Shown here one piece after another: positions 1-64,000 of a stretch of 64,000 nucleotides of DNA. Position numbers and translations under genes: made by a program. The notes beneath the pieces were generated by a model. That model was not told the DNA's origin. It made no database searches and saw only the letters and a list, made by a program, of their open reading frames with translations. This stretch comes from an uncultured Oscillospiraceae bacterium (lineage in GTDB: Bacteria > Bacillota > Clostridia > Christensenellales > CAG-138). Location: the NCBI GenBank assembly GCA_964476505.1, contig CAYZAW010000005.1, positions 1,205 through 65,204 of the forward strand, written 5' to 3'. Each line of letters begins with the position of its first letter. Positions within the stretch are counted from its first letter, which is position 1.

Positions 1-3000
1 ACCAGCTTCAGGAAGAACGTGCGGTTGTACAGGCCCGTCAGGCTGTCGTGCTCCGCTTGGAACCGCAGTTTTTTACTTGCCAGAATATCGTCGTTAACAT
101 CCAGAAATGTTAGGATGATCTTGCTTGTAAGGTTCATATCATCCACCCGTTTAAACGCATTCATGGTAAACCAATGCCTTGTTTTTGCGGGCGTTTTCAG
201 CATGATGTCCAGCGTGGCACCGGTATGCGTTCTATCTGTGGCAAGGTCGTGCACCAATACCTGCATGGCCTTTACATCCATAGCATCCGCCACCATGTCC
301 GACATCAATATCTGCCAGAGCGGGCGCTCGTCAAACACGCCGTAAATGTGTTCCGAAATTGCCGGGTCATAGGAAAACAGCCCGCTGACCCAGTCGTATT
401 CCACCACCACCGTGCCCGTATGGGCAAACACGGTGCGGAACTTGGAGCCTTCGCTGCTTTGCGTTTGCAGGTATGTGTTTTGCGCCCGGAGCCGTTCGTT
501 TTCCGCCTTGCTGATGGCAGAAGTAATTCTGATTCGCAGCAGCGCAGAATCGATGGGCGTTAAAATAAAGTCGCTTGCACCCTCACGAAGGGAGTTAACG
601 CAACGCTCCCGTTCCTTGGCATTGCCAAGCGTGATCACCGGAACCGTTTTTATGCCCTCGATTCCCCGCATACGCTCCAAAAAGGCGAGGCTGTCCATAC
701 CGGGGATGTCCATGTTCAGCAGCACAACCGACACGGAGATCCCGTAGCGGCGCAGGCGGGTCATTGCATTCTTCTCATCGGAGCAGGCTTCGATATGATA
801 CTGCTCCGAAAACGCATCGTTTACGGCTTCAACGGTTTCCGGATGATCGTCCACGATCAGTATGTGCCGTTTTTTTGTCATTTCCTTTCTACTGTTTGTG
901 TCGCTCTCCCGGTCGCTTGTAACGGGCTTCATCAACTCGCCGTTAAAGAACGCAAAGGTCTCCCTGCCGTTGGCCTTGGCATGATGCAGTGCCATATCCA
1001 GATTGTGATACAGCGTGATCACATCTTTGCCGTCGTCAGGGAATACGGCGATACCGATGCTTGCAGTGATCTGCACATCTACGCTAAACACCTTGCGAAG
1101 CAGCGACTGTATCTGCGTGGCGCGTTTTTCGATCAGCGTTTGATTGAAAACGTTGTTGATGCACAGTATAAATTCATCTCCGCCAAGCCTGCCTAATAAA
1201 TCGCCCTCCCGCAGCACTGTGCGAAGCGCGTTTGCGATATCTACCAGCGCCTGATCCCCAACGGTGTGCCCAAAATTATCATTGATCTTTTTAAAGCCGT
1301 CGATGTCTATCAACAGCAGCGCATGCCGCTGCCGGGGCTGTTTAACTAAAATGAGATTGCCAAACTGCTCCACAAATGCGGATCTGTTGAGTACGCCGGT
1401 AAGCGGGTCGGCTTCTATTTGTGCTTTTACAGATAGCTCCGCCGTTTTTTCGGCATCAATGTTCTCGTACAGTAAAAACGCATGGATGTCTTTGCTCTCC
1501 GGGTATTTTGTGATCTCCACGGTAACGCGGAGCCATCTGTATTCGCCTTCGGTCACCCGTTCCCGATACTCCATGGAGGCCGTTCGTATCCCGCGATAAT
1601 ATCCGGCAAGCAGATACTCGGAATCCAGCAGTGCTACATATGCCTCGTAATCGTCCAGATGCACAAAGCGCCCTGCATATTCTCTGGTGCGTTCGTTGAA
1701 GGAGATGCTGCCCGGCTTAAAGCAGATGGTAAGCAGCGCGCCCTCCATGCTGTCAAAGGCGGTGCTTTTTGTTAGGTTACAGCGAAACAGCGTGTAGGAT
1801 TCCTGCGGCCTTTGCTCCATGGACTGCTGCCATTTGGTGTAAACAGCCGCCTGTTCGCGCCGCTCCGTAACGTCCTCAAATACAATGATCGCCTGATAAG
1901 GCTTGTTTTTCGCATCATACACAAAGCTTGCCTTCATGCGATACCAGCGGAAGCTGCCGTCCGCATCCTTCAAGGCAGATACGATGGGCTTGATCTCGCC
2001 GTTACAAAGCGATTGGAAGAATGCCCGGTATTCCTCCTCGCACTCCGGCGCTACGAGCCCGGCGCGAATGAATTCCTCCGGCACGTCTAAAACCGTCTCC
2101 CCATACCCATGGCGGGAGGTCAAGGACGAATCACTGTACAGCGTTTTGGTTTTTAAGTCGTAACGGAACAGGTTGATTCCACTTTCCTGTACGGCTATGC
2201 GGTTTTGCTCTTCGCTGATCTGCAGTTGATCTCGCTCCTGCTGCAAATGCCTGTTGGCTTTTCTAAGGGAATAGAAATAAGCGGCAAAGGTGATCACTGC
2301 CGCCAAGAATACCATTCCAAACAGCAGCACGTTGAATAACGACTGCTTTTCTGCCGCCGCGTCTATCAGCTTTGCGGGAATTACGTTTAGCATTACAAGC
2401 CGTTCGCCCGTTGCAGCATAGAATTCCAGCGGAACATACACGGCATAACGCTTTTCTCCGTGTATCCTATAGGTAACGGAACCCGTTTCCCCCGCCGCGA
2501 TCTCGGCCTTGATCATTTCCGGCGTTTTCCCGTTTTCCAGCCGTCCCGGTTCTATTTCGGCATAGATATTGTCTGAGGTGGATAAGTAATTGGGGTTGTC
2601 CGAATCGATGGCGATGTGTCCGTCTTCCCGGCAAATCAGCGCGAACGCTTCTCCCTCGTACATGTTTGGAACCAACAGATCCGCAAGCAGCTGTTTTGTA
2701 TAGCCGCCCTGTACGATGCCGATCACAGTGCCGTCCTTCACGATGGGAACCGCCAGCATAATGATCACACCGTCTCCGTTCTTTGCGTCTGTGATCTTCT
2801 GTACTGCCCAGCTTCCCGCCATAGCCTTTTGAAAATACGCCCGGTCGGATACGTTATAGGCTTTGCCGTCGCTTGCATAGCAAATGCCGTCTGCCATGGC
2901 AAACGTAACGTATTGAAATGCGGACTCGTCCGCAAGCCGGGATAACCGGCGCATTGCAGGTGCAAGCTCGATTTCATCGTATTCTGCCAAACCGATTGCC

Positions 3001-3296
3001 GCCACGTTGAGCGTGTTGATCTGCCCCTCCCATACGGCCTTCAGTGTTGCGGACTGTTCCGTGGCGGAGGCAATTAAGTCTCTATTGGCATCGCTTAACG
3101 CCTGCTTTCTTGATAAACCGTCGCTGATGAAAAGTGCCGCCACTATCAAGAGAACAGAAATAATAGGATTGAGTATCAAATGCAGCATATTGGAGCGATG
3201 ATCCCGATTACGGAAAGAACGCGAAAAAAAGCCAACGGCAGCACCGTCTCTATATGCCTGCGGTAATTCGCGCCTTCGCTCCCTAGCTTTCATCAT
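1..3296 (-). CDS. Multidomain c-di-GMP signalling protein, partial (runs off the left edge): N-terminal TM plus Cache-like extracellular sensor, PAS, GGDEF, REC receiver, PAS, then the start of a second GGDEF
   Basis: Absent from the supplied ORF track because the frame never closes inside the window. Manual reverse-complement translation from ATG 3296 (MMKARERRREL...) stays open to nt 1. Codon phase was checked at three points: GRLGGDEFILC (codons around 1160-1190), KKRHILIVDDHPETVEAV...LLNMDIPGMDS receiver pattern (about 640-880), and AEHDSLTGLYNRTFF (about 1-60), the typical start of a GGDEF fold. The + strand ORFs 19..2163 are antisense shadows. Confidence 0.8.
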   Translation of the reverse strand, partial: MMKARERRRELPQAYRDGAAVGFFSRSFRNRDHRSNMLHLILNPIISVLLIVAALFISDGLSRKQALSDANRDLIASATEQSATLKAVWEGQINTLNVAAIGLAEYDEIELAPAMRRLSRLADESAFQYVTFAMADGICYASDGKAYNVSDRAYFQKAMAGSWAVQKITDAKNGDGVIIMLAVPIVKDGTVIGIVQGGYTKQLLADLLVPNMYEGEAFALICREDGHIAIDSDNPNYLSTSDNIYAEIEPGRLENGKTPEMIKAEIAAGETGSVTYRIHGEKRYAVYVPLEFYAATGERLVMLNVIPAKLIDAAAEKQSLFNVLLFGMVFLAAVITFAAYFYSLRKANRHLQQERDQLQISEEQNRIAVQESGINLFRYDLKTKTLYSDSSLTSRHGYGETVLDVPEEFIRAGLVAPECEEEYRAFFQSLCNGEIKPIVSALKDADGSFRWYRMKASFVYDAKNKPYQAIIVFEDVTERREQAAVYTKWQQSMEQRPQESYTLFRCNLTKSTAFDSMEGALLTICFKPGSISFNERTREYAGRFVHLDDYEAYVALLDSEYLLAGYYRGIRTASMEYRERVTEGEYRWLRVTVEITKYPESKDIHAFLLYENIDAEKTAELSVKAQIEADPLTGVLNRSAFVEQFGNLILVKQPRQRHALLLIDIDGFKKINDNFGHTVGDQALVDIANALRTVLREGDLLGRLGGDEFILCINNVFNQTLIEKRATQIQSLLRKVFSVDVQITASIGIAVFPDDGKDVITLYHNLDMALHHAKANGRETFAFFNGELMKPVTSDRESDTNSRKEMTKKRHILIVDDHPETVEAVNDAFSEQYHIEACSDEKNAMTRLRRYGISVSVVLLNMDIPGMDSLAFLERMRGIEGIKTVPVITLGNAKERERCVNSLREGASDFILTPIDSALLRIRITSAISKAENERLRAQNTYLQTQSSEGSKFRTVFAHTGTVVVEYDWVSGLFSYDPAISEHIYGVFDERPLWQILMSDMVADAMDVKAMQVLVHDLATDRTHTGATLDIMLKTPAKTRHWFTMNAFKRVDDMNLTSKIILTFLDVNDDILASKKLRFQAEHDSLTGLYNRTFFLKL

Positions 3297-3599
3297 TCGC
3301 ACTTTCTATTCTGTGTCATCATAGGATATGCGCCATGGTACGGGAAAACATGAATGGCTTGTATGATTAGACTGTTACTTCTGTATTATATATGTATACC
3401 CCCTTCAACAGTCCCCATAACAGATTTTAACATGTTCTGTACAACATAATCCACATATTCCATATTTTACCAACATTGTAGTAATACATCGACTGGAACC
3501 GTAAATATATCCTGCAAAAAGCATCCCGTTCTCTTGCTTGTTTCATCTGATCGTGCTAGTGTATAAATGTCTTAAATGAGACAGTTTGGAGGAGCGGTC

Positions 3600-4241
3600 A
3601 TGCAGCAGACGGATATCATCGCGTTCATCAGCGCACTGCCGCTGTTTTCCGGGGTGCCGCAGGCATTGCTTGCATGTATCCCGCAAGAGGAAGGCTTCCT
3701 TATAGAAGAGATCGCCCCCGGCTCTTATGTGATGCAATCCGGCGACGCCGTACGGCGGTTGGGCATTGTGTATAACGGTTCTTTGGAGGTGCAAAAGAAC
3801 AACGATCACACGCATATGCTCATCAACATCCTGCATAAGGGCGACTTGACCGGCGCTACCACGCTGTTTTTGCCGGATGCCGCCGCCGCCAACACACTAT
3901 ATACCAAGCAGGGCTGCACCATGCTGTTTTTTACGGAGGCGCTGCTTCAAACACTGATGCGGCAATGCTTTGCCCTTGCGGAAAACTACATCCGCTACCT
4001 GACCGGGCGCGTTCGCTTTTTAGACGGGCGGGTCAAAAGCATTGCCTCCCCCACCGCTGCGGACAAGCTGTACAACCATCTTCTGCAAAACGCACAAAAC
4101 GGCGTGTTTCGCCCTCAAAGCTCCATGACGGCTCTTGCCACTACTCTGTCTCTTAGCCGCGCCTCCCTGTATCGCGCTATGGAGGAATTGAAGGCAGCAG
4201 GGCTCATCCGTCATGAGAAAAAGACCATTGTATTACAATAG
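3600..4241 (+). CDS. Crp/Fnr-family transcriptional regulator
   Basis: ORF 3576..4241. Preferred start is ATG 3600, behind a GGAGGAGC RBS. It has an N-terminal cNMP-binding-like region (LPLFSGVP...) and a C-terminal HTH (LATTLSLSRASLYRAMEELKAAGLI). Confidence 0.75.
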   Translation: MQQTDIIAFISALPLFSGVPQALLACIPQEEGFLIEEIAPGSYVMQSGDAVRRLGIVYNGSLEVQKNNDHTHMLINILHKGDLTGATTLFLPDAAAANTLYTKQGCTMLFFTEALLQTLMRQCFALAENYIRYLTGRVRFLDGRVKSIASPTAADKLYNHLLQNAQNGVFRPQSSMTALATTLSLSRASLYRAMEELKAAGLIRHEKKTIVLQ

Positions 4242-4254
4242 GAGGTAACTTCTT

Positions 4255-5196
4255 ATGAAAAAGATTTTGTCTGTTGTTCTTGCTCTTGTTCTATGTACCT
4301 TTACACTTTTAGGCTGCGCAAAAGCGCCCGAGGAACCCGTGAAGCTGGCAACGCTGAAGGGCCCTACCGGCATGGGCATGGTATCCCTGATGCAAGAAGG
4401 CGAAGCCGGGTACAACGTTACCCTTTCCTCCGCACCGGACGAGGTGACCGCTATGTTGATCTCCGGGGAAGCGGATATTGCCGCTGTGCCGGTCAATTTA
4501 GGGTCGGTGCTGTATAACAAGCTGGATGGAGATGTGCGCATCATTGCCGCCTCTACGCTTGGCGTACTGTATGTGCTTTCTGCCGACAACAGCGTGCAGT
4601 CCGTTTCCGACCTTGCCGGTAAAACCCTGTACGCCACCGGGCAGGCAGCCACGCCGGAGTACATATTGAATTACATACTCCAGCAAAACGGTGTTGCGGA
4701 CAAAGTTACCGTGGAATACAAGGCGGAGCATAGCGAGCTTGCCGCGCTGTTAGCCGCAGGAGACGTGACCCTTGGCATGCTGCCGGAGCCCAACGTGACC
4801 GCCGCCATGGTAAAAAACCCAAGCCTGCATATTGCGCTTGACCTCACGGACGAGTGGAGCAAAATTACCGATGCAAGCATGGTGCAAAGCGCCATCATCT
4901 GCCGTGCTTCTTATTATGAGGCACACAAGGCGCAGGTAGAACAGTTTTTAGCGGACTATGCGGCATCCGTAGCATTTGTAAACGAAAAGCCCGCCGAAGC
5001 TGCCGCACAGATGGAGGCGCTTGGAATCGTGCCTGCTGCCGCCATAGGCGAAAAGGCCATTCCCAACTGCAACATCGTTTGCCTGACCGGGGAAAACATG
5101 AAAGCTTCCGTATCCGCCATGCTGGATGTACTGTATACCGCCAACCCCAAGAGCGTGGGCGGCGCTGTACCTAATGAGGATTTTTATGTGGGCTAG
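4255..5196 (+). CDS. ABC transporter substrate-binding lipoprotein (NMT1/SsuA/TauA-like family)
   Basis: Signal peptide with a lipobox (TLLGCAK). Binding-protein-like sequence, followed directly by a cognate permease and ATPase with overlapping stop/start codons. Confidence 0.7.
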   Translation: MKKILSVVLALVLCTFTLLGCAKAPEEPVKLATLKGPTGMGMVSLMQEGEAGYNVTLSSAPDEVTAMLISGEADIAAVPVNLGSVLYNKLDGDVRIIAASTLGVLYVLSADNSVQSVSDLAGKTLYATGQAATPEYILNYILQQNGVADKVTVEYKAEHSELAALLAAGDVTLGMLPEPNVTAAMVKNPSLHIALDLTDEWSKITDASMVQSAIICRASYYEAHKAQVEQFLADYAASVAFVNEKPAEAAAQMEALGIVPAAAIGEKAIPNCNIVCLTGENMKASVSAMLDVLYTANPKSVGGAVPNEDFYVG

Positions 5197-5929
5197 GCTC
5201 AACAAACCCATACGCATAGGCATTGTACTGCTGTTCTGGCTCTTTGTTTGGCAGGGCGCTGCTTCCATTGTGGCAAGCCCGCTGCTGCTGCCCGGGCCGG
5301 TTGATACGCTTGTAACGCTTTTCCATCTGGCGGGAACGGCGGTATTTTGGAAAACCGTTTGCATGACGCTGCTGCGCGTGGCTGCAGGCTATCTTTTAGG
5401 TGCCGTTATCGGCACTCTCCTTGGGATACTCACTGCCGCCTCGCCCTTTTATCGCGATTTGCTTTCCCCACTTCGCACCGTTATCAAGGCAACGCCGGTT
5501 ACATCGTTCATTATACTGGTGCTGCTGTGGTTAACCGCCTCCGTTACGCCGGTGCTGATCGCCTTTTTGATGGTAGTACCCATGTTCTGGGCAACAACGT
5601 ATCAGGGAATCGTATCCGCCGACGTGCAGCTGTTGGAAATGGCGGAGGTATTTCATCTGGGGCGAAAGAAAACGCTGCGGCACATTTATCTGCCGAGCAT
5701 TCTGCCCCAATACATCGCCGTCAGTACAACGGCTCTGGGGTTTGCGTGGAAGTCCGGCGTAGCGGCGGAGGTGATCGCCTCCCCCGCGCTTTCCATCGGA
5801 CGCAGTTTGATTGAAAGCAAGCTGTATGTGGAAACGCCCGATTTGTTTGCCTGGACGCTGGCGGTCATTCTGCTTTCCGTTCTGTTGGAATGGCTGGTCG
5901 TTCGGCTTTTAGGGAGGGTAAAGGCATGA
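5186..5929 (+). CDS. ABC transporter permease (SsuC/TauC-like, BPD_transp_1)
   Basis: ORF 5126..5929. In-frame ATG 5186 overlaps the stop of the binding-protein gene. Multi-TM protein with an EAA-loop-like region (AAEVIASPALSIGRSL). Confidence 0.75.
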   Translation: MWARLNKPIRIGIVLLFWLFVWQGAASIVASPLLLPGPVDTLVTLFHLAGTAVFWKTVCMTLLRVAAGYLLGAVIGTLLGILTAASPFYRDLLSPLRTVIKATPVTSFIILVLLWLTASVTPVLIAFLMVVPMFWATTYQGIVSADVQLLEMAEVFHLGRKKTLRHIYLPSILPQYIAVSTTALGFAWKSGVAAEVIASPALSIGRSLIESKLYVETPDLFAWTLAVILLSVLLEWLVVRLLGRVKA

Positions 5930-6483
5930 TAGCATTGCGTGATATCACCTGCGGCTACCCGGGTAAACCCGCCGTACTCTCCGGTTTTTCCTGGGATATT
6001 CCAAACAAGGGCTGCGTTGGGATCATCGGCGCGTCAGGCTCCGGCAAAACCACGCTTTTAAAGCTACTCCTAGGGCGTATTGTGCCTGCAAGGGGAACCA
6101 TCAGCGGTTTGCAGGATAAGCGCATATCCGTTGTGTTTCAAGAGGACAGGCTGCTTTGGCATTTATCCGCCGCCGAAAACGTGGCGCTGGTAAACGATGA
6201 AAAAGACCCCCTGCCCCGTCTTTTGGATATGGAGTTAAAGGATGCCGCCAACATGCCCGTTTCCGCCCTGTCCGGCGGTATGCAGCGGCGCGTTGCCATA
6301 GCCCGGGCACTGCATTACGGCGGGGATATCCTGCTGCTAGACGAGCCCTTAAAGGGCTTGGACGACGCATTGAAGGAGCGGCTGATTCCCATTATCAAGG
6401 CGGCGTTTCCCCTCGTGATCGTTGTGCTGCATGAGCGGCACGAAGCCGAAGCCTTTGGCTGTGATACGGTGATCTCGCTGTAA
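5926..6483 (+). CDS. ABC transporter ATP-binding protein (short form)
   Basis: ORF 5890..6483. ATG 5926 forms an ATGA overlap with the permease stop. Walker A GASGSGKTT, signature LSGGMQRR, Walker B ILLLDEP. Confidence 0.85.
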   Translation: MIALRDITCGYPGKPAVLSGFSWDIPNKGCVGIIGASGSGKTTLLKLLLGRIVPARGTISGLQDKRISVVFQEDRLLWHLSAAENVALVNDEKDPLPRLLDMELKDAANMPVSALSGGMQRRVAIARALHYGGDILLLDEPLKGLDDALKERLIPIIKAAFPLVIVVLHERHEAEAFGCDTVISL

Positions 6484-6622
6484 CATACCGGTTATCGCTA
6501 ATTTAAATCATACAACCGACCGCTCCGCTTTTTTTAAGTGGGGCGGTTGCTTTATTTATTGGATATGGTACAGTAATGGATGCGAATAATCGGCATGAAT
6601 TGCAAAGGGGATACATCATCCT

Positions 6623-7693
6623 ATGAAACATCGAGTTCTCAAGCGTACCTTATTCATTATTACGGCTGTGCTGCTGGTTCTTATCATTGCCATAGCGGCG
6701 CTCTTTTGGAACGAGTTGCGTTCGCTTTCCACGCTCAAGCAGTTGGACGATTACGGCATGTTTCAAATGACGTATTACGGCGATTACGGCTTTGACTCGT
6801 TTTTAGAAACAGGCGCAAAAAGCGATTCGGATATAGAAGCCTTCGTGACCCGGCGGCTTTTAAAGGGGCTCCCCATCGACCTTGGGGTAACAGGCGACGG
6901 CTGTACGGCCTTTGCTGTACGCAATGAACGTGGAGAAATGCTGTACGGGCGTAATTTTGATTTTGCCTATGCGCCGTCCTTACAGGTATTTACCGCACCG
7001 GATAACGGCTATGCCTCGGTTTCCACCGTTAACCTTTCCTTTGCCGGGTATGATGAAGCCCATCTGCCGCACGGAATCAGCATCGACAGCTTCTTGACCT
7101 TAGCGGCTCCGTTTCTGCCCTTTGACGGCATGAACGAAAAAGGCGTTGCCATGGCTTTGCTGGCTGTGCCGGAAGCGGACGGCGGTAACGATCCTAAGAA
7201 AGTGACGTTAAACACCACCACCGCCATTCGTTTGGTGTTGGATAAAGCCGCCACGGCAAAGGAAGCCGTAGCTTTACTGGAGCAGTACAATATCTATTTT
7301 TCCGCTGATGTGGATTGTCACTTTTTGATTGCCGATGCCAGCGGTGCTTCACTGCTGGTAGAATACTATGACGGTGCGATGCGGGTAACGGAGGCGGATG
7401 CAGACTATCAAATCGCGTCCAACTTTATTGCCTACAACGGCTTGAACATTGGCGAGGGCTCCTCGGAATTCGACCGTTACGATACGGCAGAGGCGGCCAT
7501 CCTTGGCGGCAACGGCGTGTTGACGGAAACGGACGCGATCTCCCTTTTAGAGGAACTGGGGTGTTATGGTGACGACGGTACAGATAAGCTGCAATGGAGC
7601 GTGCTGTATAACCTTACCACGATGGAAGCACAGTTGTTTGCACACAGAAACACACACAACATTGTCAACAGCGTATTGTCAGTCGCGAAATAA
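6623..7693 (+). CDS. Linear amide C-N hydrolase, choloylglycine hydrolase (Ntn) family, membrane-anchored or secreted
   Basis: N-terminal TM segment, then GDGCTAFAVRNERGEMLYGRNFDF. This matches the Cys nucleophile ... GRNxD pattern of bile-salt-hydrolase / penicillin V acylase relatives. Confidence 0.7.
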   Translation: MKHRVLKRTLFIITAVLLVLIIAIAALFWNELRSLSTLKQLDDYGMFQMTYYGDYGFDSFLETGAKSDSDIEAFVTRRLLKGLPIDLGVTGDGCTAFAVRNERGEMLYGRNFDFAYAPSLQVFTAPDNGYASVSTVNLSFAGYDEAHLPHGISIDSFLTLAAPFLPFDGMNEKGVAMALLAVPEADGGNDPKKVTLNTTTAIRLVLDKAATAKEAVALLEQYNIYFSADVDCHFLIADASGASLLVEYYDGAMRVTEADADYQIASNFIAYNGLNIGEGSSEFDRYDTAEAAILGGNGVLTETDAISLLEELGCYGDDGTDKLQWSVLYNLTTMEAQLFAHRNTHNIVNSVLSVAK

Positions 7694-7723
7694 TAAAAAC
7701 CGTTTATTTTGTACTTTCATGAA

Positions 7724-7758
7724 AAAGCGAGTAAAAGCCTTTGCTTCTTACTCGCTTT
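7724..7758. terminator. Bidirectional intrinsic terminator between convergent genes
   Basis: Perfect stem AAAGCGAGTAA ... TTACTCGCTTT followed by TTGATTTT. It lies between the stop at 7693 (+) and the stop at 7825 (-). Confidence 0.7.
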
Positions 7759-7824
7759 TGATTTTATATCTTGTGATTTACCTGCACCGTTTCACCTGCC
7801 ATGGCAAGCAGTGCGAATGCTCCG

Positions 7825-9054
7825 TTATGCTTTTGCAGCCGCTGCGGGAATCCGTATCCGCTCGATCACCTTGCGGCAGCGTGCGGTGTTGTACAGCACC
7901 GGCACCGGGTACAGCGGGTTGCACTCCTTTAGGGCAAACCCTATCATCTGCGGAATGTCCGCATCCTTGATGAAATCGAACCCGGTGGGGATGTGCATGC
8001 GGGCGTTCATGGCGCGGATCTCCGCAATGAACGCTTTGGCCTTGGCTTCCTCCCTCGCCGCGCCGGAAAGCCCCGCGATATCGTACAGCCGCGCCAGCTT
8101 CGCATTCACTGTTTCGCCGTAATCCTCCAACACATAGGGAAGTATCACCGCGTTTGCTAAGCCGTGCGGCGTGTTATAAAAGCCTCCAAGCGTGTGCGCG
8201 ATGGTATGCACGTTGCCTACCCCCGCCCGTGTAAACGCCCAGCCCGCTTTATAGGAGGCCAATAACAGCGCCTCCCGCGCCTCCATGTCCGCACCGTTTT
8301 CGTATGCGCGTTCCAAATAGCGGAATATTGCCTGCACCGCTTCCTCGGAAAACGCTCTGGTTTCCTTGGTGGTGTAGTGTACGCATAGGTACGCCTCTAC
8401 CGCGTGTGTAAGCGCGTCCATGCCGGTGGTGGAGGTGATATGCTGCGGCAGCCCCAGCGTTAAGGCGGGGTCCAATACCGCATACTTGGGAATCAACGAA
8501 AGATCGTACAAAGCATATTTGTGATGGGTCTCTTTATCCGTTATGACCGCCGCAATGGTGGTTTCTGAGCCCGTTCCGGCAGTGGTGGGCACCGCAATAA
8601 AGGGCGGCAGCTTATGCAGCACCCTTAAAAGCCCGCCCAACTGCTGAATCGTTTTGTTGGGCTTTACAGCCCGTGCGCCCGCGCCCTTTGCAGTATCCAT
8701 GGCGGAGCCGCCGCCGATGGCAACGATACCGTTACACTGCTCCGTTTTGAACAAGGTATACGCCGCCTCCACCGTTTTGGTGGAGGGATTGGCTTCCACC
8801 TCGCTAAACAAGGCGTAGTCCATACCGCTTTGCTCCAGAAGCGCCAGGATTTTAGGCGCAACGCCTGCCTTCATTAAGCCGGGGTCAGTCACAACAAGGG
8901 CTTTTTGCACGCCCATTCCCTTCAGCAGCGCCGGAATGCGGCTAATACTGTTTTGGCCGGAAACCACCTCTGCCTTTCTCCACGGCAGCAGGTGCGCGCC
9001 AGCGCCAAACACCACTTGGAATATGCGATACCATAGCTTCTTCAAAGCCCACAT
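7825..9054 (-). CDS. Iron-containing (group III) alcohol dehydrogenase
   Basis: 409 aa with a GGAGGT RBS. GGGSAMDTAKG and later His-rich metal-site motifs (HAVEAY, HTIAHTLGG) are typical of Fe-ADH. Confidence 0.85.
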   Translation of the reverse strand: MWALKKLWYRIFQVVFGAGAHLLPWRKAEVVSGQNSISRIPALLKGMGVQKALVVTDPGLMKAGVAPKILALLEQSGMDYALFSEVEANPSTKTVEAAYTLFKTEQCNGIVAIGGGSAMDTAKGAGARAVKPNKTIQQLGGLLRVLHKLPPFIAVPTTAGTGSETTIAAVITDKETHHKYALYDLSLIPKYAVLDPALTLGLPQHITSTTGMDALTHAVEAYLCVHYTTKETRAFSEEAVQAIFRYLERAYENGADMEAREALLLASYKAGWAFTRAGVGNVHTIAHTLGGFYNTPHGLANAVILPYVLEDYGETVNAKLARLYDIAGLSGAAREEAKAKAFIAEIRAMNARMHIPTGFDFIKDADIPQMIGFALKECNPLYPVPVLYNTARCRKVIERIRIPAAAAKA

Positions 9055-9075
9055 AACGCTACCTCCACACTTTAT

Positions 9076-9720
9076 TTATGCCTCCGCCATCCACTCCGTC
9101 AGATGCCGGTAAATCGCCGCCGCCAGCTTTTTATGCTCTGCCTCGTCCATATGCTCCTGATCGATCTCGCTTGGTACGGCATACTCCGACGCAGCCATAA
9201 ACCCGCAGCCGTATTTTTGTGCGACCCGCCGGTACACCTCTTTTAATCCCTTGGCGGTTTCAACGGATTCCGCAGAGAATTCCGGATCGAAGCCCGGCAG
9301 ATGCACCTTCTCCCCAAGGAGAATGGGCGATACAATAAATACCCCCGGCGCATCCCCGTTTGGGCCGCAGTGGGAGCGCTGTATCACTTCTACCAGCCGC
9401 TCCACGCAATACGCGATCTGATCCGCCGAAATGGAGTAGAAGGATTTACAGTCGTTGGTGCCAAGCATCAGTACTACAACATCCACCGGCTTTGTTAGTT
9501 CCAGCGCCGCAGGCAGAGCGGTGATTCCGTTCTTCCCCGCCCGTGTCTCGTCCTCGAACACCGTTGTACGGCCAACGTTGCCGTCCTCGATCACGCGGCA
9601 GCCGCTTCCTAAGTATTGCCCCAAAAGGCACGTCCAGCGCTGTTGTTCGCTATACCTGCCGGAGCCGTCCGGCTTGTAGCCGTAGGTATTGGAATCTCCG
9701 TAACACAATATCGTCTTCAT
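9076..9720 (-). CDS. SGNH/GDSL-family hydrolase (arylesterase/lipase-like)
   Basis: N-terminal MKTILCYGDSNTYGY block I, a GTND block, and a C-terminal D..H region. It lies 21 nt upstream of the ADH gene, so the two are probably an operon. Confidence 0.8.
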   Translation of the reverse strand: MKTILCYGDSNTYGYKPDGSGRYSEQQRWTCLLGQYLGSGCRVIEDGNVGRTTVFEDETRAGKNGITALPAALELTKPVDVVVLMLGTNDCKSFYSISADQIAYCVERLVEVIQRSHCGPNGDAPGVFIVSPILLGEKVHLPGFDPEFSAESVETAKGLKEVYRRVAQKYGCGFMAASEYAVPSEIDQEHMDEAEHKKLAAAIYRHLTEWMAEA

Positions 9721-9843
9721 GTTTTACAGTATATCAAACCATATAAGGTTTTTCATCAGAAACATTTTCTAAATGATTGCATTGATTTATCCATCTATTA
9801 CGAACATTCTTGCCATGATATGATTTTAACGTTCCATTTTTCG

Positions 9844-9871
9844 TTGACTTTTTCCTTTGTTACCGTATAAT
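9844..9871 (+). promoter_or_regulatory. Sigma-70/SigA-type promoter for carA
   Basis: TTGACT (9844-9849), a 16-nt spacer, then TATAAT (9866-9871), about 35 nt upstream of the carA start. Confidence 0.6.
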
Positions 9872-9904
9872 AAGTGAGAAGAAACGAAAAAGCGGGGGTA
9901 TTGT

Positions 9905-10975
9905 ATGAAGAAAGCCGCCATTGTACTGTCCAACGGGTCAGTATTTACCGGTTACCGCATTGGCGCGGATTGTGCCGCCGCCGGGGAATTGGTGTTCACC
10001 ACCGGCATGTGCGGCTATATTGAAACCTTGAGCGACCCCAGCTTTTACGGACAGATCGTATTGCAAACCTTCCCGCTCATCGGTAATTACGGGATGATCC
10101 CGGCGGATATGGAAAGCCCCAATAGCGTTGTTTCCGGGTATGTGGTCCGCGAGTTATGCGGCCAGCCGTCCAATTTTCGCTCAAGCGAAACATTGGACGT
10201 TTTTTTGAAGAAAGCGGGCGTGCCCGGCATCTGCGGTGTGGATACCCGCGCCATTACCCGCATCATACGTGAATACGGCGTTATGAACGCCGCCATTGTA
10301 GACGACGCTTCGCAGGCGGACTTGGAGCACCTAAAAGCAATTCAAGTAAAAAACGCCGTAGCTTCCGTCAGCTGCAAGCAGGCGTACCATTCCCCCGCAA
10401 CAGGGGAGGCGCGCTTTACCGTTGCGCTGTTGGACTTTGGCGCAAAAGCAAATATCGTGCGGGAATTAAACCGCCGCGGCTGCAATGTGCATGTGCTGCC
10501 ATACGATACAACGGCAGAAGAAGTACTGTCTCTTAAGCCGGACGGGCTGATGCTTAGCAACGGTCCCGGCGACCCGGCGGAAAACACGCAGGTCATTCAG
10601 GAGATCAAAAAGCTGTTAGGAAAAGTGCCGATGTTTGGCATCTGCTTAGGGCACCAGCTGTTGGCGCTTGCCAACGGCGCTTCCACCTACAAATTGAAAT
10701 ACGGCCACCGGGGCGCTAACCAGCCGGTAAAGGATCTAACAACAGGTCGGGTATACATCACCAGCCAGAACCACGGCTATGCGGTGGACGGCAGCACGCT
10801 TGCCGCCTCGGGCGGGCAGGTGCGCTTTATAAACGCCAACGATCATACCTGCGAGGGGATCGACTATCCCGCGATCCACGCGTTTTCCGTACAGTATCAC
10901 CCGGAAGCTTGCGCGGGGCCCTTGGACTCCGCTTATCTGTTCGACCGCTTTATCAGCATGATGGAGGTGCGGTAA
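9905..10975 (+). CDS. carA: Carbamoyl-phosphate synthase small (glutamine amidotransferase) subunit
   Basis: 356 aa. GATase triad region GICLGHQLL and ...HPE; N-terminal CPSase small-chain domain. It is directly followed by carB. Confidence 0.95.
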   Translation: MKKAAIVLSNGSVFTGYRIGADCAAAGELVFTTGMCGYIETLSDPSFYGQIVLQTFPLIGNYGMIPADMESPNSVVSGYVVRELCGQPSNFRSSETLDVFLKKAGVPGICGVDTRAITRIIREYGVMNAAIVDDASQADLEHLKAIQVKNAVASVSCKQAYHSPATGEARFTVALLDFGAKANIVRELNRRGCNVHVLPYDTTAEEVLSLKPDGLMLSNGPGDPAENTQVIQEIKKLLGKVPMFGICLGHQLLALANGASTYKLKYGHRGANQPVKDLTTGRVYITSQNHGYAVDGSTLAASGGQVRFINANDHTCEGIDYPAIHAFSVQYHPEACAGPLDSAYLFDRFISMMEVR

Positions 10976-10976
10976 C

Positions 10977-13900
10977 ATGCCTTTAGACGAACGTATCAAA
11001 AAAGTATTGATGATAGGCTCCGGTCCCATCGTGATAGGCCAGGCCGCCGAGTTCGATTATGCGGGCGCACAGGCCTGCCGGGTGTTGAAGGATGCGGGCG
11101 TAAACGTGGTGCTGGTAAACTCCAACCCCGCCACCATCATGACGGACAAATCCCTAGCAGATGAGATCTATTTAGAACCTTTAACGGAGCATACCATCCG
11201 CCGCATCATCGAAAAGGAGCGGCCAGACAGCATACTGGCCTCCCTTGGCGGGCAAACGGGGCTCACCATCGCCATGCAGCTTTCCAAGAGCGGATATTTA
11301 GAGAAAATGGGCGTGCGGCTTTTGGGTACCGATGCCGCGGCCATAGATGCTGCCGAAGACAGGCAGCTTTTTAAAGACACTATGGAGCGCATCGGTCAGC
11401 CGGTGATTCCCTCCGCCATTGCAAACGATGTTGTGCACGCTAAGGAGATCGCAAAGGAAATCGGTTACCCGGTGATCATCCGCCCGGCGTTTACCCTTGG
11501 CGGTGCGGGCGGCGGCGTAGCCTATGATGAAGCGGCGCTTGTGAATATCGCACAAAACGGCTTGGATATGTCTCCCATCACGCAGGTACTGGTGGAGCGT
11601 TATATTTTCGGCTGGAAAGAGATCGAATTTGAAGTGATGCGGGATGCGGCGGATAACGTGATCGCCGTGTGCAGCATGGAGAATTTCGACCCTGTTGGCG
11701 TACACACGGGAGACAGCATCGTCATTGCACCTGCGGTAACGCTATCCGATAAAGAATATCAAATGCTTCGAAGCGCGTCGTTGTCCATCATTTCCGCGCT
11801 GGGCATCCAAGGCGGCTGCAACTGCCAGTTCGCCTTGAACCCCGATAGCTTTGAATACGCGGTGATCGAGGTAAACCCCCGCGTTTCCCGCTCCTCCGCG
11901 CTTGCCAGCAAGGCCACCGGCTACCCCATTGCCAAGGTGACCACAAAAATTGCGCTTGGCTACACGCTGGACGAAATAGAAAACGCCGTTACAGGCAAAA
12001 CCTGCGCCTGCTTTGAGCCTACGCTGGATTACGTGGTGGTAAAGCTGCCCCGCTGGCCCTTTGATAAATTCGTACACGCTTCCCGTGCGCTTGGCACGCA
12101 GATGAAGGCCACCGGCGAGGTGATGGCGATTGCCCCGTCCTTTGAGATGGCTCTGTTAAAGGCCGTGCGCGGTGCGGAAATATCGCTGGACACCCTGAAT
12201 CTAAAAGCCCTTGCCGGCTGCGATTACCGGGAAAAGCTGAAGCAGGCAGACGATTTGCGCCTGTTTACGCTGTTTTATGCCCTCAAGCAGGGCGCAACAG
12301 TAGACGAATTGTTCCAACAAACGCGTATCGACCGTTGGTTCTTATATAAATTAGCACATTTGGCGCAATATGAAACCGCCATAACAAATCGTGTGCTGAC
12401 CGAAGAGCAGTATGCAGAGGGCAAGCGCTTAGGCTACACGGATAAGGCTTTGGAGCGTATCAGTAACAATCCCCTTCCCCTCCACCGCGCACCTGTATAC
12501 AAAATGGTGGATACCTGCGGCGCGGAGTTTGCCGCCCAAACGCCCTATTTTTACGCCACCTATGACGACGAGTGCGAGTCTCGCCCCATCGACCGCAGCA
12601 AGAAGGAGCGCATCATCGTGCTGGGCTCGGGGCCTATTCGCATAGGCCAAGGCATTGAGTTCGACTATTCCTCCGTGCATTGCGCCCGCACCCTGCAGGA
12701 GCTGGGCTACGATGTGATTATCGTAAACAACAACCCGGAAACCGTTTCCACGGACTTTGACACCTCCAACCGCCTGTACTTTGAGCCGCTCTGTGAGGAG
12801 GACGTAAAAAGCATCGTTGCCATAGAGCAGCCCATCGGCGTGGTGGTGGCGTTTGGCGGGCAAACCGCCATAAAGCTCACGAAATCGCTCCATGAAGCGG
12901 GCATTCAAATTTTAGGCACCTCGGCGGAAAGCATCGATATGGCGGAGGATCGGGAACGGTTCGACGCGTTACTGGAAAAATTTCACATCCGCCGCCCCAA
13001 GGGCATGGGCGTGGTCACCAAGGAGGAAGCCATCCATGCGGCAAATACGCTGGGTTTCCCCGTGCTGGTACGGCCTTCCTACGTGATTGGCGGGCAGAAC
13101 ATGACCATTGCCTATACGCCGGAGGATGTTGCGCAGTATATGGACTTGATACTGGCGCAAAACATCGAAAACCCCGTGCTGGTGGATCAATACCTGATGG
13201 GCATGGAGCTGGAGGTAGACGTGATTTCCGACGGCGTAGACGTGCTGATTCCCGGCATTATGGAGCATATCGAGCGGGCGGGCGTGCACTCCGGAGACTC
13301 CATTGCCATGTATCCGCCGCAAAACATTACAGATGCCATGCACGACATCATTGTGGACTGCTCCACCAAGCTGGCGCTTGCCATGGGCACCAAGGGGCTC
13401 ATCAATATTCAATACTTGGTGTATGAGGATGAACTGTATGTGATCGAAGTAAACCCGCGAGCGTCCCGCACCATCCCCTATATCAGCAAGGTAACGGGCG
13501 TGCCTATGGTGGCATTGGCAACCAAGATCATGGTAGGCGCAAAGCTGCGGGAGCTGGGCTACGGCACGGGCTTATACCGCACACCGCCGTATATCGCGGT
13601 GAAGGTGCCCGTATTTTCCTTCGAAAAGCTTTCTGACGCAAACTCAGAATTAGGGCCGGAAATGAAATCCACCGGCGAGGTATTGGGCGTTGGTAAAACC
13701 CGGGAGGAAGCCCTGTTCAAAGGACTGCTGGCGGCGGGCTACCGCCTGCCCCGTTCGGTTTACGAGCGCAAGGGCGGGGTGCTTATCAGCGTAACCAAAA
13801 AAAGCAGGTTGGAGATCATCCGCTTGGCAAAAAAGCTGAACGATCTTGGCCTTACGATCTACGCCACCCCCGGCACGGCGGACTCCATTTCCCAGCTTGG

Positions 13901-15014
13901 CATCGACGTGCGCCGGGTAAACCGGCTGTCGGAAGACAATAGCATATTCGACGTACTGGAGTCGGGTGCGATCAACTACATCGTGTTTACCGGCGCTTCC
14001 AAAAAAAGCACCATACAGGACTACACCCGCCTGCACCGCCGCGCCTTACAGCTTGGCGTTGCCTGCTTTACCTCGCTGGATACGGCAAACGCGCTGGCCG
14101 ACATCATTCAAAGCGGCTTCAACGAGGGCAATACGGAGCTCATCGATATCTGCCATATGCGCAAGGAGCGCCAGCGTATTTCCTTCCGCAAAATGCAGGG
14201 CGCAGGCAACGACTGCATCGTGCTGGACAACCGAAACGGCTCCATCACCTGCCCGGAATCCCTTGCGATACTGTTTTGCAACCGGCATTCCGGTATCGGC
14301 TCCGAGGGCGTTGTGTTGATTGAGCGCTCGGACTGCGCCGATGCAAAAATGCGCATGTTCAATCAGGACGGCAGCGAGGGCGGCATGGGCGGCAACAGCA
14401 TCCGTTGCGTGGCGAAGTACCTGTTTGACAACGGCATTGTGGATGGCGACCACCTGACGGTGGAAACCAATAGCGGCATTAAGGAGCTGGACATCAAGCT
14501 GTACGACGGCAAGGTACGCTCGGTGCGGGTAAACATCGGCAAGCCCCGCTTTGCCCCGGCAAGCATCCCCACCACCCTTCCAGGAGAGCGTATACAAAAC
14601 TATCCCCTGACTGTTGCCGGGCAGGAATTCCATATCAACTGCGTATCCTTCGGAAACCCGCACTGCGTGGTGTTCTGCGAACGAATCGACACGCTGGACT
14701 TGGCGTATATCGGCCCGCAGTTTGAAAACGACCTCTCGCTGTTCCCGGAGCGCATCAATACGGAATTTGTGCGGGTGGTCAACCGCAAGACCCTTCGCAT
14801 GCGCGCATGGGAGCGCGGCAACGGCGAAACATGGGCCTGCGGCACGGGCGCTTGTGCTTCCGTTGTAGCGGCGGTGGAAAACGGCTTGTGCGACCGCGAT
14901 ACGGATATCACCGTAAAAATGGTTGGCGGGGATTTGACCGTCCGCTACACAAACGAGGCCGTGTATTTAACCGGCAATACCAGCCTGATATTCGAAGGGG
15001 TCATTGAGTATTAA
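10977..15014 (+). CDS. carB: Carbamoyl-phosphate synthase large subunit, fused in frame to a C-terminal diaminopimelate-epimerase-like (DapF) domain
   Basis: 1345 aa, versus about 1070 for typical CarB. Residues 1 to about 1065 contain two ATP-grasp halves and an MGS-like tail (...TSLDTANALADII). From about nt 14178 the sequence ISFRKMQGAGNDCIVLD ... GGNSIRC ... SFGNPHCVVF ... ERGNGETWACGTGACA is colinear with full-length DapF. No stop or frameshift occurs at the junction. Confidence 0.85.
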   Translation: MPLDERIKKVLMIGSGPIVIGQAAEFDYAGAQACRVLKDAGVNVVLVNSNPATIMTDKSLADEIYLEPLTEHTIRRIIEKERPDSILASLGGQTGLTIAMQLSKSGYLEKMGVRLLGTDAAAIDAAEDRQLFKDTMERIGQPVIPSAIANDVVHAKEIAKEIGYPVIIRPAFTLGGAGGGVAYDEAALVNIAQNGLDMSPITQVLVERYIFGWKEIEFEVMRDAADNVIAVCSMENFDPVGVHTGDSIVIAPAVTLSDKEYQMLRSASLSIISALGIQGGCNCQFALNPDSFEYAVIEVNPRVSRSSALASKATGYPIAKVTTKIALGYTLDEIENAVTGKTCACFEPTLDYVVVKLPRWPFDKFVHASRALGTQMKATGEVMAIAPSFEMALLKAVRGAEISLDTLNLKALAGCDYREKLKQADDLRLFTLFYALKQGATVDELFQQTRIDRWFLYKLAHLAQYETAITNRVLTEEQYAEGKRLGYTDKALERISNNPLPLHRAPVYKMVDTCGAEFAAQTPYFYATYDDECESRPIDRSKKERIIVLGSGPIRIGQGIEFDYSSVHCARTLQELGYDVIIVNNNPETVSTDFDTSNRLYFEPLCEEDVKSIVAIEQPIGVVVAFGGQTAIKLTKSLHEAGIQILGTSAESIDMAEDRERFDALLEKFHIRRPKGMGVVTKEEAIHAANTLGFPVLVRPSYVIGGQNMTIAYTPEDVAQYMDLILAQNIENPVLVDQYLMGMELEVDVISDGVDVLIPGIMEHIERAGVHSGDSIAMYPPQNITDAMHDIIVDCSTKLALAMGTKGLINIQYLVYEDELYVIEVNPRASRTIPYISKVTGVPMVALATKIMVGAKLRELGYGTGLYRTPPYIAVKVPVFSFEKLSDANSELGPEMKSTGEVLGVGKTREEALFKGLLAAGYRLPRSVYERKGGVLISVTKKSRLEIIRLAKKLNDLGLTIYATPGTADSISQLGIDVRRVNRLSEDNSIFDVLESGAINYIVFTGASKKSTIQDYTRLHRRALQLGVACFTSLDTANALADIIQSGFNEGNTELIDICHMRKERQRISFRKMQGAGNDCIVLDNRNGSITCPESLAILFCNRHSGIGSEGVVLIERSDCADAKMRMFNQDGSEGGMGGNSIRCVAKYLFDNGIVDGDHLTVETNSGIKELDIKLYDGKVRSVRVNIGKPRFAPASIPTTLPGERIQNYPLTVAGQEFHINCVSFGNPHCVVFCERIDTLDLAYIGPQFENDLSLFPERINTEFVRVVNRKTLRMRAWERGNGETWACGTGACASVVAAVENGLCDRDTDITVKMVGGDLTVRYTNEAVYLTGNTSLIFEGVIEY

Positions 15015-15022
15015 AGGCGGTT

Positions 15023-15694
15023 CTAGAATTGCAGTTCATGGGCATGCGCGTTTAGCCATGCCCGTTTTTCTTTATAATCCGGTATCACAGTTTGTACGCT
15101 TGCCCAAAATTCACTTTGATGGTTGGGCGCTTTGATATGGCAAAGCTCATGCACCGCTACATAATCGATGATATCCGCAGGCGCCATAATGAGCCGCCAT
15201 GTAAGGTTGATGTTTCCGCTGCGGCTGCAGGAGCCCCAGCGGCCATCGGCGGAGGACAGCTTAACGCTGCGGTAGGTAACGCCGCATAGCGGCGCGTACA
15301 GGTTCAGCCGTTCCGTAAAGAATTCCCGGGCAAGGGCTTTGTACCAGCGCTCCAGCATTGCCTTAACGCGTTCCGGCTCCGCCTGCGGTATCAGCAGCCG
15401 GTCTTCCTCCCAAAGCGGCTTTTTGATGCCGCCGCAGTATGTTAAATACAGCGGTTCTCCAAGCAGGAAAAACCGCTCCCCCTCAAGAAACCTGTGAGGC
15501 GGATAAACTTGGGCTTTTGTTTCCATTTCCGCTGATTTTTGCTTGATCCAAGCCGCTTTATCCATTACCACGGCATCAATATACGCCTTGGGGGTACGAA
15601 GCGGAGCGCGCACCTCCACGCCGCCGTCTGGCAGGATGCGGATGGCAATGGTTTTTCGGCGGCTTCGAATCAATGCATAACGTTGTAATTCCAT
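15023..15694 (-). CDS. YgjP-like M48-family metallopeptidase (DUF45)
   Basis: ORF 15023..15736; likely start is MELQRYALIRSRRKTIAIRI at 15694. It carries the HELCHIKAPNH zinc motif. Confidence 0.75.
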   Translation of the reverse strand: MELQRYALIRSRRKTIAIRILPDGGVEVRAPLRTPKAYIDAVVMDKAAWIKQKSAEMETKAQVYPPHRFLEGERFFLLGEPLYLTYCGGIKKPLWEEDRLLIPQAEPERVKAMLERWYKALAREFFTERLNLYAPLCGVTYRSVKLSSADGRWGSCSRSGNINLTWRLIMAPADIIDYVAVHELCHIKAPNHQSEFWASVQTVIPDYKEKRAWLNAHAHELQF

Positions 15695-15876
15695 AGTGGC
15701 AGTATAGCACGGATCGCAGGCGGTTTCTACGCGCATTCAACGTGTTTCGCCGCTACTTTCCTAATTTTTATCAAATCCGACTTCCATTTTTTGTAGACGC
15801 GGCGCTTGATTTATGCCATAATTTTGTGTGTATCAATATCATATCAAGGCAGCAATGCCGTCAAGGAGAACAACCA

Positions 15877-18282
15877 TTGAGATTGCTTGAGCCGCTTGCG
15901 CTATCCTGCATGAAGCAGTTTCAAACTGATTTTTATGAGCAGCGGAACGTTCAAAAGGTGATTCCGTTGCTGCATCCCGATGTTATCTGGGTATTCAGCA
16001 AAGACCTGACTCTGCACGGCAGCAATGATGTAGCGCGCTTTTTAGAAAGCCGCGCCGCAACCATGCAGGAGTCTTTTACGGTATACCAAACCGCATATAC
16101 CGCCACACAGCTTAGCGATACGGACTGCCAAATTTCCGGCAGCATGACGCTTGTCTACGCTGCCGCAGATTCCTCGGTGGTAACGCCCTTTTCTGTAAGC
16201 GCTCTGTTCCGGCAAACCGGCGATAGCATGCTTTTAGTTTACATGCATGTGTTTACACAAGAACCCCATACAGACGAAGCCCCATTGCAGGAGGCTTCTT
16301 TGCGTTCCGTTGTCAGCAAGCGGGCAGCGGACGTTCGCAAGCTGCGGCGCACTGCCCTGCTCTCTGACGAAGCGGAGTATCATGAAATACTGATGAACAT
16401 GCCCGGCGGGTTGTTCACCTATTCCGCCGAGGAAGACGCGCAGTTCGATTTTATCAATCAAGCCGTTCTGGATATTTTCGGATACACCGAGGAGGAATTC
16501 CGAAAGGTCTACAATAACAAGTTCGATAACATCATCCACCCGGAGGATCGGGACTGGGTGCTGGCCTCCATCAACGAACAAATTCAAGACAGCCCCTACG
16601 ACGAGGTGCGTTACCGCATCATCGACTCCTCCGGCTCCGTGCGGTATGTGCACGATGTAGGCCGCATCATTACAGACGCAAGCGGCAGACGCATGTTCTT
16701 TGTTGTGGTGATAGACATTACCCAGTATGTACTCTCCGAGCGGGCGCTGGCAACCAGCGAAAAGCGGATGCGCGCGATCGTGGAACAATCCAGCGACATC
16801 ATATTTGAGTACGACATCGAAACCGATCACGCCACATTCCACAGCGATTTTGAGCATATATTCGGTCGTATGCCCATCACGGATAACGTGAAAAAGCAGC
16901 TTGTGGCTTCCGACAGCATCGTTCACCCGGATGATATCCCCGCCATTGCCGCGTTTTTTACCAAGCTGCATTCCGGCGACCCCTATGTTGAAACGGAGCT
17001 GCGCATCCATACAGGCGACGGCGCATATCTGTGGTGCCGCGTATCCGCCTCCATCGTGTATGACGACTTTGGCCGTCCCTTTGTAGCCATGGGCAAGATC
17101 GCAGACATCGACAAGCAAAAACGCGAAACGGAAACACTGAAAACCAAAGCCAATACCGACCCCATGACGGGGCTGTACAACAAAACCGTTTCCGCCCAGA
17201 TGCTTTCCGAGTTTATTGCCGGAGAGGGCAAAAAGGGCTGCCACGCCATGTTCATGATAGACGTGGACGACTTTAAATCCGTTAACGACCATCACGGTCA
17301 CTTGTTTGGTGATTCCGTGTTGATCGCCGTGGCGGGCGTTCTTTCCAGAAGCTTCCGCTCCTCGGACATCGTTGGGCGCATCGGCGGAGACGAATTCATG
17401 GCGCTGCAAAAGTATGTAAGCTCCATGGCACAGTTGGAAAAGCGCGCAGAATCCATCCTGCACGCAGTTGGCGCTCTGTTTCCGGAGCTGGAGCAGCCCA
17501 TTCACTGCACCATCGGCATCGCGCTGTACCCCGAACACGGGCAGGATTTGCCCATGCTGTATCACAATGCGGATATCGCCCTGTATCACGCCAAAAACGA
17601 GGGCAAAGCCCGCTACTGTATCTATAACGCCGAGCTTGGCCGCGCCTTTACGGAAAACGATACCCCCATCCCCGTTCACGCGGAGATCGAAGTAGCGGAG
17701 AAAAACCCCGTTGGCAGGCAGTTGATTCAAAACGTGCTGCAAACGCTCATGGAGAAAAAGGATATCCAGCAGGCATTGCAAACCGTTACGGAGCTGTTGG
17801 GAACATATTTTCAGGTGAGCCGCTGTTACTTATATGAGCTCTGTGTTGACAGCGCAACATTAAGCAACCTGTATCAATGGTACGCGGCGGGCGTGGAAAT
17901 CAGCGATCACACCTTAGAAGGCTATACCATTGGAGATTTAAACAGCTACGCCGCCAATTTTGATGAGGACGGGTTCTTCTGCTGTCGCGACGTTCGCACG
18001 TTGCCCGAAAATTATGCCCGTTACAAGGAATCCCTTGGCATGCAATCCATGCTTCAATGCTTGATTCGCAATCACGAAAAGCTTTACGGCTTCCTTGGCT
18101 TTGACCAGCGCAGCGGCTCCCGGCTCTGGACGCAGGAGGATCTGATCGTGGTGCGGTATATTTGCGAAATTCTTGGGGTATTTATTCCCAAGCAGCAAAC
18201 GCCGGAGCAGCTGGATGCTGCCTCCGCGCAGCTGGAAGCCATGATGGCACACCTCAAGCATTTTTCAAAACCGCAGTCGTAA
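15877..18282 (+). CDS. Diguanylate cyclase with an NTF2-like N-terminal domain, two PAS domains, GGDEF and a C-terminal GAF
   Basis: ORF 15742..18282. The best start is TTG 15877, 8 nt after AAGGAG; ATG 15910 is the alternative. Motifs DPMTGLYNK...GRIGGDEFMAL are present, with a GAF-like C-terminus. Confidence 0.8.
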   Translation: MRLLEPLALSCMKQFQTDFYEQRNVQKVIPLLHPDVIWVFSKDLTLHGSNDVARFLESRAATMQESFTVYQTAYTATQLSDTDCQISGSMTLVYAAADSSVVTPFSVSALFRQTGDSMLLVYMHVFTQEPHTDEAPLQEASLRSVVSKRAADVRKLRRTALLSDEAEYHEILMNMPGGLFTYSAEEDAQFDFINQAVLDIFGYTEEEFRKVYNNKFDNIIHPEDRDWVLASINEQIQDSPYDEVRYRIIDSSGSVRYVHDVGRIITDASGRRMFFVVVIDITQYVLSERALATSEKRMRAIVEQSSDIIFEYDIETDHATFHSDFEHIFGRMPITDNVKKQLVASDSIVHPDDIPAIAAFFTKLHSGDPYVETELRIHTGDGAYLWCRVSASIVYDDFGRPFVAMGKIADIDKQKRETETLKTKANTDPMTGLYNKTVSAQMLSEFIAGEGKKGCHAMFMIDVDDFKSVNDHHGHLFGDSVLIAVAGVLSRSFRSSDIVGRIGGDEFMALQKYVSSMAQLEKRAESILHAVGALFPELEQPIHCTIGIALYPEHGQDLPMLYHNADIALYHAKNEGKARYCIYNAELGRAFTENDTPIPVHAEIEVAEKNPVGRQLIQNVLQTLMEKKDIQQALQTVTELLGTYFQVSRCYLYELCVDSATLSNLYQWYAAGVEISDHTLEGYTIGDLNSYAANFDEDGFFCCRDVRTLPENYARYKESLGMQSMLQCLIRNHEKLYGFLGFDQRSGSRLWTQEDLIVVRYICEILGVFIPKQQTPEQLDAASAQLEAMMAHLKHFSKPQS

Positions 18283-18306
18283 CGTCCAATTTTTCGTCTG
18301 TTTTAT

Positions 18307-18336
18307 CCGGCGCAAATCACCATGCGCCGGTTTTTT
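18307..18336 (+). terminator. Intrinsic terminator
   Basis: CCGGCGCA-N8-TGCGCCGG followed by TTTTTT, about 25 nt after the stop at 18282. Confidence 0.75.
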
Positions 18337-18445
18337 ATATGCGTTTTGTAACGGAAAACCTAGATTTCGTCTGCCTTTTAGAATCGGCAGTAACTTCGGT
18401 TCGCATATAACCCTAAAACACATATACTAATTTCTAAAATATACC

Positions 18446-18474
18446 TTGACAGGCGAGGTATCTTGTTGTATCAT
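18446..18474 (+). promoter_or_regulatory. Sigma-70/SigA-type promoter for the padR operon
   Basis: TTGACA (18446-18451), a 17-nt spacer, then TATCAT (18469-18474). Confidence 0.65.
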
Positions 18475-18495
18475 CTATCTCGAAAGTGAACGGAG

Positions 18496-18849
18496 GTGAC
18501 AACATTGTCCATTACATCGGACCTGATACGCGGTCATACGGAAACGATCATACTGGCAGCGCTGGATGCAAGCGACAGCTACGGTTACAAAATCAGCAAG
18601 GCCATACAGGAGATCTCCGAGAACCGATATGAATTAAAAGAAGCGACCCTGTATTCCGCATTTAGGCGGTTGGAGGAATCCGGCTGCATCAACTCCTACT
18701 GGGGAGATGAAAACATCGGGGCGCGCCGCAGGTATTACACCATCACCAGCCAAGGCCGCAGCGCCTTGGAAGCGAAAAAAACCGAGTGGGAAGACGCGAA
18801 AGACATTATTGATAAACTGATTTATACGGAGGGAACTTATCATGACTGA
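18496..18849 (+). CDS. PadR-family transcriptional regulator
   Basis: The winged-helix pattern ILAALDASDSYGYKISKAI...TLYSAFRRLEESG...RRRYYTIT is typical of PadR. The start is non-ATG (GTG 18496 or TTG 18505, after GGAGG). Confidence 0.85.
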   Translation: MTTLSITSDLIRGHTETIILAALDASDSYGYKISKAIQEISENRYELKEATLYSAFRRLEESGCINSYWGDENIGARRRYYTITSQGRSALEAKKTEWEDAKDIIDKLIYTEGTYHD

Positions 18850-19486
18850 TAAACTGCGCGCACATGTGAACCAGCTCTTTACCGACGCGCCTCAATCGCG
18901 GCGCACTGTGGAGTTGAAGGAAGAAATGATCCAGAATTTGACTGACCAGTACAACGACCTTATGGCAGAGGGCAAAAGCCCGGAAGCCGCTTACAACATT
19001 ACCGTTGCCGGTATTGGGGACGTAAGCGAGTTGATCTCCGGCTTAAACGGCGGAGACGACGTTGTACAGCGCGAGATCGTTTTAAAGCGGGAGCAGCAGC
19101 GTGCGCTTCGCACCGCCATCGCCATCGCTCTGTATGTGTTGTGCGTGATCCCCTGCATTCTCATCGGCAATACCGTTGGCGTTTGCCTGATGTTCGTGCT
19201 TGCTGCGATTGCCACCGGGCTCTTGGTTTATAACGGCATTGATCGGCGTTCCGTTCGCAAGGTCACCGGCGACAATGTGGTAGAAGATTTTAAAGCGTGG
19301 TCCGAGGAAAAGGGCGGCAGAAATCAGGCGCTGGACTCCATCCTCAAAGCTGTTTGGGCGCTGACCGTTGCGCTGTACATCATCGTCAGCTTTTTAACCG
19401 GCGCATGGCATATCACTTGGGTGATGTTCGTTCTGTGCGTTGCGGTAAACGCCATTATCCGTGCCTTCTTTGACCTCAAGAAATAA
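18842..19486 (+). CDS. PadR-associated membrane protein (DUF1700-like helical N-terminus plus TM helices)
   Basis: It overlaps the padR stop. The N-terminal LRAHVNQLF...ELKEEMIQNL...AEGKSPEAAY pattern and downstream hydrophobic helices fit the family, as does its conserved position between PadR and DUF4097 genes. Confidence 0.5.
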   Translation: MTDKLRAHVNQLFTDAPQSRRTVELKEEMIQNLTDQYNDLMAEGKSPEAAYNITVAGIGDVSELISGLNGGDDVVQREIVLKREQQRALRTAIAIALYVLCVIPCILIGNTVGVCLMFVLAAIATGLLVYNGIDRRSVRKVTGDNVVEDFKAWSEEKGGRNQALDSILKAVWALTVALYIIVSFLTGAWHITWVMFVLCVAVNAIIRAFFDLKK

Positions 19487-19497
19487 GGAGTTTAACT

Positions 19498-20430
19498 ATG
19501 AAAACATCAGTTATCGTGCGTATCATCATTTGGTCGGCAGTTGCGATCCTGCTGCTGGTCGTTCTCATCATGGGGCTGTCTGGGCGGGTATCCCCCTTCC
19601 GCGGCATCAGCTTCGGCGGCAAAGTGTTCAGCTTCCCCGGCGGCAACAGCGATTATACCGTTGCCAGCAGCGCCTCCGTTGGCGTAGCCGGTATTACCGA
19701 TATCGAAGTGGATTGGGTATCCGGTGCGGTTAAGGTGGTACCATACGACGGCGACGAAATCAAATTCTCGGAGGAGGCACCAGCCTCCATTAAAGAAGAG
19801 GAGCGCATGCGCTACCGCGTTTCCGGCGGCAGCACGCTGAAGATCCATTTCTGTGCCGATAATTACGTTAGCTTCGACAGCCTGAATAAGGTGCTGACGC
19901 TGCAGGTACCAAAGTCCTATGCGGGTGCTTTTGATCTGGATAACGTTTCCTCTCAGGTAGATATCTCCGGGCTGACGCTGACCGATCTTGAAGTAGACTC
20001 CGTATCCGGCAGGATCAATCTGTCCGGCATCTCCGCCACCGAAGCGGACATCTGCACGGTATCCGGCCCTGTGGAAGCAGTTGGCTGCAGCTTTGTACGA
20101 TCCGATGCAGACACCACCAGCGGCAACTTAAAGCTGCGCGGCTCCTTTACCGAGTGCAAGCTCAATTCCGTTTCAGGCGAGCTGCTCTTGGAGTCCAGCA
20201 TTTGCCCTGCCGCCATCGACATGGACACCATCTCCGGCAGGGCCATCATCTCCATCCCGGAGAACGACGGCTTCACCGTAAAGCAGGACAGCGTATCCGG
20301 AGACTTGGATTGTGACTTTGACGTGCAAATGTCGAACAACCGGTTCGTCCACAAAAACGGTGCGGCGGACTTCAGCGTTAATTCCGTGTCCGGCTCCCTC
20401 TCCATCCAGAAGTACGAGCCCGCGGCATAA
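19498..20430 (+). CDS. DUF4097-family beta-repeat protein (LiaG-like putative adhesin), membrane-anchored
   Basis: N-terminal TM segment, then repeated ...S(V/I)SG.(I/L)... beta-strand units (VDSVSGRINL, LNSVSGELLL, MDTISGRAII, QDSVSGDLDC, VNSVSGSLSI). Confidence 0.7.
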   Translation: MKTSVIVRIIIWSAVAILLLVVLIMGLSGRVSPFRGISFGGKVFSFPGGNSDYTVASSASVGVAGITDIEVDWVSGAVKVVPYDGDEIKFSEEAPASIKEEERMRYRVSGGSTLKIHFCADNYVSFDSLNKVLTLQVPKSYAGAFDLDNVSSQVDISGLTLTDLEVDSVSGRINLSGISATEADICTVSGPVEAVGCSFVRSDADTTSGNLKLRGSFTECKLNSVSGELLLESSICPAAIDMDTISGRAIISIPENDGFTVKQDSVSGDLDCDFDVQMSNNRFVHKNGAADFSVNSVSGSLSIQKYEPAA

Positions 20431-20454
20431 CCAAAAACACATTCTCAACATCAC

Positions 20455-20485
20455 AGAGCGCCCGATATACGGACGCTCTTTTTTA
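20455..20485 (+). terminator. Intrinsic terminator
   Basis: AGAGCG-N13-CGCTCT followed by TTTTTT. Confidence 0.55.
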
Positions 20486-20520
20486 TTGCATGCAAATACT
20501 ATTTTTTGCACCTGCGATCA

Positions 20521-21195
20521 CTAAAAAAGCTGAACGGTTTGATAGGTGCCGGATAACAGGTCGATGCAAAGCAGCTTTCCTGCTAGCGTAGATTCGCGCC
20601 CAAGCAGCACCTTTACCGCTTCCGCCGCTTCCACGGAGGCCGCAAGCGCGGGCGTAAAGGACGGATTTCCGGCAACGCTTGCGTCAGCGTCCTCCGGGTA
20701 CAGTATACGCATGGTATCCTCCCCCGGCATGATGACCGATATTTGTGCGCACCAGCCGCCAATAGCGCCGTGTACCAGCGGGATATGCAGCTTGGCACAA
20801 GCTTTCGCTAGTATCCGCCGGGCGGGGATACTGTCCAGCGCGTCGATCACGATATCGTGCCCCAGCAGCAAGCCTTCCGCGTTTTCCGCCGTGATATATG
20901 CTTCCACGGCTTCTGCCGTAACGCCGCTGTTGATCTTTTCAACCCGCGCTTTTGCCGCCAGTGCTTTGCTTGTACCCAGCAGCCCTTCCTCGCAAAGGAG
21001 CTGGCGGTTCAGGTTGGTTTCCTCAAACACGTCGCCGTCTGCTGCCGTGATGCCGCCTATGCCGATGCGCGCCATGAGCTCTATCACATAGCCGCCAATG
21101 CCGCCGCAGCCTGCCACAAACACGCGTTTGCTTTTTAAAATGGCGCATTCTTCTTTCGTTAGCGCACCAAGATTGCGGTCATATCTGTGCTGCAT
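20521..21195 (-). CDS. ThiF/MoeB/HesA-family E1-like adenylyltransferase (short form)
   Basis: Contains the VAGCGGIGGYVIELMARIGIGGIT...D.V...NLNRQ Rossmann/ATP motif. At 224 aa it has no rhodanese extension. Confidence 0.75.
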   Translation of the reverse strand: MQHRYDRNLGALTKEECAILKSKRVFVAGCGGIGGYVIELMARIGIGGITAADGDVFEETNLNRQLLCEEGLLGTSKALAAKARVEKINSGVTAEAVEAYITAENAEGLLLGHDIVIDALDSIPARRILAKACAKLHIPLVHGAIGGWCAQISVIMPGEDTMRILYPEDADASVAGNPSFTPALAASVEAAEAVKVLLGRESTLAGKLLCIDLLSGTYQTVQLF

Positions 21196-21817
21196 CGTTC
21201 TTTTCCCTCCGCGCCCGTACCCAAAGCATCACCAGCCCCACAGCCAAGCCCGCCGTAAAGCTGAACGCATGGATAATGATGGTGGTATAATTGCCGCCGA
21301 CTATATTTGCCGCGATAAAGTATAAAACCAAATATAATACCTGCCAAGGATACCGCCGAACGGGGAATTCTTCGGGGTATCGCAGCCATAGAATCAGTAA
21401 CACCGCAAACAGACCGAACAGCACGATGGACGAGCCCGCCCCATTGGTACACTCGCTGAAGTATCCGTAAAACATTACGCTTGCCAATACGTCGATCAGT
21501 ATGTATACCACCGTAAAGCGGCGCGCGCCGCAGCACTGCTCCAAATAATGGCCAACGCACAGCAGCGCGGCTGTGTTGGAAATCAAATGCAGCCAGCTCC
21601 CATGCAAAAACGAAGCGGTTATCAGCCGATACACCTGTCCGTTCAGTTTTTGAAAGCCGCTGCCCGAAAGCGCACCGTACAGCACATCCTGCCCGATGCA
21701 TAATCCAAGCAGATACACCGCCCAATACACAGCGCATATAACAAGCGACACCTTGTGTGCCCTAAGAAACGCCGCAATGCCTGTTTGTTGTTTGCTTGTG
21801 CCGTTCTCCCGTTCCAT
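21179..21817 (-). CDS. Rhomboid-family intramembrane serine protease
   Basis: ORF 21179..22021. The likely start is MERENG at 21817, behind a GGGGGAG RBS. Motifs FLHGSWLHLISN (HxxxxHxxxN) and a GAGSS serine region are present, in a multi-TM protein. Its 3' end overlaps the thiF-like start by 17 nt. Confidence 0.7.
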   Translation of the reverse strand: MERENGTSKQQTGIAAFLRAHKVSLVICAVYWAVYLLGLCIGQDVLYGALSGSGFQKLNGQVYRLITASFLHGSWLHLISNTAALLCVGHYLEQCCGARRFTVVYILIDVLASVMFYGYFSECTNGAGSSIVLFGLFAVLLILWLRYPEEFPVRRYPWQVLYLVLYFIAANIVGGNYTTIIIHAFSFTAGLAVGLVMLWVRARREKNDAAQI

Positions 21818-22023
21818 GCGCTGCTCCCCCATCCATTTGTGACCATTATACATGATGCAAACCCGTCTGTCCTGCTTTTCCCTTATCCCGCTTGTACAGT
21901 TATTGCATCCGGCATCGTATGAGGCGGCTGAAATGCTAAATAACACATTATCTCTTTGAATTATGCTTTGTTTTAGGTTCGTATGCTTTATAATAAAGAA
22001 AACGGCGTATGGGAGGCACACGC

Positions 22024-22698
22024 ATGCGGTTATTGGTGGCGGAGGATGAACGGGAGCTTTCCGACGCGCTTTGCGTGATATTAAGGCACAATAACTATTC
22101 CGTAGACATGGTGTATAACGGGCAGGACGCGCTGGATTATTTACAGGCGGATAATTACGACGGCGTCGTGCTGGATATTATGATGCCCAAGCTGGACGGG
22201 TTAACGGTGCTTCGCCGCATTCGTGAGCAGGGAAACCCCATTCCGGTTCTGCTGCTGACCGCAAAAGCCGAGATCGATGACCGGGTAACGGGCTTAGACA
22301 GCGGCGCGGACGATTATTTGACCAAGCCCTTCTCCACCAAGGAGCTTTTGGCGCGCATTCGCGCCATGCTCCGCCGTCAGCCGGATGTAACCGGCACGGT
22401 GCTGCACTTTGGCGACATTTCACTCAACCGCTCCACATTTGTGCTGACTTCCAAAAAGGGCTCCTTTTCGCTGGCAAACAAGGAATTTCAAATGCTGGAA
22501 ATGCTGATGGCAAGCCCCGGACAGTATGTTTCCGCAGAGCGTTTTATTGAACGCATATGGGGATACGACACGGAGGTGGAGCCCAACACGGTTTGGGTTT
22601 ACGTTTCTTACCTTAGAAGAAAACTGACGGCTCTTTCTGATACCGTTAAGATCAAGGTATCCCGCAACATCGGGTATGCGCTGGAGGAATGCAAATGA
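22024..22698 (+). CDS. OmpR-family response regulator
   Basis: MRLLVAEDE...LDIMMPKLDG receiver domain plus a C-terminal winged-helix (trans_reg_C) domain. Confidence 0.9.
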   Translation: MRLLVAEDERELSDALCVILRHNNYSVDMVYNGQDALDYLQADNYDGVVLDIMMPKLDGLTVLRRIREQGNPIPVLLLTAKAEIDDRVTGLDSGADDYLTKPFSTKELLARIRAMLRRQPDVTGTVLHFGDISLNRSTFVLTSKKGSFSLANKEFQMLEMLMASPGQYVSAERFIERIWGYDTEVEPNTVWVYVSYLRRKLTALSDTVKIKVSRNIGYALEECK

Positions 22699-23924
22699 TC
22701 GCTCTTTTACGAAAACGCTTTATCATCATCGCCATGTGTTCCGTGCTGGGGGTTCTGGTACTGATTATGGCGGCGCTGAACATCGCGAATTTTATCAGCG
22801 TATCCCACGATGCAGACCATGTGCTGCATTTTCTGGCGGATAACGCCGGTGCATTTCCTAAAACAGATGCTCCCATGCGAAAGCCGGACGGCTTTCGTGG
22901 ATTTACGCCGGAATCCCCTTATGTTACGCGTTTTTTCACCGTTACAGTGGATGAACAGGGCGAAGCATTAGCCGTAAATACGGGGCACATCCGGGCTGTC
23001 ACCTCCGACGATGCCGTATCGCTTGCCAAATCCGTTTGGACCAGTGGCAGCAAGGCTGGGTATCTTGGAGACTACCGCTATCTTGTAAACACCGAGCCGG
23101 AAGAAACAATGGTGTTGTTTTTAGACAACAGCCGGGAGCTTTCTTCCTTCCGTACATTTCTCTCCTTAAGTGCCTGCGTGTCTGCATTTTGCGCACTGGC
23201 GATATTCTTACTGGTTTGGTTTTTGTCGCGGCGCGCCATACGGCCTATTGCGGAAAGCTATGAGAAGCAAAAGCAGTTCATTACCGATGCCGGACACGAA
23301 ATCAAAACCCCGCTGACCGTGATCGAGGCCAATACGGAGGTCATCGAGATGGAGCACGGCAGCAGCAGTTGGACAAGAAGCATCCGCAATCAGGTGGAGC
23401 GCTTAACGGCGCTTACCAACAGCCTGATCACACTTTCCCGCATGGAGGAGGCAAACAACAATATTCAAATGACGGCGTTCTCCTTCTCGGATGCTGTTTT
23501 GGAAACCGCAAACACCTTTGCCGCGCAGGCAAAAACGCAGAATAAAGAGCTGACACTTACGGTGGAGCAGGGCGTTTCTTATACCGGAGATGAGCCTTCT
23601 ATCCGGCGGCTGGTATCCATACTGCTGGATAACGCTTTGAAATACTCGCCCACGCAAAGCAGCATTATCCTTTCCGTAAAAAAGCAGGGAAAAAGCCTGC
23701 TGCTCTCCTGTGAAAATACCGTGACCGAACCGATAGAGCCCGGCAGCCATCCGGAGCTGTTTGAGCGGTTTTATCGGCGAGACGCCTCCCGCAGCAGCGA
23801 AAGCGGCGGATACGGCATCGGATTATCCTTGGCAATGAGCATCGTAAAGCTGCATAAGGGAAAGCTAAGCGCAAAAAGCGAGAACGGAAGCGCACTTACC
23901 GTTCTTGCCGTATTTCCTGTTTAG
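22689..23924 (+). CDS. Sensor histidine kinase (two TM segments, HisKA, HATPase_c)
   Basis: H-box HEIKTPLTVI, N-box LLDNALKYSP, and a G-box region GGYGIGLS. The start overlaps the regulator stop; ATG 22695 is the alternative start. Confidence 0.9.
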   Translation: MQMIALLRKRFIIIAMCSVLGVLVLIMAALNIANFISVSHDADHVLHFLADNAGAFPKTDAPMRKPDGFRGFTPESPYVTRFFTVTVDEQGEALAVNTGHIRAVTSDDAVSLAKSVWTSGSKAGYLGDYRYLVNTEPEETMVLFLDNSRELSSFRTFLSLSACVSAFCALAIFLLVWFLSRRAIRPIAESYEKQKQFITDAGHEIKTPLTVIEANTEVIEMEHGSSSWTRSIRNQVERLTALTNSLITLSRMEEANNNIQMTAFSFSDAVLETANTFAAQAKTQNKELTLTVEQGVSYTGDEPSIRRLVSILLDNALKYSPTQSSIILSVKKQGKSLLLSCENTVTEPIEPGSHPELFERFYRRDASRSSESGGYGIGLSLAMSIVKLHKGKLSAKSENGSALTVLAVFPV

Positions 23925-23969
23925 TTTTGTTTCGTGCTGATTTTCGTGAGCGCACAATGAATGTCGGCG

Positions 23970-24731
23970 TTATCCGTTGAACTGCTCTGCTACGCCCATG
24001 AGGATTTGGCAAACCTCCTTGGTGCGCGCAAAGCCGGCGGATTTGGTCATATCCCGCTGGTTCATATACAGGCGACGGTTCACTTCGATCATTACCGAAA
24101 CCACCCGTCTGTCTTCTCCGTAATACTTCATGGGGGTTATGCTTCCGGCAAAGGGACTGTTCACCCGCACGGTATAGCCCAGCTCCCGCACCTTATTAAC
24201 AAGCGCGTCCCGCAGGGCAGGCGGCGTATGGTACGCGTCCGTACCGATATCAAAATCCGGCATGGAAAGCACGCAGTCCCACTTAAAGGGAATGGTGGAG
24301 TTGAAGGAATGCCCATCTAATATGGTGCATCTGCCGCAGGATTCCAATGCCGCATCCACGGCGGCTGTCAACCGCGCATGGTGCGGATCGTAATACTCCT
24401 TTAGTACATCGTTTCTTAGGTTTTCATCATACTCCCGCAGCTTGCGACCAAGCACGGTACGGGTATACATCAGCCCCATACCGCGCTTTGCCATGGGCTC
24501 CATATCATCGTTACGAAACCGCTCCACATCGCAAGCCAAGCGGCAAATAGGCGATACGACCATCCGCTCCGGCGCGGCAACGCCGTCAAACAGCTCGTCG
24601 CAAAAGGCATCCGTCATGCGGCACATATCCCGCCAAAGCGCCCGGTCGCTGATCAATATGCCTGCTTTGTATTTCTCCGGAATGTATATAGAGCTATGGG
24701 GCACATGCACGATAAAATGCTGTTCGCTCAT
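23970..24731 (-). CDS. N-formylglutamate amidohydrolase (FGase) family protein
   Basis: 253 aa. The N-terminal VHVPHSS...IP and later DGHSF patterns are typical of the FGase family. An ATGA overlap with the upstream ecfT indicates co-transcription. Confidence 0.65.
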   Translation of the reverse strand: MSEQHFIVHVPHSSIYIPEKYKAGILISDRALWRDMCRMTDAFCDELFDGVAAPERMVVSPICRLACDVERFRNDDMEPMAKRGMGLMYTRTVLGRKLREYDENLRNDVLKEYYDPHHARLTAAVDAALESCGRCTILDGHSFNSTIPFKWDCVLSMPDFDIGTDAYHTPPALRDALVNKVRELGYTVRVNSPFAGSITPMKYYGEDRRVVSVMIEVNRRLYMNQRDMTKSAGFARTKEVCQILMGVAEQFNG

Positions 24732-25618
24732 TTAACTAAAAGCTCTCCTGTAAACTGATTGATCCATGGGCACCAGTATTCGTAGGGGGGCTGGTGCAGG
24801 TTACGGCAGTACACGATGTAAAAAATGATTACGCAAACCACGGCGATGATGCAGCCGCGCACCACCCAATCCGCCTTGGCAGGCGGATGCTCCGAATACC
24901 ATGTGCGTTTTTTGTGCTTGCCGAAGCCGCGAAGATCCATACTGTTTGCAATGTTATCGACCTTGCCGAAGGACGTGATGATCAAAGGCACCAGCAAAAG
25001 CACATACTGCTTGATCTTTTTTCCGAGAGAAACGCGCTTGCCATCCAACTCCACCCCGCGCATTTGCAGAGAATTCTTAATGTCGGTAAAATCACGCGCC
25101 ACATCCGGTATGGTACGGAATGCCAGAGAAATGATATTGCACACCTTATAGGGCAGACCAATTCGGTTGAAGCCCGCGGCAATTTCGCTGGGGGTAATGG
25201 ATAGCACAAAGAATATGGCAACCGCAAAGCTGCACAGGCGCTTAAAGAACATTGCGCCCGCATACCAAAGCAGTTCTTTTGTTAGATACAGGCTGTCCGA
25301 AAAACGCACCAGCAGCGTTTCATGGCTTCCCACATAGGTAAGGGCGGAGTCGCTTGCCACTAAAAACAGCATGGTGCTGCCGATGATGCCGGCTGTTACG
25401 GTTAAAAAGCCCAACATAAACAGAATAGGCTTCCAATTTGGCTTCATGGAGATCACGCCGGCAATGCATAAGAGCAGCATGGGCAGCATCACACGCACGT
25501 CAAAGGTCATGATGATATAGACCGTCATGGTGATAAAGATTAGCGTTTTTGTTAGCCCGTTCAATTTGTGGATAAATGTGTTGCCTGGCGCGTAGCTGAT
25601 GATAAAACGATTATTCAA
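24728..25618 (-). CDS. ecfT: ECF transporter transmembrane (T) component, CbiQ/EcfT family
   Basis: 296-aa polytopic protein with the conserved coupling-helix region (AFRTIPDVARDFTDIKNSLQMRG). It overlaps the ATPase gene by 8 nt. Confidence 0.8.
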   Translation of the reverse strand: MNNRFIISYAPGNTFIHKLNGLTKTLIFITMTVYIIMTFDVRVMLPMLLLCIAGVISMKPNWKPILFMLGFLTVTAGIIGSTMLFLVASDSALTYVGSHETLLVRFSDSLYLTKELLWYAGAMFFKRLCSFAVAIFFVLSITPSEIAAGFNRIGLPYKVCNIISLAFRTIPDVARDFTDIKNSLQMRGVELDGKRVSLGKKIKQYVLLLVPLIITSFGKVDNIANSMDLRGFGKHKKRTWYSEHPPAKADWVVRGCIIAVVCVIIFYIVYCRNLHQPPYEYWCPWINQFTGELLVK

Positions 25619-27338
25619 CCGGTCTCACCATCCTTTCGTAACGGATGAAATGCTCAATAAACCCTTCCGGCGGCAGCTCCAGCTTGCGAGCCAGCGTGTA
25701 CAGGGAGGTCTGCTTAAGGTTGGCGCGCTTGATGATCTCGTCGTTGCTAAGCACGGAGAACACGCTGTCGTCCGCGATCAGCTCTCCGTCCGCAAACACG
25801 ATGGCGCGGTCGGTATTCTCGATCGCAAGATGCATATCATGCGTAATGAAAATGATGGTTTTTCCGTACTCGCAGTTAAGCTTGTTGATGAACCGGATAA
25901 TATCCGTATAATGCTTGTAATCCTGCCCGGCGGTGGGCTCGTCCAGTATGATGACCTCCGGCTCCAGCGCCATGATGCTGGCAATGGTCACGCGCTTTTT
26001 CTGCCCGTAGCTAACGGCATCCACCGGCCAGTTGCGCATTTTATACAGCTCGCAGGTGGTCAAAACATCCTTCACCCGGGTGTTGATTTCCTCCTGCGGC
26101 AGCTTTCGAAGGGAAAGAGCCAGCTCCACCTCCGCCTTGATGGTGTCCTTCACCAGCATTTGGTTTGGGTTTTGCATCACATACCCCACCCGCTCGCCAA
26201 TCTCCTTGATGGTGAGGTTCATGTAATCGCTGCCGTCTATATAGATCGCGCCCTTTCTGGGGCGGCTGATACCCGTGATAAGACGCGCCAGCGTGGATTT
26301 GCCCGCGCCGTTTTTTCCTACCACGGCAATGCGTTCCCCCTTGCGAATGGAAAGCGATACGTTACGAAGCACATCCTCTTCCATATAAGCAAAGGATACG
26401 TTTTCCACGCGGAGGGCTTCCTCGCCAAGGTTGGCGTCAATCTCGTTGGTAGGCTGCTCGTAAAAGGCCTTGAGCTTTGTTTTATCGTCCTCGGTGAGCG
26501 CCAGATTTTCAATATCGCAAAGCGTGGGTTTATCCGTTAAGGTACAGCCCGCGTATTTCATTGCCGTTACATACAGCGGTTCGCGAATGCCGTGCTGTTT
26601 TAATAACGGCCCGGTCAACAGCTCGTTTGGCGTTGTGTCCGCAACGATTCTGCCGTCGCTCATCAGTATAATGCGGTCGATATGCCGGTACAGCACATCC
26701 TCCAGCCGATGCTCCACGATCACCACCGTGCTGTTATTGCGTTTTTGTATGCTGTCGATCAGATCGATGGTGGTCACGCCCATTTGCGGGTCGAGCGCCG
26801 CAAGGGGTTCGTCGAATATCAATATGTTCGCGTCGTTGATCATGACCCCCGCGAGCGATACCTTTTGCTTTTGCCCGCCGGAAAGGTCAAAGGGCAGCGC
26901 CGTTAGGAATTTTTGCATTTCCACAACGGTGGCGCAGTCCAGTACGCGTTTTAGCATTTCCGCCCTAGGCACCATGTCGTTTTCCATGGCAAAGGCAATA
27001 TCCTCCCCCACGGAAAGGCCAACGAACTGCGCGTCGGAATCCTGCAAAACCGTTCCCACGTCTTTACTGAGTTTAAAAATAGAAAGCTGTTTTGTATCCT
27101 TGCCGCATACCGTGCAGCTTCCCTTTGTGGTACCGTGATAGGAAAAGGGTATCAATCCGTTGATGCAGCTTGCAAGCGTGCTTTTACCGCTGCCGGAGGG
27201 GCCTAGGATCAGTATTTTTTCGCCCTCGTAAACCGTCAAATTGATATCGTGCAATGTGAATTCGTTCTGAACCTTGTATTTGAATGAGAAGTCCTTAAAT
27301 TCGATTACGGGCTTTTTCATATGTACGGCTCCGTTCAT
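25611..27338 (-). CDS. ECF transporter fused double ATPase (EcfA-EcfA')
   Basis: Two complete ABC cassettes are present: GPSGSGKST/LSGGQKQK/ILIFDEP and GKNGAGKST/SYGQKKR/VIILDEP. The start may instead be ATG 27320 (MKKPVIEF), after GGAG. Confidence 0.9.
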   Translation of the reverse strand: MNGAVHMKKPVIEFKDFSFKYKVQNEFTLHDINLTVYEGEKILILGPSGSGKSTLASCINGLIPFSYHGTTKGSCTVCGKDTKQLSIFKLSKDVGTVLQDSDAQFVGLSVGEDIAFAMENDMVPRAEMLKRVLDCATVVEMQKFLTALPFDLSGGQKQKVSLAGVMINDANILIFDEPLAALDPQMGVTTIDLIDSIQKRNNSTVVIVEHRLEDVLYRHIDRIILMSDGRIVADTTPNELLTGPLLKQHGIREPLYVTAMKYAGCTLTDKPTLCDIENLALTEDDKTKLKAFYEQPTNEIDANLGEEALRVENVSFAYMEEDVLRNVSLSIRKGERIAVVGKNGAGKSTLARLITGISRPRKGAIYIDGSDYMNLTIKEIGERVGYVMQNPNQMLVKDTIKAEVELALSLRKLPQEEINTRVKDVLTTCELYKMRNWPVDAVSYGQKKRVTIASIMALEPEVIILDEPTAGQDYKHYTDIIRFINKLNCEYGKTIIFITHDMHLAIENTDRAIVFADGELIADDSVFSVLSNDEIIKRANLKQTSLYTLARKLELPPEGFIEHFIRYERMVRPVE

Positions 27339-27393
27339 AAAAATGACCAGTCGCGCTGGAAGCTGCGCCTTTTAAAGCGCTTAATAACAAAAG

Positions 27394-27419
27394 TCGGGGC
27401 GGAGCCTGCTCCGCCCCGA
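27394..27419 (-). terminator. Hairpin (possible partial terminator or attenuator) between the ECF S gene and the ATPase gene
   Basis: TCGGGGCGGAG-CCTG-CTCCGCCCCGA. On the minus strand it is followed by CTTTTGTTATT. Confidence 0.5.
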
Positions 27420-27442
27420 ACGAGGGTCGCGCGCGTTGTTGA

Positions 27443-28039
27443 TTACTCTTCTTCCTGTAAATTGCTGCGCTTCTTATAACGGGAGGCCAAGAGGAACAGC
27501 ACGGGGATGCCTACAATGATCAGCACCGCACAGTTGGAAATGCCGGATGCCAGAGACTGTAAGAACGTGAGCTCCAGATCGGCAGAGTAGAACAGGCTGG
27601 TCATGACCGGGGTGATGATGCCAAAGGCCAAAGCGTTGCCCACGATGCAGCAGGCCGCGTAGATCAGCGCATGCCACCATTTGAACACGCCGTCGGTAAT
27701 GCGTGCGCCGTAAATGGGCAGTAAGCCTACGAACAGCCCCAGGAAGCCGTTGCCAACAGTCCAGTCGAACCAGAAGCCCCAGCCGCCGATCAAGTCTGCC
27801 AAGAAGTTACCGATCAAAAGCGTTACCATGGCGGGAAGCGGCCCAAAGAGCGCGCCCACAATGACGGGAACGATCATGGCGCTGGTGAGGTAGGTATTGG
27901 TGAAAACAGGGATGCCGCCGTAGACCATCAGTACGCCGAACAAGGCGGCACCGATAGCGATGGCAACGATGGTTCTTGTGCTCCAAGTACCCAGCAGCAG
28001 CTTACCAAAGCCTTTCTTTTCGAGAGAGTTGCTTTCCAT
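27443..28039 (-). CDS. ECF transporter substrate-specific (S) component, substrate unknown
   Basis: 198 aa with about 6 TM helices, small size and genomic linkage to ecfA/ecfT. I cannot assign it to a named S-component family by eye. Confidence 0.65.
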   Translation of the reverse strand: MESNSLEKKGFGKLLLGTWSTRTIVAIAIGAALFGVLMVYGGIPVFTNTYLTSAMIVPVIVGALFGPLPAMVTLLIGNFLADLIGGWGFWFDWTVGNGFLGLFVGLLPIYGARITDGVFKWWHALIYAACCIVGNALAFGIITPVMTSLFYSADLELTFLQSLASGISNCAVLIIVGIPVLFLLASRYKKRSNLQEEE

Positions 28040-28158
28040 GAATGGTTACCTCCGTACATATGATTTAGTATTGCGGCGAAGGAATAAATCCCTCACTGTT
28101 AAATAATACAACAGTTATCCAGATTTTTCTACCCCGATATAACTACTATCATAAGAAA

Positions 28159-28998
28159 TTACAGCTTGCGAAACGCGATATGCCAGTGGGTACCGGTGCC
28201 AATGCTGTACGCCCGAGCGAAATTGCCCTGATTGATGGCAACGCCCATGCGCCCTAAGGAGTTGACATAGGTCAGCGGCTCGCCGATTCTTACATCCGCA
28301 AAGGAATGTCCGTAGCTGATGCGGTTATGGTACACAGGCATGGAGCCGTTTGTTATCTTCAACTCCACCTCCTCGCCGTAGCCCACGCCAAGGGTAAAGA
28401 ATTCTTCCTTGGTGATATTCGTCCAAAGGCTTCCGAAGCAGCCGTCAAGTATATCCACACAACCGGTCACGAGCCCGTCGCTTACCGTGACCTTGCCTAT
28501 CTCCACCTCAACGATATCTTCCACCGCAAGCTCGGGCCCAATATCCTCAAAGGCCGCCACGCCGGACGCCAGCTTGGCTCCCGTAAAGGCGTATACGTCC
28601 CGTCCGTGGAAGGTATAGCTGTATTCCGTGTTCTTCCTGCGGTGCTTGGCTTCGTCGATCTCGCGCACGGCGTTGATTCCCACAAAGCGCTTTAAATGGG
28701 TAAGCGTGCCGTTATCAGGAGTCACGATATAATGCCCCATGTTGGTTCGCGCCACAACGCTTTTTCGGTTGCTGCCAACGCCCGGGTCCACCACGGACAC
28801 GAATACCGTACCCTCCGGCCAGTACTCTACGGACTGGAACAGCCGGTAACTGGCTTCAAAGATGTCGTAAGGCGTAATGTCGTGGGTCAGGTTAAACAGC
28901 TTTAGCGTTTCGTCAATACTCAACGCTACGCCCTGCATGGCGGAAACCGCGCCGTCTGTTAAACCAAAATCGCTTTGCAGTATCAGTATTTTGTTCAT
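28159..28998 (-). CDS. SAM hydroxide adenosyltransferase / SAM hydrolase family protein (DUF62), copy 1
   Basis: ILQSDFGLTDGAVSAMQGV..., VSVVDPGVGSNRK and YIVTPDNGTLTH are hallmark DUF62 (fluorinase/chlorinase-related) motifs. Confidence 0.85.
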   Translation of the reverse strand: MNKILILQSDFGLTDGAVSAMQGVALSIDETLKLFNLTHDITPYDIFEASYRLFQSVEYWPEGTVFVSVVDPGVGSNRKSVVARTNMGHYIVTPDNGTLTHLKRFVGINAVREIDEAKHRRKNTEYSYTFHGRDVYAFTGAKLASGVAAFEDIGPELAVEDIVEVEIGKVTVSDGLVTGCVDILDGCFGSLWTNITKEEFFTLGVGYGEEVELKITNGSMPVYHNRISYGHSFADVRIGEPLTYVNSLGRMGVAINQGNFARAYSIGTGTHWHIAFRKL

Positions 28999-29010
28999 AT
29001 CGCGCCTCCG

Positions 29011-29841
29011 TTAGTTGGTGATGGTAATTTGCCAGTCCGGCCCGAACGAGAGACCAAGCTTTTTCATGGCGTTGTCCTCCCGCAGAGCGAAGCCTATGCG
29101 TTGCAGCTCGTTGATGTACAACACCGGCATACCCTGCGCCGCCTCGCCAAAGGTGCTGCAAAGTCGCACCGTATCAGAAAAGACCGTTTGTTCCCCATGG
29201 GTTACGGCAACATGCACGTTTTGCCCCGCCGCCATGCCTGCCTGCCCCAACATATCTGCCGGAATGCTGCTCCACAGGTTGCCAAAGTTGGGGTCGGCAA
29301 TTTCAAAAATGCCGCTGAGCCTGCCGGGCGCCGCTTCCGCGCCGGGAATGGGGTGTTTAACGATAGTTTGCACCGCATACGCCGGGCCTACCCCCGCATA
29401 GTCGATCACGCCTGCCGCCAGCCGCGCCGCCGTATAAGCAAACACGTCCCGCCCGTGAAACACGCTGCTGCCGGTTTGAAGCTTATTCACCCGTTCGTCG
29501 ATCTCACGCACCTCGGCAATGCCGTGATACGCTGCCGCGTGGGTAAGTGTTCCGTTATCCGGTGTCACGATGTAATACTCGTCTGCTGTTTTGGCAACGC
29601 AGGCCTTGCGGGAGGTACCCACGCCCGGGTCTACCACAGAAACGAATATGGTACCCACAGGCCAAAAGCGCATGGTTTGATACAGCCGGTACGAGGCGCT
29701 CCATGTATCAAAATGCGGCAGCTCATGCGTGCCGGTAATGATCTCCAGCGCAGCGTCAACGCTTTTTACCACGCCGTACATGGCGCATACAGCACCCTCC
29801 TGATAGGTAAAATCGCTTTGAAATACAAGCAGTGGCTTCAT
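29011..29841 (-). CDS. SAM hydroxide adenosyltransferase / SAM hydrolase family protein (DUF62), copy 2 (divergent tandem paralogue)
   Basis: Carries LVFQSDFTYQEGAVCAMYGV..., VSVVDPGVGTSRK and YIVTPDNGTLTH. It lies 12 nt upstream of copy 1. Confidence 0.85.
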   Translation of the reverse strand: MKPLLVFQSDFTYQEGAVCAMYGVVKSVDAALEIITGTHELPHFDTWSASYRLYQTMRFWPVGTIFVSVVDPGVGTSRKACVAKTADEYYIVTPDNGTLTHAAAYHGIAEVREIDERVNKLQTGSSVFHGRDVFAYTAARLAAGVIDYAGVGPAYAVQTIVKHPIPGAEAAPGRLSGIFEIADPNFGNLWSSIPADMLGQAGMAAGQNVHVAVTHGEQTVFSDTVRLCSTFGEAAQGMPVLYINELQRIGFALREDNAMKKLGLSFGPDWQITITN

Positions 29842-29973
29842 ATTGCCCTCCGTCTTTTCAATAGGAATTATATAGTAGTTTTCCTTGTATTACAATATTT
29901 TACTTACGTGCCAACAAAACCGCCCCATGCAGGAAATGCGCCATCTTTTGGCGTACAATATAAAGGAGCTTTC

Positions 29974-30684
29974 ATGCGTGATTTACGCAAGCGCTATGCT
30001 CATGCAAAGGAGAACGCCATGCGGGTGCACAGGATTTATCACAGCGGATTTTTGTTGGAAACCGAAAAAAGCTATTATCTGTTTGACTATTACAAGGGCG
30101 CTCTGCCGGCCCTTTCCCCCGAAAAGCCCATCGTGGTGTTTTCCAGCCATGCGCATCAGGATCATTTTAACCCGGAGGTATTCCGTCTGCTGCGGCAGGC
30201 GGGTATGCGAGAGGTGTTTGCGGTGCTGGCAAAAGACATTCCCGAAAAAAAGCATCCGGCAAGCGTGCCCGTTCTAAAGGTATATGCCAACAAGCAATAT
30301 ACACTGCCCCACGGCGAGCCCTTGGAAACGCTGCTTTCCACAGACAGCGGCGTTGCATATATCCTAACCACCCCCAAAGGCGTTGTGTACCATGCTGGGG
30401 ATCTTAATGACTGGACGTGGGACGGCGAAAGTGAGCAAAGCAACCGGAACATGCGCGGACGCTACCGCCATGAGATCGATTTGATTCGCGGGCGCAGCTT
30501 TGACATTGCCTTTGTGCCCCTCGACCCTCGGCAGGAAGCCCATTATGCAGACGGCATGCTGTACTTTCTTTCCACGGTATCCGCAAAGCAAGTCTACCCC
30601 ATGCATTATTGGGAGCAGACCGCCGTGGTACAGCGGTTCCTCGCGGAGTATCCACAGTATCAAGACAGTATCGTGATCCCCTAA
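29974..30684 (+). CDS. MBL-fold metallo-hydrolase
   Basis: This is the C-terminal third of the 569-aa track ORF 28975..30684. The real start is probably ATG 29974, after AAAGGAG. It contains a SSHAHQDHF metal-binding motif. The upstream two-thirds of the track ORF is antisense to the DUF62 copy 2 gene. Confidence 0.7.
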   Translation: MRDLRKRYAHAKENAMRVHRIYHSGFLLETEKSYYLFDYYKGALPALSPEKPIVVFSSHAHQDHFNPEVFRLLRQAGMREVFAVLAKDIPEKKHPASVPVLKVYANKQYTLPHGEPLETLLSTDSGVAYILTTPKGVVYHAGDLNDWTWDGESEQSNRNMRGRYRHEIDLIRGRSFDIAFVPLDPRQEAHYADGMLYFLSTVSAKQVYPMHYWEQTAVVQRFLAEYPQYQDSIVIP

Positions 30685-31613
30685 AGCACAGGCTGTTCCC
30701 GCTCCTTGCGGTAAAATGACCGCACAAATTCTATAAACTGCCGAACCGCCGGAGTGCCCGGCAAAGCGGAGGATTGCTCCTTTACATACAGCAGGTATAG
30801 TTCCCGCGTAGCCGCCGCGTTATCCGGCAGGGCAAATTGCAGCAGGCGCTTTTCCGCCACAAAGTTCTGCACAGCCTTTTCCGAAACAATGGAAACGCCC
30901 AAGCCCCCTGCTACTAAATTCTTGATCGATTCCTGATCGTTTACCCGGGCGGCCACCGTGATATCCTCCTCCCGAACGGTATGCAGCGCCAAGTACCGGT
31001 CTGCGCTTTTCTGGCTACCGCTCCCCTTTTCGCGTAAGATCATGGGTTCCCGTAGCAGCGCGTCCAGCGGCGTTACCGCTTCTTTTTGCATGGCAAGAAA
31101 GCGCTCGTTTACCGGGGTAATCAGCACCATTCTGTCTCGGTAAAAGGGCTCGCAGGCCAATAGCTCGTCCTGATACTCCATGCCGATCATGCCAATATCG
31201 AACAGACCGCTTCGCATGCCGTCTATCACGCCTGCGCTGTCGCTTTGGTGCACGGTAAAATACGTGTCCGGGTGCAGCTTGCCGTATTTGGGCAGCACCT
31301 CCGGCAGGATATATGCGGAAGGAATGGTGGACGCGCCCAGATGAATCAGGTTTTTTGTTTCGTCCGCCCAGCGCCTTAACAGCTTGCTTTCCAGCTCCAG
31401 CATGTGCGCGGCGCAGGTGTACAACTCCCAGCCCTTGGGGGTAATCTCGATATTTTTTGTGTCTCGTAGGATCAATCTGGTATGCAGCTCCTCCTCCAAA
31501 GCGCGGATATGCGCGCTGACAGTGGGCTGCGAGGTATAGGTCGCTTCCGCCGCCTTGGTAAAGCTTTTTTGCTCCACCACGGCTGCAAAGGAGCGCAGCT
31601 GCTTCAATTCCAT
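30681..31613 (-). CDS. LysR-family transcriptional regulator (selenium-cluster associated)
   Basis: N-terminal HTH MELKQLRSFAAVVEQKSFTKAAEATYTSQPTVSAHIRALEEEL plus a LysR substrate-binding domain. Confidence 0.9.
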   Translation of the reverse strand: MELKQLRSFAAVVEQKSFTKAAEATYTSQPTVSAHIRALEEELHTRLILRDTKNIEITPKGWELYTCAAHMLELESKLLRRWADETKNLIHLGASTIPSAYILPEVLPKYGKLHPDTYFTVHQSDSAGVIDGMRSGLFDIGMIGMEYQDELLACEPFYRDRMVLITPVNERFLAMQKEAVTPLDALLREPMILREKGSGSQKSADRYLALHTVREEDITVAARVNDQESIKNLVAGGLGVSIVSEKAVQNFVAEKRLLQFALPDNAAATRELYLLYVKEQSSALPGTPAVRQFIEFVRSFYRKEREQPVL

Positions 31614-31617
31614 GTTG

Positions 31618-32781
31618 CTACCTCCCGCATGTCAGCGCGGCAAGCGCGGTTAGCGCCGTATCCACTTCTTCTTGTGTGTTCCACCAGCCAAAGGAGAACC
31701 GAATCGTGCCTGTGGGGTAGGTGCCCAGCGTTTTATGGGCGGCAGGCGCACAATGCAGCCCAACGCGGGTCATAACACCGTAGGCTTCATCCAACCGGTA
31801 GGCAACGTCCGCAACGTCCTGCCCGCATGTTGTAAGCGATACTACGCCTATTCGTCCATCACCGTTGGGTCTTCCGCAAACAGTGATGCGCCCGTCCTTT
31901 GCCATTGGGTCAAGACCTGCTAAAAAGCGTTCCGTAAGCAGGCGTTCGTGGGCACAGATGCGGTCTATGCCAGTATCCCGCAAAAATCCCAGCGATGCAT
32001 GCAGGCCCACAATACCCGGTAAATTCATGGTGCCCGGTTCAAACCTGTCCGGCATAAAGGCAGGCACATCCTCCCTGTGGCTGATGCTTCCTGTGCCGCC
32101 GGACAGCAACGGTTCTATTTTTTCTATCATATCCTCCTGCAAAATAAACCCGCCGATCCCCTGCGGCCCTAGCAACCCCTTATGCCCGGTAAACGCCAGC
32201 GCGTCGATATGCATTTGTTCCATATCGATGGGGCAAACGCCCGCCGTTTGGGCGCTGTCCACAATAAAGCGCAGGCCGTTCCTTTGGCAAAACGCGCCCA
32301 TTTCCAAAACGGGCAGCAGCGTTCCGCAAACATTGCTGGCGTGGGTCATAACAACTGCCTTGGTGTTTTTTTGCAGCAGCGGCAGCGCGTCCTCCACGCG
32401 CAGGCTGCCGTCCTCTCCGCAGGGAATACGGGATACGGATATGCCGTGCTTTTCCAGCTGCCCCAACGGACGCATCACCGCGTTATGCTCCATGGAGGTT
32501 GTGATCACGTGATCGCCCGGCTGTAAAAAGCCCTTGAGTATCACATTTAGGCTCTCCGTTACGTTTTTTGTAAACGCCACGCATTTTATTGCCGGGCCGT
32601 GGAACAACTCCGTTAGCATCTGCCGGGTTTCATACACGGTTTCTTCCACGCGGTATGCGTTTTTATATCCGCCCCGCTGGATGTTGCAACCAAGCTGCGT
32701 CATATATGCATACACCGCCTCCGCTACCGCCGGCGGTTTGGGAAATGATGTGCTTCCGTTATCAAAATAAATAGCTTTCAT
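31618..32781 (-). CDS. Class V aminotransferase-fold cysteine desulfurase / selenocysteine lyase-like protein
   Basis: PLP-lysine context FTGHKGLLGPQG, catalytic Cys loop GLHCAPAAHKTLG, and location in the selD cluster. Confidence 0.8.
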   Translation of the reverse strand: MKAIYFDNGSTSFPKPPAVAEAVYAYMTQLGCNIQRGGYKNAYRVEETVYETRQMLTELFHGPAIKCVAFTKNVTESLNVILKGFLQPGDHVITTSMEHNAVMRPLGQLEKHGISVSRIPCGEDGSLRVEDALPLLQKNTKAVVMTHASNVCGTLLPVLEMGAFCQRNGLRFIVDSAQTAGVCPIDMEQMHIDALAFTGHKGLLGPQGIGGFILQEDMIEKIEPLLSGGTGSISHREDVPAFMPDRFEPGTMNLPGIVGLHASLGFLRDTGIDRICAHERLLTERFLAGLDPMAKDGRITVCGRPNGDGRIGVVSLTTCGQDVADVAYRLDEAYGVMTRVGLHCAPAAHKTLGTYPTGTIRFSFGWWNTQEEVDTALTALAALTCGR

Positions 32782-32927
32782 GGATTAGCTCCTTCCTGTT
32801 ACTATGATTATAGCAGTATTTATTTGTATTTTAAATAAGTGATGTAAATATATCGATAAATACGATTGGCATACCGCGCGCCTGCAATGCTATGATGCTT
32901 GTATCCACGATAAGGAGTTGTTGTATT

Positions 32928-34016
32928 ATGAAGCAAAAGAAGGAACTCACCGGTATTGTGATTGCCGGGCTGGTCATCGGCGTGATATCCTCCCTGCTGG
33001 TATTGTTTGGTAACCCGCAAAACATGGGCTTTTGTATAGCCTGCTTCCTCAGAGATACCGCAGGCGCACTGGGGCTGCATGAAGCCGCCGCCGTGCAGTA
33101 TGTACGCCCGGAGATCATCGGCTTGGTGCTTGGCAGCTTTATCATGGCGCTGGTAAAAAAAGAATTCGCCCCGCGCGGCGGCAGCGCCCCTGTTACCAGG
33201 TTCGTACTGGGCTTTTGCGTGATGATCGGCTGCCTGATGTTCTTAGGCTGCCCCTTCCGTATGATTTTACGTCTTGCGGGCGGCGACCTGAACGCGCTAT
33301 TGGGCCTTGCCGGGTTCGTTGGCGGTATCCTTGCAGGCGTATTCTTCCTGAACAAGGGATACTCCCTGCAGCGCACCTATCGCCTGCCCCCGCTGGAAGG
33401 CGCTGCCTTCCCCGTGATGCAGGTGTGTCTGCTGTTGGTGCTGATAGCTTCCCCTGTGCTTTTGCACTTTACCGAAGCGGGCGGCGGCCCCGGTGCAAAG
33501 CATGCCGCCGTTCTCATCAGCCTTGCGGCGGGCTTGATCGTGGGAGCGCTTGCGCAGCGTACCCGTCTTTGCATGGTAGGCGGTATTCGCGATTTGGTAT
33601 TGTTTAAGGAATACAAGCTGCTTTTAGGCTTCATTGCCATACTCGTTAGCGCCCTGGTGTGCAACCTTGCGCTTTCCGGCATCACGGGCGTAAGCTATTT
33701 CAAGCTTTCCTTTGCGGAGCAGCCCGTTGCACATACGGACGGGCTCTGGAACTTCCTCGGCATGCTGTTGGTAGGCTTTGGCTGTGTGCTCTTAGGCGGC
33801 TGCCCGCTTCGGCAGCTGGTACTTGCCGGCGAGGGTAATTCCGACAGTGCCATTACCGTTCTGGGCCTCATCGCCGGTGCGGCGTTTGCGCATAACTTTG
33901 GCCTTGCCTCCAGCGCCAAAGGGCCTACGGATGCGGGCAAGCTCGCCGTGCTTTTAGGCATTGCCATCGTTGCGATCATCGCCTGCTGCAATACGTTTAA
34001 GAAAAACAAAGCGTAA
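32928..34016 (+). CDS. yedE: YedE-family putative selenium/sulfur-compound transporter
   Basis: ORF 32892..34016; the start MKQKKELTG at 32928 follows AAGGAG. It is a polytopic protein with two conserved Cys-containing loops (GFCIACF, LGGCPLRQL), typical of YedE/YeeE. Confidence 0.8.
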   Translation: MKQKKELTGIVIAGLVIGVISSLLVLFGNPQNMGFCIACFLRDTAGALGLHEAAAVQYVRPEIIGLVLGSFIMALVKKEFAPRGGSAPVTRFVLGFCVMIGCLMFLGCPFRMILRLAGGDLNALLGLAGFVGGILAGVFFLNKGYSLQRTYRLPPLEGAAFPVMQVCLLLVLIASPVLLHFTEAGGGPGAKHAAVLISLAAGLIVGALAQRTRLCMVGGIRDLVLFKEYKLLLGFIAILVSALVCNLALSGITGVSYFKLSFAEQPVAHTDGLWNFLGMLLVGFGCVLLGGCPLRQLVLAGEGNSDSAITVLGLIAGAAFAHNFGLASSAKGPTDAGKLAVLLGIAIVAIIACCNTFKKNKA

Positions 34017-34044
34017 TTGTTATAGGGCTCCGCCCCAAACCCCG

Positions 34045-34152
34045 GTAGGGGATACATCCCCTACGACCCCATTTACCGCCCATAATTATGGGCGGTTGGA
34101 AGGGTTTCCAAGGGGCAATGCCCCTTGGTAGGGGTATGGGGACAACGTCCCC
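34045..34152 (+). repeat. Cluster of four consecutive GC-rich stem-loops in the yedE-yedF intergenic region
   Basis: The four are 34045-34064 GTAGGGGA-TACA-TCCCCTAC; 34076-34095 CCGCCCATAATTATGGGCGG; 34108-34128 CCAAGGGGC-AAT-GCCCCTTGG; and 34138-34152 GGGGAC-AAC-GTCCCC. GGTAGGGG occurs twice. Confidence 0.7.
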
Positions 34153-34196
34153 ATCGTTCAAATATTACTTTTAATATAGGAGTAAAGGAGAAAACT

Positions 34197-34403
34197 ATGA
34201 ATCAGCTGGATGCAAGAGGGCTGTCCTGCCCGGAACCCGTGGTCATGATTCGCCATGCCATGCAGACGAAAGAAGCCCAATATGCTATGATAGTAGACAA
34301 CGTGACCGCCAAGGAAAACGTAACGCGCTACGCGGAGCATCAGGGGTATCAGGTAAGCGTTGCAGAGCAGGACGGAGAGTTTACGCTGACCATCACGAAA
34401 TAA
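34197..34403 (+). CDS. yedF: TusA/SirA/YedF-like sulfur(selenium)transferase
   Basis: ORF 34125..34403; the real start is ATG 34197, after AAAGGAG. It carries the active-site CPEP motif (LDARGLSCPEPVV). Confidence 0.8.
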   Translation: MNQLDARGLSCPEPVVMIRHAMQTKEAQYAMIVDNVTAKENVTRYAEHQGYQVSVAEQDGEFTLTITK

Positions 34404-34410
34404 GGAGCAT

Positions 34411-34656
34411 ATGGAATACATCGCCACATTCTACTCGCACTTTGGCGCAATCGAATATCACCGGCTTTGCGTTGAGAACAGCTGGCCGTCAAAAATCATG
34501 CCCGTGCCGCGAAGCTTGAGCAGCAGCTGTGGCAGCTGTGTGCGCTACGAGGGTGATACGCTTTGCCCGGCGGATACTGTGCCGGAGGCTGTGGAGCAGA
34601 TCGTACAGGTAACGGCAGACGGGTATTTACCTCTGTACCGGGCGAAGAATGCATAA
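34411..34656 (+). CDS. DUF3343-family protein (putative Se/S carrier-like)
   Basis: An 81-aa protein in the conserved position between the yedF-like gene and selD, with the MEYIATFYSHFGAIEYHRL...P.P N-terminal pattern of DUF3343. Confidence 0.6.
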   Translation: MEYIATFYSHFGAIEYHRLCVENSWPSKIMPVPRSLSSSCGSCVRYEGDTLCPADTVPEAVEQIVQVTADGYLPLYRAKNA

Positions 34657-34667
34657 GGAGGCGGACG

Positions 34668-35705
34668 ATGGAAACAGACGTAAAACTGACCAAGCTGGCT
34701 AAATGCGCGGGCTGCGGCGCTAAGGTAGGCGCAGGCACGCTTGCAAAAATGCTGGAAGGGTTTCAAACGCACACCGACCCGCGTCTGATCGTAGGCTACG
34801 ACAAAAGTGACGATGCCAGTGTGTATGTGATAAACGACAGCACCGCTCTTGTGCAAACCACGGATTTCTTCCCGCCTATTGTGGACGATCCCTTTATGTA
34901 CGGGCAGATCGCCGCGGCAAACGCCATGAGCGACGTATACGCCATGGGCGGCGAACCCAAGCTGGCGTTAAATATCATGTGCATGCCGGAAAGCATGCCG
35001 CAGGAAGCCGTGCGGGAGATATTGCGCGGCGGATATGATAAAGCCTATGAAGCGGGCGCTATCATCACCGGTGGGCACACCATACAGGGTGCCGAGCCCA
35101 TTTACGGGCTTGCGGTGTCCGGCTTTGTACACCCGAAAAAGGTGTTGACCAACAGCGGCGCAAAGCCGGGAGACGTACTGCTGTTAACAAAGCCCCTTGG
35201 CATTGGGATACTCACCACCGCGCATAAAGCGGGGATGGCCGAGGATGCCGTCATGACCCGTATATTTACGCAAATGACGGCGCTCAACAAAACCGCCCGG
35301 GATATCATGGTACGGTACCCTGTGCACAGCTGTACGGACGTGACCGGCTTTTCCCTGCTAGGCCACAGCTTTGAAATGGCGCAGGGAAGCGGCTGTACCA
35401 TCCACATTACGGCGGATACGGTGCCCTATCACCCGGAGGCCTACGAGCTTGCGGAAATGGGCTTTGTCCCGGCTGGCGCGTACCGCAACCGCAGCTTTAC
35501 GGAATGCGGCACAAAAGCCGCGCCCAACGTTACCCGCGCCATGCAGGATATTTTATACGACCCCCAAACCAGCGGCGGCTTACTGATCGCCCTGCCGGAA
35601 AGCGTTGCCTCCGCCTGCCTCAAGGAATTACAAGAGGCATTGCCGCAGGCAGCACAGGTAGGCTTTGTGACCGCCCGCGAGGATTGCGTGCTTTCGTTGG
35701 AATAA
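34668..35705 (+). CDS. selD: Selenide, water dikinase (selenophosphate synthetase), Cys form
   Basis: ORF 34563..35705; the start is METDVKLTKL at 34668, after AAGGAGG. It has the N-terminal glycine-rich catalytic loop KCAGCGAKVG and an AIR-synthase-like fold (DDASVY, GGHTI). There is no in-frame TGA. Confidence 0.9.
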   Translation: METDVKLTKLAKCAGCGAKVGAGTLAKMLEGFQTHTDPRLIVGYDKSDDASVYVINDSTALVQTTDFFPPIVDDPFMYGQIAAANAMSDVYAMGGEPKLALNIMCMPESMPQEAVREILRGGYDKAYEAGAIITGGHTIQGAEPIYGLAVSGFVHPKKVLTNSGAKPGDVLLLTKPLGIGILTTAHKAGMAEDAVMTRIFTQMTALNKTARDIMVRYPVHSCTDVTGFSLLGHSFEMAQGSGCTIHITADTVPYHPEAYELAEMGFVPAGAYRNRSFTECGTKAAPNVTRAMQDILYDPQTSGGLLIALPESVASACLKELQEALPQAAQVGFVTAREDCVLSLE

Positions 35706-35725
35706 ACAAACGGTTCCCACATAAA

Positions 35726-35753
35726 ATGCCCCGCTGATTTTCTCAGCAGGGCA
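35726..35753. terminator. Bidirectional terminator hairpin between selD and the convergent flavin-reductase-like gene
   Basis: ATGCCCCGCTGA-TTTTC-TCAGCAGGGCAT (one mismatch), followed by TGTTTGTTTTTG. Confidence 0.65.
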
Positions 35754-35768
35754 TTGTTTGTTTTTGTG

Positions 35769-36290
35769 TTAACTGCGGTACGCCGCGAGTATCTCCGCAA
35801 AGTACACGGTATGCGGGTCGCCGTTATCGCCGTTTTCATTGTCCATGTTGTAGAATCTGCTTCTGCACGCCTCGTCCAGCTCCGGCAAGTGCCCGTCCAT
35901 TTCCAGCTTTAATAAGGTTTTGCACTCAAACTGAATGGCGCACCCGGCGATTCCGTCTACACCGCCGGTTTTGCTTGGAAGCACCTGCATATGCAGTGAC
36001 GTGCGCTTATTAACGTCTCTTCCCGATTTGCTGCCGCAAAACGCCAATTCCTGCTTCATTGTTCCTTCCGCCGGAACCGACACGGTAAACCGCCCGTTTT
36101 CGATCAATTCATGGGAATAGCGGCTTTGCCGCACAAACACGGTGCATACGGGCTTGTTCCAAAGCCTGCCCCACTGACACCAGCCGATGGTCATGGGGTT
36201 CGCCTCGCTGCCCGTTACCAAAAACGCGCCGCCTTGTTCCATTTGTTTTGCCGCCGCCTCGATCAGCGTTTCGTACGGTTGGTTTTCCAT
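35769..36290 (-). CDS. Flavin reductase-like (FMN-binding split-barrel) family protein
   Basis: ORF 35769..36362. The start MENQPYE at 36290 follows GGAGGA, which avoids overlap with the upstream peptidase gene. The sequence pattern resembles flavin reductase domain proteins. Confidence 0.55.
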   Translation of the reverse strand: MENQPYETLIEAAAKQMEQGGAFLVTGSEANPMTIGWCQWGRLWNKPVCTVFVRQSRYSHELIENGRFTVSVPAEGTMKQELAFCGSKSGRDVNKRTSLHMQVLPSKTGGVDGIAGCAIQFECKTLLKLEMDGHLPELDEACRSRFYNMDNENGDNGDPHTVYFAEILAAYRS

Positions 36291-36300
36291 GTATTCCTCC

Positions 36301-37587
36301 TTACTGGGCGTCTGCCCCCGCATCCTGCGCATCGCCTTCTCCTTCCGTTTGCTGTACAGCATCCTCCCGTTCGTCCGCCTGCGCGCGAACCTCGTCTAGC
36401 GCCGCCCAAAGCTGCGCATCGTCGTCCTGATTGATTTCCTCTACCGCCATATTTTTCATATCGTCGGATAGATCGATGTCGATATCCGGCTGCACGCCCG
36501 TACCCTCCACGCTGTTTCCCTTAGGCGTTAAATAGGCGGCGGTCGTCAGCTTTACCCAGCCCTTGTTGGATTGCAGCTGCATGGTGGTTTGCACAACACC
36601 CTTGCCGAAGGTGGTGACCCCCACGATCAAACCCGCCTCGTTCTCCTGTATGGCCGCTGCTACGATCTCGCTGGCGGAGGCGGAATGCTCGTTGACCAAT
36701 ATCGCCATGGGTACGCTTACGCATTTTACATCGGAATTGTAGACCTTTTCCGTTCCGTCCTTAGACACGATGGTAACGATTTTGCCCTCGCCCAGCAGCA
36801 GGTCTGCAACCGCGGCGGCACTTTCCAGTTCACCGCCCGGATTGTTCCTGATATCCACTACCAGGCAGCGCATGCCGCGATCCGTTAGATCCCGCAGCGC
36901 CTCCGCAAATTCCTCCACGCTGGCGCTTGTAAACATATCCAGCCGAATATAGCCGGTGCGCTGGTTGAACAGCTTATGATCCACCCGGGAGATGATGCCC
37001 TTTTGCCGCAGCATCTTCACCTGTATAGGTGTTTCCCCCCGCAGCACGCTCACCGTGACCTCGGTATCCGTATCGCCCTCCAAAAGCCTGTTGATATCAG
37101 AAAGAGAAAGGCCGGAAAGGGGCTCACCCTCTACGGCCACAATCATGTCCCCTACTTTGATACCGGCAGTTTCTGCAGAACTGCCGCTGTATACCTTGAG
37201 TACCGTAGCTCCTCCGCCGTCCTCCGGCTGACCTATCATCATACCCACGCCGCTGTACTTGCCGTCCAGCTCACGAAGGTAATCCAAGTATTCTTCTTCC
37301 GTGTAATACTGGGCATAAGGATCGCCGGAGGCCTCCAGCATTCCCTTGAGCGCGCCTGTCAAAAGGTCATCCTCGGTAACGCTCTGGGCGTACTGATCCT
37401 CTTGTATTTTCTCCGATAATTCCTCCAATGGCGCCATTTTGATCAGCGACTGATACTCCTCGTTGGAAATCACCACCCGATCCCCCCGCTGGCTGTTCAC
37501 CACGCGCAGGGTAACGCCTACGGCAATGCCCGCCGTAATGATCACGGCGGCTAAAAAATATAGTATTGTCCTGACCGAGGACTTCAT
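36301..37587 (-). CDS. S41-family C-terminal processing peptidase (N-terminal TM anchor, PDZ, acidic C-terminal tail)
   Basis: PDZ segment (GDMIVAVEGEPL), S41 catalytic regions (HSASASEIVAAA ... TFGKGVVQT) and a tail rich in D/E/Q/A. Confidence 0.85.
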   Translation of the reverse strand: MKSSVRTILYFLAAVIITAGIAVGVTLRVVNSQRGDRVVISNEEYQSLIKMAPLEELSEKIQEDQYAQSVTEDDLLTGALKGMLEASGDPYAQYYTEEEYLDYLRELDGKYSGVGMMIGQPEDGGGATVLKVYSGSSAETAGIKVGDMIVAVEGEPLSGLSLSDINRLLEGDTDTEVTVSVLRGETPIQVKMLRQKGIISRVDHKLFNQRTGYIRLDMFTSASVEEFAEALRDLTDRGMRCLVVDIRNNPGGELESAAAVADLLLGEGKIVTIVSKDGTEKVYNSDVKCVSVPMAILVNEHSASASEIVAAAIQENEAGLIVGVTTFGKGVVQTTMQLQSNKGWVKLTTAAYLTPKGNSVEGTGVQPDIDIDLSDDMKNMAVEEINQDDDAQLWAALDEVRAQADEREDAVQQTEGEGDAQDAGADAQ

Positions 37588-37743
37588 ACATTACCTCCAA
37601 CACAGGCTGCGCACCATCAGCGCACCCGCATAACACAAAGTCAATTTTACCAGCTTTCGCACAACACGTCAAATGCGCATGGTGTGGAATCCTCTCATCC
37701 TATGGCGCAACACTGATTATATGATTTGTTTTAGGAAAAACGG

Positions 37744-37771
37744 TTGACATCCTTCGCATATCTCTTATAAT
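37744..37771 (+). promoter_or_regulatory. Sigma-70/SigA-type promoter
   Basis: TTGACA (37744-37749), a 16-nt spacer, then a perfect TATAAT (37766-37771). Confidence 0.7.
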
Positions 37772-37823
37772 AGAGCCTAACGTATGCATTGCATACATGT
37801 ATACAATCTTTATGGAGGGCATT

Positions 37824-39209
37824 ATGAGCAAGATCGTATTCAACGGGCGCAACAACCTGCTGCAGGAGAATTACTACAAATATACCGTACAGGATGTTGC
37901 GGAGCCAAACCTGTTCCCGGAGATGTTCGATTATGAGCAGATCCCAAAAGTCGCGTTCAACAACCGGGTCGTGCCCATGAATATGCCCAACGAAATTTGG
38001 ATCACGGATACCACGTTTCGAGACGGGCAGCAGTCCCGCGCGCCCTTTACGCCGGAGCAGATCACCACGCTGTTTCGCATGCTCAACCGGCTTGGCGGGC
38101 CTAGAGGGCTTATTCGCCAAAGCGAATTTTTCGTGTATTCCGAAACAGACCGCAAGGCACTGTTGCAATGTATGTCCATGGGGTTCGCCTTTCCGGAGGT
38201 GACGGCATGGATCAGAGCCACGGAGAACGACTTTGAACTGATTCGGCAGATCGGCGTAAAAGAGACCGGCATTTTAGTCAGCTGCTCGGATTATCATATC
38301 TTTAATAAGATGAAGCTGACCCGTATGCAGGCGTTGGAAAAATACTTGAATGTGGTGCGCATGGCGCTGGATCGCGGCATTCGCCCCCGCTGCCATTTTG
38401 AGGATATCACCCGGGCAGACTTTTACGGCTTTGTGGTGCCCTTTGCTTATGCGCTGAATCAACTGTCCGAGGAAAGCGGCATCCCCATCAAAATCCGCTG
38501 CTGCGACACCATGGGCTTGGGCGTTTCCTACCCGGGCGTATCGCTGCCCCGCAGTGTGCCCGGCATTATTTACGGCCTGAGCCAGTACGCCAATATCCCC
38601 AGCGACATGATCGAATGGCACGGGCATAACGATTTTTACAAGGTCGTGACCAACGCCGCCTCCGCATGGCTGTACGGCGCGTCGGGCGTGAACTGCTCGC
38701 TTCTTGGCATTGGGGAGCGCACGGGAAACTGCCCGCTGGAGGCCATGGTCATGGAATACTGTGCGCTTCGCGGTACGACCGACGGTATGGATCTTTCCGT
38801 GCTGACGGAGATCGCCGAGTATTTTGAAAAGGAGATCGGCTATGCCATTCCCCCGCGTACGCCCTTTATGGGGCGCGACTTTAACGTGACCCACGCGGGT
38901 ATCCACGCGGATGGGCTGTTGAAGGATGAACGCATCTACAACATTTTTGATACCGGTAAAATACTGAACCGCCCGGTAGCGGTGCGGGTAGACGCACACA
39001 GCGGCTTGGCTGGCGTTGCCCACTGGCTCAACAGTCACTTTGGCTTCACCGGCGAGCAGGCGTTAAAAAAGAGCGACGCCTGCGTTGCTACGATCAAAGC
39101 GCGTATCGACGACATCTATGCCGGCGGGCGCGTTACCACCATGAGCGACGAAGAGCTGACCGCACTTGCAAACGAGCTTGCTCCGGAGTTGTTTGCCGCC
39201 GGGAAATAG
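37824..39209 (+). CDS. HMGL-like aldolase of the homocitrate / 2-isopropylmalate synthase family (Re-citrate-synthase-like)
   Basis: ORF 37797..39209; the start MSKIVFNG at 37824 follows GGAGGG. It has DTTFRDGQQ and HGHNDF metal/substrate motifs. The size and lack of a LeuA regulatory domain resemble clostridial Re-citrate synthase, but that subfamily assignment is inference. Confidence 0.65.
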   Translation: MSKIVFNGRNNLLQENYYKYTVQDVAEPNLFPEMFDYEQIPKVAFNNRVVPMNMPNEIWITDTTFRDGQQSRAPFTPEQITTLFRMLNRLGGPRGLIRQSEFFVYSETDRKALLQCMSMGFAFPEVTAWIRATENDFELIRQIGVKETGILVSCSDYHIFNKMKLTRMQALEKYLNVVRMALDRGIRPRCHFEDITRADFYGFVVPFAYALNQLSEESGIPIKIRCCDTMGLGVSYPGVSLPRSVPGIIYGLSQYANIPSDMIEWHGHNDFYKVVTNAASAWLYGASGVNCSLLGIGERTGNCPLEAMVMEYCALRGTTDGMDLSVLTEIAEYFEKEIGYAIPPRTPFMGRDFNVTHAGIHADGLLKDERIYNIFDTGKILNRPVAVRVDAHSGLAGVAHWLNSHFGFTGEQALKKSDACVATIKARIDDIYAGGRVTTMSDEELTALANELAPELFAAGK

Positions 39210-39334
39210 GCTAAGCGCATGAAAACATGTATTTCCTGCAAACTTGCGCTTTTACCCTTGCCCCCCGAACAGGTTTAAGAGTATAATACTCTTAAACAAC
39301 GGCGCTGTGCGCCGCAAAAAAGGAGGGACTTCCC

Positions 39335-39745
39335 TTGATACGCGTGATTTTTGGCGAACGTGGCGCCGGTAAAACCAAGCAGATCATCAGCATGGCAAAC
39401 GAGGCCGTGAAGGATGCCAAGGGCAGCATCGTATTTATTGACGATGACAACCAATACATGTTCGATCTGAAGCATGAGGTGCGTTTTGTAGACGCTTCCG
39501 AGTTTGAGATCGACGGACCGAAAATGTTTTATGGCTTTTTGTGCGGAATCGCCGCGCAGGATTTTGATCTGGAATACATTTTCATCGACGGCTTCCTGAA
39601 GATCGTGCATCATGATCTGGATACGCTGCAGGGTCTCTTTGAACACTTAAACATGTTTTCCGAGAAGTGCGGCTTAAAAATCGTTATCAGTGTCAGCGGT
39701 GATCCGGAAAAGCTGCCCGAGTTTATCAAGCAGTATGAGGCGTAA
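39335..39745 (+). CDS. Small P-loop NTPase-like protein of unknown function
   Basis: 136 aa, TTG start after AAAGGAGGG. Walker A FGERGAGKT and a Walker-B-like IVFIDDD are present. Confidence 0.5.
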   Translation: MIRVIFGERGAGKTKQIISMANEAVKDAKGSIVFIDDDNQYMFDLKHEVRFVDASEFEIDGPKMFYGFLCGIAAQDFDLEYIFIDGFLKIVHHDLDTLQGLFEHLNMFSEKCGLKIVISVSGDPEKLPEFIKQYEA

Positions 39746-39834
39746 GGCTGCGGAATCATAGCGTTTATTTGATATGCAAAGGCGCGCCTGTGGGTGCGCC
39801 TTTAATAAACAATTTACACACGGAGGATCATTTC

Positions 39835-41307
39835 ATGCGATATTTCAGCACCCGCGGCGGGAACAGCGTTACTGCCGCAGAAGCTATCGTGCGCGGCATC
39901 AGCCCTTCCGGCGGATTGTATGTGCCGGAAGCATATCCAAGGCTGGATGTGGAAACACTGGTTCCCTTTGCGGATAATTATCAACGCATTGCAGCCGCGG
40001 TCATGCAGCCGTATCTGTGCGAGGCCTCCCCTGAAGCGCTAAACGGCATGATCGGCCAAGCTTACGGCAGCCGGTTCGACTGCGCCGCCGTGACCCCCGT
40101 TGTTTCGTTAACGCAAAACGAAAGCGTGCTGGAGCTTTGGCATGGGCCAACGCTGGCCTTTAAGGATATCGCACTGCAAATGCTGCCGCATTTAATGACC
40201 TACGCCGTAAATGAAACCGGCGAAAGCCGCAAGGTATATATCTTGGTCGCCACCTCGGGCGATACGGGCAAGGCTGCGCTGGAGGGCTTTCGGGATGTGC
40301 CGGGCACCATGGTGCAGGTGTTTTATCCGGAGGGCGGCGTAAGCCGCGCTCAGCGCCTGCAAATGGCAACACAAGAAGGAAATAACGTGCATGTTTGCGC
40401 GGTCAGGGGCAATTTTGACGACGCGCAGACGGCGGTAAAACAAATATTTGGCAGCGCCGAAGAAAATGCCAAGGTGGAAGAACGCGGCTGCCGCCTGTCC
40501 TCTGCCAACTCCATCAACTTCGGGCGGCTGCTGCCGCAGATCACCTATTACTTTGCGGCGTACGCAAGGCTTCGCGCAAACGGTACGATAAAAGCAGGCG
40601 AGAAAATCAATTTCTGCGTGCCCACCGGCAATTTCGGCGACATCCTTGCAGGGTATTACGCGCAGCAGATGGGGCTTCCCGTACACCGGTTCCTCTGCGC
40701 CTCCAACCGCAACAACGTACTGACGGATTTCTTCCAAAAAGGGGGATACGACAGCAGGCGGCCGTTCTATAAGAGCATGTCTTGCTCCATCGATATCCTT
40801 GTTTCCTCTAATCTGGAACGCCTGTTGTTCGATATTGCAGACCGCGACTCGAATACTGTACAGGGCTGGATGCGGGCGCTGTCTGGCGAGCAGCATTACT
40901 CCATCAGCCCCGCGCTTCGCGAGGTGTTGGAGCGTTCCTTCTGGGCTTCCTGGTGCTCGGAGGAGGATACGCTTGCCACCGTTAAGGCCGTATTTACACA
41001 AAACGGCTATCTAATGGACCCCCATACGGCGGTAGCGCAGACCGCATACCGGCGGTACGCTGCCGAAACGGGAGATGCTACCCATACGGTGGTGCTTTCC
41101 ACCGCCAGCCCCTTTAAATTCTCCAGCGATGTGCTTCGCGCCTTTGAAGCACCCACGGCGGACGATTTTGAAAACGCCAGACGGTTATCCCAGCTTTCCG
41201 GCCTGCCGGTTCCCGCAAGCATTGCGGGGTTGGAGCAAAAGCCCATCCTGCATGATGCGGTATGCGACCTTTCGGATATGCCAAAACGCGTGTTGGAGGT
41301 CATATGA
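39835..41307 (+). CDS. thrC: Threonine synthase (long form)
   Basis: ORF 39769..41307; the start is MRYFSTRGG at 39835. It has the PLP-lysine motif TLAFKDIALQ and a glycine-rich SSGNTG-like region (ATSGDTGKAA). Confidence 0.9.
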   Translation: MRYFSTRGGNSVTAAEAIVRGISPSGGLYVPEAYPRLDVETLVPFADNYQRIAAAVMQPYLCEASPEALNGMIGQAYGSRFDCAAVTPVVSLTQNESVLELWHGPTLAFKDIALQMLPHLMTYAVNETGESRKVYILVATSGDTGKAALEGFRDVPGTMVQVFYPEGGVSRAQRLQMATQEGNNVHVCAVRGNFDDAQTAVKQIFGSAEENAKVEERGCRLSSANSINFGRLLPQITYYFAAYARLRANGTIKAGEKINFCVPTGNFGDILAGYYAQQMGLPVHRFLCASNRNNVLTDFFQKGGYDSRRPFYKSMSCSIDILVSSNLERLLFDIADRDSNTVQGWMRALSGEQHYSISPALREVLERSFWASWCSEEDTLATVKAVFTQNGYLMDPHTAVAQTAYRRYAAETGDATHTVVLSTASPFKFSSDVLRAFEAPTADDFENARRLSQLSGLPVPASIAGLEQKPILHDAVCDLSDMPKRVLEVI

Positions 41308-42128
41308 TTCGCGTTGCCCTGTGCCAGCTTCTGGTAACGGAAAACAAAGCGGATAATTTAGCCCGGGCACGGCAGCAGCTTTTACGCGCCGCAGACGCGG
41401 GCGCGTCTATGGCGATATTGCCGGAGATGTTTTCCATCGCCTATCGGGCAGAGCTGTTTGCACCTAATGCAGACGACCTGCCCGCAGGCGACAGCTTTAT
41501 GCTGTTAAGCGAAACCGCCCGTGAAACGGGCATGACGGTTATCGGCGGCTCCGTGCCGGAGCGCGAGGGCAAGCATGTGTATAACACCTGTGCCTGCTAC
41601 GGGTCGGACGGCAGCTTGCTGGGCAAATACCGCAAGGCGCATTTGTTCGACGTGAACGTACCGGGCAAATTTCGTTTTTTTGAATCCGAAGCCATCGACC
41701 CGGGGCAAAACCTGCCGCTGATTTTGCACAACGCGCCGGTCAAAACCGGCGTGGGTATCTGCTTTGATATCCGCTTTCCGGAGTGGGGGCGCTATATCAT
41801 GGAAGCCGGTGCGGATCTGTACGCCCTGCCTGCCGCCTTTGCGCGAAATACCGGCCCCCGGCATTGGGAGCTTTTGCTCCGCTCCCGGGCGCTGGACAAT
41901 CAACTGTTCGTAGCGGGGGTCGCACCCGCCCAAACGCCCCATTCTTACGGGCATTCCATACTGGCAACGCCGGACGGCAGGGTACAGTTCGACTGCGGTG
42001 AAAGCGAAGGCGTTTTCGTTGTGCCGTTGGATATGGCGCTTTTACAGGAAATGCGAGCCAGCATTCCGGTCAAGGAAAGACGGAGAACCGATTTGTATCA
42101 CATCCAATATCCGTTAAACGAAGAATAA
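41304..42128 (+). CDS. Carbon-nitrogen hydrolase family protein (nitrilase / omega-amidase-like)
   Basis: ORF 41262..42128; ATG 41304 forms an ATGA overlap with the thrC stop. The E-K-C triad contexts are ILPEMF, YRKAHLF and GVGICFDIRFPE. Confidence 0.85.
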   Translation: MIRVALCQLLVTENKADNLARARQQLLRAADAGASMAILPEMFSIAYRAELFAPNADDLPAGDSFMLLSETARETGMTVIGGSVPEREGKHVYNTCACYGSDGSLLGKYRKAHLFDVNVPGKFRFFESEAIDPGQNLPLILHNAPVKTGVGICFDIRFPEWGRYIMEAGADLYALPAAFARNTGPRHWELLLRSRALDNQLFVAGVAPAQTPHSYGHSILATPDGRVQFDCGESEGVFVVPLDMALLQEMRASIPVKERRRTDLYHIQYPLNEE

Positions 42129-42131
42129 CGC

Positions 42132-42776
42132 ATGGAGCAAAAGAACGAACAACAACCGGAGCGCATCCCAAAGCGCGTGCTATACATCGGCGCGGCGGTT
42201 TTGCTGTGCGCCGTGATTTATGTGTTCGTTGGCATCACCAGTCAGGAACATGCGGCGGTTCCGGCTGCCGCGCAAACCGCCCTCCCCACCCAAACGCCGT
42301 CAACGCCGGTGCCTACCCTTATTCCCTTGGGAAAGACGCTCCCCGTTGTGCTGGATGAGTTAAACGCCCTCGGTATTACCATAACCGAGGTAAACAAAGA
42401 GGCAGGTATATACACCGCAGCGGCGAAAGACTACGCACCCGTAACGCTGATCTTCTCCTTTGAATATCGGTTCGTAACGGCATTTTCTATGCAATTTGAG
42501 CCCTTTGCCGTACAGGAGGACAGCCTGCTTGAGGAAGCGCTTGCAAAGGAGGATGCAGTCCTTCGCTATGAGCACTTGAAGCTGCTGCTTCCGGCGCTGA
42601 TCGACGCAGTTGATCTAAAGGCACGCTTGGACTATGCCGCCAAGCTAAAATGGGTGGAGCTTGCACAATCCGCGCTAACCTCGGGCGAAGCCCAGTCCGA
42701 CAAGCTGGAGGGCTGCGTGTTTTCCGCCTTTCCCTTGACCAGCGGCGAAACGCTGGTTTCGGTATCCTTCTCATGA
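42132..42776 (+). CDS. Hypothetical membrane-anchored protein
   Basis: A single N-terminal TM helix followed by a Pro/Thr-rich linker. No recognisable motif. Confidence 0.4.
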   Translation: MEQKNEQQPERIPKRVLYIGAAVLLCAVIYVFVGITSQEHAAVPAAAQTALPTQTPSTPVPTLIPLGKTLPVVLDELNALGITITEVNKEAGIYTAAAKDYAPVTLIFSFEYRFVTAFSMQFEPFAVQEDSLLEEALAKEDAVLRYEHLKLLLPALIDAVDLKARLDYAAKLKWVELAQSALTSGEAQSDKLEGCVFSAFPLTSGETLVSVSFS

Positions 42777-44629
42777 CGGACGCTGTTGCTTTTCACAAAC
42801 GGCCGCTTCTGGCAGCCGCCTTAGGGCTTCTGACCGGTTTGCTTGTTGGCAGCCGGATGGAAGCCGTTTATTGTTACGTGACCGCCGGCCTCCTCCTAGT
42901 TGTATGCGTTTGTCTGTTTTTTCTGAAGCGCTTTCGTTTACTGCCCTTACTGCTGCTGGCAGTTGTTGGGCTTTTTCGGATTCATGCAGCCATCCCCGCG
43001 TATGAATCCCTGCCGGCTTACGGCGTTGGCGTGCAGGGCACCGTATCTGACGCGCCGGTTCATCAAAGCGGACGCTGGAAGCTTCGTCTTCGCAACGTTA
43101 CCTTAGACGGCACAGCGCTAAAGGGCGACCTTCTTCTCACGCTGTCCGCCGATGATACCGACATCACGCCGCAGTACGGCGATCGAATTGCGCTGACCGC
43201 CGCTGTGTATCCTTTGACCCGCGCCGTAAACGAGGGCAGTTTTGACACTTACGAGTATTATTTAGGTCGTGGCATTGCTGCAACAGCGTATTCTAGCGAC
43301 GCGGACACCCGGCTGCGCCCGGGAACACCTGACATATACGGTGCGCTGCTGTCTTTTCGCAGCCGTATGAAAAGCGCAGTGTATGCGCTTTTAGGCAGCG
43401 ACTATGGCCCGCTTGGGGTAGGGATGCTCTTAGGAGATACCGGCGATATTGACGAGGATGTGTTACAGGACTTTCGCGACGGCGGAATCGCCCATCTGCT
43501 GGCGGTGTCCGGCCTGCATGTAACGCTGCTTTGCGGCGCTTTGTATCTGCTGCTAAAACGTGCCCCGTGGAAAACAAGGTTGTTTGCCATACTCGGGTTT
43601 CTGCTGCTGTACTGCGTGCTAACGGGGTTCGCCCCCTCTGCTATACGCGCGTCTGTTATGTCCGGCTGCCTGTTTCTGTCGCAGGGCGTTCTTAGGCGTT
43701 ACGATCCGCCGTCCTCCTTGGCGCTGGCTTTCATCGTATTAACGCTTTGGAATCCATTCCTGCTGTTCTCTCCGTCCCTGCAACTCTCCTTTGGCGCGGT
43801 AGGCGGCTTGCTATTGCTATCGCCCCTCATCACCCAATGCCTGCAAAAGCTGCCAAACATCCTGCGGGAGGGGCTTTGCGCGTCCTGCGCCGCACAGCTT
43901 GGCATATTGCCCTTTACGGCGACCAAGTTCCACCGGTTCTCCCTGTTTGGCGTATTTATTAACCTGCTGGTGATTCCGTTGGCGGCATTGGTGCTGCTGC
44001 CGTTGATACTCGCCTTGCTGCTGTACTTGGTCTCCCCCGCCCTTGCCATGCCTGTTGGGCAGATCGCAAGGGTAACGCTGGTTTTGATCAGAAGCGCCGC
44101 CAGCCTTTCCGCACGCTTTGGCACGATTGCGCTTCCCGCCTTTTCCCTTGGCGCAACGGCGCTTTATGCAGCCGCCTGCGTATTTTGCTCGCCGCTTTGC
44201 CTGCTGCAAGCCCGGTATAAAGCATTTCTATCTGTTCTTTGCCTGCTGCTTTCGGTTTTGCTGGTACTGCTGCCTGTCGCGCTTCGGCCTTCGGAATACA
44301 TCAGCGTACTGTCCGTAGAAGAAGGGTACGCCATCCATATACACACCGCAAACGAAGATACGCTGTTGACCGATGGCAACCCTTCCGCCGAATACGCCGC
44401 TTTGCGCTACGCAGAAGCCTTGTGCCTTACCTACGATACGCATACGGTCAGCCGGGAGCCGCAGGCGCTGGTAGAATTGGGAAACACGGCTGTTCGCGTT
44501 ATGGAAAATCTGGTGCAGGTAAACGGCGTTGTTTACAGTTTGAAAGACAACGGACGCATACGCGTCAGCCTGCGGCAGGGGTCGCCATTCGTGAGCGCGT
44601 ATGCTATACTGAATGAAAGAGTTAACTGA
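42773..44629 (+). CDS. comEC: ComEC/Rec2-family DNA internalisation channel protein (C-terminal MBL nuclease domain degenerate or absent)
   Basis: ORF 42650..44629; ATG 42773 forms an ATGA overlap. It has a DUF4131-like N-terminus and the Competence-domain hallmark GIAHLLAVSGLHV. The C-terminal ~110 aa lack an HxHxDH motif. Confidence 0.8.
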   Translation: MTDAVAFHKRPLLAAALGLLTGLLVGSRMEAVYCYVTAGLLLVVCVCLFFLKRFRLLPLLLLAVVGLFRIHAAIPAYESLPAYGVGVQGTVSDAPVHQSGRWKLRLRNVTLDGTALKGDLLLTLSADDTDITPQYGDRIALTAAVYPLTRAVNEGSFDTYEYYLGRGIAATAYSSDADTRLRPGTPDIYGALLSFRSRMKSAVYALLGSDYGPLGVGMLLGDTGDIDEDVLQDFRDGGIAHLLAVSGLHVTLLCGALYLLLKRAPWKTRLFAILGFLLLYCVLTGFAPSAIRASVMSGCLFLSQGVLRRYDPPSSLALAFIVLTLWNPFLLFSPSLQLSFGAVGGLLLLSPLITQCLQKLPNILREGLCASCAAQLGILPFTATKFHRFSLFGVFINLLVIPLAALVLLPLILALLLYLVSPALAMPVGQIARVTLVLIRSAASLSARFGTIALPAFSLGATALYAAACVFCSPLCLLQARYKAFLSVLCLLLSVLLVLLPVALRPSEYISVLSVEEGYAIHIHTANEDTLLTDGNPSAEYAALRYAEALCLTYDTHTVSREPQALVELGNTAVRVMENLVQVNGVVYSLKDNGRIRVSLRQGSPFVSAYAILNERVN

Positions 44630-44641
44630 TTGGGAGACGCT

Positions 44642-45640
44642 ATGGAATACGCCCGTTTTTTTGCATTGATCAAGCAAAATGCGCTTTGCGGCGCCTATTT
44701 GCTGCATGGCACGGAGGAATACATCAAGGCCATTGCCATAACGCAGTTGATCGACACCATCCCCGAGGCAGCACGGGAATTGAATGCGCAAACGTTGACT
44801 GCTCCGGACGCTTCGCAGGTGATCTCCGCCTGCGAAACGCTGCCGTTTTTTGCTGACCGGCGCGTTGTGATCGTGAAGGAATGCCAAACAGCGGAGCTGG
44901 CAAAGCTGAAGGAGTATATCCCCGCCGTGCCACCAAGCACCGTACTGGTGCTGTATCACCGAGGCGAGTTTGCCAACGCGCAGAGCGCCGTGTTGAAATA
45001 CCTTACCAAAGAAGACCGGGTGATCAAGTGTGATCCGCTGCTAGAGGACGAAGCCGTGCGCTGGGTATTAACGCAGGCACAGCGCATGTCGCTTTTAATA
45101 GAGCCCGCCGTAGCTCGGCACTTGGTGGTGCTTTCAGGCACTGACATCAGCACCCTGTATAACGAGCTGCAAAAGCTCAGCAGCGGCGTGGAGCCTGGAA
45201 TGCCGGTCACCTCGGCGCTATTGCAGGCGGTTGTATCCCCCAACATCGAGTACAAAATGTTCAATATGCTAAACAGCTTTTTGGTGGGGAAAAAGAGCGA
45301 CGGGCTTCGCGCCATGCGGCAGATCGTAAAGGAAAGCCCCAAGGACATCAGCGCCATGATCGGCTTTTTTACCAATCAGTTCCGCCAGCTTTACTTAGCC
45401 AAGCAGCTGTTAAACACCAAATGCCAAGAGCAGGACGCCGTAAAGCGCATGGGAGGCAACCCGTATGCCGCCTCCAAAGCATTGCAAAATGCCAAGCGAT
45501 TGTCTAACGAACAGATATCCGCAGGCTTGCATGCCTTTTGCGGCGCAGGCATACAGTTCAAAACCGGCGCGGCAACAGACATTCAAGCGCTGGAGCTGGC
45601 AGTTCATGCCGCTTTTCCTAATAAGCGCGCCGCTATGTAA
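44642..45640 (+). CDS. holA: DNA polymerase III delta subunit
   Basis: About 332 aa with the N-terminal YLLHGTEEY pattern. It sits in the conserved position immediately downstream of comEC. Confidence 0.8.
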   Translation: MEYARFFALIKQNALCGAYLLHGTEEYIKAIAITQLIDTIPEAARELNAQTLTAPDASQVISACETLPFFADRRVVIVKECQTAELAKLKEYIPAVPPSTVLVLYHRGEFANAQSAVLKYLTKEDRVIKCDPLLEDEAVRWVLTQAQRMSLLIEPAVARHLVVLSGTDISTLYNELQKLSSGVEPGMPVTSALLQAVVSPNIEYKMFNMLNSFLVGKKSDGLRAMRQIVKESPKDISAMIGFFTNQFRQLYLAKQLLNTKCQEQDAVKRMGGNPYAASKALQNAKRLSNEQISAGLHAFCGAGIQFKTGAATDIQALELAVHAAFPNKRAAM

Positions 45641-45899
45641 GCAGGCGCAGCAATTCCTCCATCCGCTTCCTTTGCGCTTCATCCATCATAGGAAGAAGCG
45701 TTTTTTTTATTGTTTCTATACGCGCCGCATCCAACCGGCCTGCCGCCCGTTCATTGTTGACCATGCCCTGCAGGGTGCTGATCAGCTCCCCCTCGCTTTT
45801 CCCCGCGTATTGATTTACCACCTGTTCCACGTTCTTTGCAGCGTCTCCCATGTCCGGCGCGGGCGTGTTGATCTTATCGTTTTGAAAGAAATTTTGCAT
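45633..45899 (-). CDS. Small hypothetical protein
   Basis: ORF 45633..45956; the start MQNFFQND at 45899 follows GGGGGAT. No recognisable motif. Confidence 0.4.
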   Translation of the reverse strand: MQNFFQNDKINTPAPDMGDAAKNVEQVVNQYAGKSEGELISTLQGMVNNERAAGRLDAARIETIKKTLLPMMDEAQRKRMEELLRLLT

Positions 45900-46002
45900 A
45901 CTATCCCCCTGTTGCGTTTTTATAATACTATGCTGGAGGCATCCGCTTCTGTTCACATCGTATGCGGCAATGCATAGTATAGCAATATCGGGAGGTAGCA
46001 GT

Positions 46003-46410
46003 ATGCCACGTTTTTCTCCGCAAGCGCCGCCAGACGGGCAGCCATCCTATCCGCCGGCTATGATACAGCAGCCCTGCGGCGGTTGGAAAACGCCCTCGGC
46101 AGCCATTGCCTTGGGGCAGCATATTCAGCGCGAATGCGGCATGCAGGGATTGCGCCGGTACATCTGCGCTATGACGGAATTCTTAAGCTTTGATGAATGT
46201 ACACAGCTGGCAAAGGCGTTTGGCCTTTCCCCGGATATCTGCCGCCCGGAGCCGCCGCCGCCACCCCCGCCTCCGCCACCTGAGCCGCCCAGCAGTAACA
46301 ATCAGATGCAAATGCTGCAAATGATGATGCAGTTGATGGGCTCCGGCGGCGGTGGAAGCTCCAATGCCTTAGCGCCGCTGCTGCTTTCCCAGCTGATGGG
46401 CGGAAAATAA
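46003..46410 (+). CDS. Hypothetical Pro/Gln/Met-rich low-complexity protein
   Basis: ORF 45970..46410; the start MPRFSPQ at 46003 follows GGGAGG. It contains the PEPPPPPPPPPPEPP tract and a QMQMLQMMMQLMGSGGGG tail. Confidence 0.45.
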   Translation: MPRFSPQAPPDGQPSYPPAMIQQPCGGWKTPSAAIALGQHIQRECGMQGLRRYICAMTEFLSFDECTQLAKAFGLSPDICRPEPPPPPPPPPPEPPSSNNQMQMLQMMMQLMGSGGGGSSNALAPLLLSQLMGGK

Positions 46411-46415
46411 AAAAG

Positions 46416-46447
46416 CGTCCGTAGGGTTTTACCCTTGCGGACGTTTT
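46416..46447. terminator. Bidirectional terminator hairpin
   Basis: CGTCCGTAGGGT-TTT-ACCCTTGCGGACG followed by TTTT, between convergent stops at 46410 (+) and 46464 (-). Confidence 0.65.
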
Positions 46448-46463
46448 CTATTTCTATACGCTG

Positions 46464-47234
46464 TTACCCCATATAGGATTGATCCTCGGACAGCATCAGC
46501 ACAGGAACATTACCGCTGGCCGGCCTTACCACGTTTACATCCGCGCCGGGGGCGTATACGATGCAGTTTCGCTGATCCTGCTTCAGTTTTTCCATATAAG
46601 CCTGCTGCTCTTCCTCCGTCATAGGGCCGGGGCGCTGCCCCTCGGGGAATATGGTAATGAATTTCAATGCATATGCATCACAGCCAACAAAATTCCGTTC
46701 ATAGGGATCAAACAGAATAAAGTAGTCGCGGCCGATCTGGCTCATAATACCCGAGCGCGTATACATCATCTGCGTTCCAACTAAAAATTCGCAAACCACA
46801 TAACGGCCCAGAAGATTTGCCAGCCGTTCCTGCAGGGTGCGCGCCTGATTATCGATAATGTACTGCTCCATATTGCTCATGCGCCGCTGCAGCTCGTTAA
46901 CGTTTTCCGGAGAAGTGATACCGGTTCCCTCCCGCGTGAGGATGCTGGCTCCTTGCGGCATGGATGCGTCCTGCCACATGTCACCGCTCTGCTGCATGCC
47001 GCCTGTTTGCTGCATGCCACCTGTTTGCTGCATGCCGCCTGTTTGCTGCATGCCACCTGTTTGCGCCATACCACCTTGCGGTGATGAAGCATTCCATCGG
47101 GACGTTACGCCGCCGCCCTGCCGCATCGCGTTTTCCCATTGTTGCATGGAGTTATACCCCTGCGGCCAACCGTCCTCCTGCATCGTCATATTTCCCGGCT
47201 GTGGCATGCTGTCAATGTTTAAAAATTGCTCCAT
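46464..47234 (-). CDS. gerQ: GerQ-like spore coat protein (Q/G/M-rich repeat N-terminus plus a GerQ-type C-terminal domain)
   Basis: The C-terminal block LLGRYVVCEFLVGTQMMYTRSGIMSQIGRDYFILFDP...LKFITIF parallels the B. subtilis GerQ core (...F.G.I...GRDHIIISDP...YLDYITF). The N-terminus is Gln-rich, as in GerQ. It is adjacent to a cwlJ-family gene. Confidence 0.6.
   Translation of the reverse strand: MEQFLNIDSMPQPGNMTMQEDGWPQGYNSMQQWENAMRQGGGVTSRWNASSPQGGMAQTGGMQQTGGMQQTGGMQQTGGMQQSGDMWQDASMPQGASILTREGTGITSPENVNELQRRMSNMEQYIIDNQARTLQERLANLLGRYVVCEFLVGTQMMYTRSGIMSQIGRDYFILFDPYERNFVGCDAYALKFITIFPEGQRPGPMTEEEQQAYMEKLKQDQRNCIVYAPGADVNVVRPASGNVPVLMLSEDQSYMG
46991..47080 (-). repeat. Tandem 18-bp coding repeat (4 near-perfect copies plus 1 degenerate) inside gerQ-like
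   Basis: GCTGCATGCC(G/A)CCTGTTT repeats at 46991, 47009, 47027 and 47045. It encodes (TGGMQQ)n: ...GGMAQTGGMQQTGGMQQTGGMQQTGGMQQSGDM. Confidence 0.9.
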
Positions 47235-47260
47235 CTGGAACCTCCTGTCTTTTCACTACA

Positions 47261-47632
47261 TTATGTTTCCGCATAGGCGGAAGTGGGCGCATAAAAGCAA
47301 TGATCGCCTATGCGCGCAGCGGCATAGCCTACCCGGCTTGGAAAATTGGTGGGGCATTGGCTGGAATAAGGGTTAAAAAACCAAAGCGCTTCTCCGGCAT
47401 CCCGAATGCGATTCCCGGCAATGGCCCAATCCGCAATATCATAATGAATCTGCTCCGGACGCATGTTATAGATGTTTTGCCCGTTGTTGTCATCCATGGC
47501 GCATTCAAATTGATACTGCTGATAAATGATGTTGCGTATGCTGCCGCTGCCAACGCGGGCATACTCGCCTTCATTTGTATTGACGCGGTTCATCACCACT
47601 CCCGCGACAGCCTTCATCCCGTTATCCCCTTC
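47261..47632 (-). pseudogene. cwlJ: cwlJ/sleB-family cell-wall hydrolase, 3' segment (about 120 codons) of a gene split by the inserted element
   Basis: Track ORF 47261..47617 (MKAVAGVVMNRVNTNEGEY...HCFYAPT) matches the Hydrolase_2 (SleB/CwlJ) catalytic domain minus its first ~24 residues. The frame is open upstream through ...EGDNG to the junction core at 47625-47632. There is no RBS or start appropriate for a full domain. Confidence 0.85.
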
Positions 47633-47660
47633 ATGATACGCAATAAAGGCAAACTGTTGG

Positions 47661-49238
47661 TTAATACAAAATCACATCAATACTATGGTCGTTTACGATA
47701 ACGTGTTGAATGAGGGAACGGGCGATTTTCTGTTTGGTCTTCATATCAAAATCATTAAATTGCTCAATAATCGTCTCAATGCTTACCCCGCAATTCATAT
47801 TCTTCTTTCGCTCATTATCAGCGTTGTATAATGCGCCCAATTCCTTATGCTTTTGCTCTATTGAACGCGTGTATTCGTCAAGGCGTTTTCTCAATGCGCC
47901 AATACTTGAATCCAAGCCACTCTCACGAGCAATTTCAATTTCATCTAATAAGTTGGAGCAACGGTTGTCCAATCGTGCAATCTCGTTCTTTATTTCAATC
48001 GCACGCTGGTTTTCCTGCTTATCGGTACTTGTTGCTTCTATGCACCGCAGTTCATTGAGACGATACATCATCTTGTTATATACAAAGCACTCGATTTCTT
48101 CAAGCTGCCAAGCATGTTCACGTCCTGTACAAACATGTTTCTTGCGTCCATAGCAGTTTACATAATTACGACCTCGATTGTTATTAACAACCGTAAGGCC
48201 ATATCCACATTTCCCGCACCGCATAAGGCCGCTTAACCATGAATGCGTTCCGCTTCTGTCGCATTTAACTTGTTTGTTATTGTCTAATTTATACTGGCAA
48301 GCCAACCATACCTGCGAATCGACTATACCTTCGTGCGGTGCAAGCGTAACAAATGCATTTGAAATATTCGCAAATGTTTTTCCGTTCTTCTTTTTTACAT
48401 AATTGTATTCTTCCAGCTCTTTCTTGGTTCGTTCAATGTTTTTTGCATAGATGTAACAGCCGTTCGTCCCCGCATAACAGCTAATATCATCGTTCATTGT
48501 TGCACCCTTACCGTTTAAATACTGATAAACCATAGCATCTGCTTTCACATAGCAAGGATGCCGCAGCAGTCTTGCAAGGCCGGGACCGTCAAAGTTATAT
48601 CCGCGCATCGTCTTAATACCCATTTCGGTGAGTTTTACCGTCAATTTCCCCAGAGATACGTTGGTCGTGGCATATTCATGATAAATAAACTTGATAGTAT
48701 CTCGTTTTGATTCATCCACTTGATAAGCGGCGGTTTTCTTGCCATGTAGTTGAATATCAACCTTGTTATACCCAAATGGCGCATAACCGCCAAGATAGAA
48801 GCCCTTTTCCGCGCGGCTAAAAAAGTTATCTGCAACTCTCTCGGCAATCGTGTTTCTCTCCATTTGTGCAAATACCATGGCTATCATTATCATTGCCTCG
48901 CCCATTGACGTTCTGGTATCGAATTTTTCGCTACACGAAATAAACTGTACATTGTGGCTCTTCATAAGCTCCCATGTATTGCAGAAATCAAGTAGATTTC
49001 TACTTATTCGGTCAAGTCTATAGACGATAATCGTCGAAATCTGGTCATTCCTGATATCATCTAAAAGCCGTTGAAATTCTGGTCGTCCAACAGCATTCTT
49101 ACCGCTTCGGCTTTCTTGATAGACTATCACACTGTCCTGCTCGGATATCTGTTGGCGGCATAACGATATCTGGTCTTCAATAGACAAGCTATCCTTTTTT
49201 TCTATGGATTGACGCGCATAAATAGCGCATTTTTTCAT
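47661..49238 (-). CDS. Large serine recombinase (resolvase catalytic domain, recombinase domain, zinc ribbon, coiled-coil)
   Basis: ORF 47661..49283; the start MKKCAIYARQS at 49238 follows GAGGTG. It has the catalytic Ser context AIYARQSIEKKDSLSIEDQ, then VYRLDRISRN, a zinc-ribbon C..C...C pattern (LMRCGKCGYGL...CYGRKKHVCTG), and a long C-terminal helical region. No frameshift or premature stop. Confidence 0.9.
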   Translation of the reverse strand: MKKCAIYARQSIEKKDSLSIEDQISLCRQQISEQDSVIVYQESRSGKNAVGRPEFQRLLDDIRNDQISTIIVYRLDRISRNLLDFCNTWELMKSHNVQFISCSEKFDTRTSMGEAMIMIAMVFAQMERNTIAERVADNFFSRAEKGFYLGGYAPFGYNKVDIQLHGKKTAAYQVDESKRDTIKFIYHEYATTNVSLGKLTVKLTEMGIKTMRGYNFDGPGLARLLRHPCYVKADAMVYQYLNGKGATMNDDISCYAGTNGCYIYAKNIERTKKELEEYNYVKKKNGKTFANISNAFVTLAPHEGIVDSQVWLACQYKLDNNKQVKCDRSGTHSWLSGLMRCGKCGYGLTVVNNNRGRNYVNCYGRKKHVCTGREHAWQLEEIECFVYNKMMYRLNELRCIEATSTDKQENQRAIEIKNEIARLDNRCSNLLDEIEIARESGLDSSIGALRKRLDEYTRSIEQKHKELGALYNADNERKKNMNCGVSIETIIEQFNDFDMKTKQKIARSLIQHVIVNDHSIDVILY

Positions 49239-49290
49239 TGGTATATCACCTCTTAAATAACTTAATGGATGAGACGCTATCAATGAGCCT

Positions 49291-49488
49291 CTACGGTAAC
49301 CGGTCTTGACAATGCTTAATAACCGAAGTAGCTATTTGCTTATTGAGCCTTGCACGTTCATTGTCGGTCATTGCCGTCTCAAATACATTGTCGCTGACTT
49401 TTTTACATTTCACCGGCGGATAGCCTTTAATCATGATGTTATACTCATCATTTGTAGAGTCGTATGACATTACCATTTTATAACGCAC
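49291..49488 (-). CDS. Small hypothetical protein immediately upstream of the recombinase gene
   Basis: A 65-aa ORF (or 61 aa from MVMSYDS), 52 nt upstream of and co-oriented with the recombinase. No recognisable motif. Confidence 0.35.
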   Translation of the reverse strand: MRYKMVMSYDSTNDEYNIMIKGYPPVKCKKVSDNVFETAMTDNERARLNKQIATSVIKHCQDRLP

Positions 49489-49800
49489 CGCCTATCCGTT
49501 ATAAATATGGAGCCATACTTTGGCTTATTACTGCTGCAAAGTATCCTTGAAACGCATGCAGATGCAAACTGCCGGATACTGGCTGCAGTTGTGCATGCGA
49601 CGCTAAATCGACAGTCGCTTACGATATAAAGAGTACTATCTGCGAATTGAACGCAAGGGATATGATAATCAACATGATTATTACTTGATACAATACAAGG
49701 TCTACTGAACGCAATAGCAGTGAAAATATGCAAACCATAATACGCTTTCGGGTAACTAATACGTTAATTATCTGAAAGCGCTATTCGTCTACGCGAAATA

Positions 49801-51585
49801 TTGAAAATGCTTACCCTGTGTGATACAATATATGCTATATTTATGGCAATTACTCAAATTGATCATTATTCTGTTTACAGTCATATCACGAACACAAAAA
49901 CGGCGTATCCACGATGGTTAGAGAGAACGGGAGAAAACGCAGTAATGATTAAAGACTTAGAGCGCGGCAATATGTTGTTGGAAAGCATACAGACGCTGAA
50001 CGAGGCCGCTATACACTTATATGAAATGATGTTGGATGAAAGCGATGAAACGATGGAGTTTGCGCAGGAAATAAGGCAACTCATCGTTAGCATGCAAGAG
50101 TCGTTTGATGCATTGTACGCAGAGGAAAACGCCCTTATGGGGCAGCTTATTAACAAGAATGCGCTGTATTCGTTGGACAATTTAATGCGTTATGCTAAAA
50201 CCGATTCTAAGGCCGCCTGCCATAAGTTGCAGTTTGAGTTTCTTCCGCTCACCGCCGAGCTTTATGTTGATCTATATTTCTGGGGCTTCTGCTATCCGGA
50301 CAAGGATAAGATGTGGAACTATTACCGCACGGAAATGAACGAGTTGTGCCCTCTGCCAGTCCCTGAAAACGGCGAGTACAAGTATGATGTTTCTGTGGTG
50401 ATCATTGCATACAACAAGCTAGAATATACAAAAAAGTGCATCAAGTACTTTCAAGAATTCTTCCCACATGAACTGAATTATGAGTTGATACTTTACAATA
50501 ACGGCTCCAATGACGGCACAAAAGAGTTCTTTGAAACTCTTCACCCCAATAAGCAGATCGATCTGCTGCGCAACACGAAGAGCTGGTCGATATTGAGCCG
50601 TGTGGCAGAAGGGAAATACATACTTACCGTTGCAAACGACGTGTTAATACTGCCAAATGCCATCCAGAATCTTATAAAATGTATTGAAAGCGATGAGAGT
50701 ATATGCTGCGTTATGCCAGCATCGCCTAATGTTGCAAATTACGAATCCATACCTGCTTCCTATCGGGACGAAGCAGAAATGATAGAATTTGCGCAGAAAA
50801 ACAATGTGGCCGATTCTTCCCGCTGGGAACAGCGAGCGAGACTTAATCCGCCGCTTTTGTTAGCACGGAGCGATTCTTCGGCGGTGCATACACTCTGCAC
50901 ATATCATTATCCGTTCATGCCGGACAGATTTCTTGCATTTACCGACGATGCCATGAGCTTAGTTGCACGAAGAAGCAAACAAAAGTGTATTTTGGCGAAA
51001 GATGCATACATACACCATTTTGGAAGTGTAACAGTTAGCGATGTATTTTATAATGCAAGAAACGATATGTCGGAGTTTTACTCAAAAGGCCGCAATGGTT
51101 TTTTGCGTATTTTTGATATCGACCCTTGGAGTGTGGGTTTCTGCTACGACGCTGAACTGGTTTTTTCCCTAATGTACGATCTCAAACAGCCAACGAACAT
51201 ACTGGGCGTGAACTGTGGTATGGGCGATACAATGCTAAAAATCAAGGCAATGCTTGGCAGTTGCTGCCATAATACGAATGTTGGATTATATAACATAACG
51301 GACAATCTTTCTTACAAAGACGATCTAGCCGGGCTTTCTGACAATTTTGCGTTCATTGCCGAATGGGAACAGGTTGAAAATACGTTCAATGGTGTCAAAT
51401 TCTCCTATATTGTCATTGAGGATGTAACCGAAGGCGCAGCGTCAGAGAAAACGCTGAAAATGCTGTTTGCGAAGCTAATAGCAGGCGGCGTGATGGCTGT
51501 AAAACATCCAAATACAGTGTTTGTGGACGATCGGTGTAACAAAACAGACAAAACGGAGCACTGGCGGAAATTCTATAAAAGCTGA
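49801..51585 (+). CDS. Multidomain glycosyltransferase (helical N-terminal region, GT2 domain, C-terminal methyltransferase-like domain)
   Basis: GT2 signature VSVVIIAYNKLEYTKKCI...NNGSNDGT... and DD/DxD-like TVANDV. The C-terminal segment ILGVNCGMGD... resembles class I SAM-MTase motif I. The start is uncertain; ATG 49945 (MIKDLERG) is the alternative. Confidence 0.65.
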   Translation: MKMLTLCDTIYAIFMAITQIDHYSVYSHITNTKTAYPRWLERTGENAVMIKDLERGNMLLESIQTLNEAAIHLYEMMLDESDETMEFAQEIRQLIVSMQESFDALYAEENALMGQLINKNALYSLDNLMRYAKTDSKAACHKLQFEFLPLTAELYVDLYFWGFCYPDKDKMWNYYRTEMNELCPLPVPENGEYKYDVSVVIIAYNKLEYTKKCIKYFQEFFPHELNYELILYNNGSNDGTKEFFETLHPNKQIDLLRNTKSWSILSRVAEGKYILTVANDVLILPNAIQNLIKCIESDESICCVMPASPNVANYESIPASYRDEAEMIEFAQKNNVADSSRWEQRARLNPPLLLARSDSSAVHTLCTYHYPFMPDRFLAFTDDAMSLVARRSKQKCILAKDAYIHHFGSVTVSDVFYNARNDMSEFYSKGRNGFLRIFDIDPWSVGFCYDAELVFSLMYDLKQPTNILGVNCGMGDTMLKIKAMLGSCCHNTNVGLYNITDNLSYKDDLAGLSDNFAFIAEWEQVENTFNGVKFSYIVIEDVTEGAASEKTLKMLFAKLIAGGVMAVKHPNTVFVDDRCNKTDKTEHWRKFYKS

Positions 51586-51600
51586 TAAGGGGGTAGTCGC

Positions 51601-52374
51601 TTGAAGGTTGTAATTCTTGCTGGAGGCTATGGTACGCGCATCAGCGAAGAAAGTCAATTACGGCCAAAGCCTATGATCGAAGTCGGTGAACAGCCGATTC
51701 TTTGGCATATCATGAAGCTGTATTCCCATTATGGGCATAATGAATTTATTATTTGTGCCGGGTATAAACAGCACATGATCAAAGAGTATTTTGCGGATTA
51801 TTATCTACATCGTTCGGACATTACATTCGATTTTACACAGGACAATGCTATGACGATCCATAACAATGTGGCGGAGCCTTGGCGTGTTACCGTTGTGGAT
51901 ACAGGGTTGGACACCATGACGGGCGGTCGTGTGAAGCGCGTACAAAAGTATATTGGAGACGAACCATTCCTTTTAACTTATGGCGATGGCGTATCCAATG
52001 TGAATATCAATGCTTTGGTGGATTACCATAAAAAAAGCAAGAAAATTGCGACACTTACAGCCATCCAACCGGGAGGCCGCTTTGGCGTATTGGACATTGA
52101 CGCAGATAATATAATTAAAAACTTTGCAGAAAAGTCCAAGGAGGACGGCGGGTGGATCAACGGTGGATTTATGGCATTGGAGCCTTCTATATTTCGGTAT
52201 ATCGAAGGAGATACAACCATACTGGAGCGTAAGCCGCTAGAAACGCTTGCCCAAGAAAACCAACTTAACGCGTTCTTACATGATGGCTTCTGGCAATGCA
52301 TGGATACGTTACGGGATAAAGAGCTTTTAGAACGGCTTTGGAAAAGCGGCGAAGCACCGTGGAAGGCGTGGTAA
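51601..52374 (+). CDS. rfbF: Glucose-1-phosphate cytidylyltransferase
   Basis: MKVVILAGGYGTRISEES..RPKPMIEVGEQPILWHIMKLYS...FIICAGYK is near-canonical RfbF. TTG start after AAGGGGG. Confidence 0.9.
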   Translation: MKVVILAGGYGTRISEESQLRPKPMIEVGEQPILWHIMKLYSHYGHNEFIICAGYKQHMIKEYFADYYLHRSDITFDFTQDNAMTIHNNVAEPWRVTVVDTGLDTMTGGRVKRVQKYIGDEPFLLTYGDGVSNVNINALVDYHKKSKKIATLTAIQPGGRFGVLDIDADNIIKNFAEKSKEDGGWINGGFMALEPSIFRYIEGDTTILERKPLETLAQENQLNAFLHDGFWQCMDTLRDKELLERLWKSGEAPWKAW

Positions 52375-53466
52375 ATGATTGATTTAGAATTTTATAAACA
52401 TAAGCGGGTGTTTATTACCGGGCATACGGGCTTTAAAGGCGCATGGATGTGTGCGGTATTGCTGCAACTGGGAGCGGAAGTATCAGGGTACGCCTTAACA
52501 CCGCCTACCAACCCCAGCCTATACGCGTTAACGGGAATACAAAACAATATGAACTCCGTTTTAGGAGATGTGCGTGATTTCGATGCGCTGGCTGTTGCAA
52601 TGTGTGCTGCGCAGCCTGAGATCGTTATTCATATGGCGGCGCAGCCAATTGTACGGGAGGGTTATCGCGATCCCGTAGGAACATATGCAGTGAATGTAAT
52701 GGGTACCGTACATGTGTTCGAGGCGGCGCGCCGCTGCGGCACTGTTCGCCTGATTATAAATGTTACAACAGACAAGGTCTATGAGAACAATGCGGACATC
52801 ATGTATACGAACGGCTATTGTGAAACGGACCGGCTCAATGGCTATGACCCGTATTCCAATAGCAAATCATGTTCTGAACTGGTTACGGAATGCTACCGGC
52901 ACCTGTTGGTAAATAGTGATGATGGGCAAGCGAGTATCTCGGTTTCTTCCTGTCGCGCAGGAAATGTTATTGGCGGAGGGGATTTTGCGAAAGACCGGAT
53001 AATTCCGGATTGTGTACGGGCAATGAAAGAAGGTCGGCGCATCACGGTTCGCAATCCTTACTCTATTCGTCCATATCAGCATGTTCTGGAGCCGGTGTTC
53101 GCTTATTTAATCATTGCACAAAAACAGTTTGCTGATACGCGGTATGCGGGTGCATATAACATTGGCCCAAACGATTGCGATTGCATCACAACAGGCATGC
53201 TAGCGGACTTGTTTTGCGCGGCGTGGGGCTCTAACGCAGCTTGGGAGAACGTTGCTGAGAAAAACGCACCTCACGAAGCGGCATTCCTGAAGCTGGATTG
53301 CTCAAAAGCGAAAAGCATACTGGGCTGGGAGCCGGTATGGCATATAGAAACAGCAGTACAAAAAACAGTAGAGCTGGCGAAGGTATGGCTTGCAGGAGAA
53401 GACATGGCACAAGCAATGGAGGGGCAAATCCTGGAGTATATTAAGGATTGCCAATCATTGATATAA
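52375..53466 (+). CDS. rfbG: CDP-glucose 4,6-dehydratase
   Basis: FYKHKRVFITGHTGFKGAWM...GYAL.PPT.PSL N-terminus, a YSNSK catalytic motif, 363 aa. Confidence 0.9.
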   Translation: MIDLEFYKHKRVFITGHTGFKGAWMCAVLLQLGAEVSGYALTPPTNPSLYALTGIQNNMNSVLGDVRDFDALAVAMCAAQPEIVIHMAAQPIVREGYRDPVGTYAVNVMGTVHVFEAARRCGTVRLIINVTTDKVYENNADIMYTNGYCETDRLNGYDPYSNSKSCSELVTECYRHLLVNSDDGQASISVSSCRAGNVIGGGDFAKDRIIPDCVRAMKEGRRITVRNPYSIRPYQHVLEPVFAYLIIAQKQFADTRYAGAYNIGPNDCDCITTGMLADLFCAAWGSNAAWENVAEKNAPHEAAFLKLDCSKAKSILGWEPVWHIETAVQKTVELAKVWLAGEDMAQAMEGQILEYIKDCQSLI

Positions 53467-53494
53467 TTGCTGAGGCGTACTAGGGAGAAGGAAT

Positions 53495-54727
53495 ATGAAG
53501 AATATGCATTGCCGCAGCTGCGGGCAAACATTGGAGCATGTTTTTGTGGATTTGGGGATGTCTCCTCTTTCCAACTGTTACTTATCGGCGAATCAGCTTG
53601 AAAACGGGGAGAAATTTTATCCTTTAAAGGCATATGTGTGCGACAAGTGTTATTTGGTTCAGCTGGGCGAATACGAATCACCGGAGACAATTTTCAGCGA
53701 TTATGCGTATCTTGCTTCCTATTCGAACAGCTGGCTCTTGCATTGTGAGCATTATGTAAACATGATCACTCAGAAGCTAAAGCTTTCCACAGAATCCAAG
53801 GTGATCGAAATCGCCAGTAATGACGGATATTTGCTGCAATACTTTGTACAGCGTAAAATCCCCTGCCTAGGCATCGAGCCTGCGGCGAATGCAGCAGCCG
53901 TTGCAAGGGAAAAAGGGGTAGCAACCGTAACGGCTTTTTTTGGCACCGATTTAGCCAAAAAGCTAAAATCAGAAGGAGAGCAAGCTGACCTTCTTTTAGG
54001 CAACAATGTACTGGCGCACGTTCCGGCAATCAACGATTTTGTGGCGGGAATGAAGATTCTACTCAAACCATCCGGCGTAATTACAATGGAATTCCCACAT
54101 TTGCTGAATTTAATACGTTATAATCAGTTTGATACCATTTATCATGAGCATTTCTCATATCTTTCTTTTTCAACGGTATCACGGGTATTCGCCGCCAACG
54201 GACTTCGCTTGTTCGATGTTGAAAAGCTGCAAACCCACGGGGGGTCACTTCGTATCTATGCTACGCATGCGGAAAACAACGACTACCCTGAAACAGACGA
54301 GGCCAAAGCACTGTACGCGCAGGAGGAGGCGTTTGGCTTAAATGGGCTAACGGCATATCATTCCTATTTTAAAAAGGTACAAGCGACAAAACGCAGTATT
54401 TTATCCTTCTTGATTCAAGCAAAAAACGAAGGAAAACGAATTGTCGGATACGGTGCGCCCGCAAAGGGGAATACACTGCTAAACTATTGCGGCGTTCGGG
54501 ACGATTTTATCGATTTTACCGTCGACAGAAGCCCTTTGAAGTATGGAAAGTATTTACCGGGTACGCATATCGCTGTACGGCCTGTTGAAGCAATATGCCA
54601 GGAAAAACCGGACTATCTTGTGATATTGCCGTGGAACTTGAAGGATGAGATCATGGAGCAGTGCGCCTATATCCGAAATTGGGGCGGAAAATTCGTTACG
54701 TTGATACCGGAAGTGGAAGTATTATGA
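53495..54727 (+). CDS. NDP-hexose C-methyltransferase family protein (Zn-ribbon, class I MTase, C-methyltransferase C-terminal domain)
   Basis: It has an N-terminal CRSCG...CDKC zinc ribbon, FSDYAYLASYSNSW, and an IEIASNDGYLL SAM motif. The architecture resembles TylCIII-like sugar C-methyltransferases. Confidence 0.75.
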   Translation: MKNMHCRSCGQTLEHVFVDLGMSPLSNCYLSANQLENGEKFYPLKAYVCDKCYLVQLGEYESPETIFSDYAYLASYSNSWLLHCEHYVNMITQKLKLSTESKVIEIASNDGYLLQYFVQRKIPCLGIEPAANAAAVAREKGVATVTAFFGTDLAKKLKSEGEQADLLLGNNVLAHVPAINDFVAGMKILLKPSGVITMEFPHLLNLIRYNQFDTIYHEHFSYLSFSTVSRVFAANGLRLFDVEKLQTHGGSLRIYATHAENNDYPETDEAKALYAQEEAFGLNGLTAYHSYFKKVQATKRSILSFLIQAKNEGKRIVGYGAPAKGNTLLNYCGVRDDFIDFTVDRSPLKYGKYLPGTHIAVRPVEAICQEKPDYLVILPWNLKDEIMEQCAYIRNWGGKFVTLIPEVEVL

Positions 54728-55260
54728 TATTTACACCAACAAAATTTGACGGTACATTTTTACTTACGCAGCAACGTATGGAGGATGAGCGGGGGTTCTT
54801 TGCGCGTACGTTCTGCGCCGAAGAATTTCGGGAGCGAGGGCTTTACGAACACTTTGTTCAGTGCAGCATTTCTCACAACAAAGCAAAGGGAACCCTGCGC
54901 GGGATGCACTTTCAGTCACATCCCTATGAAGAAGTGAAGTTGGTTGCATGTATACGGGGCGGTATATTTGACGTGATCGTGGATCTGCGCAAGGATTCCT
55001 CTACATATTTATTATGGGAAGGCTTCGAACTCACGCCGGAAAACGGCAGAATGCTATATATTCCCCAAGGGTTTGCCCATGGGTTTCTTACGCTGTCGGA
55101 TGAAAGCGATGTATATTATCAAATGTCTGTCCCATACCATAAAGAATGTGCCACAGGGATCAGCTATCAGAACAAACGGGTCGGTATTCACTGGCCGGTA
55201 TCGGGCGAATTGGTTATATCAACGGCAGACCGCGAACGAGACAAGGAGTATTTGCCATGA
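54724..55260 (+). CDS. RmlC-like cupin NDP-4-keto-6-deoxyhexose 3,5-epimerase family protein
   Basis: ORF 54661..55260; ATG 54724 forms an ATGA overlap. The RmlC pattern ERGFFARTF...TLRGMHFQ...E.KLV.C..G.IFDV.VDLR is present. Confidence 0.85.
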   Translation: MIFTPTKFDGTFLLTQQRMEDERGFFARTFCAEEFRERGLYEHFVQCSISHNKAKGTLRGMHFQSHPYEEVKLVACIRGGIFDVIVDLRKDSSTYLLWEGFELTPENGRMLYIPQGFAHGFLTLSDESDVYYQMSVPYHKECATGISYQNKRVGIHWPVSGELVISTADRERDKEYLP

Positions 55261-56150
55261 ATAAGGTGCTGCTTACTGGCGCGAACGGCTTTATTGGGCG
55301 GTATTGCGTGAACGCCTTTCTTGATGCCGGCTTTGATGTATATGCAGCATGCCATAGTGATATGGCCGGCTTGCCGCAAAACGCGCATTGTTTTCTATGG
55401 GATATTAAAAATACGCAGGAAGTCATTAAACTGATGTCCGCAATAAGGCCATCGCATCTTGTGCATTTGGCATGGTATGTTGAACCAGACACCTATGTAC
55501 ATGCGGATGAAAATATCGACTGGCTGCAATACAGTATGTTTTTAATAAAGGCATTTGTTCAATCTGGAGGCAAGCGGTTGGTAACGGTTGGCACGTGCTT
55601 TGAGTATGATTTGAATCATAGCGTGTTTCAGGAGAACAGCACGCCGTTAATGAGCAATTCTCTGTATGCCACAGCAAAAACTAGCCTGTTTCGGCTTTCT
55701 TCGGTCTATTGCCATAATCATGGTGTAGAATACGCTCATGCGCGGCCATTCTATCTGTTTGGCATCGGAGAAAACGAAAAACGCGTGATTCCGCATATTA
55801 TATCAAGCCTGCTGCAGAGGCAACAAGTACAGGTTTCGCATGGAGAACAAGTTCGGGATTATTTATATGTTGCAGATGTGGCATCTGCACTCGCGGCAGT
55901 TTCTGCTTCAGAGATATCAGGCGCTGTAAACATTGGATCCGGCATAGGAGTGCAGCTGAAGGAATTGTTTTTGATGATCGAACGAGCAACCGGTTGTACG
56001 GGGCTGGTGCAGTTGGGAGCAATCCCGACTAAGCCAAATGAAGCACCGGTAATTATAGCGGACAACAGACGCTTGCTGTGTGAAACAAACTGGCGGCAGA
56101 AGTACAGCTTGGAAGCCGGTCTTCAAGAGACGATAGCGGCTATGCAATGA
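55257..56150 (+). CDS. NAD(P)-dependent sugar epimerase/reductase (SDR family)
   Basis: ORF 55146..56150; ATG 55257 overlaps the preceding stop. It has a VLLTGANGFIGR Rossmann motif and a YATAK catalytic Y-x3-K. Confidence 0.8.
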   Translation: MNKVLLTGANGFIGRYCVNAFLDAGFDVYAACHSDMAGLPQNAHCFLWDIKNTQEVIKLMSAIRPSHLVHLAWYVEPDTYVHADENIDWLQYSMFLIKAFVQSGGKRLVTVGTCFEYDLNHSVFQENSTPLMSNSLYATAKTSLFRLSSVYCHNHGVEYAHARPFYLFGIGENEKRVIPHIISSLLQRQQVQVSHGEQVRDYLYVADVASALAAVSASEISGAVNIGSGIGVQLKELFLMIERATGCTGLVQLGAIPTKPNEAPVIIADNRRLLCETNWRQKYSLEAGLQETIAAMQ

Positions 56151-56205
56151 ATTGGCTGGCCAGGTTTGCTTATTAACTACTGAATATGATATAAGGAGAA
56201 TAATT

Positions 56206-56940
56206 ATGGATCAAAACACAGCGTTTAGAATGGAACGTACCGCTGCGGCAGAGCAAATGGCGCAGGACGAAAAGTTGAATGCGCTTTCACTCGAGTGGAT
56301 GCAGCGGGCAGAGAAACACAAGTATTGCTATAATTATACATGGATGGGCCGTCCGATCATCAAGTTTCCTAATGATATCGTATTGGCGCAAGAAATCATT
56401 TGGGAGGTAAAGCCCGATCTGATTATTGAAACCGGTATTGCCCATGGCGGTAGCATCATCTTTTCCGCTTCTATGCTGGAACTTTTAGGAGGAAACGGCG
56501 AAGTGGCGGCTGTGGACATTGACATTCGTTCTCATAATCGGAAGGCAATTGAGGAACATCCAATGGCAAAACGCATTAGGATGTGGGAAGGCTCCTCCAC
56601 GGATGAAAAAATCGCCAATGAGATTCGAGCGTTGGCGCATAGTAAGAAGAGCGTTATGGTTTTTTTGGATTCGCTACACACGCACGATCATGTTTTGCGC
56701 GAGATGGAGATTTACGGGCCAATGGTAACCGTAGGCTCCTTTATGGTGGTTATGGATACCTGCATTGAAGCATTTCCGGCAGGCACTTATCAGGACAGGC
56801 CTTGGGATGTAGGAAACAATCCGATGACTGCAGCGAAAGCCTATTTAAAGGATCATAACGAATTTATAGTGGATAATGATTGTTGTAATAAGCTTTGTAT
56901 TACGGAAGCTTTTAGCGGATATTTAAGGAAGGTTCGTTAA
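56206..56940 (+). CDS. CmcI / cephalosporin-hydroxylase-family methyltransferase (sugar O-methyltransferase-like)
   Basis: ORF 56152..56940; ATG 56206 follows AAGGAG. YNYTWMGRPIIKFPNDI...KPDLIIETGIAHGGS is typical of the CmcI family. Confidence 0.75.
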   Translation: MDQNTAFRMERTAAAEQMAQDEKLNALSLEWMQRAEKHKYCYNYTWMGRPIIKFPNDIVLAQEIIWEVKPDLIIETGIAHGGSIIFSASMLELLGGNGEVAAVDIDIRSHNRKAIEEHPMAKRIRMWEGSSTDEKIANEIRALAHSKKSVMVFLDSLHTHDHVLREMEIYGPMVTVGSFMVVMDTCIEAFPAGTYQDRPWDVGNNPMTAAKAYLKDHNEFIVDNDCCNKLCITEAFSGYLRKVR

Positions 56941-57039
56941 ATACGCACTCCCTATGGCGGCTTGCGTAAAAGCGGAGTGCCGGGAGAATGACATACCGTA
57001 TCTGGTTTAAGTGGATAAGTAGGAGTGGTTATTATCTTT

Positions 57040-57260
57040 GCAGCTTTCTAAAAGCAACGCCATGCAGCAGCACCGCAAGAAGGTCGTGGAACATCCCTTC
57101 GGAACTATCAAGTGGCATGACGTAGCATACTATTCTTTGCCGTGGTAAGGAAATGGTCAGTGCCGAAGCTCCACTGAGCTTCACGGCATATAATCTCCGG
57201 CGGGCAATCAATACGGTAGGCACAAAAGCGTTTTTACTGTATCTCTATGCCCAAAAACGG
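57040..57260 (+). pseudogene. Remnant of an IS (IS1182/IS5-like) transposase C-terminus, frameshifted
   Basis: One frame gives ...QQHRKKVVEHPFGTIKWHDVAYYSLPW*. After a 1-nt shift the sequence continues as (G)KEMVSAEAPLSFTAYNLRRAINTVGTKAFL. The VEHPFGxIK ... AYNLRRAIN pattern is the conserved C-terminal end of DDE transposases of this group. The roughly 400 upstream codons are missing. Confidence 0.6.
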
Positions 57261-57336
57261 AGCAAAACGAAAAAATGCGGAGCTGCAAATCTAAAAAGAT
57301 GGATAAATTGGAGTAGAGTTCTGAGCAGAAAAGTAC

Positions 57337-57363
57337 AGCGACGGCAAAACCGTCGCTCTTTTT
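57337..57363 (+). terminator. Intrinsic terminator
   Basis: AGCGACGG-CAAAA-CCGTCGCT followed by CTTTTT. Confidence 0.65.
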
Positions 57364-57416
57364 GATACAAAAATGTCGAGAAACTCCCTAATTTAGGAAG
57401 CTTCCGGACAGGGTGT

Positions 57417-57493
57417 GGTGGAGATAAGGGGACTCGAACCCCTGACTTCTGCATTGCGAACGCAGCGCTCTACCAAGGTGGTACGCATCCCCT
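57417..57493 (-). tRNA. tRNA-Ala(CGC)-like sequence with a defective D-arm (probable pseudo-tRNA)
   Basis: The 77-nt sequence is GGGGATG CGTACCACCTTGGTAGAGCG CTGCG TTCGCAA TGCAG AAGTC AGGGG TTCGAGT CCCCT TATCTCC A CCA. The acceptor stem pairs and includes G3:U70. The anticodon arm (CGC) and T-arm are canonical and CCA is encoded. Where GCTC should pair with GAGC in the D-stem, the sequence reads TACC(A). Confidence 0.5.
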
Positions 57494-57585
57494 GCCCTTT
57501 TTACTCCCCCAGATTTTTTCTGAGGGAGTTTCTTAATGCCAAGGCAACGTACTACACGCTCTTTATGTTGTGTTCCATTATTGCG

Positions 57586-57650
57586 TCTCCTTCGCCACCC
57601 GCTTCGCATTGGATCAAGCGCGCCAAAAGCTCTCTGTCTGAAAAGGGCAT
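57586..57650 (-). pseudogene. cwlJ: cwlJ/sleB-family cell-wall hydrolase, 5' segment (22 codons) of the split gene
   Basis: GAGGAG RBS, then ATG at 57650. The sequence MPFSDRELLARLIQCEAGGEGD matches the conserved N-terminal helix of SleB/CwlJ (LLAR.I..EA.GE). The frame then enters the element and ends after 10 unrelated codons (AIMEHNIKSV*) at 57552. Confidence 0.85.
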
Positions 57651-57667
57651 GCTGCTCCTCCTGCCTG

Positions 57668-58408
57668 CTACGCCGTGCGTACATACTGCCGCGCCGCATA
57701 GCCTGTTGTTCCGTTTGCGCGAACCACATACCAATTTCCCGTTCGCCCTAAAATTGTTAAAGCCGCGCCGTTAGGCAGCTGGGTCAATACAACAGAGTCC
57801 GTACTGGGGCGGCTGCGGATATTCAGCCCGCCGCCTGCTGTCGCCACCGTGCCGCGCTGGGGCGCCAGCGGCTCTACAAACGGAATCCCGAAATACTCCG
57901 TAAGCGACCTTGCGATGTTTCTGGCGATCTCCGGCAGATTGTTTACGATCCAGTTGGCATCCTGCGGATTGTCGTGATATGCAAGCTCAATAAACACCGC
58001 CGGCGCGCGTGTTTGCCGCACCTCCCCGATGCGGGTGGTGGAAAGGGTGCGTACCCGCTGGGGCAGCGGATATATCTGCTGCAAATTTCTTGCGATGATT
58101 CCCGCCGCTCGTTCCCCGCTCACGCTGTTAGGCGCATAGTAGATATCCGTGCCGCGCACCTGCCCGGAAAGCGCGTCCGGCGCAGCGTTGGAATGCAGCG
58201 CCAGATGCAGGTCGTAATTACCGCTGTTAGACGCGCGTATGGACGATACCGCCGTCATATCCTTGGTATTACGCGTATATTGAATCCCGCTGGCCACCAG
58301 ATACGGAATAAGTTCATCCGCAAGAAGATTCATATAATACTCTTCACTGCCGCCAATGGTATAGGGATTCCCTTCCTGTGTAGATGGGCTGAGGTAAATA
58401 ACCGGCAT
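57668..58408 (-). CDS. N-acetylmuramoyl-L-alanine amidase (Amidase_3) with a C-terminal SH3-like domain
   Basis: ORF 57668..58591; the start MPVIYLSPSTQ at 58408 follows GGAGGG. It has HLALHSNA and FIELAYHDN zinc/catalytic contexts, and a C-terminal LNIRSRPSTDS...GNWYVV SH3_3 pattern. It lies 17 nt upstream of the cwlJ 5' segment. Confidence 0.8.
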   Translation of the reverse strand: MPVIYLSPSTQEGNPYTIGGSEEYYMNLLADELIPYLVASGIQYTRNTKDMTAVSSIRASNSGNYDLHLALHSNAAPDALSGQVRGTDIYYAPNSVSGERAAGIIARNLQQIYPLPQRVRTLSTTRIGEVRQTRAPAVFIELAYHDNPQDANWIVNNLPEIARNIARSLTEYFGIPFVEPLAPQRGTVATAGGGLNIRSRPSTDSVVLTQLPNGAALTILGRTGNWYVVRANGTTGYAARQYVRTA

Positions 58409-58591
58409 TTTGATCCCTCCAATTCGCCTTTTCATTTCACTATATGCCGCAAGGCTTGTTTCTGCGAAACGATACCGAAGGCTCGCCTGCCAAACTGCGG
58501 GATTCTTAGCGCTCCTTCGGGATGCGCCGCGCATAGTTGCCGCATTGTTGGGAAAAAGTAAGGGCAACGTTAGTTTAGGAGGTTCGGTCAT

Positions 58592-59614
58592 ATGAACTTT
58601 ATCGACACCAATTCGTTTACCCGGCAGCAGCTTCTGGACATCGCCCAGCTTTCCATGACGCTCAAGCGCTGTATCAAAGCGGAGCTATACCCGCCCTTGT
58701 TGGAGAAAAAAAGCCTCGGCATGATATTTCAGCAATCCTCCACGCGCACTCGCGTCGCCTTTGAAACCGCCATGCACCAGTTGGGCGGGCACGCCCAGTA
58801 TCTGGCACCCGGGCAAATCCAGTTGGGCGGGCACGAAACCATTGAGGATACCGCCCGGGTGCTGTCCCGCATGGTGGATATCCTGATGGCGCGGGTGGAA
58901 CGCCACGAAAGCGTATATGCGCTGGCGGAAAACGCCACCATCCCCGTTATCAATGGCATGTCGGACTATAACCATCCCACGCAGGAGATGGGCGACCTTA
59001 TCACCATGCTGGAGCATTTGCCGGAAGGCAAACGGTTGGAGGACTGCAAGGTCACCTTTGTAGGCGACGCCACGCAGGTTTGTGCCTCGCTGTTGTTCAT
59101 CGCCACAAAAATGGGCATGCGCTTTGCGCAGTTTGGCCCCGAAGGCTACCAGCTTAAGGATTCCCACAGAAAGATCGCGGACGATAACTGCACGACCTCC
59201 GGCGGAAGCTTTTTGATCACGGATAACGCAGAAGAAGCGTTGGATGGCGCGGATTTTGTATATACAGACGTTTGGTACGGCTTGTACGAGGCAGAGCTTT
59301 CCGAGGAGGAACGGCACCGGATATTCATGCCGAAATATCAGGTTAGCGAAGCGCTGATGGGCCTTGCAGCACCTCACGCCAAATTCATGCACTGCCTGCC
59401 CGCTACCCGGGGCGAGGAGGTAACCAACGAGGTGATGGACGGCCCCGCCTCCATTATTTTCGATCAGGCAGAAAACCGCTTGACCGCCATGCGGGGCATT
59501 TTGGTTTACCTGCTGTATCAAAATAAAAAGCCGGAAAACAAGGACGCGCAGGCCGAGGAAATGCAAAAGCTGCAAGCACAGCTGGAGTCCTTATTCCCCA
59601 ACGCGCATATATAG
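58592..59614 (+). CDS. ptcA: Putrescine carbamoyltransferase
   Basis: It is near-colinear, by recollection, with Enterococcus faecalis PTCase ([60 protein letters not shown]; [12 protein letters not shown]). It sits within an agmatine deiminase operon. Confidence 0.9.
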
Positions 59615-59626
59615 TAACTGCCTGCT

Positions 59627-61003
59627 ATGGAAAAGAAACAGAAAAAATTCAAGCTGTTCGACGCGGTGCTGGCGGTCATCTGCATCGTGTTCGTTGCGGA
59701 GGCCGCCGCACCGGTTGCCGCCATCGGCAATTCCCAATACTTCTGGTGGCTGTTTCTCATCATTACTTTCCTTTTGCCCTACGGCTTGATCGCGGCGGAG
59801 CTTGGCACCGCTTATGACGACGAGGGCGGTCTGTACGATTGGGTAAAGCGCGCCTTTGGAGATCGCTGGGGGGCGCGGGTGTCTTGGTATTACTGGCTGA
59901 ACTTCCCCCTATGGATGGCGTCGCTGGCGGTCATGTTCCCGGAGATCATCGGCATTATCACGGGCAGTGAACTGGGCGTGTTCCCGTCGCTTATCATTGA
60001 GCTGGCGTTCATCTGGATCGTGGTAGCCATTAGCTTTTTCCATGTGAGCGAAAGCAAATGGATACTGAACCTCTCCGCGTTTATCAAGGTGGCGCTGGCG
60101 CTGACATTGGGAGGCTTGGGTATTTACACGGCAGCCACCCGCGGCGTTGCGAACCCGCATACGCTGGAGTCGCTTTTGCCCTCGCTGGATCTTAGGTCGC
60201 TCTCCTTCATCTCCGTGATCCTATTCAACTTTATGGGGTTTGAGGTGGTCACCTCCTTTGCGGAGGACATGCCCAATCCTAAGAAGCAGATTCCCTCCGC
60301 CATTATCGCGGGCGGTATCGCGATCGCGGCGATCTATATTTTCTCTGCGTTCGGTATCGGCGTTGCCATCCCCACGGAGGAGATCAGCACCTCCAGCGGT
60401 TTGATCGACAGCATGCAGCTGTTGTCCGGGCAGGAAAGCGGGCCGTTTATTACGATCGTGGCGCTGCTGTTTTTGATCACGCTGTTTGGCAACATGATCA
60501 GCTGGTCGTACGGTGTCAATTACGTTGCGTGGTATGCGGCAAAGAACAACGACATGCCAAAGTTCTTCCAGCGCTCCAGTAAAAAGGAAATGCCTGCGGG
60601 CGCGGCACTGATGAACGGCTTTGTGGCATCTGCACTGGTGATCGTTGCCCCGTTTTTACCCAGTCAAGACCTGTTCTGGAGCTTTTTTGCGCTGAACATC
60701 GTAAACCTACTTATGAGCTACCTGCCGGTGTTCCCCGCGTTTTTGCGTCTGCGCAAGCTGGATGCCGACCGGGAACGACCCTTTACGGTAAGCGGCGGCA
60801 AGGGCTTCATCAACCTGTTGGCATATGTGCCCATGGTGTTGTTAATTATTTCCATAATATTCCTGTGTGTTCCGTTCAGCTTCGATACGGAGGAGCTACA
60901 GGAAAAGCTGCCCCTGCTGTGCGGCGTTCTCATTTCCATACTGTTGGGTGAGCTGGTTGCATCCGCAGGCGAAAAACGAAAAATCAAAGAAAAAGTGAGG
61001 TAA
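59627..61003 (+). CDS. aguD: APC-family agmatine:putrescine antiporter
   Basis: A 458-aa, roughly 12-TM APC-type permease located between ptcA and aguA. Confidence 0.75.
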
Positions 61004-61007
61004 CAAT

Positions 61008-62141
61008 ATGAATCGATTGCTGACAACTCCCAAGCAGGACGGCTACCGTATGCCCGGAGAATTTGAGCCACACCAAGGCTGCTTTATTCTGTGGCCGGAG
61101 CGCACGGATAACTGGCGGTTAGGCGCAAAGCCCGCCCAGAAATCCTTTGTGGAGGTGGCGGAAGCCATTGCAAAATTCGAGCCGGTAACCGTTGGCGTTT
61201 CCGCTGCGCAGTATGACAACGCGCGGCACTGGCTGTCCCCGCAGATTCGCGTGCTGGAAATCTCCTATAACGATTCTTGGGTACGGGACTGCGGCCCGAC
61301 TTTTGTGACCAACGGCACCACGCTTCGGGGTGTGGACTGGCGTTTCAACGCTTGGGGCGGCCTGATGGACGGGCTGTACTTCCCTTGGGATATGGACGAT
61401 AAGGTGGCGGAAAAGCTTTGCGACCTAGAGCGGGTGGATTGTTACCATCTGGACGATTTTATACTGGAGGGCGGTTCCATTCATACCGACGGAGACGGTA
61501 CGGTATTCTCTACGGAGGAATGCCTTTTATCCGAAGGCCGCAACCCCGGCTTCTGCCGCCACCGCATTGAGGACATGCTGCGGGAATACTTGGGGGTGGA
61601 CTGCGTGATCTGGCTGCCCCGAGGCATTTACAATGACGAAACCAACGGCCATGTAGATAATATCATGCAGGTGGTGGAGCCGGGGCATGTGCTGTTGGCT
61701 TGGACGGACGACGAAAACGACCCCCAGCATGAGATTTGCCGGGAGGCGTATGATATTTTAAGCGCCGCGGTAGATGCCAAAGGCAGAAGCTTAGAAATCA
61801 CCAAGCTGTACCTGCCGGAAAACGTTTTGATCACCGAGGAGGAAAGCGGCGGCGTAGATGTGATAGAAGGAACGCTCCCCCGTATGCCCGGCGACCGGCT
61901 GGCTGCCTCTTATGCGAATTTCTATTTGGCGGGAAACGGTAAGAAAAAAGGCGTTGTGTATCCCATGTTCCACGACCCGCACGATGAAAAAGCGCGCGAA
62001 ACGCTGGAAAGCGTGTTTCCCGACAGAGAGGTGGTTGGCGTATACGCACGGGAGATACTGCTTGGCGGCGGCAATATCCACTGCATCACTCAGCAGATGC
62101 CGGCAGTTGCCGCGCCGGAGGAATGCACATGTCACGAGTGA
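61008..62141 (+). CDS. aguA: Agmatine deiminase
   Basis: PGEFEPH...[19 protein letters not shown] and the C-terminal [11 protein letters not shown] catalytic Cys motif. Confidence 0.9.
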
Positions 62142-63061
62142 CCATTGCTCTTGGGGGAAACGCCTTGGGAGATACCCCCAAAGAGCAACAGGAGCGCCTG
62201 CGCCGCGCCGCGCCATCCTTTGCCTCGCTGGCGCGGCACGGGCATACGCTGCTTATTGCCCACGGAAACGGCCCGCAGGTAGGCATGCTGCAGCTTGCCT
62301 TTGACACCGCCTCCGCGCATACAGATCGCGTACCTGCCATGCCGCTTCCGGAATGCACCGCCATGAGCCAAGGCTACATCGGCTACCACATTCAAAACAG
62401 CCTGCATAACGCCTTTCGGGAAGCCGGGCTGGATACGCCCGTGGCCTCGATCATCACGCAGGTGGTGGTAGACCGCGCCGATCCCGCATTTCTGCATCCC
62501 ACCAAGCCCATCGGCAGTTTTTATATGGAGGCGGCTGCCGAGGCCATTATGCGGGAAAACCCGCAATGGACGTTTCGGGAGGACGCAGGGCGTGGCTGGC
62601 GGCGTGTGGTGCCGTCGCCGCTTCCGGTGAAGATCGCGGAAATCAAAAGCATCCGCCGCCTTTTAGATTGCGGCACCGCCGTGATCGCCTGCGGCGGCGG
62701 CGGTATTCCCGTTTGCCAGCAGGAAAACGCAACGTATCACGCGGTATCCGCCGTGATCGATAAGGATTTTGCGGCAGCCGCCATGGCGGAAGCCGTTCAT
62801 GCGGATCTGCTGGTGATATTGACTGCCGTGCCCCACGCATACCTGCATTACGGCACGCCCCAGCAGACAGCCATAGCAGGCATGAGCGTGGAGGAAGCCG
62901 AGCGGTATATAGGCGACGGCGCGTTTGCCGCCGGTTCCATGCTGCCGAAGGTGCAGGCCGCTGTGGCCTTTGCCAAAACCGGGCGGCGGGCGGTGATTGC
63001 CGCATTGGACGATGTGGAAGCTGCGCTTACCGGAAATGCCGGTACCATGATCTGTCCATAG
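62129..63061 (+). CDS. aguC: Carbamate kinase
   Basis: ORF 62123..63061; ATG 62129 is 6 nt after GGAGGA. Motifs [21 protein letters not shown] and CGGGGIPV are present. Confidence 0.9.
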
Positions 63062-63070
63062 AGGTGTTGT

Positions 63071-63793
63071 ATGCTCGTATTGTTTGTGCGTGCGATCATA
63101 CTCTATATTGTTGTGTTCGTTGTGATCCGTATGACGGGCAAGCGGCAGATCAGCGACCTGCAACCCTTCGATTTGGTCATTACGCTGCTCATCGCGGATC
63201 TTGCCACCGACCCCATTGCAGATACGAGCATTCCGCTGGTATACGGTGTATTGCCAATTCTAGCCATGTTCCTCATCCAGCGGCTGGTGGCATACCTGTC
63301 CCTCAAAAGCGCCGGGATACACAATATCCTATCCGGTAAGCCCATACTGGTGATCGTGAATGGGGTAATGCAGGAGGATGAAATGCGAAAAAACTGTTAT
63401 ACCATCAACGACCTTTTGGAGCAGCTGCGGGCAAAGGATACCTTTGATATCAGCGAGGTCGCTTATGCCATCGTGGAAACGGACGGTTCCTTATCCGTGC
63501 TGAAAAAGGACGCTGCGCAGACTCCCACAAAAAGCGACCTGCATTTGAAAACGAACCCGGCACAGCCTTGCCATACCTTGATACTGGACGGAAAAACGCA
63601 GCTGCCCGCGCTTGATGAATGCGGGCATACGGAGCGCTGGCTGCAACAGCAGCTTCTGCGGGTGGGACAAACGGAGGTCAAGCATGTGTTTTATGCAAGC
63701 CTTGCGCCAAACGGGCAGTTATATTTGCAGCCTCGTATGAAACAAAACGGCGGAAAAGCGGAGTCTTATCACATACAGACGGGAGCGAAGTAG
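63071..63793 (+). CDS. DUF421 (YetF-like) membrane protein
   Basis: It has an N-terminal TM region with R.TGKRQISDLQPFDLVITLLIADLA, and a C-terminal DUF421 domain. Confidence 0.75.
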   Translation: MLVLFVRAIILYIVVFVVIRMTGKRQISDLQPFDLVITLLIADLATDPIADTSIPLVYGVLPILAMFLIQRLVAYLSLKSAGIHNILSGKPILVIVNGVMQEDEMRKNCYTINDLLEQLRAKDTFDISEVAYAIVETDGSLSVLKKDAAQTPTKSDLHLKTNPAQPCHTLILDGKTQLPALDECGHTERWLQQQLLRVGQTEVKHVFYASLAPNGQLYLQPRMKQNGGKAESYHIQTGAK

Positions 63794-63794
63794 C

Positions 63795-64000
63795 ATGGCA
63801 AGACGTATCGCTACCGTTTGCATCGTGCTACTGCTGCTGTTTTTATTCATCGTGCCGTCAATGTCCCTAAAGCGCGCCTGCTTGGCGCTTCGGACGGATG
63901 CAAAGGGAACGCTTGCTGCCGTGTTCCGCGAGGATTGGGATGACGCGACCGCGCTTTTAACGCATGCCAATGATTTGTTTTTTAGCTACCGGGACGGTAT
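63795..64000 (+). CDS. DUF4363-like small membrane-anchored protein, partial (runs off the right edge)
   Basis: ATG 63795 is open to the window end (MARRIATVCIVLLLLFLFIV...EDWDDATALLTHANDLF). It is not in the ORF track because there is no stop. DUF421 and DUF4363 commonly occur as a pair. Confidence 0.45.
   Translation, partial: MARRIATVCIVLLLLFLFIVPSMSLKRACLALRTDAKGTLAAVFREDWDDATALLTHANDLFFSYRDG

Follow-up and report, generated by a model that had tools for sequence, protein, structure and literature searches.

Very probably, the two junctions analyzed here are attL and attR, the attachment sites of a 9,961-bp element that its own large serine recombinase (LSR) inserted into a cwlJ-like gene for a spore cortex hydrolase in the window, i.e., the whole 64,000-nt stretch of DNA examined. 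We found that the boundaries of the element are exact, that joining its flanks restores an open reading frame (ORF), that the recombinase carries the full LSR domain set, and that the rebuilt attP displays a dyad symmetry that is conserved in related elements. We are close to certain that this att-site architecture is real. The coordinates of all features are collected in Table 1.

Table 1. Junctions, element, and split gene, given as window positions
Feature	Position	Strand	Description
Left junction, outer string	47625-47632		TCCCCTTC
Left junction, middle string	47633-47638		ATGATA
Left junction, inner string	47639-47646		CGCAATAA
Right junction, inner string	57578-57585		TTATTGCG
Right junction, outer string	57586-57593		TCTCCTTC
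Left CCTTC copy	47628..47632		Identical in attL, attR, attB, and rebuilt attP
Right CCTTC copy	57589..57593		Shared block
attL	47609..47654		Host B half-site 47609-47630; predicted crossover TC 47631-47632; element P′ half-site 47633-47654
attR	57570..57615		Element P half-site 57570-57591; predicted crossover TC 57592-57593; host B′ half-site 57594-57615
Integrated element	47633..57593		9,961 bp; position of the ends ambiguous by up to 5 bp inside CCTTC; defined by empty site L005
Large serine recombinase gene	47661..49238	-	525 aa from the ATG at 49238; ORF open from the TTG at 49283
Candidate directionality factor ORF	49291..49476	-	61 aa, directly upstream of the recombinase gene
Cargo	49801..56940	+	Seven sugar-nucleotide and glycosyltransferase genes (Pfam matches)
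cwlJ-like gene, 3′ part	47261..47632	-	Codons ~20-142 and stop
cwlJ-like gene, 5′ part	57592..57650	-	ATG at 57650; codons 1-20, MPFSDRELLARLIQCEAGGE

An initial annotation of this region had assigned five short strings to the two junctions, and rereading the window placed all five exactly where they had been reported, including the direct repeats that flank the element with 7/8 identity. The annotation took these repeats for a shared core of 8 bp; the direct-repeat strings themselves stand, but the true identity shared between the sites is only CCTTC, as revealed by a natural empty site. Specifically, a metagenome contig (L005; ENA ERZ15185968, 1,194 bp) consists of window positions 46674..47632 joined to 57594..57828, with a single SNP (at 46769), and contains the predicted attB, GTTATCCCCTTCGCCACCCGC. 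Because this contig equals the window with exactly one segment removed, the element comprises positions 47633-57593. The predicted attB and both boundaries are matched base for base across the joint, and recombination was conservative and precise, with no duplication or loss of target sequence. Coverage of the contig was low (0.83x), and it may come from a strain that never carried the element rather than from excision.

The empty site reads TCCCCTTC, with C where attR has T. Since the empty site has C at the mismatched position of the 7/8 repeat, the T at 57588 is element sequence and the crossover falls within CCTTC (Table 1). The base immediately to the left of this block (C at 47627, T at 57588) is that of attB at the attL junction and that of the element at the attR junction. 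Read in this way, the "8-bp core" is the central dinucleotide plus a similarity of one P and one B half-site, with the two matching bases to the left being incidental. Of the two joints that the annotation proposed to look for, the attB joint is present in L005, whereas the attP joint (predicted to carry CCATTATTGCGTCTCCTTCATGATACGCAATAAAGG) is absent from two contig collections: an exact search of metagenome contigs and viral contigs for the 24-mer TTGCGTCTCCTTCATGATACGCAA found no excised circle.

Joining the right end of the element to its left end yields TTATTGCGTCTCCT-TC-ATGATACGCAATAA, with 12/14 complementary arm positions. We scanned every possible center within 8 bp for dyad symmetry, and the 30-bp palindromic attP with 12/14 arms described in the initial annotation was recovered. 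All 16 neighboring dinucleotide centers scored ≤7/14, the best single-base center scored 8/14, and shifting the center by one base from TC brought the score down from 12/14 to 4/14 (background). The symmetry reaches past 30 bp (15/20 and 17/22 arm matches about TC), and within the arms the inner 6 bp match at only 4/6 positions. The rebuilt attP of ~46 bp reads GTGTTCCATTATTGCGTCTCCT-TC-ATGATACGCAATAAAGGCAAAC, which is an imperfect dyad about TC, a non-palindromic dinucleotide that reads GA on the sense strand of cwlJ, and its length agrees with the ~40–60 bp of an LSR attP. This pattern is not due to chance: among 200,000 random junctions built from the window, a score of ≥12/14 had a P of 1e-5 at a fixed center and of 4e-5 to 5.5e-5 for the best of 9 centers. 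As annotated, the central TC lies inside CCTTC, and it is common to attL, attR, the natural attB of L005, and the rebuilt attP. Dyad symmetry was also looked for in attB and none was found (1/14 at TC); we do not count this asymmetry against the model because the attB of SprA likewise lacks symmetry (PMC5499854).

Related elements occupy the same cwlJ insertion point, with recombinases 44–59% identical to that of the window (L001, L002, L004, L247/L248, L087/L250, L167-L169, L179, and L252/L253). The recombinase gene directly precedes the 3′ fragment of the cwlJ homologue in L001, L002, L004, and L247/L248; in L087/L250 and L167-L169/L179, it abuts the cwlJ 5′ fragment instead. The elements of the former group are phage-like (NrdD, dUTPase, and DNA polymerase III alpha), and proteins of L247 match Pfam families named after SPβ proteins (YomW, YomX_C, and YonD_N). 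Contig L003 carries the same recombinase as L002 and continues into phage DNA, i.e., it represents the un-integrated form and thus holds a real attP, TGTCCTTTCATTTC-GTTGCGT-GA-AGGTAAT-GAAATGAAAGGACA. In this attP, the 14-bp arms of a perfect inverted repeat flank a 16-bp spacer, and the center is GA, the reverse complement of TC (11/14 and 18/22). A second complete element, with both junctions, is present in L168 (8,954 bp; shared core TTCAC), and its rebuilt attP is centered on the same TC (8/14 and 13/22). Its cargo is non-phage, with ORF translations read as GNAT-like, CbiB-like, aminotransferase, radical SAM enzyme, and FeoB proteins. No attR partner half-site or cwlJ 5′ fragment was found in the 10-kb upstream flanks of L001 and L002, which are shorter than the prophages.

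In the window's own species, an identical attL (100% identity) is present in L251 (from SRR8925725), and L252 (1-530) and L253 carry a different element, whose P0001-type recombinase is 59% identical to that of the window, at exactly the cwlJ position used in the window. The flank of L252 is 100% identical to the window, and its junction reads ...CCTTTACATTGTTACCA|GAAGGGGATAAC. The cwlJ site is therefore a hotspot: one species has alleles in which it is empty, occupied, or occupied by another element.

More distant recombinases abut other truncated genes. Those that are 34–36% identical lie next to a truncated dpaA (spoVFA) broken at its conserved LPGK motif, and those that are 40–42% identical lie next to a truncated asparagine synthase gene (L089 ~1538-2240 and L090 ~4057-4760; L088 ~11509-11960 and L170 ~1591-2290). 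These cases suggest that the wider recombinase clade targets several sporulation-associated genes.

The initial annotation had pinned the crossover to TC. The dyad center and the relatives single out the same dinucleotide, although sequence identity alone also allows CC, CT, and TT, as CCTTC is identical in all four sites and a cut at any of these dinucleotides would yield the observed junctions. One alternative therefore keeps the recombinase and its sites as proposed and places the staggered cut at TT (47630-47631 / 57591-57592) or at another dinucleotide of CCTTC. Since the core of L168 (TTCAC) and that of the window overlap only at TTC, TT or TC remain if the geometry is conserved, and so this comparison still permits TT. 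Against it, the dyad center is TC in three independent attPs (the window, L003, and L168), and the one-base shift in the window attP abolishes the symmetry. In addition, the host codon in L004 is GAG, which keeps GA and not AA, so that a TT/AA register would read AG; and characterized LSRs cleave at the dyad center (PMC5499854). Experiments on SprA of SPβ located recombination at the center of a highly symmetric attP, with no obvious symmetry in attB (PMC5499854). A cut at TT or elsewhere in the block is improbable in our view.

Comparison of the arms with related elements, which the initial annotation had proposed, points the same way. When anchored on the central dinucleotide, ten element half-sites, drawn from six elements, line up without a gap and share TGTGTTC at -22..-16, TTxATT at -14..-9, and T at -1. 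Specifically, the P′ half-site of the window (reverse strand, GTTTGCCTTTATTGCGTATCAT-GA) is in register with the recombinase-proximal half-sites of L001, L002/L003, L004, and L252. The recombinase gene is found at one end in some elements and at the other end in others; on the sense strand of cwlJ, however, the central dinucleotide is GA in every case, as would be expected if the dinucleotide sets the polarity of insertion. Taken from symmetry and alignment, cleavage is likely to occur exactly at TC.

The recombinase gene ends with its stop codon 28 bp from the left end of the element. Its product matches Resolvase (PF00239, 3.5e-33), Recombinase (PF07508, 1.2e-11), and Zn_ribbon_recom (PF13408, 1.4e-8), all above cutoffs, as well as the PHROG 95 integrase (4.5e-90), and the catalytic serine motif YARQS is invariant in an alignment of 11 relatives. 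Judged by this full LSR domain set, the protein is a complete large serine recombinase. Its closest counterparts in the protein collection, from which the window's own recombinase is absent, are 44–59% identical. Among isolated-phage integrases, the best match is 37% identical, and by this measure the enzyme is without a characterized close relative. The match to YokA/SprA in the PDB (E 1.4e-9) covers the catalytic domain only. XisF is the best NCBIfam match (108.7 bits against a cutoff of 375), and the recombinase falls outside the XisF equivalog because its score is below that cutoff. A scan of genome contigs with the single recombinase protein as query gave no confirmed relative, and an alignment-based scan of the same contigs gave one close locus, L087.

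In every close relative, a homologue of the 61-aa ORF lies just upstream of the recombinase (L001-L004, L087, L250, L247-L249, L167, and L168; HMM E 1e-25 to 1e-38), and the ORF has no Pfam or PHROG family match. By its position and conservation, and by analogy with SprB, GirX, and Skr, we consider it a candidate recombination directionality factor (RDF). In L001, an IS200-type Y1 transposase gene (9410-9868) is inserted between the small ORF and the recombinase gene.

The flanks of the element, joined on the minus strand, form a 142-aa ORF that begins MPFSDRELLARLIQCEAGGEGDNGMKAV and encodes a single-domain Hydrolase_2 protein (Pfam, 1.8e-22). It is 100% identical over all 142 residues to a natural protein (P0121) encoded on L005. 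The in-frame insertion interrupts the Glu codon of a conserved motif, CEAGGEG, and the joint made in silico restores the ORF without a scar. The only NCBIfam similarity of the joined protein is to spore_SleB, below cutoff; by size and domain content, the split gene is classed as cwlJ-like. CwlJ acts in germination, and expression of the split gene in the mother cell is our assumption, made from B. subtilis cwlJ.

Directly downstream of the cwlJ-like gene, a Q-rich protein of 256 aa is encoded on the minus strand (46464-47234), and a similar Q-rich gene follows cwlJ in the hosts of L001, L002, L168, and L247. The protein is reminiscent of GerQ, which partners with CwlJ in B. subtilis, but it matches no family in Pfam or NCBIfam, and neither database supports an assignment as GerQ. 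A further cwlJ homologue (P0122; L006 1413-2105) contains an internal tandem duplication, in which residues ~1-97 are followed by ~17-142. The two copies meet at a GCGGGC microhomology, only a few bases away from the codon of the att crossover, and the duplication may be an assembly artefact or a recombination scar.

The GC content is 0.40–0.49 inside the element and 0.53–0.57 outside, with the shift between ~47.6 and 57.5 kb. No phage genes were found in the element of the window. By Pfam, the cargo comprises a GT2 fusion, a nucleotidyltransferase, a 4,6-dehydratase, a Methyltransf_13/14 C-methyltransferase, a 3,5-epimerase, an NAD epimerase/reductase, and an RMNT_CmcI O-methyltransferase, with a sigma-70-like promoter match at 49801-49829. 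Taken together, these genes resemble a full pathway to a nucleotide-linked C-methyl, O-methyl 6-deoxyhexose, accompanied by a glycosyltransferase; that the sugar might decorate the spore surface is speculation.

A tRNA-Ala-like pseudogene lies on the minus strand at 57416-57492, ~100 bp inside the right end of the element. Its acceptor stem (G3:U70), anticodon arm (CGC), and T arm are intact, and its D arm is replaced by a TACCA-CCT-TGGTA hairpin. The Rfam tmRNA/tRNA clan scored 29.6 bits, below the gathering score of 47, and ARAGORN called no tRNA at this locus. The sequence is 81–87% identical to the 3′ halves of phage tRNA-Ala genes and may be the relic of an earlier tRNA-linked island.

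Two readings of the element itself compete with insertion by its own LSR or with a role in development. A transposon with terminal inverted repeats and an 8-bp target-site duplication would offer an explanation for two features, namely, the perfect inverted repeat of 8 bp close to the two ends and the direct repeat (7/8) on either side of the element. However, the inverted repeats are not terminal, as one abuts the direct repeat and the other lies 6 bp in, and they are symmetric only about TC. The supposed duplication is imperfect, with a variant base that differs from the empty site, and the shared block in L168 is a different 5-mer. The element encodes a complete LSR rather than a transposase, and all relatives sit in the same codon, a site-specific behavior atypical of transposition. 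We therefore rejected the transposon reading, given the offsets of 0 and 6 bp, the imperfect repeat, and the lack of a transposase, and regard it as having next to no probability.

Insertion by the element's own LSR could instead have produced an ordinary integrative island, i.e., one with real att geometry that inactivates cwlJ and is not excised during sporulation. Several observations agree with such an island: no sporulation-type promoter was recognized upstream of the small ORF and the recombinase gene (a promoter scan near the recombinase gave weak sigma-70-like matches only), the search of metagenome and viral contigs found no attP circle, and empty, occupied, and differently occupied sites within one species are as expected from the turnover of mobile elements. 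On the other hand, the insertion is in frame and reversible without a scar, and both the recombinase and the small ORF are intact and conserved. Moreover, sister recombinase clades adjoin truncated dpaA and asparagine synthase genes, and all described interrupters of sporulation genes use an LSR with a small RDF (PMC5499854, PMC5595907). We give the ordinary island a substantial chance, if one somewhat short of even.

Returning to the att-site model, the element's own LSR would have inserted it into the Glu codon of the CEAGGEG motif, so that each junction combines a half-site of the element with a half-site of the host. In line with the established LSR mechanism (dimer binding, synapsis, a 2-nt 3′ staggered cut, and subunit rotation), a recombinase dimer would bind each site and four subunits would synapse; both strands would then be cut at the central dinucleotide to leave a 2-nt 3′ overhang, the subunits would rotate, and the ends would be rejoined. 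Upon excision, 47632 would be joined to 57594, the 142-aa ORF would be intact again, and a circle with attP would be set free. A separate RDF should be needed for this step, and the conserved 61-aa ORF is the candidate for this role. A further-reaching proposal, which we put forward tentatively and hold to be rather doubtful on balance, is that, in gut Clostridia, cwlJ is a hitherto unrecognized hotspot for elements that are excised during development. A recombinase clade dedicated to this site, together with a new family of small RDFs of its own, would target the catalytic-motif codon from SPβ-like phages and non-phage islands alike, and germination-competent spores would form only after excision in the mother cell.

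The element is of the same type as skin/sigK, SPβ/spsM, vfbin/spoVFB, vrin/spoVR, gin/gerE, and yin/yabG and follows the standard LSR att design. The geometry of its att sites and their mechanism are standard; what differs here is the target gene and the recombinase clade, with its phage and island carriers. In the literature searched, we found no paper that ties cwlJ to an intervening element, nor did we find the recombinase clade.

The closest parallels are SPβ and gin. In Bacillus subtilis, the SprA/SprB system of SPβ in spsM (PMC5499854, PMC4191935) has an LSR gene beside one end of the prophage and splits a spore-envelope gene, and the same arrangement is seen in the window. In both systems, attP is symmetric about a dinucleotide within a short block shared with attB, and attB is asymmetric. 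A small RDF is encoded nearby in SPβ, as is the candidate 61-aa ORF, which matches no Pfam or PHROG family, in the window, and several relatives of the window recombinase reside on phages with the SPβ-named Pfam families. In contrast, SprA and the window recombinase are distant (E 1.4e-9 over the catalytic domain only), and the targets (spsM versus cwlJ), the dinucleotides (AA versus TC/GA), and the lengths of the shared block (16 bp versus 5 bp) differ; SPβ is also a prophage, whereas the element of the window is free of phage genes. The gin element (GirC/GirX) in gerE of Bacillus cereus ATCC 10987 (PMC5595907) is non-prophage and splits a sporulation gene, like that of the window, and pairs an LSR with a very small RDF (a candidate in the window). 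It has a 9-bp consensus at the junctions and a 27-bp imperfect inverted repeat, features with counterparts in the window, and cleavage was predicted to occur at the dinucleotide midway through this repeat (PMC5595907), by the same logic that the initial annotation used. The two differ in target (gerE versus cwlJ), host (Bacillus versus a gut Clostridia-type genome), and cargo, and GirC/GirX are active in vitro (PMC5595907), whereas the activity of the window system is predicted.

The remaining systems are further removed. The skin (SpoIVCA)/sigK, vfbin/spoVFB, vrin/spoVR, and yin/yabG elements are prophage-derived or degenerate and split mother-cell genes, and their removal by an LSR restores the reading frame (PMC4191935, PMC5025042, PMC10747680). 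None of them targets cwlJ. XisF of the Anabaena fdxN element is likewise an LSR of a gene-interrupting element and excises it during development, but the organism and target differ and the window recombinase scores below the XisF cutoff.

LSRs are in demand as genome-integration tools, and the system described here is an uncharacterized LSR that is fully specified, with a predicted ~46-bp attP and attB and a candidate partner RDF, and is ready to test. The presence of related recombinases at the same site on both SPβ-like phages and phage-free cargo islands points to a shared integration module. For sporulation, cwlJ is a possible addition to the split spore genes sigK, spoVFB, spoVR, spsM, gerE, and yabG. 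If developmental excision at cwlJ is true, the sister recombinases at split dpaA and asparagine synthase genes would extend this strategy to further mother-cell genes.

Follow-up and report, generated by a model that had tools for sequence, protein, structure and literature searches.

A CDP-hexose glycosylation cassette in a serine-recombinase element within a cwlJ-like gene: a possible flagellin-glycan modification module

The 64-kb window (the whole stretch of DNA that was analysed, 64,000 nucleotides) contains a cwlJ-like gene interrupted by an element that carries genes for making and transferring a sugar. The question raised by this locus is what that sugar would be attached to, and whether the site of insertion bears on the answer. 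A preliminary description had proposed a portable, self-contained glycan module, possibly destined for the spore surface. The features of the locus are given in Table 1.

The bounds of the element were fixed by alignment to a metagenomic contig with an empty site (L094), which matched, at >99.5% identity, window positions 57828 to 57586 and 47632 to 46674, the two matches overlapping by 8 bp. Rejoining of the two parts of the cwlJ-like gene gave a protein of 142 aa that matches PF07486 at 80 bits and is identical to P0138, encoded on an uninterrupted contig. The element is a low-GC island (GC 0.444 against 0.54 in the rest of the window), and the seven cassette genes are its sole cargo. Relatives of its recombinase at 54-55% identity occupy the same cwlJ codons, yet bring phage genes. 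With precise bounds and a naturally occurring empty site, the cassette was thus established as carried by a true mobile element inserted in cwlJ; together with the sole cargo and the related recombinases that bring phage genes to the same codons, this supports the portable and self-contained character proposed earlier. Since related recombinases place phage genomes at these codons, the cwlJ location is uninformative on cargo function, and on sequence comparison the position of the cassette would reflect the target preference of the recombinase and would not tie the cargo functionally to the spore. The 61-aa ORF upstream of the recombinase gene had no family match in profile searches; weak homologues lie directly upstream of related recombinases in four loci (L095, L096, L097 and L099), and it is a candidate recombinase partner or directionality factor. 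ARAGORN found no tRNA at the tRNA-like sequence in the right end of the element, which is probably a relic. A neighbouring gene labelled 'gerQ' had no match in Pfam or NCBIfam.

Intervening elements in sporulation genes include skin in sigK, SPbeta in spsM and gin in gerE (PMC4191935, PMC5595907, PMC5025042). Like these, the cwlJ element has a large serine recombinase at one end and interrupts the ORF of a gene for sporulation or germination, which precise removal restores; like gin, it is small and is not a prophage. Its cargo, a glycan pathway, is unlike that of skin, SPbeta or gin. The papers found on sporulation-gene intervening elements do not mention cwlJ as a target.

Table 1. Coordinates of the element, its insertion site and its cassette in the window.
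Feature	Position	Strand or location	Basis
cwlJ-like gene (Hydrolase_2), 3' part	47261..47632	-	PF07486 at 72 bits; holds attR core
attR core GAAGGGGA	47632-47625	within cwlJ-like 3' part	junction alignment with attB
Mobile element, 9,953 bp, inside cwlJ-like gene	47633..57585	.	empty-site contig alignment
Large serine recombinase, 525 aa, adjoins attR	47661..49238	-	Resolvase, Recombinase, Zn_ribbon_recom domains; phrog_95 integrase 304 bits
61-aa ORF, directly upstream of recombinase gene	49291..49476	-	gene-caller prediction
Sigma-A-type promoter-like site TTGAAA-17-TACAAT, extended TG	49801..49829	+	consensus match only
Three-domain glycosyltransferase, 546 aa	49945..51585	+	GT2 PF00535 at 49 bits
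RfbF, glucose-1-phosphate cytidylyltransferase	51601..52374	+	TIGR02623 at 410.8 bits, cut-off 300
RfbG, CDP-glucose 4,6-dehydratase	52375..53466	+	TIGR02622 at 428.1 bits, cut-off 278
NDP-hexose 3-C-methyltransferase, TylC3/KijD1/TcaB9 type	53495..54727	+	PF08421 and PF08484 (Methyltransf_13 80, Methyltransf_14 211 bits)
RmlC-like 3,5- (or 5-) epimerase	54724..55260	+	PF00908 195.6 bits; TIGR01221 165 bits, cut-off 155.75
SDR, probable NDP-4-keto-6-deoxyhexose 4-reductase	55257..56150	+	PF01370
CmcI/rhamnosyl-O-methyltransferase-family methyltransferase	56206..56940	+	PF04989 (CmcI/RMNT) at 284 bits
Terminator-like hairpin, bidirectional, downstream of cassette	57337..57357	.	
tRNA-like sequence, weak, within right end of element	57419..57490	-	Rfam RF00005 31.5 bits, gathering score 29
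cwlJ-like gene, 5' part (MPFSDRELLARLIQCEAGGEGD)	57586..57650	-	sequence; holds attL core
attL core GAAGGAGA	57593-57586	within cwlJ-like 5' part	

The seven cassette genes are co-oriented and tightly packed on the + strand, and each matched in profile searches the family assigned to it in the preliminary description. The stop of rfbF directly adjoins the start of rfbG, and the C-methyltransferase/RmlC and RmlC/SDR junctions overlap as ATGA. The C-methyltransferase aligned over its full length with solved sugar 3-C-methyltransferases (4rv9, 5t64 and TcaB9; E 4e-78 to 1e-62), and the best solved relative of the SDR was GDP-6-deoxy-D-lyxo-4-hexulose reductase (2pk3; E 1.9e-25). The CmcI-family protein matched solved CmcI (2bm8; E 2.7e-9) and scored 103.9 against its NCBIfam equivalog, under the cut-off of 400.

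The glycosyltransferase was modelled with AF2 (pLDDT 90.9) as a helical bundle (residues 1-134), a GT-A domain (147 to approximately 390) and an alpha/beta domain (417-545). When the last domain was modelled alone (pLDDT 92.6), the top 50 PDB matches were class-I SAM methyltransferases only, with E down to 5.6e-7, and on this model it is class-I methyltransferase-like. The predicted structure therefore agrees with the earlier reading of a GT2 with an extra N-terminal helical domain and a C-terminal methyltransferase-like domain; family matches and the model likewise support a self-contained CDP-hexose pathway with a glycosyltransferase-methyltransferase fusion. The gene itself was present as described, but its start was not at TTG 49801: the gene caller placed it at ATG 49945. 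TTG 49801 instead marks the -35 hexamer of a sigma-70-like promoter, a sigma-A-like site that scored best in the element (10/12 plus TG) and lies 116 nt upstream of the glycosyltransferase start. The bounds of the epimerase, SDR and CmcI-family genes were likewise corrected to those in Table 1. The cassette is antisense to cwlJ, as described earlier, and has this promoter-like site (a consensus match) of its own.

Judged from the families, RfbF and RfbG would produce CDP-4-keto-6-deoxy-D-glucose, to which the TcaB9/KijD1-type enzyme would add a methyl group at C-3, adjoining the keto group. Epimerisation by the RmlC-like enzyme and reduction at C-4 by the Rmd-like SDR would give a CDP-6-deoxy-3-C-methyl-hexose, probably of the L series, the stereochemistry not being predictable. 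The CmcI-family enzyme, the methyltransferase domain of the glycosyltransferase, or both, may then O-methylate the sugar, which the soluble three-domain glycosyltransferase would transfer to an acceptor already made by the host. The 6-deoxy, C-methyl-branched, epimerised, reduced and O-methylated CDP sugar proposed earlier is thus consistent with the solved-structure relatives. CDP-vinelose of Azotobacter vinelandii is a 6-deoxy-3-C-methyl-2-O-methyl-L-talose and, as predicted for the cassette sugar, is CDP-linked, 3-C-methylated and O-methylated. Known pathways to NDP-6-deoxy-3-C-methylhexoses follow the same logic of 4,6-dehydratase, TylC3-type 3-C-methyltransferase, epimerase and 4-reductase. 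The mycarose-type antibiotic sugars (solved TcaB9, KijD1 and 4rv9) are dTDP-linked and 2-deoxygenated, unlike the cassette prediction. For virenose of Coxiella, also made by such a pathway, the proposed link is to GDP or dTDP (PMC3539893), whereas a CDP link is predicted here.

Neighbourhoods were surveyed at 79 species-representative loci with a homologous glycosyltransferase, flagellar genes being scored within 10 kb. Such genes were found in 27 loci, and in 20 of the 47 with full flanks, at 4 bp to 7.9 kb from the glycosyltransferase gene; they comprised flagellin, FliD, FliS, FlaG, FlgB/C, FliF/G, FliW/CsrA, FlaF and FlbT. Flagellar-linked members were spread across nearly all clades of the glycosyltransferase tree. 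Where flagellin was present, its gene abutted a GT2-TPR gene in 14 of 16 loci. The best matches of the cassette C-methyltransferase (57-60% identity) and RmlC (48-54%) were in flagellar regions of Paenibacillus harenae, P. zeisoli and P. sediminis, the loci of which share with the window the gene order GT-RfbF-RfbG-C-MT-RmlC. These neighbours, the synteny, the GT2-TPR adjacency and the spread over the tree support flagellin as the destination. The reading of a cytoplasmic module is also favoured by the seven proteins, which have no TM-like segments, and by their families, among which no flippase, polymerase or initiating phosphoglycosyltransferase occurs.

Comparable systems are known in Firmicutes. 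CDP-sugar pathways (RfbF/G/H/S), with predicted genes for CDP-paratose or 3,6-dideoxyhexose, have been predicted in flagellar glycosylation islands of Clostridium (PMC13317340). These islands and those of Paenibacillus (L086, L090 and L091) resemble the cassette in combining RfbF, RfbG, modifying enzymes and a homologous glycosyltransferase of ~550 aa in one operon. They sit in flagellar loci with a TPR-type initiating glycosyltransferase, whereas the cassette sits in a serine-recombinase element in cwlJ without one; at its end stand the Rmd-like reductase and the CmcI methyltransferase, in place of the hexapeptide acyltransferases of the Paenibacillus loci. The GT2 of C. difficile R20291, in which PF00535 is joined to a methyltransferase domain, lengthens the flagellin glycan by adding 6-deoxyhexoses, which it is proposed to methylate; rhamnose-biosynthesis-like genes lie upstream of fliC, and the GT2 adds rhamnose (PMC5207246). 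This type-B GT2 (CDR20291_0242) is likened by description to the cassette enzyme, both having a GT2 domain fused to a methyltransferase (PMC5207246). Its donor is taken here as dTDP-rhamnose, the nucleotide being our own reading, whereas the cassette donor would be a CDP-linked branched sugar, and the N-terminal helical bundle is a feature of the cassette enzyme that is not described for C. difficile GT2.

The flagellar reading is weakened by the nearest relatives. Seven distinct loci from the clade of the window's glycosyltransferase (44-61% identity) were examined (the L008/L015 pair, L013, L016, L017, L027, L121, identical in L122 and L123, and L124), and no structural gene of the flagellum lay within 10 kb in any of them. 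It is weakened also by the ~40 larger annotated ORFs of the window, among which no flagellar gene was found, and by the element, in which no TPR-type or Maf-type initiating transferase was found. The sugar might instead be added at the cytoplasmic face to another acceptor, such as a glycoprotein of the S-layer or elsewhere on the surface, or a lipid-linked intermediate of a cell-wall or secondary polymer, as in a serotype-converting-like island; we consider this possible but somewhat unlikely. Consistent with it, the loci of this clade look like stand-alone islands at varied chromosomal sites, some with genes for secreted proteins with Big_2 domains and for an ECF sigma factor as neighbours (L008/L015), another beside a transposase (L124, with CheA and CheY ~7 kb from the glycosyltransferase gene), and 52 of the 79 surveyed loci had no flagellar gene within 10 kb. 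However, many of those were on short contigs or contained flagellin-type GT2-TPR, NeuB or other flagellar-island-type genes, and a GT2-TPR gene lay directly upstream in L017 and L061 (the latter, too fragmented for the tree, was grouped with L017 by synteny). No recurrent non-flagellar neighbour able to serve as acceptor was found among the surveyed loci. No flippase, polymerase or initiating phosphoglycosyltransferase was found among the cassette gene families (Pfam and NCBIfam profiles), and no transporter genes accompany the cassette; an element without an initiating transferase suits this reading, while one without transporter, flippase or polymerase genes speaks against it.

Decoration of the spore, in which mother-cell expression would allow the soluble glycosyltransferase to modify proteins or polysaccharide of the coat, crust or exosporium with a branched methylated deoxysugar, is judged improbable. 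In its favour, the host forms spores, the interrupted gene encodes a cortex-lytic enzyme, and no TM-like segments were found in any of the seven cassette proteins, which is compatible with glycosylation in the mother-cell cytoplasm. The yfnHGF/yfnED spore-coat polysaccharide genes of Bacillus subtilis, also a spore-former, likewise combine a CDP-glucose-type pathway with glycosyltransferases, yfnHGF being a sigma-K/GerE-controlled operon; they are chromosomal and under sigma-K/sigma-E control (PMC517825), whereas no sporulation promoter is evident for the cassette. A weak sigma-E-like match (49666-49694, two mismatches) lies ~250 bp upstream of the glycosyltransferase gene, but sporulation-sigma matches in the element were not above shuffled-sequence expectation. 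The 79 loci were also screened for homologues of the window's cwlJ and gerQ-like genes and for its recombinase, and no such homologue or close recombinase relative was found in any of them. In Gram-negative bacteria that form no spores (Smithellaceae, Thermodesulfobacteriota), members of the glycosyltransferase family adjoin flagellin, FlaF and FlbT. No Bacillus spore-crust glycosyltransferase was found among the 120 best homologues, and no close homology to Bacillus proteins among the top matches. The spore-surface destination was therefore not supported by the survey or by the best promoter, and the phage genomes that related recombinases place at these cwlJ codons also argue against it; were it true, the element would carry a spore glycan pathway rather than interrupt one. 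A reading of the cassette as a remnant in decay, its expression or function lost, is highly improbable: the right end of the element holds non-coding debris and a degenerate tRNA-like sequence, and no gene that specifies an acceptor is present, but all seven ORFs are intact with ribosome-binding sites and translational coupling, curated family cut-offs are passed, the glycosyltransferase model is of high confidence, and an identical RfbG protein occurred on contigs of seven samples with separate accessions, with the same adjoining cassette genes as far as the contigs extend.

Modification of flagellin is accordingly the best explanation, held with moderate confidence. Expression would be from the sigma-A-type promoter of the cassette itself, in vegetative cells, and the acceptor would most likely be flagellin or a glycan already present on it. 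The cassette may well be a portable flagellin-glycan modification module, cytoplasmic, making one sugar and attaching it, that was captured by a phage-derived element targeting cwlJ.

The window carries an island of low GC content at approximately 47.6-57.5 kb (about 0.41-0.47 versus 0.54-0.56 elsewhere), and a cwlJ-like Hydrolase_2 gene on the - strand is split around it, with a 22-codon 5' piece that stops near 57586 and a 3' piece that restarts near 47632. The two pieces were joined by hand and the resulting 142-aa protein was used as a database query. It was matched at 100% identity across 100% of its length by P0138, a protein encoded on an uninterrupted contig (L094); this contig agrees with the window at >99.5% to the left and right of the island, and the two matches overlap by 8 bp. 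Relatives of the CwlJ protein bear the labels Clostridiales, Oscillospiraceae or Ruminococcaceae, which gives the host an approximate placement. An empty cwlJ site exists in nature, an observation that concerns its existence and says nothing on excision itself. The att cores read GAAGGGGA at the empty site (attB), GAAGGAGA at attL and GAAGGGGA at attR (the two element ends), and their comparison places the crossover within GAAGG. From these cores and the L094 flank match, the element was delimited to 47633-57585 (9,953 bp). Its contents are listed in the table below, for which working gene coordinates were taken from an independent gene caller run on an identical metagenomic contig.

Features of the cwlJ element, its cassette and related insertions
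Feature	Coordinates	Strand	Description
Large serine recombinase			525 aa; adjoins attR; profile matches
orf61	49291-49476	-	61 aa; immediately upstream of the recombinase gene
GT (glycosyltransferase)	49945-51585	+	546 aa; GT2 PF00535
RfbF	51601-52374	+	TIGR02623, 410.8 bits vs equivalog cut-off 300.25
RfbG	52375-53466	+	TIGR02622, 428.1 bits vs equivalog cut-off 278.45
C-MT (sugar 3-C-methyltransferase)	53495-54727	+	Methyltransf_13 PF08421, 80 bits; PF13489; Methyltransf_14 PF08484, 211 bits
RmlC-like epimerase	54724-55260	+	TIGR01221, 165 bits vs 155.75; PF00908, 195.6 bits vs 27
SDR	55257-56150	+	Extended SDR by profile
CmcI/RMNT-family methyltransferase	56206-56940	+	PF04989, 284 bits
Bidirectional terminator			Within the element
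Non-coding tail			~230 bp at the right end of the element; holds the marginal tRNA-like match
tRNA-like sequence	57419-57490	-	95 bp from the right end of the element; Rfam tRNA 31.5 bits vs gathering score 29
cwlJ-interrupting element, L095	11540-12020		TGAAGG core and similar element end, in common with the window
cwlJ-interrupting element, L097	11540-12020		TGAAGG core and similar element end, in common with the window

Two related recombinases (54-55% identical, on contigs L095 and L097) each lie beside a cwlJ 3' fragment cut at identical codons, and the cargo of their elements comprises phage genes (NrdD, dUTPase, DNA polymerase III alpha, ClpP, PhoH). Another relative (57%) was found on a phage-like contig. 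The cwlJ gene seems to be used repeatedly as a landing site by serine-recombinase phages of these Clostridia, and from the shared target and the phage cargo of its relatives the window element is read as a small, non-phage member of a cwlJ-targeting, phage-type recombinase family. Each of the four related recombinases examined (L095, L096, L097, L099) has a homologue of orf61 immediately upstream. These matches are weak but consistent, with a common KGYxPxxC motif and tblastn E values of 4e-8 to 2e-3 in 3-kb search spaces, and orf61, for which no Pfam or PHROG match was obtained, is a candidate for a directionality factor or a partner of the recombinase. As in intervening elements of the skin, SPbeta and gin type, the insertion lies in the ORF of a sporulation/germination gene, a large serine recombinase is placed at one end, and removal in silico restores an intact gene, the rejoined ORF being that of P0138. 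In the literature found on intervening elements cwlJ is not mentioned.

The non-coding head and tail of the element were compared by blastx and blastn with all fetched loci, and had no matches beyond themselves and the further copies of this element on L001 and L002. ARAGORN detected no tRNA, including at the tRNA-like sequence of the tail, in which an anticodon loop CGC (Ala) can be discerned by eye and the D and acceptor stems are mismatched; this sequence may be a relic of the locus where the cassette was captured. Outside the element, the gene that follows cwlJ (46464-47234, - strand) is Q-rich with five MQQTGG repeats. It had been labelled gerQ in the preliminary description, a name that no Pfam or NCBIfam profile verified even at permissive thresholds. 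A gene of ~228 aa occupies the corresponding position after cwlJ in L095 and L097. Elsewhere in the window, a single 1,345-aa ORF (10977-15014, + strand) carries carbamoyl-phosphate synthase large-chain domains and a C-terminal diaminopimelate epimerase domain (residues ~1222-1337), and is either an unusual fusion protein or two genes read as one.

Profile searches bore out all seven family assignments that had been proposed for the cassette, and the tight packing, with adjacent and ATGA-overlapping junctions, is real. The start of the GT gene had been placed at a TTG at 49801, which is an in-frame upstream extension of the called gene. This TTG belongs to the top-scoring sigma-70-like site of the element, TTGAAA-17-TACAAT with an extended TG, and falls in its -35 hexamer. 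The C-MT has a Zn-binding N-terminal domain, a class-I methyltransferase core and a C-terminal domain, which is the plan of the NDP-hexose 3-C-methyltransferases TylC3, TcaB9 and KijD1. Three solved sugar 3-C-methyltransferases, 4rv9, 5t64 (KijD1 type) and TcaB9, match it along its full length, over residues 5-410 (4rv9, E 4e-78; 5t64, 1e-72; 3ndi, 9e-64). The nearest solved relative of the SDR is GDP-6-deoxy-D-lyxo-4-hexulose reductase (E 1.9e-25), from which the SDR is assigned as a 4-ketoreductase. The CmcI gene scored 103.9 bits against the NF045824 rhamnosyl O-methyltransferase equivalog (cut-off 400), and by sequence it is classed as a broader PF04989 member and not as an orthologue of the mycobacterial rhamnosyl O-methyltransferase.

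Taken by family, RfbF and RfbG would produce CDP-4-keto-6-deoxy-D-glucose. Methylation by the C-MT at C-3, adjoining the 4-keto group, is the best reading of its homology, and the C-MT, the RmlC-like epimerase and the SDR together would yield a CDP-6-deoxy-3-C-methylhexose; the TIGR01221 epimerase model was built on dTDP enzymes, and CDP is here the presumed nucleotide. The CmcI-family enzyme probably adds an O-methyl group to the sugar, either before its transfer or afterwards. A compound of exactly this kind is CDP-vinelose of Azotobacter (6-deoxy-3-C-methyl-2-O-methyl-L-talose), which serves as a lead rather than as evidence. A literature search on vinelose returned no paper, and nothing on CDP-branched sugars was found in a Geobacillus flagellar-island paper or a C. 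botulinum genome paper. The predicted steps follow the logic of the pathway that has been proposed for virenose (PMC3539893).

TM-like segments are absent from all seven proteins, and no flippase, polymerase or initiating transferase is among the families assigned to the cassette. The module must consequently work in the cytoplasm, and its acceptor must come from the host. A self-sufficient capsule or O-antigen locus was rejected for want of these three functions and of any membrane protein.

The GT belongs to a well-conserved family of ~550 aa (40 members, full length, 46% mean column identity). Of 593 pattern-matched stretches in a collection of genomes from 185,579 species, 438 were confirmed as relatives. 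One true family member was recovered in a scan of IMG/VR, and one distant match in a scan of metagenome contigs. The AlphaFold2 model (pLDDT 90.9) comprises a helical bundle (1-134), a GT-A domain (147-~390) and an alpha/beta domain (417-545). The whole protein returned mostly GT-A matches in Foldseek, and the C-terminal domain was therefore modelled separately (pLDDT 92.6); only class-I SAM methyltransferases appeared in its PDB top 50, and a GxxxGxG motif is invariant in the 40 members. Searches by sequence gave no PDB match for the N- or C-terminal domain and no family-specific Pfam, NCBIfam or PHROG model for the protein, and no paper describing a helical-bundle/GT-A/methyltransferase family of this size was found. 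In its fusion of GT2 and SAM-methyltransferase domains the GT resembles the C. difficile type-B flagellin GT2 (CDR20291_0242), a likeness of domain make-up. The R20291 enzyme, a GT2 with a methyltransferase domain, adds rhamnoses to the flagellin glycan, and methylation of these has been proposed (PMC5207246).

For the acceptor, 79 loci with a GT relative were drawn from species-representative genomes, their ORFs were called and clustered, and key clusters were checked with Pfam, by which the flagellin, FlaF and FlbT identities were verified. In 27 of the 79 loci (20 of the 47 whose 10-kb flanks are complete) the GT has flagellar genes at a distance of 4 bp to 7.9 kb. They include flagellin, FliD, FliS, FlaG, FlgB/C, FliF/G and FliW/CsrA, with FlaF and FlbT in Smithella-type Gram-negatives, and the flagellin gene adjoins a GT2-TPR gene in 14 of 16 flagellin-containing loci. 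Co-occurring genes are RfbF (41 loci), a DegT/E1-type enzyme (45), a TPP enzyme (35) and NeuB (22). The best matches of the window C-MT (57-60%) and epimerase (48-54% identity) were found in Paenibacillus harenae, P. zeisoli and P. sediminis, where the order GT-RfbF-RfbG-C-MT-RmlC is as in the window and the genes are placed between flagellin/GT2-TPR and FlaG-FliD-FliS. Flagellar-linked members occur in almost all clades of the GT neighbour-joining tree, and CDP-sugar pathways have been predicted in Clostridium flagellar glycosylation islands (PMC13317340).

From the clade to which the window GT itself belongs (44-61% identity), seven distinct loci were examined (the L008/L015 pair, L013, L016, L017, L027, L121, which is identical in L122 and L123, and L124). 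All stand alone as islands, their sites are varied, and none has a flagellar structural gene within 10 kb. CheA and CheY lie ~7 kb away in L124, and a GT2-TPR gene is directly upstream in L017 and in L061, which was grouped with L017 by synteny, its GT being too fragmented for placement in the tree. Annotation of the ~40 larger ORFs of the 64-kb window gave no flagellar family. By position the cassette sits inside cwlJ, away from flagellar structural genes; homologues of its GT and sugar genes do lie in flagellar loci of some other genomes. Since no flagellar structural gene was found near the examined loci of its own clade or among the annotated ORFs of the window, the assignment to flagellin is made at the level of the family, and on these comparisons flagellin has about an even chance of being the acceptor. 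Transfer to another surface acceptor is a possible but rather unlikely alternative.

Transfer to the spore surface, as the preliminary description had suggested, is decidedly improbable: the comparative loci, the members in non-spore-formers and the promoter scan all speak against it. The host sporulates, the cassette enzymes are soluble, and the yfnHGF operon of B. subtilis is controlled by sigma-K and GerE (PMC517825), all of which would suit a spore destination. However, no homologue of the window cwlJ or gerQ-like genes was present in any of the 79 GT loci (these being the spore-related genes that the screen covered), and family members occur in the non-spore-formers Smithella and Thermodesulfobacteriota. 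The position in cwlJ follows the target preference of the recombinase, which is common to its phage relatives; no close relative of the recombinase was present in the 79 loci. Consensus matches for sigma E, K, G, F, D and H were about as many as expected from shuffled sequence, and not more, which is weak evidence either way, and a strong sigma-A-like site was found instead. Unlike the known spore-surface glycan loci (sps, yfn, cge, exosporium glycosylation), the cassette is without a sigma-E/sigma-K promoter in the scan, its related loci show no linkage to homologues of the cwlJ or gerQ-like genes, and its GT family is not restricted to spore-formers. That the cassette is an inert remnant is very improbable, given its intact ORFs and the recurrence of an identical RfbG protein with the same neighbouring cassette genes on contigs of seven separately accessioned samples.

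One sigma-E-like match, itself not above chance (GAGTAAT-14-CATATATT, 49855-49827, - strand), faces the orf61-recombinase pair, and is divergent from and overlaps the sigma-A-like promoter of the cassette. Expression of the recombinase module in the mother cell would agree with such a site.

Three further observations concern the wider family. In MAGs of Smithella, Thermodesulfobacteriota and Smithellaceae (L026, L037, L039) the GT lies beside FlaF, FlbT, flagellin and B12-binding radical-SAM enzymes, which suggests elaborate flagellin glycans outside Firmicutes. A contig labelled Enterococcus cecorum ESM13AIC1 (L018) encodes two flagellins, FliD, FliS and a GT2-TPR protein, with a GT family member 4 bp from FliS. 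Enterococcus cecorum is not known to be motile, and flagellar genes on this contig are hence unexpected; contamination could account for them, or the motility island could be real. A 46.9-kb contig classed as viral (L100, IMGVR_UViG_3300037067_010622) carries a full cassette at 1374-14898 (TPP enzyme, NeuB, SDR, FkbM methyltransferase, radical SAM enzyme, pyruvyl transferase, the same GT family, E1/DegT, RfbF, RfbG) with many small ORFs around it. Either a phage bears this glycan module, or the contig is host DNA that was wrongly classed as viral.

Flagellar glycosylation cassettes and intervening elements in sporulation genes are both already known. Their combination is new as far as we have found, with a full sugar-synthesis and transfer module as the sole cargo of a 10-kb serine-recombinase element whose cwlJ target is common with phages. 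It is conceivable, though unlikely as a whole, that a phage-derived mini-element has exchanged its phage genome for a surface-glycan conversion cassette and acts in two cell types as a serotype-converting intervening element. Vegetative cells would re-decorate the flagellum or another surface protein with a rare, vinelose-like CDP-linked 3-C-methyl, O-methyl 6-deoxyhexose, and excision in the mother cell by the recombinase with orf61 would restore cwlJ. If so, recognition by phages or the immune system could alter.

The cwlJ gene joins the sporulation and germination genes that serve as serine-recombinase landing sites, with a non-phage example beside phage ones at the same codons. The ~550-aa GT family is widespread and without a family-specific profile. 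For a CDP-linked 3-C-methyl-6-deoxyhexose, which belongs to a class of sugars with poor genetic documentation, the cassette offers a clean set of candidate genes. If the reading of the element is correct, whole protein-glycosylation modules, comprising sugar synthesis and the transferase, would be mobile between gut Clostridia on a 10-kb recombinase element, which would provide a compact route to variation in surface antigens and phage receptors.
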